From assembly GCA_964016885.1 (NCBI GenBank), contig OZ024743.1, positions 361,026,001 to 361,090,000 of the forward strand: 64,000 nt of DNA, in the 5' to 3' direction. Source of the DNA: Eledone cirrhosa. Its lineage: Eukaryota. Positions 1 through 64,000 of this stretch are shown here, piece after piece (positions within the stretch are counted from its first letter, which is position 1; every line of letters starts with the position of its first letter). Made by a program: the position numbers and the translations under genes. Below the pieces are notes generated by a model that was not told where the DNA came from, ran no database searches, and worked only from the letters and a program-made list of their open reading frames with translations.

Positions 1-262
1 CATGAAATCAAAGTGGTCCCGATTGTCATAGATGCACTAGGTACTATCTCAAAGTGTTTCCAAGGATGGTTAAAGAAAATTAGTCCAGCCCCACTTTTTG
101 GAACACTTCAAAAGGCATGCTTGCTGGGAATAGCGAGATCCCTCCGATACGTCCTGTATATATGAGGCTGCAGGTAGTGGCTTGATATTCATTTCAACAA
201 ACTTTCCAGTTAAATAACATCAATGACTGAGGCTCAAAGAACAATAATAATAGTAATAATAA
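1..262 (+). mobile_element. 3' end of an R4/Dong-clade non-LTR retrotransposon (RLE C-terminus, 3' UTR, (AAT)n tail)
   Basis: Frame 1 of 1-165 reads HEIKVVPIVIDALGTISK...LQKACLLGIARSLRYVLYI*, the typical C-terminus after the restriction-like endonuclease. A short UTR and an AAT repeat follow at 243-263. Confidence 0.85.
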
Positions 263-950
263 TGATTTCTTCATTGGCCACAAGGGCTGACATCAAGAAA
301 AACATTACAGACGGCACAGGACGGTTCGGTGTGGGTTTTGTGCGTGTAATGATTTTTATTATTTATATAAGAAAAGAAAAAAAAAAAAAAATTATATATA
401 TATATATAAAAAATAAAAATGAAAATTAAAACGATGAAAAATTCCCCAATAGGGGGGATACCTCCGAGGTTTACTCGTGGCAAAAACCACACAAAAGACC
501 ACGGCCACCCTGACCACCAGAGCAAGCGCCCGCTCTCAATTTTTCCATTTCTCATACTAAGGCGTATATTAGGAGCGGTCCCGTTCACTTGGACCATTCT
601 CGCTACATTCACCCACCTTTCAAAAAACTTGCTAGAAGGCAGCACTTGCCTCTCCACCCTGATGTTTCTCTTCAAGTGAAACCTGAAACGGTTAATTAGG
701 GATTGGCTGAAGAGGAAAGTGTCTGTCTTTAACACTTTCAACCTTGTCCACCACAGAATCTCTTTGGCCATAGCCACCAGGCGGATGAAAACCGCCTGCC
801 CTTCCTCCTCGAAGGAAGACGGCGAGACCATCTGCACAATGGACTCAGTCGATAACCGGATCAATCCTACACGCGAAAGAAACTGGTCGACATAGCTCCA
901 CAGTCAGCAATGCTCGAGCACTGAACGAGTGTGTGCACAACGGTTTCAGA
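262..950 (-). mobile_element. 5'-truncated Tx1/L1-clade LINE 3' end
   Basis: Minus strand gives ETVVHTLVQC (second half of the L1-type CCHC knuckle), then ...MAKEILWWTRLK...RFHLKRNIRVERQ...FFERWVNVAR, then a T-rich 3' UTR ending in (ATT)n. Confidence 0.7.
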
Positions 951-3170
951 TCTTATCAATTCCTTCATTTGTTTGTTCATGATGTCATCTGCCTCCAGAA
1001 CACCTAAATATTTGTATCCTTCTTCAATGTCAATTTCCTTTATCATCTCACCTGTTAGTACATGGATTTCGTTGTTTCTGCCCAATTTACCCCTCTTCAT
1101 CACTAGGACTCCACACTTATTAATACCAAATTCCATACATATATCATTGCCAAAATTACGGACAGTGTCAACAAGTACATCCAACTCGTTCTCACTCTTC
1201 CCAAAGAGTTTAAGAACGTCCATGAAGAGGAGGTGGCTGATGGTAAGCTATCGTCTTCCCAACTTGTATCCTGCTCTCACTATTCGCAATATAACATACA
1301 GGGGTATCAGGGCAAGGGCAAACACCAGAGGGGAGAAACTATCTCCCGGGAAGATAACTCTCTTGCACGTCACGCCACCCAAGGATTCTCCATCTGATGT
1401 TAACTGTTTCACAGCAATTCATACTTTTGCTCAACAACTCTCTGATGTTATCTGCCACCTTGTAGATCTCTCGGCTTTTGGTTATCCAAGAATGAGGTAC
1501 CATGTCGAATGCCTTTTTGTAGTCTATCCATCCCATGGCAAGACCAGTGCGTCTCCTCTTGCAATTCCTCATTACAAACTTATCAACAATTAACTGGTCT
1601 TTTGTACCACGGTACTTCTTTTGGTATCCTTTCTGTTCGTCCGGTAACAAGATGTTTATGTGGAGGTGATGTTATATTTCCTCAGACACAATGCTTGTTA
1701 ACAGTTTGCACATTACGGACAGACATGTGATAGGTCTATAGTTGGTAACATCATTCCAATTGATTCGGTCTTTCATTACCAGAACTGTGGTACCTTTTGT
1801 CAACCATTCTGCTACCTCACCCGACATCAAGCAGTCATTCAACATGGTTGTCAATTTCGGGTGGAGGGATGTTATATTTTGTATCCAATACCCCTGCACA
1901 CCATCTGGGCCTGGTGATTTCCAGTTGGTTAGCTTTTTGGCCTGCCCTGTAAGAGTTTCAACTGTGATAGTCAAATCAGTTTGTTGGTGTGCTTGTTCAC
2001 TAATCCCCTTTTGAACTGTCTCAATTCACACTGATGCGACCATCTTAGCGACCTGTGCAACGTGCACAGAAAATTTGGTCAAATTCGGTTGGTAATTGTA
2101 AAAGCCTTAGGTATCCAAATATGTACACAGACACACACATCCTCGGTTTTATATATATAAATATAAAGATGTTTTGTAATGTCCCATCCAGTAGGGACTC
2201 AAGCTTTCCAATGTCTTTTCTAATTACCTTGATTTGACCATTCAGTTTTCTTCCACCAATGTTCTGATCGTTCTTGTTTGTTGTTTCCTCTCGCTTTTGT
2301 GCCAAGTAATTTCCTAACCGCTGTTGCTTTGGGGATATTGTTGCATTGGTGAAGGTTCCTCGCCTCAAGGTATGGGATGACTTTGTTTACCTTAGCTGTT
2401 GTTTCTTTTAAGTTTTTCCTATCTACAAATCTTAGGTTCACAGGTTTTCCACTATCATTGTTCATTCATCAACCACTAAGCTCAGGATATCAACCAAATC
2501 TTGTCCTAGCCCGTCAGCATTCATTTCCTCAATGGCCGTATCTTTGTTCCAGATGTTATGTATTTCAGCATTCAGATCATTGTCTGCTCCGGATGCTTCC
2601 TCTGGTATCTCAACCACTTCACGTTTATTTCCCACAGGCTCGTTTGCCTGACATACTCCACTCTCCATTTCCAACTTAATCTCTCTGTTCAGTTCCTCCA
2701 GTTCCAACTCACTTATCCATCCATTAGATCTTATTACCCGAGCCTGCCCGCCAATATTTATTCATCTAATTTAAATAGACCAATCTCGTTCCAGATGTTA
2801 TGATCCGTTTCCTATAGCCTTTTTCCATGGGTTATTCGTCAGGTAACATTCCATGACAGTTCTATTAAATTCTTTCGTCCAGTTGGTTTTTGTCACTTTC
2901 TTTCTTCTTCTTCCTCCAACACCAGCAGTATTTGGATGACAGCGAGGTTCCTGCTGCTGTGCCAGGCAGCACCTGCTGGGTGAGAGTCTTTTACATGACG
3001 TTCCAATCTCCTCTTCATCGTTATTCGAACTGTTTAGGTTCGACATTTAAACACTCATATCGAGGATTGGTGAATGTGTGGTTACATAACCATCGGTGAT
3101 TTCATCACCCCCAGTGATTTCATCACCCCCGGTGATTTTAGCATGGCACCATCACGCTGTAGACGAACAT
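950..3170 (-). mobile_element. Degenerate R4/Dong-clade element, 5' half (N-terminus and RT)
   Basis: Broken ORFs with KTNWTKEFNRTVMECY, WKSPGPDGVQGYW, NYRPITCL, EQKG..GTKDQL, WIDYKKAFDMVPHSWI, FMDVLKL, MEFGINKC, YKYLGV. Many frameshifts. Ends abruptly at the Tx1 fragment. Confidence 0.9.
2030..2170 (-). mobile_element. Helitron-like 5' terminal fragment inserted in the Dong ORF
   Basis: Minus strand begins A|TCTTTATATTTATATATATAAAACCGAGGATGTGTGTGTCTGTG...CCGAATTTGACCAAATTT, resembling Helitron 5' ends (TC start after A). It interrupts the ORF and replaces part of it. Confidence 0.55.
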
Positions 3171-3219
3171 AAATAAATAAACAAACAAATAGATAAAAAC
3201 TTTAAAAAATAAACATGTT

Positions 3220-3221
<2 letters not shown>

Positions 3222-3253
<32 letters not shown>

Positions 3254-6200
3254 AGTTGCATTTATCTTGCTTTATGTTCATACGAGTTATCACCAAGTCA
3301 CAACCAGTGACCTCAAGAGACAACAAGGTCCGCCATGTTCAAGAAAGAACATACATATTCACACATGCATCTTTAGTGTTTAGACATGTGATGTACTTAT
3401 ATTGACAGAATCTTCTTTAGTATATGGGCAGTTCCCATTAGTACTATCTTTTGTATTTCTCCTATACGCGGGTTTCCTGGGATTTGCGATAAGTAATCAA
3501 TAGACCCCTTAGGTATCATTCCCAGAGCGCCTACAACCACTGGTATTGTTTTAGGTCTCAATTTCCACATTTTTCCAATTTCTATCTCCAGGTCCTTATA
3601 CTTGCTCAATTTTTCAAATGCTTTTATAGATACATTCTTGTCTATTGGAACAGACATATCAATTAGCAGGCATACCCTCCTTTGAAAGTCCTTCAATATT
3701 ATATCAGGTCTATTTGCATCTATTTTTCGGTCTGTTTGGATGCTAAAGTTCCACAAGATTGAGATGTGATCTTTTTCAAGTATGTGAGGTGGTTGATGCT
3801 CCCACCAATTCTTTTGATGGGGCAGGTCAAAATGCTTACACATTATCCAATGTATGTATTGTGCAGCTCTGTCATGCCTGTTTAGGTATTCGGTTGGAGC
3901 TATAGGACTGCACATTGAAATTATATGGTCAATGGTCTCTGGTTGTTTTTTGCATACACGGCATAATGGGCTGCATCCATTTTTTATTATGTTGGGTTGG
4001 TAATTTTTTGTTGGCAGACACTGATCTTGTGCTGATATAATCAGTCCTTCAGTCTCCGATTTCAGTCGAGAGGATGCCAACCACTGATGGGTTAAAGTTT
4101 TGTCAACATCAGGATTGTTAGCTCGTTCTGGGTATTTTCCATGCAGAGGCTTTTCTTGCCATTTCTTAGCCAGTTTCTGTAGCAGTTCTTTATTTGCAGT
4201 TACTTTTACCTGCTTTGCTTTTTCTGTGTTTTCCATTTCAGCAGTAAATGGGACTTCTGAAATTTGTAGTCCATTACTGTATCTTTGTGCATCTTTTGTA
4301 ATGGAATATGATCTTTTGATGCTTTCGTGTTTCAAAACGAGTTTGATCATCCAATCATGTGATTCCCTTAGATATGTAGATAATCCAATTGTTGCAGTTT
4401 TCAACGCAATGTCTAACTGGATTAACACACGTCCTCCTTCTTTCCTAGGGAGATATATTCTATCTATATCTGCTTTAGGGTGATGCATTCTGTGCATGGT
4501 TAACAATTTTCGAATTTTTGTATCGAGCCTACGGATCTCTGTGCTTGACCAGTTGATGACATTGTAACTGTAGGTTACTACTGGTATGGCAAGCGTGTTT
4601 ATGGCATCGATCCTATTCCTTGCATTCAATTCCGTTCTTAAGATTGCTCTTACTCTGCGGTAACATTCCTTCCTTATCCTTTCCCTCATTGTCGAGTGCT
4701 TGATTCCGTCTCCTTCACAAACACCTAGATATTTGTAAGTTTTTTCTTGATCAAGTTCTCTTATCACGTTCCCCCGATCAAGATTAATGTCTGAACTCTT
4801 CAGCAGCTTTCCTCTGGTGAACGTTGCTTTGGCGCATTTATCTAGTCCAAACTCCATTTTAATGTCATCACTGAACTGCTTCACAGTGGATAATAGCCCT
4901 TGCAATTGTTCATCATATTTTGCAAATAGTTTCAGGTCATCCATGTAGAACAGGTGATTAATGGTTTTGTCATAGACTTTATATCCATGTTTTGTTTCAT
5001 TGAGCATTTTACTTAATGGTATAAGTGCGATGCAGAATAAAAGCGGTGATAAAGAGTCACCCTGAAAAATTCCACAATTAATATTAACTTCTCCAGCTTC
5101 CAGTGATTTTGTTTCACTATTCAAAAGGAGTGTCGTTTTCCATGTCTTCATACTGAATGACAAAAAACCCCTGAAAACGGGGGATATTTTGAAAATCTCT
5201 AAACATTTTTAAATCCAACTGTGTGGCAAACTATCGAATGCTTTTTTATAATCTATCCAAGCAATCGATAGATTTTTGTGTCTATTATGACAATCTTCCA
5301 GTATCATTTTGTTAATCAGAAGCTGATCCTTACAGCCATATGAGCCTCGTTTACACCCTTTCTGCTCAATGGGAAATAGGTCATTTGTTATCAGGTGGTC
5401 ATATGTGTATTCAGTTAGGACTGATGTTAACATTTTATACATTGTGGTCAAGCAAGTTATCGGTCTGTAATTTTGGGGATTGTTTGTCTCATCATTCTTC
5501 GGAAGCAGGAATGTAATGCCGTTAACTAGCGATGATGGTATCTTTTCTGGCTCCTTAACTATTTCATTGTAAAGTTGGGCTAACAGCTCATGAGACTCTG
5601 TGAAGGCATTTATCCAAAAGTTTTGTATTTTGTCTTTTCCTGGGGATTTCCATTTGCTGGTTTTTCTTAGAGCCAAGCGCAACTGTTCAACTGTTATATT
5701 TTCCCATGTTTGTTCCTCAAGGTGAGCTGTATCTTTCATTTGTCTGTCTCTCCATGGGGCATGTATGTTATGAACTTTTTCTTCGGCCCAGATCTTTTCC
5801 CAGAATTCTTGCACTTCCTCCTTGGATGGTATTGATTTAGCAGTTATTGTTGACTTACCAATTTTTCTGTAGAAGTTTCTTTGGTTGTTTTTGAACATAT
5901 TATTGTCCTTATAGAATCTAGATCGTTTTTCAAAGCGCCTTATACGAGCAGCTTTGGCCGACACTTTTTGCTTGATTATTTCTATCAGCACGACTATGTC
6001 ACATGTTGATTTTATACTGTACCTTTTTTTCAATTTTCTAAGTTTAGTTTGTTTAACATGTTCACCTACTTTATAGTTTGTTAAAATTTCTATGTCAGAT
6101 CGGAGAAGGTTTATTTGGCGATTAATGTTCTCTTGCCAAGTAGATTTCTTGTGGGAATTCCTTTGTTTTTTCATCTTCACTCCACATAAGTGAGTGGTGA

Positions 6201-7225
6201 CTTTAGCCGATGCATAATAGAGATGATTTAAATCAGTAATGTTTAGTTTGTTTGTGATGATAATGTTTTTGATAATTATGTTAGTCTTGTGTATTATCTT
6301 TTGGTTCTGTTTGGAGTTGTGGATCTTAGAGAGGGTGTCTCGTTGCCCCATGTCAGATTCTTTCATTTTCATCCATTCAATCATAATTTCATCCTTCAAG
6401 TTGGCAAGTTCATTCTCATTCATTTCTTTATCATTTACGATCTCATTATTTTCATTTGGAGTTTCATCCTGAGCATGCACTCCCTCCACTTTTTCGATCC
6501 TTTCTTTAATTTGTTCTGTTGCCAGTGATTCCGCCCCAACCCTGGGATTCAAAGTGTTACAGTTTACCTAGTTTTCACTGACACATGTTTCATTTTCCCT
6601 TCGCTGACTTTGTGCTAATAGCTTGATCTGATCAATTTCTATATCAGTTAGTAACTTTTTTCTTACAATATTTCTTCGTATATTGGCTAGTTTGTGACTG
6701 TCAATATAGCCTCTGTTTTCGGGATGTTTCTTTTTCCAGTTGATACATGTCTGTTCTGTATTCGATGTATTTGATGGGTAGTACATGGCAGTGTAGAAAG
6801 CCTCAAGGACTTCTTTATTATCTTCCCTTGACCATTTTTCTCTCTTTTTCTTTGGATTTCTTGGTGGTGAGCATGGAGGGCCAACAGTAGGAGTATTCCG
6901 GTTATGGGAGGTCTCCAGCTCCGAAGTGATGGGAAGGTTTGAACCATTAGCTGATTTTCCGACCCCAGTCTGGTTCCTCTCTGAGGGACGCGGCCCTTTT
7001 TTACCCGGGTGACGGCCGATCCGGTATGAGATTTTATCATTAGACATTTACTTTATTTTGTCGCGTTTTATCCTTATCCGCCAAGGGGTAATCATTTCGT
7101 GTTACCACTTCTAGAACGAGTGTCAACCAAGATTAGAAGGGTCGTTCTCCCCTAGAGACACGGCTATTCCCCGCCGGCCGCCATCCCGGTATATCTTGGT
7201 CACAGGGTTTTCTTTTTGTTGTTTT
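3222..7225 (-). mobile_element. Full-length R4/Dong-clade non-LTR retrotransposon
   Basis: 5' UTR 7048-7225, single ORF 7047-3397, 3' UTR 3396-3252, (AAT)n tail 3251-3222. Confidence 0.95.
3397..7047 (-). pseudogene. RT-CCHC-RLE polyprotein of about 1216 codons with two in-frame stops
   Basis: ORFs 6568-7047, 5209-6552 and 3397-5163 share one frame and are separated only by TAG (6568-6570) and TAA (5209-5211). Motifs: KWSREDNKEVLEAFY, GIFQGDSLSP, FYMDD, CRVC..ETIDHIISMC, RHD, RPDII..LIDMSVP..KLSKY. Confidence 0.93.
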
Positions 7226-7284
7226 TTTAAATTGTTATTATCATGAGTGGTTCCTTAATGTGAGCATTGCGTGGCTTAAGAATG

Positions 7285-7350
7285 AAATTATTAATAATTG
7301 TCTCTACTCCAGGCACAAGGCCAGCAATCACCCAGGGCATTACAATAATA
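7285..7350 (-). mobile_element. SINE 3' tail fragment
   Basis: Reverse complement matches the SINE tail GTAATGC.CTGGGT.ATTGCTGGCCTTGTGCCT..AGTAGA.ACAATTAT seen in the full copies. Confidence 0.7.
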
Positions 7351-8194
7351 TAATATACTTTTTGTTGTAGTTGGCTGTTATTGTTGTTGTCTATGTCGGT
7401 GGTGGTGCCGGGGCTTTTTATATTGTTGGTGAGGAAGGGGTGAGCCCGCAGTCCCATAGTTGTTGATGTTGACGTTTGGCCGGTGACCAGGTCACTAAGT
7501 CAATCTATTTATATCTTTTGCTAGCCTCTCCCTTGTCTAGTGATACCACCACCTTCCCCTTTTCTCTCTCAAGTTAACAGGGGAATAGTGGTGGTAGCAT
7601 TGAAGGAGTGGTGGCGGCGACGATGGGATAGTGGTAGCAATGATGGATAGGGTGGGGTGGTGGCAGCGGTGGCGTTGTGGTTACTGATATGTAGTATCTA
7701 TGAGTTTGTGTTCGTATGTTTAATATATATTTTTATTATATTTTGTGTTGACATATTCCCGTAAAATTATAATTAAACATTTTTTTTTAAATTTGAGACA
7801 ATAATAATAGTAATTATTATTATGATGCTGGTGAAATTGCCGTTATCTGGCTGTTATATTTAGTGTGATGGGATAGGTGATGTATGATATTATTATTATT
7901 ATTATTATTATTATAATTATTATTATTATTATTATTGGCGACCTACTTAGGAAATCGTATTATCGTGAGCTCCGCAAAGGTTTGTTGTTTTCAGTTGTTT
8001 CAAATTGCCAGTTATGGAAAATTTCTGTTGTTAAGTGTATATAAGTTCACATATATTGCTTTTTGAAAAGGACACAAAAAATATTGAGGCCTTGAGCCCA
8101 AAACTTAAACATTATATATCAAACAAAATATTTCTTTGAAAAAAAATACATGGACGACAAATTTACTGTTTTAACAGACCCCCCCCCCCCCGAC

Positions 8195-8534
8195 ATTGCA
8201 AAATACATTATATATACATCCATATATATATTGCTATTTCAGAGCTCCAATTCTAATTTTTAATTTCTGCCTGACCAACAACCGCTCTGCATAATCAGCT
8301 CCTGATTATTTACTAGATTTCTATAAGAATATAACATCATTGATCTCAGTAGACAGGTGGGTAGTTGTCCTTGATAAGCTTCAACCAAAGCGAAACATGT
8401 CATGTCGGCTTATCTCCCCTGTTTGCTGAGATCAAAGTGAGTGAATTTGTCACTACTTTAAAACAATAGCTTACGGTCTTCAAAATGCTTTTAATTAAGC
8501 ATAAAGTGTATTGCAAAATACATTATATATACAT

Positions 8535-8545
<11 letters not shown>
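8195..8545 (+). mobile_element. HHR repeat family A (about 315-nt unit, 1.1 copies)
   Basis: About 35-bp direct repeat ATTGCAAAATACATTATATATACATCC at 8195 and 8510. HHR-like motif at 8361-8416: TTGATAA-GCTT/AAGC-GAAAC-ATGTCAT-GTC. Homologous to 15039-15547. Confidence 0.7.
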
Positions 8546-8621
<76 letters not shown>

Positions 8622-8708
8622 ATATAGAGGGGAAAAACACAGAACAGTGTGTATTTCAGTACAGGAATTTCAACACGTTGGAGGGGTGGTTTACTTTTGT
8701 TCTCTCTA

Positions 8709-8740
<32 letters not shown>

Positions 8741-8747
<7 letters not shown>

Positions 8748-9080
8748 TAAAAGGAAAAGAAAATGCTGACAAATTGTTTCCAGTGAAAAATAGTTTAATT
8801 AGGAATAAGTTTTTACCGGTTGCGCATTTCTAATGCTTTTCAAAAATAATGTTGAGATAGAGCGCTCGTGATGTTTGCTCTAATCGGATTAGAGCAAACA
8901 TCACGAGCGCTCTATCTCAAAATTATTTTTGAAAAGCATTAGAAATGCGCAACCGGTAAAAACTTAAAACTAAAATGAATACTAACCAATACTTATTACT
9001 AATTTTTACTTATTCCTAATTAAACTATTTTTCACATTGGAAAAATTTGTCAGCATTTTCTTTTCCTTTTACTAATATAT
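8741..9080. repeat. Fold-back duplication of a PLE 3' terminus (same family as 21343-23345)
   Basis: Inverted arms 8741-8885 and 8887-9080 with a 1-nt centre. Matches 21343-21525. Contains a degenerate HHR, TTGAAAA-GCATT/AATGC-GCAAC-CG-GTA. Confidence 0.85.
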
Positions 9081-9113
9081 CACAACTCGTGTGTTACACC
9101 TCTATTCTTTTAA

Positions 9114-9180
<67 letters not shown>

Positions 9181-9409
9181 AAATATAAAACAATAAAATT
9201 CTTGCTTAATGCACTTTATTGCTAACCTGCTTCCAGACAACTGTTTGAAATCATCGGAGCACACACTATGTTTAAACAAGTAATTACATTCCTAGTCCTT
9301 AGAACATTCTAACAGTGTCAGTGACATAATATTGAAAAGCAAGAGTAACAAAGTGATATAGTGAAAAAAATACCAAAATATTGGGAGCTGTTATGAAGAG
9401 GTTATTACT

Positions 9410-9725
9410 TAAAGTGAGTATATCAAGCATATTACACAGAATGTTAATAGTAGTATGCATAAACGTAATACAGCTACAAAATGATAGCAGGCAAATACAT
9501 GATATTACAGTAAAAAGATATCAAAATATTGAAAGGTGTTATAAGAAGCGTATAACTAAAAGTGAATATATGAAGAATATTACACTCAGAGTGTTAATAA
9601 TAGCATGCATAAGTCAAGACAGAATGTGAATATATCAAGCTTATTACATACAGAATGACAATAGTAGCATGCATTATGGTAAAACAGATATGTAATGATA
9701 GCATAGATATAAATGTTATGTAATG
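9410..9725. repeat. Degenerate minisatellite (unit about 70 bp)
   Basis: Recurring GTGA(G/A)TATAT(C/G)AAG...ATTACA..CAGA(A/G)TG..AATA(G/A)TAG(T/C)ATGCAT blocks. Confidence 0.6.
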
Positions 9726-10599
9726 TAAATAATATGTGACAAGTTAGTTGCATTCAAATATGTAAAAATGTTTATATATATATATATATATACGCAGACA
9801 CATTATACATGTATATGTATGTGTGTGTATGCGCGTGTGTGGGTGTTTGTGTGCGTGTGTACATGTGCGCACGCGCTTGACTGTGAGTGTTTATTTAATG
9901 TAAATACTTTTATTATTGTCCCGTATATCAACCAGTCCTTCTTACACATTCTTCTTCTAGATATCGGTAAAGAGTAAATCATGTTGTGTCTAATTGTATA
10001 CTGAACGTGTATTAATGAAGTTATGGGGAAAGAGAATTAGAAAACACAATAGTCAATTTGAGTGGAATTACATTGATGTAGGACAGAGTGAAAGACGTGG
10101 GCAGAGAACTGGACGGAATCGGAAATAACGAGAATGAGTGTGGGAATGTATGATACAAAGAACGTTTTCAAAGACGTTAGAGAACTACATTCATTAGGCA
10201 TGCATCCAAGTTGGATTTGCCTAAAACAAGCAATGCACCACACTGCAGCAATTTCTATCGTTAATTTCCGGTAGAAGATTGAGTTTTATGAAAACATAGC
10301 ATACAGAAAATGAAATGTACCACTTTTTATTGCTCGAAAAATATTTACTTCTTGTATATTCAAATAAATCAACGGCCACGTCAAAGAGCTGAAATGTTTC
10401 AGACGGGAAAAATAGAAAAGTAAGCAAAACTATATTGAAATGAAACCAGAAGAAAACATTAACTAACATTATGTGAATATACTTTATATTGAGTGTAAAT
10501 TAATATAACTATGAAAATAATTTATTGAGAATTTGCATTTCAGTTAAATGAACAATTGCAGATTTCACTTACATAATTCAATGACTGATTATCAGAACA

Positions 10600-10695
10600 T
10601 TATGGTAGTATTCCGGCAGTGTTAGTTCTGATTTCAAACCCCGCCGTCATGTTTTAGTCTTTAATCATCTATGGTCGGTTAAATGAAGTACATTT
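10600..10695 (+). mobile_element. Old degenerate SINE copy
   Basis: TCTGATTTCAAACCCCGCCG...TTTAATCATCTATGGTCGGTTAAATGAAGTAC aligns loosely with the SINE B-box and core. Confidence 0.45.
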
Positions 10696-10785
10696 TTAGA
10701 ACATTTGCGTTTGAGTTTTGAAAATATCATTTTACACCACTTTGCTGTCACACGAGTAATAGGGATAATAGGCAGATGTAGCACA

Positions 10786-10925
<140 letters not shown>

Positions 10926-11083
10926 TAAATATACACGGGTGTGTATGATTGTGTATAGAAGATTATATTAATAAGAGGAATTCCAACTTTGTCTGATTTA
11001 CTCGTTTTATTTACAATCCTTTAAAATTTATAATGGTAATATAATGAAATAGTATGATAGAATATTAAATTCTAAGTGTTAAT

Positions 11084-11122
11084 TGAACAAGTACTTTCAT
11101 GCTTTCGCAATCTTCAGGTTCA
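11084..11122 (-). ncRNA. Minimal type I hammerhead ribozyme, intact core
   Basis: UGAAC-CUGAAGA-U-UGC-GAAA-GCA-U-GAAAG-UA-CUU^GUUCA. Stem I 5 bp, stem II with a GAAA tetraloop, palindromic stem III (AAGUACUU). Lies in a unit of about 215 bp (10935-11150) between microsatellites. Confidence 0.8.
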
Positions 11123-11147
11123 TAATATGTGGTGACAGTCAAGTTTG

Positions 11148-11451
<304 letters not shown>

Positions 11452-12169
11452 AAGAGGAAAACGTGAAGTTGTAGATGTTAGAATCTTTTATTATTTGAGC
11501 CGTTATACATATTACCATGGCGATAGATATCGTGATTTCTTCAGAGAGTAAAATTGAGTAAAAAGGTAACGTCTCCATGGCAATTATGGGTGGAAGGGCG
11601 TGGATTTTTAAAAAAGTGTATGTTTCTTGCTTTGGATGTCAGCTCCCTTTCAGAACCTCCTGACAGCTGTGCACAGATGCAGGGGTGTGGGTGGCTGACC
11701 ACTCAACTACCACCCAGAATACTATTGACCTTATTTGTTCTCTCTAGCTACAAGTCCCGCACAACCTCAGCCGACAATATTATACGGTTAGTGGGAGTTC
11801 AATTCAGACAAATCTGTTGACTGCTAATTTTGGTGTCCAGCAGAATTTCAGTACATGGGGTCGTAGTTAAAGTAAGCTAGATTCTCATAGAATTCACTTA
11901 ATGTTTATGGGCTAATGAGACTCATTTTCATTTGTAGCTGGCTTGACTTAAATTTAAGAAATGTATTGCTTCTCCTATATAGCTATATGCATATGAATGT
12001 ACGTATTGCATATTGAATAATATAGAGGTTGTTTATGCAAAAAAATTTAAGTCCTTTCGTTATGAATTTTACGTTTGAGAGCCCTTTATGCAAATGACTA
12101 CTCGACACCAACACAACATATAACCAGCACACACAATCCCACGAAAGTGCACACAAAAACTGCCTCATG

Positions 12170-12735
12170 AACTGGCGGACTTATTGAATTTTGACCCATG
12201 GCCGATTACAAAACACAAAAGACGCAATATCAAACACCCCTGCCCACATTAAAAAGTTTCACTGAGAAATAAGAACATGAAATTATAGAAAAAAAAAGAT
12301 AGATAGAAAAAAAAAAAAATTAACATCAACGCTTCGACAAATTTCCTTACAGATACATCGCCATATATTTCTTAACACCTCACTATGTCTTTTCCTTTTT
12401 ATTCGCACATTTTACTATTTCTACTCTTTCTCATATATATTACTTCTTCACCGTCTCCTCGCAAACTCTCCTGCCTGATATGATCCCCATACAACTCAAT
12501 CTAACCATGGCCACGTAGCCGAAGTGATAATTAGATTCAGTTTTTCATCTGCGATCGAAAATGAATATTTGAAACGATACTCTGAGCGAAACTGGTGTGT
12601 GAAAACCTACCTCTATTTAGAACAAAATAGCAATTATTTTATATGAATTAATTCCTTTTTATTGTTTATTGTAGTTTTGCATGTATATTAAAACACTTTA
12701 TGTTCATCTCTAAATAGTTTTTGTTATTTTTCGTA
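12170..12735 (+). mobile_element. Probable decayed PLE 3' end with degenerate HHR
   Basis: HHR-like TTTTCAT-CTG_CGA...GAAAC-TG-GTG-TGTGAAAA at about 12541-12605. Pyrimidine-rich UTR upstream, ends in TA repeats. Confidence 0.4.
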
Positions 12736-12741
12736 TATATA

Positions 12742-13309
12742 TTCACTAGCTCTGACAGTTTGGCAGGTGAACAGTGAGCTGTACTGATGAAGGATGACAC
12801 CACGAACATTTAGTGTCTGCGGTTCTGTTCACATGCCAAAACAAGAGCAAGAATGAAGGGTTCATTCTACTGACATGGCTATAAAATTGAGGCTTGTTTG
12901 CATAATTGCAAACGAATCGAATGTTATTATTAATATTCGCAAATCTCAGATTCCATGGTTGAATACAATAAATGGAATCTGAGATTTGCGAATATTAATA
13001 ATAACATTCGATTTGAGAGCAATTATGCAAACAAGCCTCAATTTTATAACCATGTCAGTAGAATGAACCCTTCATTCTTGCTCTTGATTTGGCATGTGAA
13101 CAGAACTGCAGACACTAAATGTTCGGGGTATCACCCTTCATCAGTACAGCTGACAGTTCACCTGCCAAACTGTCAGAGCTAGTGAAAGTATATGCTATTT
13201 TCAAAAATACGCAGTGACTAATCGGCTTGATTTGCATATTAGAAGACTGGCCGATCAGTCAGATCTGCATATTACCAGATCCACTGATCAGCCAGATTTG
13301 CATATCAGC
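12742..13309. mobile_element. HHR repeat family B, fold-back copy (arms 12742-12956 and 12972-13186) plus extension
   Basis: About 215-bp inverted repeat with a 15-nt loop. HHR in each arm. 13187-13309 carries three repeats of about 33 bp containing AT(T/C)TGCAT. Homologous to 52043-52367. Confidence 0.85.
13104..13151 (-). ncRNA. Type I HHR of family B (inverted twin at 12777-12824, + strand)
   Basis: AGCUGUA-CUGAUGA-AGGG-UGAUA-CCCC-GAAC-AUUUAGU-GUC^UGCAGUU. In the + twin stem I is extended by GUGAACAG/CUGUUCAC and UUUGGCA/UGCCAAA. One core A is missing (GAAC). Confidence 0.7.
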
Positions 13310-13312
13310 TAT

Positions 13313-13730
13313 ATTATCGTTTTCGGTGCACCCGGCCGATTATCCCACTCGATATGCAAATTGGGCTACTCAGCCGTTAATATGCATAAGGTAAGTATAT
13401 ACGTTCAACAATCTGGCAGGAAGGTATACGTTGCTGACGATAGCTAATAAGCTTGAAACTAGTACAGCGTTCCTTTGTCAGTGTTAAACAAACGAGCAAC
13501 GATTGTTGCTGGACACTACGGCTTAATACGGGATGTTTGTTTACAAACACACCGAGCATTAAAATAAATGTTCAGTGAACCCATATGTACATATATATAT
13601 GTGTGTATGTATATATATACATACTACTGTACGTCTGTATACATATATGTATGTACGTTTACATACTTATATTTAAGTAACAGCCGTACTAAGAGTGGGA
13701 AATGAAATTTCGTTTCTTTTTTCCGTTTAT
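13313..13730 (+). mobile_element. HHR repeat family C, one monomer of about 420 nt
   Basis: Near-identical to units at 25451-26215 and 51091-52041, where the tandem period is 422 bp. Confidence 0.88.
13428..13470 (+). ncRNA. Minimal type I HHR of family C
   Basis: ACGUUG-CUGACGA-UAGCU-AAUA-AGCUU-GAAAC-UA-GUA^CAGCGU with palindromic stem III (ACUAGU). Other copies at 25721-25763 (-), 25961-26003 (+) and 51653-51695 (+). Confidence 0.85.
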
Positions 13731-13754
13731 ATATATATATATATTATATATATA

Positions 13755-13930
13755 TAAGAAAGAAAGTGCGGCAAGAAACCAGATCGAACATGACGAACCA
13801 GAGTACTCGATACGTAGCGTAGTAGAGTGGGTAATAGGAAAAGTGTCAGCTGAGCTCCGGCCCTCCGGATCTAGCTGTCGAAACGGCCGGAGCTCAGCCG
13901 TCTGGGTCCTGACTCTTTTCCCTATCCATA
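13755..13930 (+). repeat. Short GC-rich TA-flanked dispersed repeat (family E)
   Basis: Shares GAAA.TG.GG.AAG.AACCAGAT and TAGC.GTC.AAACGGC..GAGCT.AGCCGTC.GGGTCC with 27193-27290. Confidence 0.6.
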
Positions 13931-13935
13931 TATTT

Positions 13936-14012
<77 letters not shown>

Positions 14013-14094
14013 TTGTGTGTGTGTGCCAATGATTATGTGCAGTTTCCGTTTTACAAAATGGGCTAATGCATTATTTTCCAAATGATATATCTCT

Positions 14095-14283
14095 ATAATT
14101 GTTTCTACTTTTGGCAAAAGGTTAGCAATTATACCAGTACATTACTGGTGCTCTATTTATCGACCCCATAAGGATGAAAGGCAAAGTTAACCTCGTTCAT
14201 TTGAACTCAGCACGTAAAGGGACGTAACTAAGCTGTAAAGTATGTCGTCTCATCCTCTACCGATACTGCAAACCACCGGCCTT
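14095..14283 (-). mobile_element. tRNA-derived SINE (octopus OK-SINE-like) with 13-bp TSD
   Basis: B box GAGTTCAAAT and core TTTCATCCTT..GGGGTCGATAAA. ATCTCTATAATTG is duplicated at 14089-14101 and 14284-14296. Confidence 0.85.
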
Positions 14284-14995
14284 ATCTCTATAATTGAAAG
14301 CACTTGTTTGAACCTTACTTATTCTAATCAAAATATTCTAACTCTTATGGTTACATTTACATATTTAAGTTAATCATAATAGCGTATCTTACTTACTTTT
14401 TCTACTCACTCTTTTTGTCAGTAATATCAGTCGTAAACAGCCCGCAAATAGACAGTCATATATGAACACAGACATACAATCTTGTATCTAAGTAAATAAA
14501 ATAAAAATACAATAACCAGAAAGTAGTATAATAGGCTGTAGTATGATAGGAAATTATGCCTGGTTTAACTTTGCTGTGATACGAAAATACAGTTAATGTA
14601 TTTTTTCTCAAATGCCATATTCGTCAACTACGACAAAAATATCTATGAGGACACATAACAACATATATACTTCCAAGGTTTCTATCCTACCAGACAACAG
14701 GCATTGGATGAATAACTTGACAATATATCCAGGTGTTATTATTCTCCCGCGTTTCAAATTCACTCTAACTCTGAAGAAATACGTTTAATTCGGTGCATAT
14801 ATGATCTTATGTATGCGTGTATAGGTAGTCATATATAAAAGCAGTACTACACACTTTTAGCTTCCTTTTGCACTGGACTTTCACTGAAGAAATACATTAA
14901 ATAAAAATCCAACAGTGTGAAATAATAGATTATATATATATACATTTTTAACAGTAGTAACATCTTGATATCCATTGTGAATCGACCCGTAATTA

Positions 14996-15038
<43 letters not shown>

Positions 15039-15545
15039 GAATTGGTGCTCTGAAATAGCGTTATATATATGAATGCATATATAGGGTATTTTCCAATACA
15101 CTGTATGCTTAATTAAAAGCATTTAGAAGACCTTACGCTATTGTTTTAGAGTAGTGACAGTCTCACTTACTTTAATTTTCAGCAAACAGGGGAGATAAAG
15201 CTGACAGAGCTCTGTTTCGCACTTTTTGGTGCTTATTAAAGTTAACTACTCATCTTGTTTGCTGCAAATCATGAATGTTTGATTCTTATAAAATTCTAGT
15301 AATAATCAGGAGCTGATTATACAGAGCGGTTGCCGGTCAAGCAGAAATTGAAAATTAGAATTGGTGCTCTGAAATAGCGATATATATATATATGAATGTA
15401 TATATAGTGTATTTTGCAATACACTGTATGTTTAATTAAAAGCATTTCGAAGACCTTACGCTATTGTTTTAGAGTAGTGGCAGACTCACCTACTTTAATG
15501 TTCAGCAAACAGGGGAGATAAAGCTGACAGAGCTCTGTCAGCTTT

Positions 15546-15547
<2 letters not shown>
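15039..15547 (-). mobile_element. HHR repeat family A, 1.6 tandem units (period 319 bp)
   Basis: GAATTGGTGCTCTGAAATAGCG at 15039 and 15358. HHR-like motif at 15192-15251 on the minus strand: TTAATAA-GCAC/GTGC-GAAAC-AGAGCTCT-GTC^AGCT. Confidence 0.8.
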
Positions 15548-15719
<172 letters not shown>

Positions 15720-16039
15720 CAGTGAGAACGCGCTATCTTAAAAGGTGTGTATTTTGTAGTGTTATTGATATATCATATATGTAGACAAGGTGCTATGTTA
15801 AAAGGGCCCAAGGCACGACGTCTGTCATAACAGTGCGCCAAACGCACTTGATGGAAGTAGAAATGAAATCAGTAAAATGTCAGGGCTCCTAGTATTTGAA
15901 GGCAATTCAATATAAGTGTTATCGATGGAAGACCACACTATTGCTTGTTTGTGTACGCATTCTCCTTCAGGAAACACTTAGACTAATGTAAATACAAAAA
16001 ACAACATAACAGTTATTACTGAAGCCATGAACAGGAAAT

Positions 16040-16660
16040 TTGGTAACCATGGAATCAAAGAAAAAATATTAATATCTAGCTAAACTCAAATCAACCACAG
16101 ATTAGAACTCAGCACGCAATAATTAACATACAAGCGCGCACACGCAACTTCTGGCATAATAACGCGCACACGCACAATAGCCAATTCTAAAAGATAATTA
16201 TAATTAGAAACACAACATTCGACATATATAGTCCAAATACATAACTCAATCCGGAATGGTCACACTATCCAAACTATTGCCACTTAACACAATATTAGCC
16301 TCAAAATATTTGATATAAAAACATTAACAAATCACACAACTTTTGAAAAGGTCACACACACGCGCGTACATAACATTATACACGTCAGTCCACGGATGAC
16401 GTAATTTCTGGCAGCAACAATTAGACCTCAGTCAAGAAATAGAAAAAGAAAAATTGGCGAACTGGTAAAGAAAACAATAGAACGAACTCCGACTAAGTGT
16501 TTTATTATAGTCTTCTGACAAAGGGTTTTAGACCCAAAGTATTAGGATAGATAAATAAATTAAGAAGTGAGACATCAACATATTTGTTGCCTACATTTTA
16601 TTCCGAAATCTCCTGTCCATTTTTTTCAGAGTCATAACTTTCAAATAGAATACTGTTATA
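16040..16660 (+). mobile_element. Probable PLE 3' UTR / pseudo-LTR with degenerate HHR
   Basis: CTGACAA-AGGGT-TTTAG-ACCC-AAAG-TATTA-GGAT at about 16510-16550 resembles the common PLE motif CTGACGAAGGG...CCCGAAAC. CA-rich UTR upstream. Confidence 0.5.
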
Positions 16661-17159
16661 TATAGACATAAATTACTGCATCTATTTTCTTTATGTAGCA
16701 GCACTGAATTGCTCTAATTTATGTAATTAATGTATCTCTATGCAGAGAACGTTGCTGTGAACCACACTTCAGACTGCTGAGAACAAATGTCGTCCACAAT
16801 ACCATATCATTTCCTGATCTCTCGTTCTGAAGCATGTTAGTATCTACCGACCCAGTATCCATCCCTCTTGGTAATTAGCGCGTAGAATGAGGCCTCTTTA
16901 TGTTTATCGATTTCAAGGTCATCTATTTATTTTTACTCTCACATTTCATTCCCCCCACCTGGCTCTGTGTTGCTTGGTTGCAGAGCGTTAGAACGTGTGC
17001 GTTGGAACCGGAACACTTGAGATTCCCCAGCGTTAAATTACATGCTTCCATATGTCACCTCTCCCCACCTCTCTCTCTCCCGTTCTCCCTTTCAATGCTT
17101 TCATAAATGCATACCTACATATATAAATACACATGCAATTACGTTCACACCCTCATATG

Positions 17160-17238
17160 CATGTATGTATGTATGTATGTATGTATGTATGTATGTATGT
17201 ATGTATGTATGTATGTATGTATGTATGTATGTATGTAT
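17160..17238. repeat. (TATG)n microsatellite
   Basis: Direct reading. Confidence 0.98.
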
Positions 17239-18251
17239 GAAAATATATATGTGTGTATGCATATTTATCAGTGTGTGTGGTATCTGTTTGTAGGTGTGTG
17301 ATGTGTGTCTGCTTGTGTGTGCGTATTACGCAATTTACAATATTTGAAGCAGTATATATTTACATCCTGTTTGATTTAATATAATTATTGTTTTCACTAG
17401 TGACGTTAAATATGATAATGGGCCACTCACATCAATTAGGATTTAGTAGATCTTTATTTAATAATAATTATAAGTAATTATTGGATGATTGAAGCAAATG
17501 TTTACGTCCATTGCGTTTATTAGAGATAGAAATTTGATTTGGTAAGAATATTGTTTTATTCGTGCTATTGTCATCGTTGCTTATGTAGTTTGATCCAATT
17601 GTACACCTCACACACAGACATGAACAAACAAATATACAAACACATATTTTGTGACGACTGATTGGACAAAGACTTTCTTAGAATTTCTATTCACAAGCAT
17701 TATATATATATATATATATAGTTGAGTGCTTTGTTTGGCGTGAATTCCTTTGTTTGAATTTAAACACCAAACCACGTGTTTTAGTCTATGATAGTATTCT
17801 TCCTCGTTTTCATTAGAGGCAGTGTGAGGATGGCAAGAACTGCTAGATACCTTATCCAGTATTAATGGCTAGCACACACTGCATAGACCTATCTTATGAC
17901 TTTGGCCACCTAGGCTGAAGACATGTAATAGCCCGGTTACATAAATATCTGCTGGAATTACGTGACTTCCTGAACGTTGCGGATGTAATATCTGCATTTT
18001 TGAAGTTATGTTGTACAGAAACGATATTGTCCAGGAGTTGAGATGTTTGTTTTTATCTCTACCAAAACAGAGCCACCGTATCTGCTATTAAATAAATGTG
18101 TGCACTCTGATCAGTTTATTGCAGCTGCATTACTGCAATTCGGCAGGTTCATTGAGTGAGCTAGACGTTGACTTAATACCGGTAATCTTCGTTACTTTTA
18201 CATTATATATATACATATATGTTATTATCATTATTATTACAATACTACTGA

Positions 18252-18445
18252 AGGGCGATAGATTGGCAGTATCGGTAGAGGGTCGGACGCCATGCTTTGA
18301 CGCATTGAGTTACGGCCCTTGCCATTCTGAGTTCAAATCCCGCCGAGGTTAACTTTGCCTTTCATCCTTACGGGGTCAATAAAATAAAGTACCAGTAATA
18401 TACTAGGTAATTTGTGGCCTTGTGCCAAAAGTAAAAACAATTATT
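18252..18445 (+). mobile_element. tRNA-derived SINE with TSD
   Basis: A box TGGCAGTATCGG, B box GAGTTCAAATCC. TTATTATTACAATACTACT flanks both sides. Confidence 0.9.
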
Positions 18446-18542
18446 ATTACAATACTACTACTACTATTATTATCATTATTATTATTCATTGAGTCTCAGT
18501 CATTGATGTTATTTAACTGGAAAGTAAAAACAATTATTATTT

Positions 18543-18737
18543 AGGGCGGTGGATTGGCAGTATCGGTAGAGGGTCGGACGCCATGCTTTCCAGCATAGTT
18601 AAGCCCCTTTACGATCTGAGTTCAAATCCCGCCGAGGTTGACTTTTCCTTTCATCCTTACGGGATCGATAAAATAAAGTACCAGTAATGCACTGGGTAAT
18701 TGCTGGCCTTGTGCCTAAAGTAGAAACAATTATTATT
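18543..18737 (+). mobile_element. tRNA-derived SINE (different variant from its neighbour)
   Basis: Near-identical to the copies at 40028-40213 and 49428-49620. Confidence 0.9.
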
Positions 18738-19552
18738 ACAATACTACTACTACTACTACTATTATTATCATTATTATTATTCATTGAGTCTCAGTCATTG
18801 ATGTTATTTAAGTGGAAAGTTTGTTCAAATGAACATCAAGCTGCTACCTGCAGCCTCAGATGTTTAGGATGTATCAGAGGGTTCTTACTGTTCCCAACCT
18901 TTTGAAGTGTTCTAAAAACGAGGTTGGACTAATCGTCTTTAACCATCAGATATGTACTTTTATATGTAGATTCGTGTATAAATGTTGCTGAAGTATTAGA
19001 CACCCGATTTGTTATTTAGGGTTGCTACAAGAAATAGGTCATTGTCGATGTTATCACATCGGTGTTCCAATTTGGTCAAGATGGTAAATTATGATGACCG
19101 GATACAGAATGTCTGTGTTGTTTTAGGCTATTAAATTTCAGAAGACAACAATGAATAGATAAATACGTATGTAAAAGAATAAATAAAAAAGAAAAGAACA
19201 GAATAAAGAAATAAATGTACAAATAAATGGATGAGTAAATACATAAATGAAAAGTCGAAGATATAAAGATAAAAATTAGATAGATAATACAATAAAAATA
19301 AATAAAAATAAAAATAAATGAATAGGAACTAAAATGGATGAACGAAAAGGTAGAGGAGTAAACAAATAAATAAAGACAACAAACAAAAAACAGAAATATG
19401 AAAAAAAAAAAAGCGAATGCCTAAACGGACCAGTTCAGATATCCTCGCGAATTAACATCATGTGTGTACAGTGAAGCATGTAATATGTGATAAAATATTT
19501 ATATGATGTTACACTGAATCTTTGTTCCCTAATTATATATATATATATATAT

Positions 19553-19935
19553 AGTACGGAAGCCTCCCAAAAGTCAGCTCTCGGTGAGGGAGGCGGATTA
19601 ATGGAAAAAACTGACAACATCCGAGGAAATTTCCTGGCTTGGATGGTCTACTCTACGAGTTTACACGAACATGCCAGACTTGTTCGATGACATCTTAGCG
19701 GATGTCTGCGCCAGGTGGCAGCAGAACAGGAGATTTCCCAGTTCTGTGGGTCGATGGGCGGTAGCGCAGCTGAGAAAGGGTCCAAACAAGGGGCACCATA
19801 TTGACAATTTCAGGTCCAGAACTCTCCTAAACGCGTTTAAAATTTTGGCCCAGGTATTATCAGCGACGTTGGCGCCTGTAGCTGGCTGGGGACCGCAAAC
19901 ATGCACCATTCCGGACAGTTCTATCCACGACACTT
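19553..19935 (+). mobile_element. Tx1/L1-clade RT N-terminal fragment
   Basis: PGLDGLLYEF / MPDLFDDILADV..WQQ..LRKGPNKG..IDNFRSRTLLN..KILAQVL..QTCTIPDSSIHD. Confidence 0.75.
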
Positions 19936-19962
19936 TACTGTGTTCATTTCTACATATATTAT

Positions 19963-20430
19963 AAAATGCTCAGTATTTATACTTTGAGCTTGTTAATTAT
20001 AGGTTATTAATATGAGTATCTAACACTGCCTTTTATTTGAATTTCAGCTCCTTAATTTGGTGAGCTTACAAGTTGAGTGAATTTAGGCTATTATTTCTAG
20101 CCGATCCACGCACGCCACTTTGAACGACTGACACACAAGGTAAATTATTCCCTCGTGTAGTATTTAGATACCTACTTTCGTAGGTGTTTGTCACTTTTAA
20201 TATTGTCTCCCGCTGGCGAAATGCCTACGATTTATCTGCTACAAACACAATTCTCAGGGCGAAAAAGATTAAATCTCTAATCTGTCCGGGAGATTAATAA
20301 TTATTGAAATGATTAGTATTTTTTATCTTGTATGTTCCGTTTGTTTCATAGTTTAAATCCGTCAAACCAAGGTGGTCTTTCAACCCTTGTAATTTTAAAC
20401 ACACAATTTACTGTGCTTATTTCTACACAT
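19963..20430 (+). mobile_element. HHR repeat family J (unit about 470 nt)
   Basis: Homologous to 49339-50082 (-). HHR at 20206-20293: TCTCCCG-CTGGCGA-AAT-GCC..GGC-GAAAA..TCTGTC^CGGGAGA. Confidence 0.78.
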
Positions 20431-20445
20431 ATATATGTATATATC

Positions 20446-23345
<2,900 letters not shown>

Positions 23346-23420
23346 TATATATATATATATATATACATACATATATATATACATATATATATATACACAT
23401 ATATTTATGTGTGTGTGTGT

Positions 23421-23775
23421 GTACGTATGCGTACTTGCATTTATGTATCAGCTGTGCTAGGGCGGGAAATAAAATTTTAATTTTGTATTTAATATTCGGC
23501 ATGGTCAGCCATAACTCGCTTGGTATGCAAATAAAGCTACCCACCCGAGGTATACTTCAGAAAACACTATATATTTTCAACCGTTCAACATTCGCAGAAT
23601 GGCATGCAGCCTGATCAAGGGTAATGACCCAGAAACATGCTGATTGTTCCTCGATGCCAGTGTTGAACAAATGGATGACGATTGCTGATCGGTATGGCAC
23701 TGCTTTAATCGTTTGCTTACAAACGAATCGAATATTATTATTAATGTTCGATATAACCCATATGTATGTGTACAT
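23421..23775 (+). mobile_element. HHR repeat family D (divergent relative of B and C)
   Basis: Shares ATGCAAAT, CGTTCAACA / CAGTGTTGAACAAA and TTACAAAC with C, and CAAACGAATCGAAT.TTATTATTAAT with B. Broken HHR at 23607-23642 (CTGATCA..GAAACAT, cleavage triplet lost). A related fragment lies at 26260-26330. Confidence 0.7.
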
Positions 23776-23794
23776 ATGTGATATATATATATAA

Positions 23795-24104
23795 TAAGAA
23801 CGAAGTGGGGATGTTACATAGGAGATTTATTGCTCAATCCTGGTTACAAATGTTTCTCAAGCAGCTGACTCGTGATCCTCACACCAGTATTAACACTGGT
23901 CTAAGGATCAGGCAGACCTTGGGTCAAGTCTGGGGTGCCATCCTATATCACGAGCCAGCTGCTTGAGAAACGTTTGTAACCAGGATTGAGCAATAAATCT
24001 TCTATGTAACATCTCCCCTTTAATCTTATTGTATACAATCTGCTCTGTATCGATTGCTGACTTTGGTTCTCTGACCAGTCTTCTTCGGGTTTACTGAACT
24101 TTCT

Positions 24105-24110
<6 letters not shown>
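23795..24110. mobile_element. HHR family G with inverted arms 23807-23876 and 23947-24018
   Basis: Minus-strand HHR at 23840-23887: CTGGT-GTGAGGA-TCA..TGA-GAAAC-ATTT-GTA^ACCAG. Plus-strand twin at 23896-23983. Confidence 0.65.
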
Positions 24111-24137
<27 letters not shown>

Positions 24138-24140
<3 letters not shown>

Positions 24141-25401
24141 GCGAAAGAGTGAAGAATAACATGATCGGGTGTACAAAAAGGGTTTTATTTACAGTATTAA
24201 AAATTATTTCATTGATCAGGTGAATCTAAAGGCCGCTGATCACTCAAAATTGCGTCACTCGACCTTAAATACAGTGTGTGTCTCTGATTAAATCATCGGA
24301 ATACTGAGGGTGTATTTATAGATACATCGGAGAATCAGCATGTACATAAGCATTCTATATGTACATAGGCATTCTATAAAAAAACCGAAGACTTGAGAAT
24401 ACAACGACGTTGGCCAATAAGATCTGGCAGCTTAAGGACATCAACCATGAATATGAGATTAGCTAGTCGAAGTTAACGAGGTGCAAGGGCTTCCAAAAAT
24501 GGAATGTCCCACTGCGGACTATGCAATATGGAGCTGCTCCATATTTTAAAATATGATAAAATGCTGCTTAACAACAAGATAGAGCGAACAATCTTTTGTA
24601 GGCACAAAGCCACCATCAAATTTTCTAATTTCAAACCACAAACGGCATGATTCAAACCAGCAAACTCCGTAATTCAGTCAAAACCACCCGGATTTAAATG
24701 TACTAGCTTCACACCACTCCACTGTTATTAGCTGTTAACTGACCAACTGGTCATTAAATCAACATCATGAATCTCCCAACCTTTCTTTTACTCTCTCTCT
24801 CTACAGCCGCATCATCTCCATTAAGATAAAACAATCATCTACCAGAACTTAATCACTCATATATCACCACTGCCCCTTTTATTCTCTATCAGTCTATCTA
24901 CTGCGTCCCCGTCCTCAGTCCTACCCTTTATGTCTCATCCTTGAATCCTTATTCTTTATTCTCTATCTCCTATTCTTTATCTCTTTCTCTCTTACTTTTT
25001 TTATTTTTTATTTAATCCTCTGATATTTTGTTGTACCTCTTGCATTTTTATTTCGCCAATTTATGAACTCAATACACTATATATCGCCTGTCATAAATCG
25101 TATTTCTTTTCATGTTATTGTTATCATTACTGGCATCACTATTTTACACATCCACTTACTCACCATTATAACTTCAACTACCACCACCACTACTACTATT
25201 ATCAGTAACCGTATTTTGCAATTATTTTTTACTTATTTTCTTTTAAATCTTTATCATTTTCATTTTTACACCTTTATACTTTTATTATAGTTTATTATCT
25301 TTTATTATTGGTGTTATTCTATTCATTCACTTGATTCTCCGATGTATCTATAAATACTCACAACCTGTAACTGGATTACCTAAAACGATAACTTTTTTAT
25401 C

Positions 25402-25405
<4 letters not shown>
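24138..25405 (+). mobile_element. 5'-truncated Hydra-like PLE with inverted pseudo-LTR at its 5' end
   Basis: 24385-24650 encodes TTLANKIWQLKD..CGLCNMELLHIL..LNNKIE..FCRHK (endonuclease C-terminus). 24138-24345 is an inverted copy of the terminus, overlapping the reverse complement of 25335-25358. Confidence 0.75.
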
Positions 25406-25450
<45 letters not shown>

Positions 25451-25455
<5 letters not shown>

Positions 25456-26215
25456 GGAAAATATGAAACGAAATTTCATTTCAAACTCTTAGTACGGCTG
25501 TTACTTAAATATAAGTATGTACACGTACACACATATATGTATACAGACGTACTGTAGTATGTATATGTATATAGATACATGCACACATATATATATATAT
25601 GTACGTATGGATTCATCGAACATTTATTATAATGCTCAGTGTGTTTGTAAACAAACATCCCGTATTAAGCCGTAGTGTCCAACAACCATCGTTGCTCGTT
25701 TGTTCAACACTGACAAAGGAACGCTGTACTAGTTTCAAGATTATTAGCTATCGTCAGCAACGTATACCTTCCTGCCAGATTGTTGAACGTATATACTTAC
25801 CTTATGCATATTAACGGCTGAGTAGCCCAATTTGCATATAGAGTGGGTTAATCAGCCGCGTGCACCGAAAACGATAAAAGGAAAAAATTAAAATTGGGCT
25901 ACTCAGCCGTTAATATGCATAAGGTAAGTATATACGTTCAACAATCTGGCAGGAAGGTATACGTTGCTGACGATAGCTAAAAAGCTTGAAATTAGTACAG
26001 CGTTCCTTTGTCAGTGTTGAACAAACGAGCAACGATGGTTGCTGGACACTACGGCTTAATACGGGATGTTTGTTTACAAACACACCGAGCATTATAATAA
26101 ATGTTCGGTGAATCCATACGTACATATATATATATATATGTGTGCATGTATATATATATATACATACTTAAGGTAGGTCTGTATACATATATGTATGTAA
26201 GTGTACATACTTATA
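25451..26215. mobile_element. Family C fold-back pair (minus monomer 25451-25877, plus partial 25891-26215)
   Basis: Inverted copies of the 13313-13730 unit, each with an HHR, flanked by (TA)n. Confidence 0.9.
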
Positions 26216-26354
26216 TATATATATATATATATATTTGTGTGTGCGTGTATATACAGTATATGTGTGTGGACCTATGCATACGTACATTATATATCAGGAG
26301 TACTAGGGCGAGAAATAAAATTCTAATTTTATATATATATATATATATATATAA

Positions 26355-26845
26355 TTAAGCGTGAATCGTATTTCGGCTGGTAGAAAAATTGAAACGAAAC
26401 GCAAAATCGTAGAAATGCTGGCAAGTGCTCAATAGTTAAGAAACAACTAGAGCTAAACAACATATTAAAACGCCATACAAACTGAAAAAGTGGTTAAGAA
26501 GGCATTAATCACCTAACCCAAAAAACAAATCAAGCTAAACAGGTCAAACAAAATAAATGATAAAAACCTAGACGCAAATGCTATAGATCATTAAATCCAA
26601 ATGCAGGGTTTCTATGACACCTAAATCAAAAATAATGTCTGCTTAAAACTATAAGCTTTCAGCATGAAGATCGAACAATGAATATCACGTTATCAACAGG
26701 TAATTTTGCTCTGTAACCAACTTTGCGAGTGACCCATAACTTTGTAAACGCACATGCGTAAGTCACAATGGGAAATTTCCCATATTTTGTCAAATGAATT
26801 CAGTATGTGTATATCTTACAAAAAAATTGTATAGATAGCACAATA
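26355..26845 (-). mobile_element. TA-flanked unit with possible degenerate HHR
   Basis: Minus strand at about 26636-26702: CTG-TTGATAA-CGTGA..TCATG-CT-GAAAG-CTTATAGTTTTA. Confidence 0.35.
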
Positions 26846-26859
26846 TATATATATATAAA

Positions 26860-27172
26860 TGGGATAACAAATTATCGTTTTAGGTAATCCAGTTAGAGGT
26901 TGTGATTGTCCTGTACTATAGGCAGTTTGAACGTACGGCGTTGTTTGACTCAACAAGATGTTTCCTTAGTTAGGTAGCGAGTTTTTGCGAGAATTCCAAT
27001 GCGGGTTATTCTTGGAGTAATAGTAGTGAAGGAGTGAAGAATAACATGGTCGGCTATACAAAAAAGGTTTTATTTACAGTATTAACAATTGTTTCATTGA
27101 TCAGGTGAGTCTAAAGGCCGGTGATCACTCGACCTTAAATACAGTGTGCGTCTCTGATCATATCATCGGAAT
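26860..27172 (-). mobile_element. Solo pseudo-LTR of the Hydra-like PLE family at 24138-25405
   Basis: Matches 24138-24305 and the reverse complement of 25358-25405. Contains GAAACAATTGT (palindromic stem III-like). Confidence 0.75.
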
Positions 27173-27288
27173 ATATATATATATATATATATAACGAAGG
27201 AAATGTGGTAAGGAACCAGATGGCCCATAATTAGTCGAGAATTAGCCGTCAAAACGGCTTGAGCTGAGCCGTCGGGGTCCCACTCGAT

Positions 27289-27350
<62 letters not shown>

Positions 27351-27359
27351 TATATATAG

Positions 27360-30300
27360 TTAGGGAAGCAGAAGATTACTTATTGTGATCCAGTTCGTGG
27401 TTAAGAAAGCCAGTTTCATGGATGGTTTCAACGTACGGTTAGGCGTAACTCCACAAGTTTGTAAGAATTCCATTCAATCTTGGAGTATAAAGTATAAAAT
27501 GGAAAACACAGGTAAGCATTAAGAGAAGGATTTTATCCAGGTATTTACGTCCGTTTCATTGGTAAGTGCAACCTTATATTGCTATACTGCAAATAGCAGC
27601 CACTCAATGATAATTGTTGTTCACGTCCAAATTTTCAAAAGAGTGAGTAAGTTACTCTTGAAATAGTTCTTAATATATAGAGAAAAATTTTTTTTTAAAT
27701 TGTATTTACTGGTATAGAGAGAGAGGAAGGGGAAATAGAAGGTGAGGGGACAAACGGAAAAGTAGAGAGAGAGAGAGAGGAAGAGGGACAAGAGTTAAGA
27801 AGTAGAGTGACAAACTGAGATGGAGGGAGGCGTAGAGATGGAAGGACTTATTGATCAGTTTTGATATGTAGACTTCATGTCGTCGAATGTGGTGAGTTAA
27901 AGAGAATTAAATTGATCATAGTGGGAGGGATGGATAGAGAGAGAAAGAGATAACTATATATATATAAAATAAAGATAAAGATAATAATGACAAAAATAAA
28001 AGCAAAGAAGGGGGGAGAAAGAAGAAAAGAAAAGATAGCCAAAAAGGGTAGGAAAGGAAGGAAGAAAACGAAGAAATAGAAGAGGAATCAAGGAGAAGGG
28101 AGGGATATAGGTAGTGGTTTTTGTGGGTAATTAAAAGGGTCTAGATACAATAAGAGGGTACAAAGTCTGAGTATATGCAGTTTGTCAGTTGGTAGTAAGA
28201 GGTTAAGGGTTCGATTTGCACTTGTAGTGCGAACACTTTTCTTTGAGTCTATGGCTACAATAAATTGATCTTTCGATTTTATTGTTGAGTAACTTATTCT
28301 TCGAACTCAAATTGTGGAACAGCTCAAGGTCACATAATCGACAGCTTCTCATACCACTCCGATATGGGGGCGCGTTCGATAATTTTTCAACTTCAGTGTG
28401 TATTGATGGTTACTTTCCCTCAGTTGCCAGGTCTTGATTGCAGGGTAGTTACATAACGATGCTGGGAATGTTTCATTGCGTAACGGTGTGTATACCAACG
28501 GGCTTCAAATGTATTCCCAGTCGCTCCGATGTAATACCATTTCGGGAAAATTAGTAAACATATATTAGACACAGTGATAGCACAGATGAAGAATAAACTA
28601 GTGATTAAACTATGGGGTAACGCTACCGAAACAATTAAGTGGTTTAACTATATAGCTAACAAAAATTATTTAAATTTATACAATTTGACATTAACGACTA
28701 TTACTCCTCTATATCCACCAACACCTTGGATAAAGCCTTAGCATTCGCCAAAGCCAATTCTGACCTAACAGACGACGAGATAAAAATCATATTAGCTGCT
28801 AGGAAAACAATAATTAAATTTGAAAACGCCTATTGGGAACGTAAGGATAGATTATATAACTTTGACATCACGATGGGGGCTAACGACTCGGCTCAAGTCA
28901 CAGATTTAGTAGGTATTTACATAGCCAGTAGTTTACAGAGTGAGTTTAGCAACCTTCACGGTGGAATCTACAGAGACAACGCCCTTCTCCTAGTAAAGAA
29001 CCTAAATAACCAAGCATAGAAAGACTCCGTTAGAATATTAGAAAGACTCTCGGGAAACTAGGCCTTAGCATAACGTATGAGCGTAGCACTAAAGCAGTTA
29101 ACTTTTTAGACGCCACGCTTAACCTAAATACGGGACTTATAAGACCTTTTCAGAAGATTAATGAAAACTTAGCATACATCAACTGTAACTCAAACCACCC
29201 ACTATCCATAATTAAATCCATTCCACGCAGCATATCCCTTAGGATTTCCCGCCTTTCGTCTAACCGACAAATCTTCGAGGAACATGCAGAATACTACAAT
29301 ACCGCATTAGACAAGGCAGGACACTTAGATAGAGTAGGATATATATATTAAAGCCTCCGCAAAGCGCACACGAACACGCATAACACAAACTCCAGAAACA
29401 CACGCACACACACACTTACTCATAGAACTACAAAGTATACGGTAAATAGAAATACAACATCGAAATCAAACAAGTCACGCAATAGAAAATATATTTGGTA
29501 TAACCCCATATTTAACACCTCTATTAGTACTAACCTACCCTCTACCTTCTTTATAATAATAAATAAGCACTTTCCAGATTTACATAGATATAGCAAAATC
29601 CTTAACACTAAATCTATTAGACTATCTTACACCACGGCACCAAATATAGAGGCACACATTAAGATGCTTAACGATAAAAAGATACATAACAACACCAGAA
29701 CACAAATTTACAACAATAACAATACAATCACCATTGAACACAACAGAATATCTAATACACAACCACCCACTAATATGCAAACAAAACGTAACACACTTGT
29801 ACAGGCATCGCAGCCCACCAATAATGCCAAAGTTGCCCATGACAAGAATTGTAACTGCCACCAACCTGAAACCTGTCCATTACATAATGAATGTATGCAG
29901 TCTAACCTGGTTTACCAATCAACAGTGGAATCAGACAACTAGAAATGTTATGACATCGGAGCGACTGGGAATATATTTAAAGCCCGTTGGTATACACACC
30001 GTTACGCAATGAAACAGCATCGTTATGTAACTACCCTTGCAAACAATACCTGGCAACTGAGGGAAAGTAACCATCAATACACCCTGAATTGGAAAAAATT
30101 ATCGAACGCGCCCCCATATCGGAATGGTATGAGAAGCTGTCGATTATATGACCTTGAGCTGTTCCACATTTTGAGTTCGAAGAATAAGTTACACAACAAT
30201 AAAATCTAAAGATCAATTTATTGTAACCATAGACTCAAAGAAAGGCTTTCGCACTACAAGTGCAAATCGAACCCTTAACCTCTTACTACCAACTGACAAA

Positions 30301-30998
30301 CTGCATATACTTAGACTATATTCCCTCTTATTGTATCTAAACCCTTTCAATTACCCACAAAAACCAATACCTATATCCCTCCCTTCTCCTTCATTCCTCT
30401 TCTATTTCTTCGTTTTCTTCCTTCCTTCCCTCCCCTTTTTGGCTATCTTTTCTTTTCTTCTTTCTCCCCCCTTCTTTGCTTTTATTTTTGTCATTATTAT
30501 CTTTATCTTTATTTCATATATATATAGTTATCTCTTTATACCCCAATCTCTCTCTCTATCCATCCCTCCCACTATGATAAATTTAATTCTCTTTAACTCA
30601 CTACATTCGACGACATGAAGTCTACATATCAAAACTGATCAAAGAATCCTTCCACCTCTACGCCTCCCTCCATCTCAGTTTATCACACTACTTCCTAACT
30701 CTTCTCCCCCTTCCTCTCTCTCTATACTATTCCGTTTGTCTCCTCACCTTCTAATTCCTCTTCCCCTCTCTCTATACTAGTATATACTATCCCCCAAACA
30801 TCTTTTTCTCTATATATTAAGAACTATTTCAAGAGTAACTTACTCACTCTTTTGAAAATTTGGACGTGAACAACAATTATTATTGAGTGGCTGCTATTTG
30901 CAGTATAGCAATATAAGGTTGCATTTACCAATGAAACCGTCGTAAATACCTGGATAAAATCCTTCTCTTAATGCTTACCTGTGTTTTCTCTTTTATGC
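27360..30998 (+). mobile_element. Hydra-like PLE: truncated RT + GIY-YIG with an inverted 3' duplicate of about 1.2 kb at the 5' side
   Basis: Plus strand from 28544: GKISKHIL..QFDINDYY..FDITMGANDSAQVTDLVGIY..IYRD..NFLD..SNHP; linker CNCHQPETCPLHNEC..VY; IGATGNIFKARW..H; CRL..E. 27490-28543 is the reverse complement of 29942-30990. Confidence 0.9.
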
Positions 30999-31011
30999 TA
31001 TATATATATAT

Positions 31012-31200
31012 CAAGGTGTGTCAAAATCCAGTTGTCCCTCACACGCAAAAGTTGTGTTTCGGCACGATAGTGCAAAATTTGTGCAACTCGATTTAGATAT
31101 CATTTGCTTAAGCCTTTCCCAACGTATGTATTCATCGTCGATTTGAATTTGAATTTGTCGTTCAAGTTCTGACATTTCCTCAACTGTGAAAAATCTTCAG
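31012..31200 (+). mobile_element. Possible Tc1/mariner-type MITE end
   Basis: Begins CAAGGTGTGTCAAAA directly after a TA run, resembling mariner TIRs. No matching second TIR found. Confidence 0.3.
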
Positions 31201-32439
31201 AAAATCCATTGTCTGAAGCCTTTATTGCCGGCTATCGTTAACATTACTCTAATTCCACAACAGATTATGTTTGTAGATAAGTAAATGAATTGGATATATA
31301 GATTTTGTTTTACCGACTTTATATACCTTAGATAAAACAGACTAGTGCATTCAAATATAATTTATTGCATATTCACAGAGTTTAAAAAATACTATTTGTT
31401 TATCTTTCATTTTAAATTAGTGAAATGTAGTTAAACTCTTCATCGTTTAAAGAAATGTGTGGGTATTTTGAATTAATAATAAAGCTATTATCGGAGTTAG
31501 CATGAAGATCATGTAAACATCACAAATATGTATACAGCACTTACAAATAATTTTGTATCAATATTAATAAAATAAATTTTGTATCAATAAAATTCATAAA
31601 ATAAATAATGGCATACTTTTAACCAATGATTACGGTTATAATCAGCAACACCAACACCAACACCACCGTCATGGCCACCATTATAGCCACCACATACCAT
31701 CACCACCACCACTAGCAACAACAACAACAACAACAACAAATCAACAACACTGATACAAAAAAAACAACACCAACCAGCAATAACGACGTTGTGAGCTTTC
31801 AAATAAATTGTTTATAAACATGAATGCGTTCCTTCCTAATCCAATTGAAAATAATTTGAGAGGAAAAGTATTATTACACTAGTAACATGTTTCGTTTGAT
31901 TTCTTTGCAAGAAAATCAAAAACAATGTTACAAATGAACGGAAATTACTAATCAATAAAACCTGTAATATTTGCAGCAAAAGCAACATAGATTGGGTGAT
32001 CCTACTTAACCAAATAATTATTCTAAAATTAGGATTATTGTAAATAGAAAATGTGATTAAATGATCAAACTAACATTTAGCACGAAAAGCTTGAATATAT
32101 AGATATACATTTCTATTCATGAATCACTCTGACAATATAATACTATAATATCTTCGCTAGTAAACATAAATGGCTTCCTTCGTAATCTTCCTATCAAGCT
32201 GTAAAAACAAAATTCATAAGTACTCAACTAAATTAATTATTTGTTGATTTTGACAAACACTAATATAAGCTGATTCAGCAAAATTGCCATAGAGAAAGGC
32301 TCACACTCGCTTTAGAAACTAATAAAACGCACGCACACAAAGAACAAATATATACAGATATATACAGATATATATAATATATACAAATATATACAGATAT
32401 ACATAAATTTCAAACTAAAACATTGATATGTATATTTAC

Positions 32440-32625
32440 GTACGGTTGAAGCATCATAGTAAGAGCATCAGATAAATATGTTTGTGGTATTGCCATTTAC
32501 ATTCTCAACTCAAATCCCACCAGAGCCTTCTGTGCCTTTCATCCTTATAGAGTCGATGAAATAAATGCAAAACGATATTTAATATAATCAACTTCTTCAA
32601 TATATGACTTGGTACCAATGTTATT
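32440..32625 (+). mobile_element. Old degenerate SINE copy
   Basis: CTCAAATCCCACC..TGCCTTTCATCCTTATAGAGTCGATGAAATAAA. Confidence 0.6.
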
Positions 32626-33904
32626 AATTTATATATAGCTATTATAGTTATCATGAATACATATTGCTTTCCTCAAGCTAACTTCAGACCAACATACACA
32701 ACGCCGTACAATCTACGTTAACAGTAACGATAGAAAGATTACATACACACTGACAATAAAACGTTTACTAAAGTAGATGTTCATATGGATGCCAGTAGAG
32801 GAATAAATATGCATGCTTAATAAAAGGTCTTACCTTTTCCTAAACACATTCATTCTTGTTGCATACACTTGCATACACACATACATATATAGAGTCATGC
32901 TCCATTACGGAAAATAGAACTCCGTATCTTTCTAATTCTGGCCGAGTATTTTATGCCAGAAAGCTAAGTGACAACAAACAGCAAATACCCTCAAATTTAG
33001 ATAGCTATACTGAACAGGTTGTATCCTAGAACCGAATATAAATAAGTCTTATGAATTATTGACGCACTCTTTGCTAACCTATACATTTTGAACCCCACCG
33101 TTCATTGCCTAGAACATGACACACATAATACATCACTCCACAATTCCCCAGTACATTGACGTGTAAGTGCACTAGTTAATGTATCCAAAGGAGTGCTGGG
33201 TACCACAATTTCTCTTAGATAGTTCCCCCAACTTCTGCTAACATCACACTTTCTTCTTTAATACCTATTATCCTTCCACCCTACATATTATTATCCGAAT
33301 TAAGCGTCCCCCAGTATCTAAAATTCGATTATCACATTTACGTGTGATGAGCTTCTTTCTTTCTTTATTTATTTATGTATTTATCTATTTTCTCTATTCA
33401 TCTGTTTCATGTTTGCAGGACCATATATATAAGTTTATATGTGAGCACTGATGCGTATGTTTGAGAATCTGCCTCCTTTTGTGCGTATGTGGGTGAGAAA
33501 TCGTTCACGTGCACTTGTATGTATATGGATATACTATAGCTATATGACCATGTATCCATTGGGGGAATAAAACGATGCGAACCCACTATATTAAGGCCTG
33601 CCTTGCACACACGCTCATAGCCATACTCACACTATTTAGCTTAAACTCACCCTCTCTTCCATTTGTTTCACTGCTTAGTTAAAACAAAAATTCACTAAAA
33701 CCCTACTGACTCCAAAGTGATAGGGATAGGGGAAAGATAATCGTCGTTACTCTCTAAAAGTTACCGATGGATGTATACAGATAACAAAAAATTAATCAAC
33801 TTGCAAGAATCATTTGATTTACACTATCTTTAAGAGCTAGGGTGAATGAACACTTTAGGACACTGCCGCAATTTCACCTCCTACTACCACTTAGCTCCTA
33901 CTCC

Positions 33905-34190
33905 CCTGCCTCTTCAATGCACTTCTCCTGTAGTTGCCTCAGAGAGAAGACTATGTATGTTGTCCCCCTGCCTCTGCTAAAGTCAGATTCAAGCAGAACA
34001 TTGCCAGTGATATTATCAAGCAATCTGGCCAGCATGGCCTTACACAAGTCTTTTCCCACAACTGACAGGAGTGCAATCCCACGATAATTACCACAAATGT
34101 ACTTTGCAACCTTTCATTTATAAACACCACAGTTAATTCATCTTTCCAGTCTTGGTGAACGCTTTCCTCCACCCAAACCCTACGTATTAG
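33905..34190 (-). mobile_element. RTE (BovB-like) RT fragment
   Basis: QDWKD..GNYRGIALLSVVGK..LARL..RGRGTT.IVFSLRQLQEKCIE across frameshifts. Confidence 0.8.
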
Positions 34191-36949
34191 GATTGTATGA
34201 AGTAGAAGAAAAACTTTGAAAAAATACATGTAAAATGTTAAACATAATATTATATACGCCGACATGTGGTTCGTATATTCACATATATACAAATCGTATT
34301 CATATAAATACGAGACTAATCCTAGAAACCAGCATATACATGGACGCAAACATACTCCAACGTAGCATATGCTATATTAGAGCAAAGGAACATGAGATAT
34401 TTCTGTCAAAAAGTAGAATGCATTCTGCATATTTTAATCGTAATAATCACAAATACTGATTTGTAACGAGGGTTGGCTGCATAACCATTAATTTTTACAT
34501 TAAACCTTTTATTCTTTTGCTTTGTTTTTCAAGGATGCATTGTTGTTTTCTTCACTAGCTAATCGCAACAGATGAAAGGAAATCCAAAAGCAGTCAAATA
34601 TATAGAACAAAAGTGTAGATGATAGAGTAGGGTTGGTTTTTAGAAGAGAACAGGTCATTAACTTCACGAACAATGAAAGCTTTACAAGATAATATCTCTT
34701 TCAGAATATTGCATCCATTAGTATATAAAAGTGGCTTTGGAAAGGGAAATCATAGGAATTAATTAATTAATTAAGCAACGAAATTACTCCTTACCCCCAT
34801 TAAAGCAGCATTTCATGCGATTAGTTCTGTTATATATTTCGCTCAATTTACGGTTCAAGAGGTGTCCGTCAGTTGGAGGTTTTGAAAGAATACGTTGCCC
34901 AGCTAGGTAAAAATTACTTGCTAATGCCATATTTTTAAAAATAATACATTGTTCACTGTATTTTCTCTATCCGGGTAACATCTTTTGTCCATTTGCCAAA
35001 CTCTGAATCATTATCTGAAATACCAAAAGAATGAAAGCTCTCTTCATTGTAATATGAATCGTTACGATAATAAAACCCATTGTTCTATTCTTTTTATATT
35101 TTTTAATATTTATTTTTCATTCGTTAACGATTCTATTGGGAGTGTGGGGATTGGAAAAGAGTTGAATATTTCATTTCTTTATTTTTATATTTCTACGTTT
35201 GCTTTTATAAACTTATATCTTTATATTTACTCATATACTACATATTTACTTATTATGTTGTAAAAGTATTTTTAGACTTCAAAAGATCAATATTTTATCT
35301 GACAATCTTGTAAACAAGTGAGAAAATATAAGATAGTTTTCTAAATGTTAGTTCGACATATACCTATATATAAATATATTTCTTTCAACATAGTTCAACA
35401 TATCGGTGAAAGATGCTTTTTGTTACGCGAGAGAGCACATTTATCATTCTTAAATATCTCCTCTTTTGTAATGCAGCTGAATACTACAACAGGTTATCTC
35501 AACACAATTTGTTGTTTCGCCCCATATCAGCCATGATCGAAAACACTTTGTATAATGAAATCTGCCGCTTTTATGAGCATATATTTTCTATAATAGCCTT
35601 TAATGGAAGGCAATGTGTTGTGATTTCGATGATATTGCTAGTAAGCTAGCAAAATCAGTAGGCTAGCTGAGATAATGTGGCGTTACAAGGAGGTAAATCA
35701 TGTTAAAAGGAGATACAGGATGCAGACGGGTGTATCCTTAAACAGAATGCTGTTGTTCTAGTTGAGTTCATATCGCCTATAAAGCAGGGCTTATCAAAGC
35801 ATTTTTCTATGATATGATACCCTTATTTTAGGCACCCGGATATATCATCAACTCCGTACGTTCTTTTGTAAATCAGCACGGTACAATATGATATATATTC
35901 TGTTATTTCATGAAGGTTGAGTAGCCCTGTGGATATGTTATGGTTTAAAAGAACTGGAAGATTATATGTCAAAGAGCGGAATTCAAAATCATGAATGACG
36001 AAACGTGTAGAATGTACTTCAAGTCTCTAACTCCTACCTGAAACAACATTCCATTGTAACATCTAATATCATTTGGTTGGGAATATCGTAATATTAATGG
36101 TAGCCATGGTATTTGATGTATGCCCTAAAGTACAAAATAAATAACTAAATATCGTTGCTCATATAAGTTGTATGATATTTGAGAAAAGCAGCGTATGTCA
36201 CACCAGAGAAAGTTTAGATGCGAAATATGAACGTTTAAACCATTCTCTCTTTCCCTATACTCAGAAAGAAATTTTCTATTCATATATTAGAAATTACATT
36301 ATAACACATATTTATGTCTGCACCCTGGAATGATGTGAGCAGTTATTTCAGCGAAAGTTGTAAATATATTATGCTATAATTATGCATGAATGTTTATTCA
36401 AAGAAATGTGAAAATGTTTCCATCAGAATAGTAATAAAAAATGCATATATTTGGATAGAGGTTTACTCAGAGAGTTCTCTGAATTTGGATGCAATAGTAT
36501 TTGCATATTTGGTCCTGACTTCGTTATCCACCAATCCTTCCCAATTTATCCTGTGGTTGACCTGAACCTTCCAGTTTTGTGAGATATTTGGCTGAAGATA
36601 GTCTTACGCTGCAGATAACTAGATGGTGATCAGTTAACAACTCAGCCCCTCTCTTAACATGAACATCTTACACAGACTCAAAGGGATCAGAGAAAATAAC
36701 AAAATCAATTATTGATCTCTGGCTTTGATTCCCCTTATACCATGTATATTAATGTATGTATCTGTGTTGGAATACGGTGTTCATAATAGAGAGACCTTAG
36801 CAAGAACAGAAGATTAATAAGGCCTCGGCATTCGTATTTAGATCGGGATTACCGTTCCAATCATTCCTCGCCATGTCAGGTGGTCAGGGCCAACAAGTGC
36901 ATTGACATCTCCCATTAGGTTATATTACACAGACTTAACTACACCTGAC

Positions 36950-37765
36950 ATTACAGTAACATCCTCAATGAATTATCTGTATTCAAACTCCTTATTTGCT
37001 GCATCAAATTGCACCACACAGAGACCTATTTTCAGTCTATGCTTCAAATCCCCCCTCCTAATGATATCCAGTTCATAACACATTCTGATATCTGGGGGCT
37101 TATCAGTGTCACCATTCTCGGCTGCGCAGGCATTTATCAAACCTGCGAAGACTAGGTTTCTTAGAGATTGTTTTTACTATTCTCGTCTTATCTACATCGG
37201 TCGGTTATAAGAGCTTTCTTGGGAGTTACAGGTGTTACCATTGCTTCATCTTTACGAGTACTTAGCGGCTGTTGGTCCGGGATTGTTTATTCTTCCGGCA
37301 GCTGCCAGCTTATATCGCAATTAACCATTATATCTGGTAACCATATCGCCATCCATCACCTGCGACATGTTCTCTAGCAGAGCAGTTCTATCGAGAAGGT
37401 GGTCATATTCGTCACCAATCAAGTACGTTAACAACTCGCGAGAACGAGGCTTTTATAAAGGCGGCCTTTATTCATCTCGCCATAGCTGAGTTGTCAGGAT
37501 GTTCTCGGGAGCTACAGGTGTTGTCCTTTGCTCCATCTCCCCAAGACGTTTACCACTGTTGGTTCGAGGTTGCTTATTCGTCCGGCAGCTTATATCGCAA
37601 CTAACCATCATATCTCGTGGGCGTTTCACTATCTGGCACCTGCGATCCATTCTCGGCAGAAGAGTTCTGTTGATAATCCGAATACAGACCAGCAGATAAA
37701 ATGTTCTGGCGGACAATCTGCCGACTTCTTTATCAGGATTGTCTAGTGTTCTACTCTCTTTAGAT
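36950..37765 (-). mobile_element. Inverted and rearranged 5' parts of an RTE element (APE and post-APE pieces, one segment duplicated)
   Basis: LISPQISECVMNWISLG..RSLCVVQFDAANKEFEY (APE-like) at about 36960-37130. 37180-37390 and 37470-37670 are diverged tandem duplicates. Confidence 0.6.
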
Positions 37766-38845
37766 AGCTGCATCCTCTTGAGGTGGAGAGAATATATTAC
37801 TGATCTCCTACACCCGATCACATTAGCATATTCGGATGTACACGAGAATTTCATGCAGAATTTCACAGGAGCAATTAAAAACCTCAAACATGGCAAGGCC
37901 ACTGGTGAGGATAAAATTCGGCCCAAGACTCTACATGCCTTAACTAGATAAGGTATTCTCTGACTGAATCGTGTGTGCCGAATGGGCTAAATCTTTGGAA
38001 AGGCACCTAAGCACTGGCAATCGGGAGTAATACTCCCGATTGTCAAAAAGTGTGACAAGAGAGATTACTCCAATTATAGAGGGATCTCCTAGCTAAGTAT
38101 CCCCGATAAAGGCCATGTTAAGTGTGTGGTAATGAGATGTAGGAAGATGTTTTAGTCCAATCAGGCTGATGAACGATGTGGCTTTCGCTCCGGATGTAGC
38201 ACAGCCGAGCAAATATTCACATTGTGGCAATTCTTCGAGAAATATTTTGATTACTGCAAACAAGTGTTCTCTTGATTTGTTGACTTCGAAAAGGCATGTA
38301 TAATGGAAAGTTCTGCCAGAGTATGAGATTGTTGTTCAGCTTCTTATTGCCGTGATGTCTCTTTACGAATAACCGAGTATTTGTGTTTGGATAAATGGCG
38401 TAAGATCGAAGCCATTCAATGTAGGGGTCGGACTCCGCCAAGGGTGCGTACTGTCACCTCACCTATTGATTATTTACATGAACATGATTGACATGCGTAT
38501 CCGGGTTGGAAGTAATATCACGACAGTTAGGTGTAGAATTAGTCGGTTGGAATTGTGAGATCACATTTCCAATGCTGTGGAAATGTGGTTACAACGACTC
38601 AGGGTAGGCTCCGAGCAGAATGGTTGAATAACATCCATTAGCTCGGCTGGTCTCACTTGGGAATACTGACGGATTAGTTGGAAACGGTTGCAGGAGTGTT
38701 TGAGTATTCTGCACCCACGACCCTCAGTTGTGTTAATGGGCGAAGAAGAAGAAGAAGAAGAAGAAGAAGAAGAAGAAGAAGAAGAAGAAGAAGAAGGAGG
38801 AGGAGGATGAGGAGGAGGAGGAGGAGGAGGAGGAGGAGGAGGATA
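37765..38845 (+). mobile_element. Degenerate RTE (Expander/Rex3-like) 3' part with (GAA)n(GGA)n tail
   Basis: RWREY..GKATGEDKI..NYRGIS..CGFR..FVDFEKA..GLRQGCVLSP..GRLRAEW..GWSHLGI. Tail at 38742-38842. Confidence 0.85.
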
Positions 38846-40027
38846 GAGGTTAAGATGTATGACAATTAGGATTTAGAATATATTTAAGCCTATTTTTGGA
38901 AAGGTTGTCACATATGTATATATAAATAGACGAGTAAATAATTGTATAACCATGGGATTGTTGGAGGTTTCCACTTGTCCATTAATAATTTAATCCTATC
39001 TGATAGCTTCTAATAAGTACCTGCATATCACACCATCATACACATATTGATAAATTTTGGATTCATTTTATACGCGTATATGGCAGACATTTTATTAAAA
39101 ATTTGACAAACAAATTTGCGGCATAAATGAAATAGTTTAGTACAATTTCAATTACGATGTTAAGTCTTGTGTAAAGACGTAAACACGATGTTCTAACTTT
39201 CAGTTTTAATCAGTAAATTGTTGTCATTTTGTAATTAATTAAATAAACGTTTTTATGCTATGATATGTATTCTTCATATATGGTGTATAATCATTTATAA
39301 TGTAAATTCTGTATAGAATACACACCAAGAAAAAACTACTAAAATATGCATTGTTGTGTTACACGAAAGCATTCATACTACCTCCCTCTGACAACCCTGA
39401 AGTGTAGTTTTTGACGGTGTTGGTATTTAGTTCATCTAACCTCTGGAAATATGACTCTTGAAAAACCCCTTACATTATATCTTGTTCACTCATCCTCATT
39501 GTGTCGATATCACTTCCAAAAACACTCAGGAAGAAACGATGCAGGCCGCAGAAACTTGTTTAGAATCAATGAAGTCAAAAGAAACTTAAAAATCCTACCA
39601 GGCGCGGATGTATTTTCGATAATAATACAATAAAGTAAAATTAAATTGCTCTATTTTCCCTAGAAAATACGATACTGAAAATTATTCCGGCCTACCATAC
39701 ATAGGCATACCTGGAAGACAAAAACAAAAAAACAAAAGACCGTTTGAACTCCGACGTACACGGTTTATCCCTCCCTGTTTTTTGTTTCATATAAACTTAC
39801 ATCAGAACTCACATACAATCAGCTGGAAGTAAAGAAAGGATTGCACTTTGTCCTGATTCTGAAAATATTGCACTTACATTTAACAACCCTTATATCATGA
39901 TTTACTACTCAATCCTGATTTCGTGAAGAACAACTTCCCAAAATATCGAAGGAAAAATGAACCCGTATACTTGGTAAATTCTTAACGCAACTAAAGAGAA
40001 GGTGTTTCAGTATTCAGGCATATAATA

Positions 40028-40213
40028 ATATAATTGTTTCTACTTTTGTCACAAGGCCAGTAATTCACCAGTGCATTACTGGTACTTTATTTTATCGACC
40101 CCGTAAGGATGAAAGGCAAAGTCAACCTCGGCGGGATTTGAACTCAGATCGTAAAGGGACGTAACTATGCTGGAAAGCATGGCGTCCGACCCTCTACCGA
40201 TACTGCCAATCCA
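40028..40213 (-). mobile_element. tRNA-derived SINE
   Basis: Reverse complement of the 18543-18737 type. Confidence 0.9.
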
Positions 40214-41657
40214 AACGTTGCCTATGCAGACCATAGTATTCACATTCATATAAAATACTCGATAAGAAACTGGTTCAACTCACTGAGATTATCTGGATAT
40301 AAAAGCTTTTTCAATTAGAATGTATAGATGGATTGTATCTTTATGATACGGTAATCGGATTAAGACACCTTTCTCAGTATTATATATTACGGAAGGGATT
40401 TAACAATATAGTCGAGTCTTAATCACAATGCAAAGTCGTGGCACCGTTGTGTGGTATAAAAAGAAAAGGATTGAGGAAAATATTGATATATCGGTCTGCT
40501 TGCCTAACTAATTTTTGTTTTGTTGTACTGCAGCTTCATTTTAAAAACTATCAGGTATGGTTTTGCCTTTCATTGTCAAAGTGAATACAACACACGAATA
40601 TACTCCTCTGACCTGGTTCTAATGAAATAATTTATTGTTAATCTTGTGGGTTTAATCAATTAAACGTTTAAGGTCTAACTTACAAATTGTTCATTTTCTT
40701 TATTCAGATGATAAATTGAACAAATGTTAATATATATATCCATTTAAGTTAATTAAATGTCATATGAAGTATATATCTGCAAATGGAACTGTTATATTAT
40801 TGTCAAAAGGAATTACCAACAAGGATATTTCATAGACTAGTATAAACGATTCAAGTGGAATGCTACGAGGTTAAAGCAATTAAACTTTTCTTAAGATAGC
40901 TAATACAGTAAACATGTAGAATATCATTTGCAGTAATATCTAACAGAGAGAAGAATCCACACAGTCTACCGAACATCTTTTAAATTGAAGTATACAAGTA
41001 TCTTGGATATCAAATTTTGCTTTCAATTTAGCAAATTTAGTATATTGCGGAAAATAGGATTTTAGAGAACCTGAAGAAGAAAAGGATTTGTTCTATGTTC
41101 CAATATAAAACAAACAAACAAACAATAGTATTGAATTTTCTAAGTTTTAGATTTGTTTTGATAAACAATAGCTACATTGGATTTCAAATTAAATATATTT
41201 TGGAGATTTGTATGATAAACCTGAAGGCCTTATTATTAAAACGTAAAGTTGGCTTATTTAATTTTCCGTTTCACTTTGGTGCCATCTAGCAAAATTTTAT
41301 ATAATATATCTTTTATAAAATATATCTTTTATAAATCTTAATAATCTTCTCATTTGTTTCAGACGGAGACTTTAGTGTAGTTTACTTAGTGATTTCAATA
41401 GATTTTTCATAAACTACTATGAATCGTACGCTGTCTAATCTTATATTAATTAGATGCGATTTAAACTATAGCTCGTTCGATTCCAGCCTAGCCCTGATTG
41501 AGCAGAACTATAAGCAATATTCTTCCAAATGTGGTTTCAGATGTAATGTAATCCGGACCGAATTTGGTTATCGAGCTAAGGCAAGATTTAATTGAGGCCT
41601 GACAAGTGAGCACGTAGAGAGACTCTCCTCGAGTTTAATTATTTATGTAGATATGCG

Positions 41658-41692
<35 letters not shown>

Positions 41693-41713
41693 GTATACGT
41701 ACAGTTATACAAA

Positions 41714-42140
41714 CATACATACATACATACATGGTGGCTGCCAACTCGTTTTCGAGTACGGTCACTACTTTATATCCATGTAGGAGAACCCCTACCGATG
41801 CGCTGAACGAGTGTGACTTTTAAGTCCAGCCAGTGACTTGAAAACTCTGGTACAAACACTACACTTGTGACAATTATTGACACATAGTGCTGGGCCCATG
41901 GTACCATGTGACGGCAAGTGCAGAGAGATCTCCAGATATAAAGCAGTGCCTGCGCCGTGAAGCTTTTATAGTGAGCAAAGGCACTGCACAAAGCCAGTCC
42001 CACTCTCTTAACCAAGATGATATTTACCAAAAAGAAGAACAAGTCAACATCATTGGATACCATCAGGGTTGCAGGTGTTATATCAGAGTTTTCCTTCTCC
42101 TAGAATTGTGCCTTGACAAAGGCTAAGGGGTCATCTCTCC
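41714..42140 (-). mobile_element. Bipartite non-autonomous RTE derivative (5' UTR + 3' end) with (ATGT)n tail
   Basis: 5' part has the RTE UTR motif CTAGGAGAAGGAAAACTCTGA. 3' part encodes CSVCTRVFKSLAGLKSHTRSAHR* (RTE C-terminal C2H2 finger), then a short UTR and (ATGT)n. Confidence 0.75.
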
Positions 42141-42190
42141 CATACATACATACATACATACATACATACATACATACATACATAATACAT

Positions 42191-45100
42191 CAGTCAACGC
42201 GATCAGTCGCATATTTTGGCGTGGGAGACTATTTATTAAATTTAAGATGAATACTATCTCCGACAGTAATGCCACAACTACAGCCAGGTTGAATAACTGG
42301 TTATTCTTCTAACTATCCCTTCTGAAGACACCTTTTATTCGAATTCGTAGAGATATCCGACTAAATACATAATTCATTTTACAAGGATTTGCTACAAACA
42401 GCATGGCTGAACACAACATCAACAAGAAAATTAAAGAAGTATCGAAGACAAAAAACAAAGAAGGTAATCAAACTTTATTCAGTTGTAGCTACAGAAGGAA
42501 CCGAAATTATAAATCGCATTTCTCTTGGAGTTGCGAACTTAATAATGATTTATTTAATTGTTATAAAATGGCAAAAAATAATCCCTCCATTGGCTATATA
42601 AATAGAATGAAGCTACACTGGGACGAAATGCACCCAGGGCTAAACTATTTCACAGCGAAACAATTACCGCAACAAGCGACGTTTGTTGAACGTAAAAATA
42701 AGATAATTATTATTAATTGTAAGTCCCCCACAACAAACATGTAATCAACAACACGTGCTACAGATCGCCATGCTACTAGAATTCCTAGCAGCCAGGTCGA
42801 ACACCGCCTTGAAACAACTATGCCTGTACCATCTAAGTCTACCTCGAATGCTGGAGAAAACACTATCGATAATAATAATAATCGAAGAAATAATAATAAT
42901 AATCGAATAAATGTGACAGCACGTATACCATCCGAGTCTACCGCGACTGTTGTGGAAAATACTATCGATAATGATAATCAAAAGTATAAACAATTGAAAA
43001 TATCCCTCAACGAAATCTTCCAGAGAGAAATTAACTCATGTATAAATATCTCTCTGGCTGAACGTGTTAAAATGACAATGGTGAATAAAAAACCAAATAA
43101 TGAAATACTACGTGTTATTGACGAAATTGGGGATGAATATTTACGACGGATAAAAACCCCAACCTTTTGGCAATCAACGCCTGTTTATATGCCTTAGCAA
43201 TGAAAGTGAAGCATTATCTTGGTTAGAGCAGAGATATTAACAAGAACAAAACACCACCAAAAATACCATCATATATAACTAAAATAGAAAAAAAGAGTGC
43301 TGACCTACGAAAAAACATAGGACATGTGATAATGCTCCTTACATGCAAACAAACACAAAAAAACCTCACTCCTCACCAACGAAGAGTCAAAAATAAAATA
43401 GAGACGATGTTTGGTAACAGTAGCACCAGAACTCTCCAATATAAGCTGATCACCCTCAAACAAGAATTGAGAGCTGTTAGCGAAAAACGCCAATACCTGA
43501 AGAAGGTAGATGAGAGAAAAGTGCTTAATAAAAGATTCAGACGAAACCAAACATCAGTCTAGAGAGATATGAAGGGCAAAATAATAAGTGTCACTGAGGC
43601 CCCATCCCAGAAAGACATAGATTCCTTTTGGAGAAAAATATGGGGTGAAAAGAAGAATTTCAACCAAGACGCCGTGTGGCTAAGAGAAATCCGAAAGAAC
43701 TATTGCTCCTACACTACAACAAAAACATACGAAATAAGTGAGGGTACCCTTGAGACTGTGATAGGAAAATTCCAAGATAAGAAAACACCAGGAAGGGACA
43801 TGATTGTCGGCTACTGGTACACAAAACTAATATTCTATCGGAGGTATCTAACTGACCTCTACCAACAAGTTCTTAAGGGAGATACACTTATAGCAGAATG
43901 GTTGACATTAGCACAAACGTTACTGGTCCCCAAGAACAAAGACATCCACTTGGCTAAAAACTACCGACCCATTGCATGCCAGAACCTGATGTATAAGATG
44001 TATACAGCCTGCCTCAACCTGTTCCTCCAAGATCACTGTGAAAATAATAACATCATCACAGATGAACAAGCAGCTGGAAAGAAAAGGGTTTGGGGATGTG
44101 CTGAACAACTCCTCATCAACAAAACTGCGATGTCGGAGGTGCGAAAACTTAGGAGGAATATGACTACAGTCTGGCTGGACTACAAGAAAGCTTTCGATTC
44201 TGTTCCCCACTCTTGGGTGATAGAGGCCCTCCAACTTGCTAAAGTCCCAGACATTATTGTCAGAGCCATAGAGAGGCTGTCTTCTTCTTGGGCTACTATC
44301 CTAAGGTTAAAGACAGAGAGGGAGGACTCTATTTTCACTAATAAAATAAAATATTGCAGGGGTATATTTCAGGGGGGACAGTCTCTCTGTGATATTGTTC
44401 ATCTTGTCATTAAACCCCTTGTCCTTTCTGCTCAAGAAATGTGAGGGATACATCATTGGCTCACAGGAGGACAGAAATACGAACCTAACCCATAACTTCT
44501 TTGTGGACGATCTGAAACTCTATGCCAAAACATGGATGAGATGAAGAAAAATCTTGACCTGGTTACAACGTTCTCAAAGGATATAGGAATGGAGTTTGGC
44601 CAAGATAAATGCTCATACATGACTGTAAAGCGGGGAAAAACAACAACCCAATCTAGCAACATTGTCATCAATGGTCTAACTGTTTCACCGATATCTGATG
44701 AGGACTGCCACAGATACCTGGGGATAGATGAGAAGATATCCTATAATGGTATCTGTAATAAAGAACGCGTAACCATGGAATACTATACTCGATTAAGAAA
44801 GATCTGGTCATCGGAACTCTCTGCGCAAAACAAAATAGTGGCTCACAGTGTGTTTGCTGTGCCTGTCCTAACACCAACGTTTGGAATACTCAATTGGACG
44901 ATAGACGAAATCCGAGCAGTTGATGTTGGAACTCGAAAAATACTGAACAACACCGGAAACTTCCACATCAACAGTGACATAGACCGCCTTTACTTGAAAC
45001 GTAAGCAGGGAGGCAGAGGCCTAACATCAGTCCAGACATTTGAATGTCGCATCATATCTCCCCGACAACATCTACGAACCTCGAAGCGTAGGAGCCCGCT

Positions 45101-46256
45101 TCTCGAGCAAGTCTATCTGCATGAAACAGATAAGATCATGAGGATTGGGAAGGAACTCCTTCAGAGATATTCCCTGTGTGACAATCAAAACCTCACACCC
45201 AGTGATGTCGCTCAGCAGTATCGCAGTGAATCCATGGATGAAAAACTGCATGCCTAACAGCAAACAATCATGCATGGATATGTTGCCAGGAAGCTCCAGA
45301 GTGAGAGTAATATAGATAAGGAAAATAGTCTATCTTGGACCAACAACCGCTATATTGGCTCCCACGTTGAAGGATACGCTTTTGCAATCCAAGAACAGGA
45401 GATTAGCACGAAATACCTGATTCACAAAAGAGATAGGGATGCAGGCAAAACACCTAGATGTGATAACAAGTGCAGACTCTGCAGAGCTAACATCGAGGAT
45501 ATCACCCATGTCATCAGCAGCTGGTCAAAGATGTCATCGCGGTACTATCTGCCTATGAGGCATGATGTAGTGGCCAAAACACTGTACAATGCAGTTCGTA
45601 AAAAAGATAGCCCCGATAATAAACACATTAAAAGCTACAACAATGTGGAATACATTCATGTACATAATATGAAAAAGTACTGGTGGAATGTTACAGTAAA
45701 AACCCCTATAAAATGCAGGCATAACAGACCAGATATTATGATATGGGACAGGGAGAAGAAAACATGCACAGTAGTGGAAATTAGCTGCCCAGCAGATGCC
45801 AATATAATATCATGGATTAGTGAAAAGGAGAATATTTATGCAGAACTGATGAGAAATCTGCAGATACTCCACCCTGATTACACCTTCAGATTTATGCCTG
45901 TGATTATTGGGGCACTGGGATATGTTAGTAACTGCCTCAATACAAATCTTGAGAAGCTAGGCTTCACAGGAACAGAAAGAACACAACTAGTTAGGAAATT
46001 ACAAGTACAATCCATTAATGGAACAGTAAAAATATGTAAAACATTCAAAAAGTTCTAATGACTCCATATACACATGTACAGAAAAAATAATATACACATG
46101 CACACATATAACTCAAATTATACACCTCCACACATACACTAACATCCATACTGCACACACATGCTTGCATATATATATACTTAGTTGATGTTATGTACAT
46201 TCCAATTAGAGAGACTTGTATCTATGTTTTAGGAATTATAAACCCTGAAAAACATA
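42191..46256 (+). mobile_element. Full-length degenerate R4/Dong-clade element in (TACA)n, copy 1
   Basis: ORF pieces 42403-46058 with NYRPIAC, WLDYKKAFDSVPHSW, GIFQG, FVDDLKL, CRLC..EDITHVIS, RHD, RPDIMIWD..VEISCP..K..Y, PVIIGALG. TACA repeats at both ends. Confidence 0.93.
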
Positions 46257-46279
46257 CATATATATATATATATAGTAAT

Positions 46280-46800
46280 AATAATACATTTGAAGACTAA
46301 AATCCAAAGAGGGCTCGATAAGGATAAATATATATCAAATATATAAGAACCGTAGAGCAAATATTTATTAAAATAACAAATTAAAGTTTAAGCACATAAT
46401 CGCTGCTTTCACCCTTAACGGGATCTTCTGAAACTAAAAATATCAATCTGTGAACGCAGAAGTAAATATTTCGAAAAACGTTGCAACCGAAGGAAGACAG
46501 GAAGACGATACTTTGGTTCGTGGAAACGTTCCCTGGCAAAGAACGGAAAAAAACGAAAATAATACGTCATAATTAGAAACGGTGAAAACAAATACATGCA
46601 AAGACAAAACCACGTTTATGGTATAAATGAAGTCGTAGACTAATATTCTATTAGGTCGTTCGTGGAGACGTTCTCTGGCAATGAACGGAAAAAACGAAGA
46701 TAAAACGTCTATAAAACGTAGACTAAAATTCTATTAAGGAAACCGAATGATACTCGGATTCAGAGTTAAGAATATTGTAAATACATTACAGAGGTAATTG
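46280..46800 (-). mobile_element. Probable PLE pseudo-LTR / UTR with internal repeats
   Basis: Minus strand CAGAAGA-T-CCC-GTTAA-GGG-T-GAAAG at about 46400-46432. About 50-bp repeat TCGTGGA.ACGTTC.CTGGCAA.GAACGGAAAAAA at 46518 and 46660. Confidence 0.45.
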
Positions 46801-47024
46801 AAATCAACAAAAATTAAATATATACATGCCCGCATCCATATACGTACATACACATGCATACGCGAAAACACCCGCCATGGGTATGCAAGTACAAGCACAT
46901 ACACAAAAATCCACGCATGCACATACAGAACTCACGCAACGCCTGTATCCATACGAACGTATACACCAAATACACATTTAAAAAAATAGATAACAAATAT
47001 ATATATATATATATGTGTGTACAC

Positions 47025-47628
<604 letters not shown>

Positions 47629-48901
47629 CAATCTACGTTGCCGGGAGGTCGGACTATGAAGCGTTGAGAATATAGTATGATTGTATAGAGCCAAATGCGG
47701 AGAGACGCTATTAACTAGCTAATGTATGTGGATGAGCATATCATACTTCACATTAATGTATGAGAAACAGCGAAAGAAAGTGAACTATAGAAAGAATAGA
47801 CTTGTACTTTATTAATAGATCTCGGAAATCTGAAAGACAATATGAGCACATCGATATTTGATTATTGATTGCTGATGACCAGAGCGAATAGTAAATACAT
47901 TATCCGAATCACTGCTGACTCGGCCAACTATTGCTGCTTCTGCTACTGTTGCAGGCATTGTTACTGTTATTACTACTGGATCCAATAACAAGACATCGTC
48001 GTGACAATTGGAAAGAAGACCGCATTCAAAAGTTATCAAAGTCTTGGTAAAATCCACCAAAAATGCGATATTAAGATTCAGCCCTTCTAAACAGACTTGC
48101 TGATTCAACACTCCGAGTGTTCTTATTGCGTGCTCACTCATTAACTCTCAATAACTGTCCACTAATACATGCTATCTATGTACCTTGTGTTGTGTACATC
48201 CGGCATTTGGATTGATTTTCGTATTGCCTGGCTGGGTTTCTAGCAATAACTCTAACCACGATAGTCCAGTATCTTATTAGTCGTTGACGACCGTAATATG
48301 CTACAGGTTTTACTGGATTATATTTTACTTGTAGCACACAAACGTTACATGATGCTGAGATATGAAATATCGCCATGACAAACTAACATCCAATAAAGTA
48401 TTCACCTTTTACGTTTAATAAATGAATACTACAAATATAATAGCTTAATCATCAGAGGCAAACATCCGTTAACAGTAATAAAGTTTATCCTGAATTAATA
48501 CGAGTCAGGAAAACTAGACAATCGAGATATTCCCCGTGATGGCTGTCCTTAACGAGTTAAATATGTTTTAGACTCCGTTTCTTCGGCTTATGCATATCTG
48601 AAAATAATGAGAAATAGCATGAAACAAAATAAGATAAAATAAAGCATCTATCAAAAATAAGTCTAAATACTATTAGTATTCAAATTCTTTTCACACTAGC
48701 TTAGCTGAACACCTAGCGTGTTGAGACGTACCTAAAGGATTGGGGAGAAACCAGGAAAAGCGCAAAGTATCACAATTTCACACTCAATCTACACACCTTA
48801 TCCTTCTCACATCTCTCTCTATATATATTTCTCTTTGTATAAACTTACACAAATACACACAAATATATGTATGGAACAAACACACACACACACCAAGGAC
48901 A

Positions 48902-49337
<436 letters not shown>

Positions 49338-49427
49338 GAATACAAATAAAATATAGAGTTATTAACTAATATTGATATCCTGCAATAACAAGCTCAAGTC
49401 TAAATACTGAGCATTAAATAAAATATA

Positions 49428-49620
49428 AGGCGGTGGATTGGCAGTATCGGTGGAGGGTCGGACGCCATGCTTTCCAGCATAGTTACGTCCCTTTATGATC
49501 TGAGTTCAAATCCCGCCGAGGTTGACTTTGCCTTTCATCCTTACGGGGTCGATAAAATAAAGTACCAGTAATGCACTGGGTAATTGCTGGCCTTGTGCCT
49601 AAAGTAGAAACAATTATAAT
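49428..49620 (+). mobile_element. tRNA-derived SINE
   Basis: A and B boxes, core and tail as in the other copies. Confidence 0.9.
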
Positions 49621-49764
49621 ATTAATAAGTGTGGAAGTAAACACAGTAAATTCTGCGTATAAAATTACGAGGGTAGATTTCACCACAAATGTTATATATA
49701 TTTAAACTGAAGCATACAGTTTGGTACAAGGTTTCCTATACATACCGTATCAATAACGATTTCA

Positions 49765-49854
49765 TCTCTCGGACAGAACAAAGATTTAATCTGTTTCGCC
49801 ATGAAAAAATTGTGTTTGTAACAAGTAATCCTTAGGCATTTCGTCAGCGAGAGA
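49765..49854 (-). ncRNA. Type I HHR of family J, intact core
   Basis: UCUCUCG-CUGACGA-AAU-GCC..GGC-GAAAC-AGA..UCU-GUC^CGAGAGA. Confidence 0.82.
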
Positions 49855-50088
49855 TTAGATTAAATGATACAGAACACCTATAACAAGAAACTCACGGAAG
49901 TAGAATCCTCGTGCGTTGAAAGTCATACGTGGTGCGAGTGGTTATGCTAGAAATAATAGCCCAAATACACTCATTGTTATAAGCTCACCAGATAGGGAAC
50001 AGAAATACAAATAAAATATAGAGTTATTAACTCATATTGATACCCTGCAATTAACAAGCTGAAAGTATAAATACTGAGCATTATAATA

Positions 50089-50190
<102 letters not shown>

Positions 50191-50489
50191 TATTATAATG
50201 GTCAGTATTCATACTGTCACCCAAAATTCAAAATTCATGGCGTGGACAGATCTCGCTACATATATATATATATATATATATATATGTAGCGAGATCTGTC
50301 CACGCCATGAATTTTGGGTGACACCTAAAGGTCAAATATTGGGCCACCACTCTTTTGGTGTGAACAGGTTGATGCGTGTGACTATCCTCTCAAGGGGAGG
50401 GGAATAGGAAGCTATAGGTATATATAGCCTATTTTCTTCCACCTTAGACACAGAGACATCGAGCGCAACAAATTATGTAAAGATTAACC

Positions 50490-50690
50490 GCCAACTTCAG
50501 ACCCCAGAGGTCTACAGAAAAGCCAGAGACATACGCTAGCAACTAACTATGTAAGGATTCACTACTATCAATAGACCCCAGTGATCTACAGAAATAGAGA
50601 CATCGGAGTACCCCACTACAGAACCAGTTATGTGAAAGATTCACCACTATCAACAGACCCCATGAGGTCTACAGATACACACACAGAGAT
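50490..50690 (+). repeat. Three diverged tandem repeats of 75-82 bp
   Basis: AGACCCCA(GA/GT/TGA)G(G/A)TCTACAGA at about 50500, 50573 and 50655. ATTCAC.ACTATCAA occurs twice. Confidence 0.75.
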
Positions 50691-51090
50691 TTGAGCCCTA
50701 CTGCTACAGGCCATGTACAGGCCACGGTGGTTCACAGTTACCATAACAGAGGTATACAAACCATATCTCTCTCCTTTACTCACTACGGTCTAAGAATTAC
50801 TACCACGGACTCCAACTTCCAACAACATTATCTGTTCGCTCGCTGTTTTCACATAAAAAACATTAAAATTAACAAAAAATTAACAACTCTTGGTAACTGT
50901 TTTTTTGTACATTTTAATTGATTCACGTGAAGTAAACCATGTATAAACCAAATCATTTATTCTTTATATTCTCTTTATTACACCTATTCTTATTATTCTT
51001 GTTATTATCATATCAACTAATAACCACATACAACCATTTTATATAAATTACTTATTTCATACTCTTCGTTAAATATATGTATATATATAT

Positions 51091-52041
51091 ATAAACGGAA
51101 AAAATGAAACGATATTTCATTTCCCACTCTTAGTACGGCTGTTACTTAAATATAAGTATGTACACGCACATACATATATGTATACCGACGTACAGTAGTA
51201 TGTATATATATATATATATACATATATGCACACATATATATATGCACGTATGGATTCACCGAATATTTATATATATGCACACATATATATATGCAACGGT
51301 GGTTGCTAGACACTACGGCTCAATACGGGATGTTTGTTTACAAACACACCGAGCATTATAATAAATATTCGGTGAATCCATACGTGCATATATATATATG
51401 TGTGCATGTATGTATATATATATATATATACATACTACTGTACGTCGGTATACATATATGTATGTACGTGTACATACTTATATTTAAGTAACAGCCGTAC
51501 TAAGAGTGGGAAATGAAATATCGTTTCATTTTTTCCGTCTATCGTTTTCGGTGCACCCGGCCGATTAACCCACTCGATATGCAAATTGGGCTACTCAGCC
51601 GTTAATATGCATAAGGTAAGTATATACGTTCAACAATGTGGCAGGAAGGTATACGTTGCTGACGATAGCTAACAAGCTTGAAACTAGTACAGCGTTCCTT
51701 TGTCAGTGTTGAACAAACGAGCAACGGTGGTTGCTAGACACTACGGCTTAATACGGGATGTTTGTTTACAAACACACCGAGCATTATAATAAATATTCGG
51801 TGAATCCATACGTGCATATATATATATGTGTGCATGTATGTATATATATATACATACTACTGTACGTCGGTATACATATATGTATGTACGTGTACATACT
51901 TATATTTAAGTAACAGCCGTACTAAGAGTGGGAAATGAAATATCGTTTCATTTTTTCCGTTTATCGTTTTCGGTGCACCCGGCCGATTAACCCACTCGAT
52001 ATGCAAATTGGGCTACTCAGCCGTTAATATGCATAAGGTAC
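51091..52041 (+). mobile_element. Family C: inverted fragment (51091-51270) plus about 1.8 head-to-tail units
   Basis: ATCGTTTTCGGTGCACCCGG at 51541 and 51963 (period 422). HHR at 51653-51695. Confidence 0.9.
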
Positions 52042-52042
52042 G

Positions 52043-52367
52043 TATATATGCTATTTTCAAAAGTACACAATGATTGATCGGCCTGATTTGCATATTAGCA
52101 GACTGACTGATCAGTCAGATCTGCATATTAGCAGATCCACTGATCAGCCAGATTTGTATATCAGCAGACTGGCGAGTCAGTTTCCTGTATACGAGCGGTA
52201 AATGGCCGGCGTTGCCAAATTCAAACAAAAAATAAAATGTTCGCTCTACATGGCTGAATACAATCAATTCAATCTGAGTTTTTCGAATATTAATAATAAC
52301 ATTCGATTTGGTTGCAATTATGCAAACAAGCCTCAATTTTATAGCCATGTCAGTAGAATGAACCCTT
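52043..52367 (-). mobile_element. Family B partial copy, circularly permuted relative to 12954-13309
   Basis: Block order is [13187-13309]-[83 new nt]-[12954-13072]. It stops before the HHR. Confidence 0.85.
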
Positions 52368-52374
52368 TATCGAA

Positions 52375-57138
<4,764 letters not shown>

Positions 57139-57224
57139 GAAGGGATATTTAATTTGTTGGAAAACCAACAAATATAAATGTTTATAACTGATTCAGAGTA
57201 CTCGACATATTTCTGGAATTTATA

Positions 57225-58135
<911 letters not shown>

Positions 58136-59049
58136 ATGTGTGTGTGTTTATCGAAATATATTTAGTGTGTTTTATTGCACTATATTGTCTTGTTACATTA
58201 CAACACAATTGTATGAGATTTTATAGAGATGAATAGATTTATAGAGTATTCTATCAAATACTACAAGAAATGAAATTTGTTAAATAAAACCAAAATAACA
58301 CAGAATTCAACGTGCAAACAATTTTCAACATGAAACCACACACGAGCAGCATAGTCTTCATCAATTAAGACAATTAATGTCATAAGGAAATCTCAAGTCA
58401 CGTAGGAAAAGTTTAACATTCTTGACAAAATGGTTAATGGGGCACATAAGTACTACTTTTTCACGTCTGTTATCCATGTATTTCCTACAAGGAGATAACG
58501 TAGGTACGAAGCAAATGTATATAGATAGCGAAAAGAGTAGTAGTTATCACTGCGATCCTATAGGGTATTGATAGTATTGCACAACATACGAGGCGATTAA
58601 CTATGGAACTTTTATTCATAACCAGATACAAGTTACAAATGAATACACAGATTCCATGTGTAATATACAAGAGAGTTTGACAAACCTTAACAGTTGAAAA
58701 AAATGTATAAATAATAAAAACTATTTTATCCATTATAATATTCCCTCGTAGGTATTAGTGACAAAATCAAAGTACCGGAACCTCACGTCAATGCTAAAAT
58801 AATTACATTCTGATAGTGAGAGCAAGACCACAACCGTCTTGAAAGTTAAATAAACTTATGAAACCTATAACAAAAAACCTCAATGAAATATATTATTCTG
58901 CACCACATATAGCTTCACACATAGCCACTAAGCCCATACATTTCTTTTGACAGATCTCAGGAACAATGCTGCATATATATGCACCACTATACAGAATTAT
59001 ATCAAAGTGTCTTTTTAAGCTATTAATTTGATTCCAAACCCTTTATACT

Positions 59050-60060
59050 TGCAATACATGTTAGGCAATTATTTGTCACGAACATACTGCTGCCACAATT
59101 TCTGTGAGATTATGACATTTATTGCGAACAATGAAGCCGTAAACATTGCAGACAGCATTTACCTCATCCACATTGCAGATTAGCATTACATTCATGCTTT
59201 TTAAAAGTATCTGAGCGTTTACAGATACTTCTACAGTTTTAACCATAAACAGAACTTCTTTCCTAGTACGTTCACCTGCAATCATTGATATCGAGGAAGC
59301 CAATACACTAGGCTTTAATTCGAGTTGTTTCACGTTCTGATGATTTTTCCGCATAGGAACTCAATATCAAGTGTCGCTCGGTGCCCTCTGGTCAGTCATT
59401 GAAGACAACATGTTTCGAACGGGTCACTCTAAGGTTCGAACATGTCACCTCTTAGCTTGTGTACAGACGAGTGTAGGATAATAGCTTTTATTCGACCTGA
59501 TCACATTACAGTTTTTAGTGTCTTATGATCATATCTGCCTTGCCACTCTCGACACTAATCCTATGCAGCGCATGTCGCATAGCAGATTTCGAAAGGTTAC
59601 GTACCGTTATGTCATCTACAAATAGAAGCCGACTGATTTGACATATACTTAATTGAGGCCACTTCCAATTCGTCTGTGCAGTTCGATCCGATTCATGAAG
59701 ATTCTAAATAAGGGAGATGAAAATATGTACCCACAGCAATTTCCGAAACCTACATTGGATTGATAGGATTTAGCATAATTGTTTCCGTTCATACATATTA
59801 GTGCATTGGTGGAGGGGCTTCTCTGTGTCTATCGGTTCCATACTACTGGAGAACCTTCCATGAAACCTTTCGTGGCACGTGCTCATATGACTGACAGTGA
59901 TCCACGAAACAACCATACACATCTTGACAATACTCCCATGAAATACGAAGCTGTACTGTAGAATTAACATTTGGCTACCTGAGCTACATCCGTGGGGAAC
60001 ACCATACTGTTTGACTGTTAGCTTGGAATCGCCAATATCCCTACATCTCATTTCCTGACA
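59050..60060 (-). mobile_element. Old RTE (Expander/Rex3-like) RT remnant
   Basis: SWEYCQDVYGCFVD, VPRKVSWKVLQ, SPLFRIFMNRI, ISRLLFVDD across many frameshifts. Confidence 0.7.
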
Positions 60061-60167
60061 CCTAACGTAAACTTTAGCAGGAGTTCACAACAAGGGGATT
60101 ACCATATAATTAAAAGAATTTCACGTTTACATACATACACACATAAATACATACATACATACAATGA

Positions 60168-63100
60168 TAGTCAACGCGATCAGTCGCATATTTTGACGTG
60201 GGAGACTATTTATTAAATTTAAGATGAATACTATCTCCGACAGTAATGGCACAACTACATTCGGGTTGAATAACTGGTTATTCTTCTAACTATATCTTCT
60301 GAAGACACCTATTATTCGAATTCATAGAGATATCCGACTAAATACATAATTCATTTTACAAGGATTTGCTACAAACACCATGGCTGAACACAACATCAAC
60401 AACAACATTAAGGAAGTATCGACGACAAATAACAAGGAAGGTAATCAAACTTTATTCAGTTGTAGCTACAGTAGAAACCGAAATTATAAATCGCAATTCT
60501 CTTGGTGTTGCGAACGTAATAATGATTTATTTAATTATTATAAAATGGCAAAAAACAATTCCTCCATTGGCTATATGAATAGAATGAAGCTACACTGGGA
60601 CGAAATGCACCCAGGGCTAAATTATTTCACAGCGAAACAATTACGCCAACAAGCAACGTTTGTTGAACGTAAAAATAAGATAAATTTTATTAATTGTAAG
60701 TCCCCAACAACAAACATGTTATCAACAACACGTGCTACAGGTCGCCATGCTGCTAGACTTCCTAGCAGCCAGGTAGAACAGCGCCTTTGAAACAACTATG
60801 TCTGTAAGAAACTTGACACCACCTGTACCATCGAAGTCTACCTCGAATGCTGGTGAAAACACTATCGATAATAATAATAATCGAATAAATGTGACACCAC
60901 GTATACCATCCTAGTTTCGATACCTACTATCGAATAATACCTACTATCGATAATGGTAATCAAAAGTATAAACAATTGAAAATTTCCCTGACAGAAATCT
61001 TCCAGAGAGAAATTAACTCATATATAAATATCTCTCTTGCTGAACGTGTTAAAACGACAATGGTGAATGAAAAAAACAAATAATGAAATACTACGTGTTA
61101 TTGACGAAATAGGGGATAAAAACCCCAACATTTTTGCAAATCAACGCCTGTTTATATGCCCTAGCAACGACAGTGAAGCATTATCTTGGTGATAGCATAG
61201 ATATTAACAAGAACAAAACACCAGCAAAAATACCACCATATATAACTAAAATAGAAAAAAAGAGTGCTGACCTACGAAAAAACATAGAATATGTGACAAT
61301 GCTCCTTACAAACACAAAAAAACCTCACTCTTCACCAACAAAGAGTCGAAAATAAAATAGAGACGATATTTGGTAACAGTAGAACCAGAACTCTGCAATA
61401 TAATCTGATCACCCTCAAACAAGAATTGGGAGCTGCTAGCGAGAAACGCCGATGCCTGAAGAAGGTAGATGAGAGAAAAGTGCTTAATAAAAGATTCAGA
61501 CGAAACCAAATATCAGTCTATAGAGATATGAATTGCAAAATAATAAGTGTCACTGAGGCCCCATCCCAGAAAGACAGATTCCTTTTGGAGAAAAATATGG
61601 GGTGAAAAGAAGAATTTCAACCAAGATGCAGTGTGGCTAAGAGAAATCCGAAAGAACGATTGCACCTACATTACAACAAAAACATACGAAATAAGTGAGG
61701 GTACCCTTGAGACTGTGATAGGAAAACTCCAAGATAAGAAAACACCAGGAAGAGACATGATTGTCGGCTACTGGTACAAAAAACTAATATTCTATCGGAG
61801 GTATCTTACTGACATCTACCAACAAGTTCTTAAGGGAGATACACTTATACCAGAATCGTTGACATTAGCACACATGTACTGGTCCCCAAGAACAAAGACA
61901 CCCACTTGGCATAAAACTACTGACCCATTGCATGCCAGAACCTGATGTATAAGATGTATACAGCCTGCCTGAACCTATTCCTCCAAGATCACTGTGAAAA
62001 TAATAACATCATCACAGATGAACAAGCAGCTGGAAAGAAAGGGGTTTGGGGATGTGCTGAACAACTCCTAATCAACAAAACTGCGATGTCGGAGGTGCGA
62101 CAACTTCGGAGGAATATGGCTACAGTCTGGCTGGACTACAGGAAAGCTTTCGATTCTGTTCCCCACTCTTGGATGATAGAGGCCTTCCAACTTGCTAAAG
62201 TTCCAGACATTATTGTCAGAGCCATAGAGAGGCTGTCTTATTCGTGGGCTACTATCCTAAGGTAAAAGACAGTGAGGGAGGACTCTATTTTCACTGATAA
62301 AATAAAATATTGCAGGGGAATATTTCAGGGGGGAGTGTCTCTCTGTGATGTTATTCATATTGTCATTAAAACCCTTGTCCTTTCTGCTCAAGAAATGTGA
62401 GGGATACATCATTGGCTCACAGTAGGACAGAAATACGAACCTAACTCATAATTTCTTTGTGGACGATCTGAAACTCTATGCCAAAGACATGGATGGGATG
62501 AAGAAAAATCTTGACCTGGTTACAACGTTCTCAAAGGATATAGGAATGGAGTTTGGCCAAGATAAATGCTCATACATGACTGTAAAGCGGGGAAAAACAA
62601 CAACCCAATCTAGCAACATTGTCATCAATAGCCTAAGTGTTTCACCGATATCTGATGAGGACTGCTACAGATACCTGGGGATAGATGATAAAATATCCTA
62701 TAATGGTATCTGTAATAAAGAACGCGTAACCAGGGAATACTACACCCGATTAAGAAAGATCTGGTCATCGGAACTCTCTGCACAAAACAAAACAGTGGCT
62801 CACAATATCTTTGCTGTGCCTGTCCTAACGCCAACGTTTGGAATACTCAATTGGACGATAGACGAAATCCGAGCAGTTGATGTTGGAACTCGAAAAATAC
62901 TAAACAACGCAGGAAACTTCCACATTAACAGTGACAAGTCTATCTGCATGAAACAGATAAGATCATGAGAGTTGGGAAGGAACTCCTCGAAAGATATTCT
63001 CTGTATGATAATCAAAAACTCACACCCAGGGATGGCGCTCAGCACTATCGCAGTGAATCCATGAATGAAAAACTGCATGATTATCAGCAAAAAATGTTGC

Positions 63101-63840
63101 ATGGAGATGTTGCCAGGAAGCTCTAGAGTGAGAGTAATATAGATAAGGAAAGTAGTCTATTTTGGACCAACAACCGCTATATTGGCTCTCACTCTGAAGG
63201 ATACGCTTTTGCAATCCAGGAACAGGAGATTAGCACGAAATGCCTGATTCACAAAAAGATAGGGATGCAGGCAAAACACCTAGATGTGATAACAAGTGCA
63301 GACTCTGCAGAACTAACATCGAGGATATCACCCATGTCATCAGCAGCTGTCCAAAGATGTCATCGCGGTACTATCTACCTATGAGGCATGATGTAGTGGC
63401 CAAACCACTGTACAATGCAGTTCGTAAAAACGATAGCCCCGATAATAAACACATTAAAAGCTACAACAATGTGGAAGACATCCATGTACATAATATGAAA
63501 GAGCACTGGTGGAATGTTCCAGTAAAAATCCCAATAAAATGCAGGCATAACAGACCAGATATTATGATATGGGACAGGGAGAAGAAAGCATGCACAGTAG
63601 TGGAAATTAGCTGCAGATGCTAAGCATATACCCATGCACACACACAACTCAAAAGATACACATACACACATACAATAACATCCATATCTACACATGCATG
63701 CATGCATACATAATCTACCTTGTTGATGTTGTGTAAATTCCAATGAGAGAATCTATTGTGTCTATGTTAGAAACCGACTCACTCTCTATTGGGAACAAAT
63801 TTGTGAAATTATAAAACCAGATGAACATACATACATACAT
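60168..63840 (+). mobile_element. Degenerate R4/Dong-clade element in (TACA)n, copy 2
   Basis: Colinear with 42191-46256 and has the same 5' start. Deletion of about 130 bp at 62937 and loss of the RLE C-terminus at about 63620. TACA repeats at both ends. Confidence 0.93.
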
Positions 63841-64000
63841 ACACTCATACATACGTACGTACGTACGTAATTTTTATGAGAGTACTTTCAGGTTGGCAAG
63901 GACCTTGAAGGATTGAAATGTTGTTGAAGCAATTGAATGCTAACTTACAGCTTAACTCCGTACCGTGCACGATGCATGGTGGGGAATTAAATAGAATAGA

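What the first reader, a model, noticed from the sequence alone, without database searches (positions are those of the whole stretch)
12742..13309. Family B reconstructs as a closed circle of about 440 nt
Here the order is X(12954-13186)-Y(13187-13309). At 52043-52367 it is Y-Z(83 nt)-X. The two copies are circular permutations of one unit of about 439 nt, as expected from reverse transcription of a circular or multimeric RNA. The HHR sits at the tip of a long extended stem I.
Basis: partly seen in the sequence, partly recalled or inferred. Interest (0 to 1): 0.7.

Follow-up and report, generated by a model that had tools for sequence, protein, structure and literature searches.

The report
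Circular hammerhead retrozyme with Penelope ends
This is a damaged copy of a 439-base non-coding repeat found thousands of times in this animal genome; its copies are rotations of one unit that carries a predicted self-cutting RNA motif, and their ends indicate that Penelope-type jumping-gene enzymes likely pasted them in, likely from a circular RNA that has not yet been observed.

Summary
The circular permutation is real: the unit is 439 nt, with 3,890 exact 24-mer matches genome-wide. It carries a type I hammerhead motif on an extended stem I, read on the window's minus strand. Termini are not random: 125 of 132 free 3' ends fall at two sites about 35 nt apart, mostly in (TA)n, and 36 of 38 two-armed insertions have one of each. 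This is the Penelope-like (PLE) tail footprint; PLE reverse transcriptase starts internally, so fixed ends do not refute a circle. Arms cross the predicted cleavage site seamlessly (60 of 114), reach 821 nt but not two full turns in the loci examined, and stop about 2.6 times faster in the second turn. One insertion is a hybrid with a Neptune-type PLE. A U6-like octamer-TATA box precedes the hammerhead. Both window copies are atypical, and the first has a damaged core. Verdict: PLE-mobilised non-LTR retrozyme (about 0.9); circular RNA template (about 0.65), not tested on RNA. The class is known, and this scan already noted what is probably this family, and sister families, on other DNA.

The parts
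12735..12956 (+). Family B left arm, unit positions 178-399 in hammerhead sense; inverted partner of the right arm; its 5' end falls in the unit's own TATA-like box
   Evidence: (L001 1282-1503)
12779..12822 (+). Type I hammerhead motif of the left arm, damaged (GAAC core, broken stem II); predicted cleavage after 12817
   Evidence: sequence
12954..13309 (-).
13089..13168 (-). Type I hammerhead on extended stem I; CUGAUGA at 13144-13138, predicted cleavage after 13111; core reads GAAC in this copy, GAAAC in most copies
13185..13237 (-). Predicted U6-like promoter: octamer ATGCAAAT (13237-13230) and TATA-like box 45 nt downstream (13192-13185, one change in this copy); predicted start near unit position 209
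   Evidence: function inferred
13296..13303 (-). Upstream octamer of the three-copy octamer repeat in Y (unit positions 68, 101, 134)
12954..13020 (-). 3' region with a hairpin shared by families A, B and E, and the 'short' insertion end (unit 403, about 12968)
13314..13730 (+). Neighbouring family A unit (428-nt period, hammerhead motif at 13434, octamer-TATA), ending in (TA)n; a sister family, likely a separate insertion at the same TA site
52045..52370 (-).
   Evidence: (L061)
52166..52248 (-). Z, 83 nt; contains the 'tail' insertion end (unit 425-439) about 20 nt into its sense strand
51091..52048 (.). Two-armed family A insertion (minus arm ending at 51091 in (TA)n, plus arm of about 1.8 units) abutting the second B copy

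Best explanation
Family B is a 439-nt non-coding repeat with a hammerhead motif whose copies are rotations of one unit, likely inserted into (TA)n by the enzymes of a Neptune-type Penelope-like retrotransposon, likely copying a circular RNA. Shown: cyclic unit, two fixed 3' ends about 35 nt apart, scattered 5' ends, head-to-head arms with one end of each type, one direct hybrid with a Neptune-type pLTR, a conserved hammerhead core, and an octamer-TATA box spaced as in host U6 genes. Inferred cycle: (1) the rare copies that hold the promoter plus two hammerheads (10 of 28 two-hammerhead arms; about 107 such arms in all) are transcribed from about unit position 209; (2) two self-cleavages at 260|261 release a 439-nt monomer, which a host ligase closes; (3) the PLE protein nicks (TA)n on both strands and starts reverse transcription internally at about 403 and about 435-439, giving the short and tail ends; (4) each cDNA runs round the circle and usually stops within a turn, slowing in the second turn, where it would have to displace its own product; (5) the arms join head to head. 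The circle is what would put the external promoter back upstream of the ribozyme in the daughter copy.
For: Period 439. 3' ends: 64 tail, 61 short, 7 other of 132; 105 of 132 followed by TA-rich DNA; 36 of 38 two-armed insertions have one end of each type. Control anchored on the hammerhead: 20 of 26 at the two sites, 5 cut by a SINE, 1 other. Independent public contigs show loose (TA)n ends at the same two sites. The same architecture is described for PLEs (PMC8557442) and explained by two internal RT start sites (PMC11167929). Hybrid L219: B short end, direct junction into a PLE pLTR, PLE tail end; the full junction was seen once among 40 scored hits, with one partial 82% hit not inspected; that pLTR family is of similar divergence (88-94% between copies) and follows an RT-GIY-YIG C-terminus in several loci. 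For a circle: 60 of 114 arms cross the cleavage site by more than 10 nt; indel rate there 0.5-1.6% against a median of 1.2%; 25 of 28 two-hammerhead arms extend upstream of the predicted start site in their second turn, yet none of 30 has a third hammerhead; stop rate per 20 nt is 0.109 in the first turn and 0.286-0.29 beyond it; two turns of one arm disagree at 42 of 316 diagnostic sites against 97 expected, two arms at 70 of 590 against 180; the circular fold is -153.9 kcal/mol, z -11 against 40 shuffles. Hammerhead core columns are 97.6% conserved against 94.1% overall, p = 2e-4; 132 of 169 cores are intact.
Against: No arm reaches two full units (longest 821 nt), whereas rolling-circle copying can give long arrays. 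There is a roughly twofold excess of 5' ends at the cleavage site (13 of 35 against 7 expected, p = 0.014, window chosen after seeing the data), so some templates may be cleaved linear RNA. In vitro, an anole PLE used mainly uncleaved RNA and did not need its hammerhead (PMC11167929). B has no significant sequence match to the young intact PLE family (best 19 nt, E 0.15) and the helper link rests on one hybrid. Rfam gives no hammerhead hit; the stem I variants that keep pairing are mostly one-sided G-U changes. T4-T5 runs at unit 164, 183, 429 and 436 could stop Pol III before the second hammerhead. Only 3 of 5 independent top U6 loci have the octamer box.
Confidence: 0.65

Rival explanations
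1. Same PLE-driven element, but the template is an uncleaved, linear, more-than-unit-length transcript of a genomic partial tandem; the hammerhead is incidental to copying.
For: Unprocessed RNA was the main substrate of the anole PLE in vitro (PMC11167929). Arms cap below two units. Autonomous PLEs here also form tandems of about 4.13-kb period.
Against: 25 of 28 long arms run upstream of the predicted start site with no pile-up there (2 of 28 at 204-215). No three-hammerhead array among the 30 loci analysed, and no pair of adjacent matches among the 44 listed. No shared transduced flank among 71 free 5' ends. Linear copying alone would shorten the family each generation (inference). The start site is itself only predicted.
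Confidence: 0.2
2. The template is the cleaved linear monomer (261 to 260), and the RT jumps from its 5' end to the 3' end of the same or another monomer.
For: Twofold excess of 5' ends at 256-266 (13 of 35, p = 0.014).
Against: Most arms that reach the site pass it (60 of 114 arms extend beyond it) and the site shows no indel excess; successive turns share alleles.
Confidence: 0.1
3. B is only the pseudo-LTR of a longer coding PLE, or a DNA-level tandem repeat or fold-back, with no RNA circle.
For: Retrozymes resemble pLTRs in Xenopus (10.64898/2026.07.22.740005). A 77-codon frame crosses the unit junction. The two window copies look secondarily rearranged.
Against: Arms that run on past the tail site continue into Z and Y, not into an ORF (17, 30, 59); the frame is open in 8 of 39 copies; no coding sequence is shared upstream; fixed ends in (TA)n at dispersed loci are not a satellite pattern. 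Ancestry from a lost pLTR remains possible.
Confidence: 0.05

Closest known systems
Metazoan non-LTR retrozymes (Cervera and de la Pena 2020, PMC7229834: passages and Discussion read; Li, Clavereau and Pollet 2026, 10.64898/2026.07.22.740005: parts 1-3 of 5 read)
   Same: Non-coding, low-GC (38%) unit in the 150-450 bp range, one type I hammerhead per unit, highly self-paired predicted circle, thousands of copies, co-occurring PLEs; both papers propose PLEs as the helper.
   Different: B is dispersed as 0.1-1.9-unit arms rather than long tandems; only about 1% of arms have two hammerheads. It shows PLE short and tail ends, head-to-head arms, (TA)n targeting, a hybrid with a PLE and a U6-like box, none of which appear in the parts of those papers that I read. 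Its RNA is untested, whereas coral, mussel and axolotl circles were shown.
Canonical EN+ Penelope-like elements, Neptune type (Craig et al. 2021, PMC8557442: passages read; Frangieh et al. 2024, PMC11167929: parts 1-2 of 4 read)
   Same: 5' truncation, partial tandems, inverted 5' arm, 30-40 bp tail at one end only, microsatellite targets, hammerhead upstream of the two 3' ends.
   Different: No RT or GIY-YIG ORF; no significant nucleotide match to the pLTR family tested.
Non-autonomous Chlamys elements such as MRC1 (PMC8557442, passage read)
   Same: ORF-less PLE passengers forming partial and head-to-tail tandems.
   Different: Those generally resemble their helpers at the 3' end, and most Chlamys elements lack canonical hammerheads; B has a hammerhead and no detected match to a helper.
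Host U6 snRNA promoter (this genome)
   Same: Octamer-like box followed by TATA at 46-48 nt (U6) against 45 (B), 42 (A), 43 (E).
   Different: No longer sequence match above shuffles; B's box lies inside the predicted RNA circle.

Membership tests
Non-LTR retrozyme | Type I hammerhead motif in each unit | tested here: met
   Motif and stems in 132 of 169 copies; core more conserved than the rest. No Rfam hit. The window copy's core is damaged.
Non-LTR retrozyme | Short non-coding unit without LTR-type ends | tested here: met
   439 nt (17); no conserved ORF (41, 50). PBS and PPT were not searched for.
Non-LTR retrozyme | Tandem copies with at least two hammerheads | tested here: met
   44 exact two-hammerhead matches genome-wide, about 107 estimated; none with three in 30 examined. 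Rare, and less than two full units.
Non-LTR retrozyme | Self-cleavage activity | not testable with these tools
   Needs in vitro transcription.
Non-LTR retrozyme | Expressed as a circular RNA | not testable with these tools
   No RNA holder was listed; only indirect genomic statistics.
PLE-mobilised (non-autonomous) element | Two 3' ends 30-40 nt apart, tail at one end only | tested here: met
   125 of 132 ends; 36 of 38 two-armed insertions; control 20 of 26 (39).
PLE-mobilised (non-autonomous) element | 5' truncation, inverted 5' arm, partial tandems | tested here: met
   78 of 81 adjacent arm pairs head-to-head; 5' ends all round the unit (34).
PLE-mobilised (non-autonomous) element | Microsatellite (TA)n target | tested here: met
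   105 of 132 free 3' ends; also in public contigs.
PLE-mobilised (non-autonomous) element | Identified autonomous partner | tested here: inconclusive
   One hybrid with a Neptune-type pLTR; no sequence homology to that lineage's young family (46). Other PLE families were not surveyed.
Autonomous PLE | RT plus GIY-YIG ORF | tested here: not met
   No ORF in the unit or shared upstream of it.
U6-type (type 3 Pol III) promoter | Octamer-like box and TATA at host spacing | tested here: met
   Spacing 45 against 46-48 in 3 of 5 independent U6 loci; background chance of such a TATA 0.067.
U6-type (type 3 Pol III) promoter | Transcription start about 30 nt after TATA | not testable with these tools
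   No RNA reads.

The most novel reading that the evidence does not exclude
A self-contained RNA circle that carries its own U6-type promoter and hijacks a Neptune-type Penelope enzyme, which primes both strands of a (TA)n break at two internal sites of one circle; the tripled stop rate after one turn is the genomic trace of strand displacement on a circular template. This would be direct evidence that PLE reverse transcriptases copy ribozyme circles, and a minimal model for how PLE pseudo-LTRs and tandems arise.
Probability: 0.45. Interest if true: 0.75.

Novelty: new variant of a known kind. Interest (0 to 1): 0.55.

Why it matters
That PLEs mobilise animal retrozyme circles has been proposed from co-occurrence and pLTR similarity; in the papers I read it was not shown from insertion structure. 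Family B supplies a defined 439-nt substrate, mapped RT start sites, a candidate helper family, and a quantitative signature (seamless crossing of the cleavage site, slower second turn). These can be tested with the existing in vitro PLE assay, and they bear on the open question of how PLE tandems and tails form.

Tried and rejected
Rfam: no hammerhead hit at gathering score or at E up to 10; only hairpin look-alikes. RNA: no RNA holder listed; four runs of unknown kind were laid as contigs and say nothing on expression. 77-codon ORF across the junction: rejected, open in 8 of 39. B as pLTR of the young 1,217-codon PLE family: no match. PLE fragments near B in L023, L025, L117, L146, L149, L176 and L216: read from coordinates as separate insertions at shared TA sites; only L219 shows a direct junction. 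Longer sequence match between B and U6 upstream DNA: not above shuffles. SINE as part of a larger B circle: rejected, since it sits in only one turn of L036 and has variable 5' junctions. Assembly fold-back artefact for the window palindrome: unlikely, the arms differ at 13 of 210 sites. Look-up of earlier findings by sequence and near this place gave nothing. Literature searches listed no paper describing a cephalopod retrozyme; one search listed only PMC8557442. I did not see the supplements of any paper; they may list such families.

Full report
Observation. The window lies in a 3.0-Gb animal assembly; the best named relative of a window RT is from Octopus vulgaris at 64% identity, so the host is likely a cephalopod (inference). 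Self-comparison confirms X and Y at the stated coordinates and the order Y-Z-X at 52045-52370, although only 122 nt of X is there. It also shows that 12735-13193 is a 92% palindrome and that family A abuts B at both sites. A motif scan puts a type I hammerhead on the minus strand of X, so all unit coordinates below are in that sense, on a natural 439-nt unit from L019, with CUGAUGA at 227 and predicted cleavage at 260|261.

Family size and samples. A 24-mer has 3,890 exact matches and 0 for the reversed control; 76 of 154 covering arms carry it exactly, giving roughly 7,900 sites. I used 30 loci found with X-Y, 30 with the hammerhead, 30 with the junction, 87 stretches covering the first 100 motif matches on contig C1 (83 after removing 4 duplicates), and 30 of 44 two-hammerhead matches. 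Eleven duplicate loci, and segments under 40-45 nt or under 75-78% identity, were dropped before the counts.

In the 83-locus sample, 64 of 132 free 3' ends fall at 425-439/1-10, 61 at 396-410 and 7 elsewhere; those windows are 9% of the unit. 105 of 132 are followed by TA-rich DNA, and 36 of 38 two-armed insertions have one end of each type. That sample is anchored near the 3' end, so I checked 26 hammerhead-anchored arms: 14 short, 6 tail, 5 interrupted by a SINE, 1 other. Contigs of four public runs (one study, kind unknown) show (TA)n loose ends at the same two sites. 78 of 81 adjacent opposite arms are head-to-head, and 5' ends are spread round the unit. Craig et al. (PMC8557442, passages) describe this layout for PLEs: 5' truncation, partial tandems, an inverted arm, and a 30-40 bp tail at one end. 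Frangieh et al. (PMC11167929, main text) show that the tail lies between two internal RT start sites. Fixed 3' ends therefore identify the enzyme class and do not mark the ends of the RNA.

Helper. [quoted passage not shown] B has no significant match to them. L219 is a hybrid: (TA)n, a 745-nt B arm with the short end, a direct junction without TA spacer into a pLTR of the same PLE lineage (78% to the young family), an inversion, and a PLE tail end in (TA)n. The full junction was found once among 40 scored hits; one partial 82% hit was not inspected. That pLTR family has two 3' ends, head-to-head arms and 88-94% identity between copies, like B, and follows an RT-endonuclease C-terminus in several loci. 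One hybrid is suggestive, not proof.

Hammerhead. 132 of 169 copies have an intact core. Core columns are 97.6% conserved against 94.1% overall (p = 2e-4), and stem I extends 5 + 8 + 6 bp, with its two commonest variants giving G-U pairs. No convincing two-sided covariation is seen, and Rfam has no hit. Activity is untested.

Circle or linear. For a circle: 60 of 114 arms pass the cleavage site and 11 exceed one turn; indels at the site are at background; both turns of an arm and both arms of an insertion share diagnostic alleles (42 discordant against 97 expected; 70 against 180); the closed unit folds at z -11. An octamer with TATA 45 nt downstream matches the spacing in 3 of 5 independent top U6 loci (46-48 nt, start 30 nt after TATA), predicting a start near 209. 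A linear transcript from there could not template sequence upstream of 209 in the second turn, yet 25 of 28 two-hammerhead arms (three tandem duplicates counted once) go further, and none of 30 has a third hammerhead. The stop rate rises from 0.109 to about 0.29 per 20 nt after one turn, as expected if the RT must displace its own cDNA (inference). Against: no arm exceeds 821 nt; 13 of 35 nearby 5' ends fall within 256-266 (7 expected, p = 0.014, post hoc), so some templates may be cleaved; the anole PLE preferred uncleaved RNA in vitro; T runs could stop Pol III early; the start site is predicted only. I put the circle at about 0.65.

The window copies. 12735-13309 is tail-to-tail, with ends at 399 and 417, an arrangement seen in 3 of 81 pairs. 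Its arms share 7 rare variants, including the damaged core, so they come from one template or were homogenised; loss of the centre after insertion is likely (inference). The 52045-52370 copy ends at 183, joined to family A where both TATA-like boxes meet, likely a later deletion (inference).

Comparison and novelty. It works like a metazoan non-LTR retrozyme (PMC7229834, passages and Discussion) and meets the sequence-level criteria; cleavage and circular RNA are untested. PLE mobilisation is proposed there and in 10.64898/2026.07.22.740005 (parts 1-3 of 5) from co-occurrence and pLTR similarity. My six literature searches listed no description of a cephalopod family or of these insertion marks in retrozymes; supplements were not seen. 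Earlier notes of this scan report the same footprint for sister families and a 438-441-nt family with a U6-like box, probably this one; they are unchecked AI notes, and one gave me the lead for the U6 test. Verdict: new variant of a known kind; interest 0.55.

Noticed in passing
window 13314-13730, 25423-26219, 51091-52048; L145 256-1487: Family A: 428-nt unit with its own hammerhead motif and octamer-TATA box, two-armed insertions, up to about 2.9 units in L145.
   Followed up: partly
window 23400-23790; L067 644-1020: Older sister family E sharing the octamer, hammerhead stem II region and 3' hairpin with B in the same order.
   Followed up: partly
window 57085-57687 and 20443-21529: Two more repeats with hammerhead-like motifs (57472 and 57325, in a palindrome; 20904); no octamer in the 120 nt upstream.
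   Followed up: no
unit position 369 in 12 of 83 loci; window copies 14094-14285, 18252-18820, 40023-40213, 49423-49624: A SINE-like repeat of about 200 nt (tRNA-derived by recalled resemblance, not tested) is often inserted at one ATTATT site of B, with variable 5' junctions; the same repeat interrupts several U6 upstream regions.
   Followed up: partly
L182-L197: Young PLE family with an intact 1,217-codon frame, many near-identical copies, tandems of about 4.13 kb and head-to-head pairs; a candidate source of enzyme for an in vitro assay.
   Followed up: partly
L233-L235 (G000:C3:17746489-17756088): A two-hammerhead B fragment amplified as part of a roughly 2-kb tandem repeat, a DNA-level duplication.
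   Followed up: no
window 3397-7047, 42147-46228, 60128-63768: Non-LTR retrotransposon remnants with RT domains; an R4/Dong-like assignment is recalled from motifs and not tested.
   Followed up: no
window 53843-56023, 27486-31004, 22849-23556: Degenerate PLE-like coding remnants, one as an inverted pair.
   Followed up: partly
run X4, L019 1652-1768: One contig at depth 644 covers the hammerhead region with divergent letters; the run's kind is unknown, so this is only a lead.
   Followed up: no

What the first reader, a model, noticed from the sequence alone, without database searches (positions are those of the whole stretch)
12742..13730. Two different HHR families (B and C) are fused in opposite polarity at two separate loci
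At 13309/13313 antisense B runs into sense C. At 52041/52043 sense C runs into antisense B through a GTATAT microhomology. The junctions differ, so these look like independent events. Possible explanations are RT template jumping between co-packaged RNAs, targeting of one family into the other, or a composite ambisense element of about 860 nt with a ribozyme on each strand, reminiscent of viroid-like RNAs. The B piece at the second locus stops before its HHR.
Basis: partly seen in the sequence, partly recalled or inferred. Interest (0 to 1): 0.75.

Follow-up and report, generated by a model that had tools for sequence, protein, structure and literature searches.

The report
Two ribozyme repeats sharing TA targets
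Two common families of small repeats carrying a predicted self-cutting RNA motif sit end to end twice in this stretch of an animal genome, most likely because both insert into the same TA microsatellites rather than because they form one two-sided element, so the finding is ordinary.

Summary
Both junctions are in the sequence. B (~438-nt unit) and C (~420-nt unit) are abundant non-LTR-retrozyme-like repeats with type I hammerhead motifs. Both end in (TA)n and often insert as inverted two-arm pairs, like Penelope elements. The junctions are not a composite element. Each is unique in the 3-Gb genome. Locus 1 is head-to-head and locus 2 tail-to-tail. The B ribozyme core is broken at locus 1 and absent at locus 2. 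Sixteen other B-C contacts were found: 11 tail-to-tail, 5 same-direction, none head-to-head. In the one normalised test, 9 contacts compare with 1.6 expected at random and 6-15 expected from shared (TA)n targeting. At both loci C looks younger than B. Best reading: C landed in the TA tract beside an older B, and at locus 2 about 500 nt were likely lost between two internal TATATA motifs. Mixed B/C two-arm insertions are estimated at under 0.5% of two-armed B insertions. Locus 1 could still be one such rare event (15%). This scan already described a matching 422-nt two-armed family on other DNA of this genome.

The parts
12734..12742 (.). Left (TA)n remnant, joined to B at its internal ATATAT (unit positions 321-326)
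   Evidence: One-armed B copies L150, L185 and L194 have 5' ends at unit 316-333 joined to (TA)n in the same way
12735..12956 (+). Sense B arm (unit 321 to 104), an inverted duplicate of the neighbouring antisense B; hammerhead-like core at 12784 is broken
   Evidence: shares 7 rare variants with the antisense arm and differs at 12 of 209 sites
12953..12958 (.). CCATGG palindrome at the tail-to-tail B/B join (likely fold-back point)
   Evidence: a 75-nt contig spanning 12927-13001 with no differences, at the depth of the unique flank, in runs X1-X3 of one sample
12954..13309 (-). Antisense B, 356 nt (5' end at unit 205, 3' end at 122); hammerhead core at 13144 lacks the family's GAAAC
13310..13313 (.). 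TATA spacer at junction 1 (head-to-head), likely a remnant of the TA target
   Evidence: single copy genome-wide for this motif pair
13314..13728 (+). One full C unit with a predicted type I hammerhead (core 13434, U.U at the base of stem II, palindromic ACTAGT stem III, predicted cut after 13464), 3' end at the canonical unit end
13729..13756 (.). Right (TA)n tract, the target side of the C 3' end
51093..51275 (-). Inverted arm of the locus-2 C insertion (3' end at unit 420, into (TA)n on the left)
51294..52048 (+). Tandem C arm, 755 nt, young (tandem units differ at 2 of 319 sites); one intact hammerhead motif at 51659; ends abnormally at unit 88 instead of 367
52042..52049 (.). Junction 2 (tail-to-tail): overlap of C's internal TATATA (unit 83-88) with B's internal ATATAT (unit 321-326)
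   Evidence: single copy genome-wide for this motif pair
52044..52370 (-). Antisense B, 327 nt (unit 326 to 1), no hammerhead; older than the C beside it
25452..26219 (.). Third C insertion in the window: an ordinary two-armed copy (ends 420 and 367, both into (TA)n) with no B; internal control

Best explanation
B and C are two separate, abundant hammerhead-bearing repeat families whose 3' ends join (TA)n microsatellites, and the two junctions likely arose independently when a younger C copy inserted into the TA tract beside an older B copy. Shown: unit structure, (TA)n-joined 3' ends at a few fixed unit positions, inverted two-arm insertions, single-copy junctions, and a contact rate that matches shared TA use. 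Inferred: both are non-autonomous RNAs copied by a Penelope-like reverse transcriptase/endonuclease primed from nicked (TA)n. At locus 1 a one-armed B left TA on its 5' side and C was primed from the right end of that tract, leaving TATA between them. At locus 2 a two-armed C first faced B tail-to-tail across TA, as at 10 other loci, and roughly 500 nt (C 89-367, the TA tract, B 327 onwards with its ribozyme) were lost between the two internal TATATA motifs, either at insertion or in later microhomology repair. The extra sense B arm at locus 1 is likely a fold-back copy of its neighbour.
For: 3' ends followed by TA repeats: B 66 of 104, C 51 of 63 mapped pieces, including internal pieces. Fixed ends: B mostly 108/113 paired with 127-153, C 420 paired with 367. 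Two-armed insertions: 34 of 58 B loci, 16 of 37 C loci. Tail-to-tail contacts in the normalised search: 9, all across 10-46 nt of TA, against 1.6 uniform and 5.9-15.3 under a shared-TA model built from 288 tracts per 400 kb. Sixteen distinct other contacts: 11 tail-to-tail, 5 same-direction; one (L141) is a direct join without TA, like locus 2. Rare substitutions: locus 1 B 20/336 vs C 8/323 (P=0.033); locus 2 B 14/324 vs C 3/325 (P=0.007). No shared derived variants between the loci in the B segment X or in C. Penelope-like hallmarks as described in PMC8557442 passages.
Against: Two tight joins 39 kb apart remain a coincidence: if 50-200 B-C contacts exist genome-wide (my rough extrapolation), only 0.03-0.4 windows of 64 kb are expected to hold two, and tight joins are a subset. 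Locus 1 is the only head-to-head contact found. Seven of the B arm's 20 rare changes are shared with its inverted twin; without them B (about 3.9%) and C (2.5%) are close in age. The shared-TA expectation rests on assumed fractions of terminal motifs (0.5-1.0 and 0.7-0.9). A C 3' end at 88 was not seen among the 37 position-picked C loci, though the L014 array ends at 87. No autonomous partner was identified, and no pre-insertion allele was seen.
Confidence: 0.72

Rival explanations
1. Locus 1 is one twin-primed insertion in which the left arm was copied from a B RNA and the right arm from a C RNA, joined at their 5' ends.
For: Head-to-head geometry with both 3' ends pointing outwards is the normal two-arm layout. 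The spacer is only 4 nt. Divergence since the B fold-back (about 2.9% per arm) is close to C's 2.5%.
Against: No other head-to-head B/C join was found in two searches with a simulated joint sensitivity of 16%, giving at most about 19 genome-wide, under 0.5% of an estimated 3,700 two-armed B insertions. The total B divergence exceeds C's (P=0.033). The TATA spacer matches a target remnant. It cannot explain locus 2.
Confidence: 0.15
2. Both junctions are the two ends of one rearrangement: a 38.7-kb segment bounded by C was inserted into a single B with a 121-nt duplication, for example through a DNA circle.
For: The junctions look reciprocal (B segment 205-326 and C 1-88 occur at both), each is unique genome-wide, and they lie 39 kb apart.
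Against: The supposedly duplicated B segments differ at 11 of 120 sites with no shared derived change, while the locus-2 C units differ at 2 of 319. The locus-1 C lacks the private variants of the locus-2 C and differs from it at 17 of 412. No duplication of the intervening segment's ends was seen in 264 kb around the window.
Confidence: 0.05
3. B plus C form a composite ambisense, viroid-like element of about 860 nt with a ribozyme on each strand.
For: Unit lengths add to about 858 nt, and at locus 1 the two hammerhead motifs lie on opposite strands.
Against: Neither junction recurs. The B core is broken or absent. B and C fold mostly as separate domains, with 23 of 247 pairs crossing. The two loci use different breakpoints and geometries. 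Same-direction contacts also exist.
Confidence: 0.02
4. A reverse transcriptase jumped from one co-packaged RNA to the other within one cDNA strand.
For: TATAT microhomology at junction 2. Three same-direction contacts elsewhere (L142, L144, L145) have almost no spacer and could be such jumps.
Against: A jump between two sense RNAs gives same-direction joins. Both joins here are opposite-direction and would need an antisense RNA or DNA template (inference). The unequal ages at locus 2 argue against one event.
Confidence: 0.03
5. The B-C joins are assembly errors between repeats.
For: No contig bridging junction 1 by 31 letters on both sides was among the pieces listed (the list was cut).
Against: B and C share no long homology on which to mis-join. 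The left flank and the B/B join at locus 1 are matched by contigs at single-copy depth. Similar contacts exist at 16 other loci.
Confidence: 0.03

Closest known systems
Metazoan non-LTR retrozymes (Cervera and de la Pena 2020, PMC7229834: abstract, first of three parts of Results, Discussion and one passage read; Li, Clavereau and Pollet preprint 10.64898/2026.07.22.740005: parts 1-3 of 5 read)
   Same: Non-coding units of a few hundred bases, GC below 50%, type I hammerhead in each unit, monomers to long tandem arrays. C has the U.U at the base of helix II and the 2-bp helix III described for axolotl HHR_Amex2.
   Different: Expression, circularisation and cleavage are untested here. The parts read do not describe contacts between two retrozyme families or inverted two-arm insertions.
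Penelope-like elements (Craig et al. 2021, PMC8557442: passages read)
   Same: Partial tandems, inverted 5'-truncated arm, a 30-40-bp tail at one end (B ends 108/113 vs about 145), (TA)n target bias.
   Different: B and C encode no RT or GIY-YIG endonuclease; the C end offset is about 53-56 nt; no autonomous element carrying B or C as pseudo-LTR was identified.
Viroid-like RNAs with ribozymes in both polarities (e.g. PMC7461866, PMC10162972: search listing only)
   Same: At locus 1 only, hammerhead motifs lie on opposite strands.
   Different: Here single-copy genomic joins of two independent families, one core broken, little pairing between the halves, no evidence of RNA-to-RNA replication.
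TA-repeat fragility and microhomology repair (PMC12972899: abstract read; PMC13645644: search listing only)
   Same: AT/TA repeats form hairpins or cruciforms and stimulate deletions, which fits the loss at locus 2 and the fold-back at locus 1.
   Different: Shown in yeast and human cells; applied here by inference only.

Membership tests
Non-LTR retrozyme (family C) | Type I hammerhead with conserved core | tested here: met
   Descriptor passed at 13434, 25967, 51659 and in 44 of 51 copies with an intact 5' core
Non-LTR retrozyme (family C) | Tandem units of about 150-450 nt, non-coding, low GC | tested here: met
   About 420-nt units in arrays over 16 kb; longest stop-to-stop frame in L011 is 136 aa
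Non-LTR retrozyme (family B) | Type I hammerhead with conserved core | tested here: met
   GAAAC core in 62 of 72 copies; L030 passes the descriptor, but only 7 of 20 position-picked copies do; the two window copies fail
Non-LTR retrozyme (family B) | Tandem repeats with at least two consecutive hammerhead units | tested here: inconclusive
   Only partial tandems up to about 1.5 units were seen; no long B array among the loci fetched
Non-LTR retrozyme (B and C) | Expressed as linear and circular RNA that self-cleaves | not testable with these tools
   No RNA holder listed; no cleavage assay possible
Penelope-like element (autonomous) | RT and GIY-YIG endonuclease ORF between pseudo-LTRs | tested here: not met
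   No ORF of 150 aa or more in either element in the window; RT-like fragments lie near 5 fetched B/C loci without a pseudo-LTR layout being shown
Penelope-mobilised insertion | Inverted 5'-truncated arm, one-sided tail, microsatellite target | tested here: met
   34 of 58 B and 16 of 37 C loci two-armed with paired fixed ends in (TA)n
Ambisense viroid-like RNA | Functional ribozyme in each polarity of one unit | tested here: not met
   B core broken at locus 1, absent at locus 2
Ambisense viroid-like RNA | A fixed unit that recurs and folds as one self-paired circle | tested here: not met
   Each junction single-copy; 23 of 247 pairs cross the boundary in the linear fold
Ambisense viroid-like RNA | RNA of both polarities in cells | not testable with these tools
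   No RNA holder listed

The most novel reading that the evidence does not exclude
Locus 1 is a mixed two-arm insertion: one Penelope-type integration event copied two different ribozyme RNAs from the two sides of one break. That would show the two arms can be made by separate enzyme-RNA complexes and that B and C share one mobilising enzyme, while its rarity (under 0.5% of two-armed B insertions) would show that both arms normally come from one RNA or one family.
Probability: 0.15. Interest if true: 0.55.

Novelty: new member of a known kind. Interest (0 to 1): 0.22.

Why it matters
The main result is negative: no two-sided, viroid-like element. The useful by-product is a bound on a step of Penelope-type retrotransposition that PMC8557442 (passages read) calls undefined. 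Mixed B/C two-arm insertions are estimated at under 0.5% of two-armed B insertions, which suggests that both arms are normally copied from one RNA or one family. That inference holds only if B and C were active together and used the same enzyme, which was not shown. The work also gives a simple null for future scans of this genome: any two TA-targeting repeats will meet, mostly tail-to-tail.

Tried and rejected
Rfam: no hammerhead match at B or C; the miRNA hits reflect TA palindromes and inverted arms and all lie below gathering score. The repeat finder was swamped by TA repeats. The 3362- and 1254-nt spacings of C hits first suggested a full Penelope element, but the stretches are plain C arrays. 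The single-rearrangement idea was tested and rejected. RNA evidence: no RNA holder listed. Minimum-free-energy folds do not show the hammerhead junction itself, only the long stem I and stem II, so the ribozyme call rests on the descriptor. Partner search was limited to tblastn of two window RT/Penelope-like ORFs against fetched loci; a third ORF was translated on the wrong strand and gave nothing. Pfam gave RVT_1 for four of six window ORFs, and no GIY-YIG. Literature: searches listed no paper on joins between two retrozyme families; only titles and abstract starts were seen for most. Rows dropped before counts: window duplicates and repeated loci (L001, L005, L023, L053, L054, L056, L065, L135-L137, L140), the large arrays for end statistics, 2 of 60 B-motif and 3 of 40 C-motif stretches that held no element, and one 69% microsatellite hit (L161). 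Only 60 of 72 listed B loci and the first 40 stretches of listed C motifs, all from the start of contig C1, were fetched. Preprint supplements were not seen.

Full report
Observation. The window lies at G000:C4:361026001-361090000 of a 3.0-Gb genome; the TA-rich repeats suggest a cephalopod, which is my inference and was not tested. Reading both loci and mapping them by BLAST gives two layouts. Locus 1: TA remnant, sense B 12735-12956, antisense B 12954-13309, TATA, sense C 13314-13728, (TA)n. Locus 2: (TA)n, antisense C 51093-51275, sense C 51294-52048, antisense B 52044-52370. The first join is head-to-head (5' end to 5' end). The second is tail-to-tail and overlaps within GTATATAT. A third C insertion at 25452-26219 has no B.

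The two families. B is a 438-nt unit and C a 420-nt unit. Exact 3' motifs occur 7,695 times for B and 10,011 times for C, against 217 and 207 for the reversed controls. In 40 evenly spaced 10-kb stretches C was present in 6 and B in 1; in 20 neighbouring stretches C was in 3 and B in 1. C also forms head-to-tail arrays longer than 16 kb. C carries a type I hammerhead motif with a U.U at the base of stem II and a palindromic 2-bp stem III; 44 of 51 copies with an intact 5' core pass my descriptor. B has a GAAAC core in 62 of 72 copies, though only 7 of 20 position-picked copies pass the full descriptor. Both B copies at locus 1 carry a shifted core seen in 0 of 72 others, and fail. Cleavage was not tested.

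How they insert. 3' ends are followed by TA repeats in 66 of 104 B pieces and 51 of 63 C pieces. Among loci picked by position on contig C1, 34 of 58 B and 16 of 37 C insertions have two inverted arms meeting head-to-head. Their outer ends pair up: B mostly 108 or 113 with 127-153, C mostly 420 with 367. Partial tandems, an inverted truncated arm, a one-sided tail and (TA)n bias are the marks of Penelope-like insertion (PMC8557442, passages). Retrozymes are proposed to be mobilised by such elements (PMC7229834, Discussion; preprint 10.64898/2026.07.22.740005). That a Penelope enzyme moved B and C is inferred; no partner was found.

Is there a composite element? DNA searches across each junction returned only the window as a spanning match among the 40 best candidates scored of 687, 3,220 and 493. 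Exact two-motif patterns allowing 0-300 nt between B and C found one match each, the window's own. The locus-1 composite folds mostly as separate B and C domains: 23 of 247 pairs cross the boundary. With one ribozyme core broken and the other locus lacking it, the ambisense reading fails each feature I could test.

Is the contact rate more than chance? A C 3' motif followed within 20-150 nt by an antisense B 3' motif occurs 9 times (control 0), always across 10-46 nt of TA. Uniform placement predicts 1.6 (P about 5e-5). A model in which both ends choose among about 2.2 million TA tracts (288 per 400 kb) predicts 5.9-15.3, depending on assumed terminal fractions. Further patterns found 0 head-to-head (3.4 expected uniformly), 5 and 4 matches for the two same-direction patterns (about 3.5 expected each). 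After mapping, two of those were repeats and two more were tail-to-tail. The 16 distinct contacts are 11 tail-to-tail and 5 same-direction. None of 39 similarity-picked B loci, 58 position-picked B loci or 37 position-picked C loci touches the other family. So contact is enriched over uniform chance by about the amount that shared TA use predicts. The bias to opposite polarity follows from arms that point their 3' ends outwards.

Are the two loci one event? They look reciprocal, so I tested it. The B segment present at both differs at 11 of 120 sites with no shared derived change. The locus-2 C units share private variants with each other and differ at 2 of 319 sites, but the locus-1 C shares none and differs at 17 of 412. 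No duplication of the intervening segment's ends appears within 264 kb. The events are independent. Their closeness is a mild coincidence: 0.03-0.4 windows expected genome-wide for 50-200 contacts (rough).

Order of events. Rare substitutions are higher in B than in the adjoining C at both loci: 20/336 vs 8/323 (P=0.033) and 14/324 vs 3/325 (P=0.007). At locus 2 the left C arm ends at 420, so the right arm would be expected to end at 367; it ends at 88, on C's internal TATATA, and B begins on its internal ATATAT at 321-326. The simplest account is a tail-to-tail contact across TA that lost about 500 nt between those motifs, at insertion or later. TA repeats are known to form cruciforms and promote deletions (PMC12972899, abstract). 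L141 is a similar direct join. At locus 1 the TATA spacer fits a target remnant, since one-armed B copies often have TA on their 5' side. The two B arms there share 7 rare variants and meet at CCATGG, which fits a fold-back duplication; contigs from one sample match that join at single-copy depth. The B-C join itself was not bridged among the pieces listed.

What stays open. Locus 1 has the layout of a normal two-arm insertion with one arm from each family. Without the 7 shared variants, B and C there are of similar age. Simulating mixed pairs from 68 real B arms and 38 real C arms gives the two head-to-head searches a joint sensitivity of 16%, so zero further hits bounds such joins at about 19, under 0.5% of an estimated 3,700 two-armed B insertions. 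I put the mixed-insertion reading at 15%. A jump between sense RNAs within one cDNA cannot give either geometry (inference).

Verdict. Real junctions, ordinary cause. Two retrozyme-like families share a microsatellite target and sometimes meet. Earlier notes of this scan describe a matching 422-nt two-armed family and several sister families in this genome; none concerns B-C contacts. Interest 0.22.

Noticed in passing
L027, L029, L030, L032, L036, L038, L044, L047, L063 (also L127, L145, L157, L167, L180): A third, roughly 185-nt SINE-like element sits repeatedly at one site of family B (unit 74-90) with about 15 nt of B duplicated, and once in C (L077). Differing 5' truncations suggest repeated independent insertion at a hot spot. 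The second group of loci shows the same break in B; the insert was not checked there.
   Followed up: partly
B unit 211, 244, 277 and 321-326; C unit 41 and 83-88 (window 13189-13309, 13354-13401): Both families have octamer-like ATGCAAAT motifs and a TATA-like motif upstream of the hammerhead and T-runs near their 3' ends, resembling an snRNA-type promoter (resemblance recalled, not tested). Junction 2 joins the two TATA-like motifs; junction 1 places the two upstream regions back to back.
   Followed up: partly
L011-L016, L021-L022 (G000:C28:43.95 Mb and 44.45 Mb; C1:96.98-97.03 Mb): Family C forms satellite-like arrays of dozens of units with 2-, 3- and 8-unit periodicity among the best hits; no long B array was seen.
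   Followed up: partly
window 8195-8611 and 14994-15538: Another repeat with weak Rfam hammerhead HH9 matches at 8357-8423 (+) and 15184-15253 (-), related to a 310-nt tandem array 45-49 kb right of the window.
   Followed up: no
window 11089-11122, minus strand: An isolated match to the type I hammerhead descriptor beside a long TA tract; may be chance.
   Followed up: no
window 54226-55797 (-), 22852-23556 (-), 29352-29939 (+), 27486-31004: Decayed RT or Penelope-like ORFs (only the first has a weak RVT_1 match) and a 1-kb inverted repeat pair 27486-28543/29942-31004.
   Followed up: partly
window 3397-7047 (-), 42147-46058 (+), 60128-63614 (+): Broken non-LTR retrotransposon copies with RVT_1; the second and third are 92-94% identical.
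   Followed up: no
L191, L192: B-B tail-to-tail contacts in 2 of 58 position-picked B loci (gaps of 48 and 82 nt), more than shared TA use alone would suggest; may reflect local re-insertion or fold-back.
   Followed up: no

What the first reader, a model, noticed from the sequence alone, without database searches (positions are those of the whole stretch)
51091..52041. Family C: young 422-nt HHR monomer in head-to-tail array, present at three loci
Copies at 13313, 25451 and 51091 are nearly identical, lack a credible ORF, and occur as monomer, fold-back and 1.8-mer. A transcript across a full dimer would release a 422-nt RNA between GUA sites. This is the best candidate in the window for an active retrozyme.
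Basis: partly seen in the sequence, partly recalled or inferred. Interest (0 to 1): 0.75.

Follow-up and report, generated by a model that had tools for sequence, protein, structure and literature searches.

The report
Hammerhead retrozyme with candidate Penelope driver
This is one young, two-armed copy of a very abundant protein-free jumping repeat that carries a predicted self-cutting RNA and is likely copied by the enzyme of a Penelope-type retrotransposon; the kind is already known, and this copy holds only one ribozyme, so it would not release the 422-base RNA on its own.

Summary
Real, and a new member of a known class (animal non-LTR retrozymes); the scan already found sister families elsewhere in this genome. 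The unit is 422 nt, non-coding, with one type I hammerhead motif. The genome holds 12,532 exact 32-nt ribozyme cores and true 422–424-nt multimers.

- The three window copies are about 95% identical, not near-identical.
- 51091–52048 is an inverted arm plus a 1.8-unit arm with only one hammerhead, so it cannot release a monomer. Only 9 of 46 sampled insertions carry two in one orientation.

Copies end at two fixed sites 53 nt apart beside (TA)n and have ragged 5' ends. Two-armed copies paired unlike fixed ends in 12 of 22 cases and like ends in none. This is a Penelope-like footprint.

A very young Neptune-type element (copies up to 99.96% identical, no hammerhead found) shows the same footprint. 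It shares a terminal motif with the older subfamily (13/14 nt) and is a candidate driver.

Expression, cleavage, circularity and polymorphism are untested. Variant patterns with a 2–3-unit period argue against a single monomer circle as the only template.

The parts
51073..51093 (.). (TA)n target tract at the left end of the insertion
   Evidence: sequence; the same context at most family ends
51091..51292 (-). Left, inverted arm: unit positions 246-422 plus a ~17-nt microsatellite-like filler at the arm junction. Its 3' end is the fixed site B (unit 422). No hammerhead.
   Evidence: (L001)
51293..52048 (+). Right arm, 1.8 units head to tail: unit 182-421, 1-422, 1-87. Ends at a minor TATATA site (unit 87).
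   Evidence: the same end site in L063
51540..51961 (+). One complete 422-nt unit, non-coding (38% GC measured on the L012 unit); 1 mismatch to a young multimer unit
51653..51695 (+). Type I hammerhead motif: 6-bp helix I, core CUGACGA (51659), helix II with a U.U at its base, GAAA, palindromic ACUAGU helix III, predicted cut after 51689. The only one in this insertion.
51628..51714 (+). Predicted extended helix I with internal loops flanking the ribozyme
   Evidence: -26.9 kcal/mol, z -2.2
51909..51961 (+). 53-nt 'tail' between the two fixed 3' end sites A (unit ~369) and B (unit 422)
   Evidence: loose ends with (TA)n at 51908 (run X6) and 51964 (run X1)
52045..52370 (-). Older neighbouring repeat (family D), likely a distant sister retrozyme, abutting the right arm tail to tail at TATATA
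   Evidence: more differences from the majority letters of run X1 than the family C unit
13313..13730 (+). Second window copy: single unit of an older subfamily, end B at (TA)n, one HHR (13434)
25450..26219 (.). Third window copy: two-armed, end B on the minus arm and end A on the plus arm, one HHR per arm (helix II damaged in the minus one)

Best explanation
This is a young, one-ribozyme insertion of a high-copy, non-coding 422-nt hammerhead repeat (an animal non-LTR retrozyme) that is likely copied into (TA)n tracts by the reverse transcriptase and GIY-YIG endonuclease of a Penelope-like element. Shown: unit length, tandem phase, ribozyme motif with covariation, copy number, two fixed 3' ends 53 nt apart, ragged 5' ends, tail-out two-armed insertions that pair end A with end B. 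Inferred: multimeric loci are transcribed; neighbouring hammerheads pair through the palindromic helix III and cut at GUA; the 422-nt monomer is partly circularised by a host ligase (about 60%, by analogy); the Penelope enzyme nicks both strands of a TA tract and starts cDNA at internal site B on one strand and site A on the other; the two 5'-truncated cDNAs are joined, giving the inverted arms. Templates longer than one unit are used at least sometimes. The likely driver (about 40%) is the young 4,734-bp Neptune-type family L091-L094. This locus is a dead-end product unless its RNA pairs in trans.
For: 12,532 exact HHR cores; 4,566 exact tandem junctions, 3,798 exact B ends and 1,517 exact A ends followed by (TA)n, all reversed controls 0. 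Helix I pair 3 reads U.G 29, A-U 11, G.U 7, C-G 2, U-A 1, U-U 2 among 52 distinct contexts; the core is intact in all 52 by selection, and helix III is CUAG in 49 of 52. In 40 position-ordered C1 stretches plus the window, 22 two-armed insertions were scored: 12 A+B, 10 with one arm ending elsewhere, 0 A+A or B+B. One-armed copies end at B 11, A 8, other 4. The Neptune-type element has RVT_1 and C-terminal GIY-YIG, copies on different contigs 99.4-99.96% identical, two ends ~45 nt apart at (TA)n, and A paired with B in 5 of 5 two-armed copies whose far end was readable near the anchor site. The old-subfamily terminal 14-mer matches best (13/14) at the Neptune end among ~9,500 positions, next best 11/14. 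Two RT start sites bounding a 'tail' and cleavage plus extension of both strands were shown for a lizard PLE in vitro (PMC11167929).
Against: No RNA data, so transcription, cleavage and circles are unshown. Rfam does not score the motif as a hammerhead. In Xenopus only 1 of 9 predicted retrozyme dimers cleaved in vitro (10.64898/2026.07.22.740005). Units within one insertion are not always clonal: period-2 patterns in L062 and L015, period-3 in L005, variant 12C in 6 of 7 plus-arm units and 0 of 2 minus-arm units of L043. For the driver: the young subfamily matches the Neptune end only 11/14, tied with an unrelated site; the motif sits at Neptune's upstream end but at family C's downstream end; the 14-mer length was chosen after seeing the match; no longer homology and no direct family C-Neptune hybrid was found; only three PLE families were examined.
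Confidence: 0.8

Rival explanations
1. Same family and same Penelope-type machinery, but the template is an uncut linear multimer transcribed from genomic arrays; the hammerhead and any circle are not needed for mobility.
For: Higher-order 2-3-unit variant patterns and variants shared by only some units of one insertion. Long genomic arrays exist, for example ~24 kb on C12. HHR mutants did not affect insertion by the lizard PLE in vitro (PMC11167929).
Against: Some private variants run through all or most units and both arms (403T in L015, 380A in L029, 88T in L066, 45T in L043). Helix I covariation across subfamilies implies selection on the ribozyme. Higher-order patterns can also come from duplication after insertion or from multimeric circles. 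C12-array variants were mostly absent from the dispersed young copies sampled.
Confidence: 0.35
2. The unit is simply the pseudo-LTR or 3' end of an autonomous Penelope-like element not yet found, and the copies are its 5'-truncated insertions.
For: Type I HHR, tail, (TA)n bias and tandem or inverted structure are all PLE pLTR features (Craig et al. 2021 passages). Xenopus retrozymes are related to pLTRs (10.64898/2026.07.22.740005).
Against: Units follow units with no ORF between (4,566 exact junctions; arrays of 7 or more). In 40 sampled stretches 5' ends ran into the previous unit, an inverted arm or unshared flank (45-nt flanks inspected, no ORF search of the flanks). No homology to the young Neptune unit. 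This may still describe the family's origin.
Confidence: 0.1
3. A DNA-level satellite or fold-back (MITE- or Helitron-like) repeat with an incidental hammerhead-like motif.
For: Fold-back structure and long local arrays; some C12 units have lost the HHR.
Against: Polarity (fixed 3' ends, ragged 5' ends), arms of variable length, A/B end pairing, helix I covariation. Local expansion probably explains only the long arrays.
Confidence: 0.04

Closest known systems
Animal non-LTR retrozymes (coral, mussel, axolotl; Cervera and de la Pena 2020, PMC7229834; seen: passages, Results parts 2-3 of 6, Discussion)
   Same: Tandem 150-450-nt non-coding units under 50% GC, one type I HHR per unit, thousands of copies, predicted highly paired monomer with the HHR left unblocked. 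Helix III of one pair plus a palindromic tetraloop as in HHR_Amex1; U.U at the base of helix II as in HHR_Amex2.
   Different: Sequence is lineage-specific. Expression and circles were shown there and not here. The two fixed ends, A/B pairing of inverted arms and a named driver are not in the parts of that paper that I read.
Vertebrate non-LTR retrozymes as non-autonomous PLE derivatives (Li, Clavereau and Pollet 2026, 10.64898/2026.07.22.740005; seen: parts 1-3 of 5, supplements not seen)
   Same: Co-occurs with PLEs; monomers, dimers and multimers; long arrays at few sites.
   Different: There the link is pLTR homology. Here the candidate driver shares only a ~14-nt end motif and no hammerhead was found in it. 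[quoted passage not shown]
EN+ Penelope-like elements, Neptune clade and PAc/Poseidon (Craig et al. 2021, 10.1101/2021.04.23.441226, passages; Frangieh et al. 2024, PMC11167929, parts 1-2 of 4)
   Same: 5' truncation, partial tandems, inverted copies, optional tail between two start sites, (TA)n or AT-rich targets.
   Different: Family C encodes no protein; its tail is 53 nt rather than 30-40; its end sites coincide with short TAT/TATAT stretches, whereas PAc starts at sites without homology to the target.

Membership tests
Animal non-LTR retrozyme | Short head-to-tail unit of a few hundred nt, low GC, no LTR-like coding body | tested here: met
   422 nt, 38% GC, longest stop-free frame 53 aa; multimers
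Animal non-LTR retrozyme | One type I hammerhead per unit | tested here: met
   descriptor scan and covariation; not detected by Rfam
Animal non-LTR retrozyme | [quoted passage not shown] | tested here: met
   9 of 46 sampled insertions; L005, L012, L043
'Active' retrozyme locus in the sense of Li et al. 2026 | Two consecutive complete HHRs at this locus (51091-52048) | tested here: not met
   single core at 51659, none on the minus strand
Animal non-LTR retrozyme | Dispersed at many loci as a mobile element | tested here: met
Animal non-LTR retrozyme | Stable, highly self-paired monomer | tested here: met
   circular MFE -136.6, 72% paired, z -8.1 against 60 shuffles; antisense z -4.5, so part of the signal comes from the microsatellite hairpin
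Animal non-LTR retrozyme | Self-cleavage, and accumulation as linear and circular monomer RNA | not testable with these tools
   no RNA holder listed; needs bench work
PLE-mobilised element | Fixed 3' ends with optional tail, 5' truncation, inverted arms, microsatellite target | tested here: met
Non-autonomous derivative of the L091 Neptune-type family | Sequence homology to its pLTR | tested here: not met
   no credible alignment at word size 7
Non-autonomous partner of the L091 Neptune-type family | Shared 3' terminal recognition sequence | tested here: inconclusive
   13/14 for the old subfamily, 11/14 (tied) for the young one; motif found at three families' ends
Autonomous PLE | RT plus GIY-YIG ORF | tested here: not met
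   no ORF in the unit

The most novel reading that the evidence does not exclude
One currently active Neptune-type element that has no hammerhead of its own drives several otherwise unrelated retrozyme families through a shared ~14-nt end signal (TTCTATWCCDTTYA next to the TA target), a SINE/LINE-like 3' code for Penelope parasites. It writes each two-armed insertion by starting one strand at site A and the other at site B of a circular or multimeric RNA.
Probability: 0.3. Interest if true: 0.65.

Novelty: new member of a known kind. Interest (0 to 1): 0.4.

Why it matters
That PLEs mobilise animal retrozymes is a published hypothesis supported by co-occurrence and pLTR homology; I found no direct test in the papers read. 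This family gives concrete handles: two mapped start sites, an A/B pairing rule, an intact and very young candidate enzyme, and thousands of insertions to read. The existing in vitro PLE assay could test the pairing directly. The class itself is known, and earlier notes of this scan describe the same footprint for several other families in this genome, so this locus adds modest new information.

Tried and rejected
1. RNA evidence: no RNA holder listed; not evidence either way.

2. Insertion polymorphism: contigs of runs X1, X4, X5, X6 laid on 50600-52500 gave no joint skipping the insertion, but the tool skips the (TA)n junction and no contig spans the locus; inconclusive. Low-depth holders X4 and X5 were not interpreted.

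3. Rfam: nothing at gathering score; at E<=10 only microsatellite-driven miRNA-like hits far below threshold, and no hammerhead family.

4. Family C as the pLTR of the young Neptune family: rejected, no homology. The other two PLE copies in the window (53430-57090, 27480-31010) show no terminal match (best 11/14, at internal sites).

5. Hammerhead in the Neptune unit: none with the strict scan; one implausible hit inside the coding region on the antisense strand with the relaxed scan.

6. Family C-Neptune hybrid: L100 looked like one but has another element and a TA run between; L010, L011 and L093 are separated by (TA)n.

7. Family D inserted into C and cut it at position 87: rejected as less likely, because no remainder of C lies beyond D and D differs more from its family majority than C does.

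8. Single monomer circle as sole template: not supported.

9. Rows dropped: one insertion of odd arm order in L059 was counted in the 46 but not typed. The 25k locus was scored 'other' because BLAST ran into a neighbouring relative; it is B+A, which would make 13 of 22. L001-L030 were score-selected and were left out of the end counts. Microsatellite and homopolymer columns were masked.

10. Literature: four searches. The search for octopus + penelope + hammerhead ribozyme listed only Craig et al. 2021. No paper on this family was listed; subscription journals are not covered.

Full report
OBSERVATION. The window holds three copies of one repeat: 13313-13730 (+), 25450-26219 (two arms) and 51091-52048. 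The period is 422 nt (51540 to 51962), or 428 across a longer internal microsatellite. Each complete unit has one motif ACGTTG-CTGACGA-helix II-GAAA-CTAG-TA^CAGCGT; in this locus the core is at 51659 and the predicted cut follows 51689. A real dimer has no stop-free frame above 53 aa. The copies are 94.7-95.9% identical, so 'nearly identical' overstates it: the 51k unit has 1 mismatch to a young multimer unit, the other two loci 16 and 21.

ANATOMY OF THIS LOCUS. From the left: a (TA)n tract; a minus-strand arm covering unit 246-422 with its 3' end facing the tract; a short microsatellite filler; then a plus-strand arm of unit 182-421, 1-422 and 1-87. Both 3' ends point outward. The plus arm stops 32 nt before the next ribozyme core, so the insertion has one hammerhead and cannot be cut on both sides of a unit. 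It abuts an older repeat (family D, 52045-52370) that aligns loosely with family C around the octamer, the ribozyme and downstream.

FAMILY IN THE GENOME. G000 (3.0 Gb; earlier notes of the scan call it an octopus, which I did not test) has 12,532 exact matches to the 32-nt core, control 0. The 40 best-scored full-length DNA matches of 776 candidates are 99-100% identical and lie on many contigs. Real multimers with 422-424 spacing occur (L005, L012, L015, L029, L043), and a ~24-kb array on C12 includes units that lack the ribozyme. In 40 stretches taken in positional order on C1, plus the window, 9 of 46 insertions with an intact core have two or more in one orientation. Copies range from 78 to 100% identity, with a young class (38 of 82 pieces at 95% or more) and older subfamilies.

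THE RIBOZYME. Rfam does not score it. Among 52 distinct contexts helix I pair 3 appears as U.G 29, A-U 11, G.U 7, C-G 2, U-A 1 and U-U 2; pairs 1 and 2 are invariant; helix II always starts with U.U; helix III is CUAG in 49 (contexts were selected for an intact core). A-CUAG-U is a palindrome with one pair plus a tetraloop, the form that cleaves poorly alone and well as a dimer in axolotl (PMC7229834, Results read). Unrelated hammerhead families in the same loci also have palindromic helix III. The cut-to-cut monomer of L012 folds as a circle at -136.6 kcal/mol (z -8.1, 60 shuffles; antisense z -4.5), with helix I formed. Activity is predicted, not shown; only 1 of 9 Xenopus dimers cleaved in vitro (10.64898/2026.07.22.740005).

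INSERTION FOOTPRINT. 3' ends fall at unit 422 (B; 3,798 exact ends followed by (TA)n) and about 369 (A; 1,517), with 4,566 exact read-through junctions, controls 0 (exact patterns, so lower bounds that are not comparable with each other). One-armed copies end at B 11, A 8, other 4 of 23, and their 5' starts scatter from 1 to 397. Of 22 two-armed insertions, 12 pair A with B, 10 have one arm ending elsewhere (including this locus, and the 25k locus, which by direct reading is B+A), and none pairs like with like. It fits PLE biology: truncation, partial tandems, inverted copies, tail and microsatellite bias (Craig et al. 2021, passages), and two RT start sites bounding the tail with both strands cut and extended (PMC11167929).

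CANDIDATE DRIVER. A decayed PLE ORF in the window (22849-23556) led to a family with 150 scored matches of 10,309 candidates, many in 784-aa open frames. The unit is 4,734 bp with a 455-aa ORF1 and a 784-aa RT plus C-terminal GIY-YIG ORF. The CX3CXXC linker before the nuclease suggests Neptune (motif; no tree was built). Copies on four contigs are 99.4-99.96% identical over the ORF. It ends at two sites ~45 nt apart beside (TA)n and pairs them across arms in 5 of 5 cases where the far end was readable near the anchor site. A degenerate end motif followed by (TA)n has 11,865 overlapping matches against 4 in the control; the first 30 rows were 16 Neptune ends, 12 rows (7 sites) of another hammerhead repeat with a ~615-nt period, and 2 old family C ends. 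The old family C terminal 14-mer has its best match (13/14) at the Neptune end, next best 11/14; the 615-nt family also peaks there (11/14); the young family C end only ties at 11/14. Against: the motif was defined after the fact, lies at Neptune's upstream end but family C's downstream end, no longer homology or hybrid exists, and only three PLE families were compared. No hammerhead was found in the Neptune unit, although Craig et al. describe them as typical of canonical PLEs.

CIRCLE OR LINE. If one monomer circle were copied round and round, all units of an insertion should share the same private variants. Some do (L015 403T, L029 380A, L066 88T). But L062 and L015 alternate with period 2, L005 with period 3, and L043 has 12C in 6 of 7 plus-arm units and 0 of 2 minus-arm units. 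Within-arm distances were 0-7.6% and the between-insertion median 4.9%, so separation is weak for young copies. Multimeric circles, linear multimers or later duplication all fit. The circle remains an analogy to coral, mussel and axolotl.

WHAT COULD NOT BE TESTED. Expression, cleavage, circularity and insertion polymorphism remain open. Supplements of the 2026 preprint and of PMC7229834 were not seen and may list cephalopod families.

VERDICT. This locus is a product rather than a source. Interest 0.4; the testable extra is the candidate hammerhead-less Neptune driver with a shared end motif (probability 0.3, interest 0.65 if true).

Noticed in passing
window 12735-13309, 52045-52370; L031:250-800: Family D: a repeat with several octamer-like ATTTGCAT copies and its own type I hammerhead (intact in L031). 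It aligns loosely with family C; both keep ATGCAAAT about 75-90 nt upstream of the core, a possible promoter or structural element. At 52045 it ends at the site that appears homologous to family C position 87.
   Followed up: partly
window 23400-23790 and 26250-26340: Decayed distant relative of family C (72-75% in patches) with a family D-like ribozyme, next to a truncated Neptune-type ORF.
   Followed up: partly
window 20904 (+), 49847 (-), 57472 (+, inside fold-back 57085-57687), 11117 (-): Further hammerhead motifs of unrelated families; 20904 resembles the ~615-nt family that shares the end motif.
   Followed up: partly
L091 (G000:C5:17086500-17096400), L092-L094: Very young Neptune-type PLE, 4,734 bp, tandem copies 99.7% identical, a separate 455-aa ORF1 with no Pfam match overlapping the RT-EN frame, and no detectable hammerhead.
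   Followed up: partly
G000:C12:20398212-20422085 (L019-L026): About 24-kb satellite-like array of family C with a recurring unit that lacks positions 39-231, including the ribozyme.
   Followed up: partly
L067:171-1326: 310-nt tandem hammerhead repeat, two-armed, also with U.U at the base of helix II and a palindromic helix III.
   Followed up: no
window 53430-57090 and 27486-31004: Two other decayed PLE copies (RT plus GIY-YIG; the second is an inverted pair) with ends unlike family C.
   Followed up: partly
window 3397-7047, 42147-46228, 60128-63768: Decayed non-LTR retrotransposons with an RT and a C-terminal nuclease-like region (named from recalled motifs, not searched); 42k and 60k are 92% identical.
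   Followed up: no
window 14094-14285, 18252-18820, 40023-40213, 49423-49624: A ~190-bp SINE-like repeat in five or more copies, 80-96% identical.
   Followed up: no
L066 (G000:C1:19619300-19627300): Three adjacent two-armed family C insertions with nearly the same breakpoints; one arm carries the variant block of a neighbouring copy, suggesting local duplication plus gene conversion or an assembly chimera.
   Followed up: no
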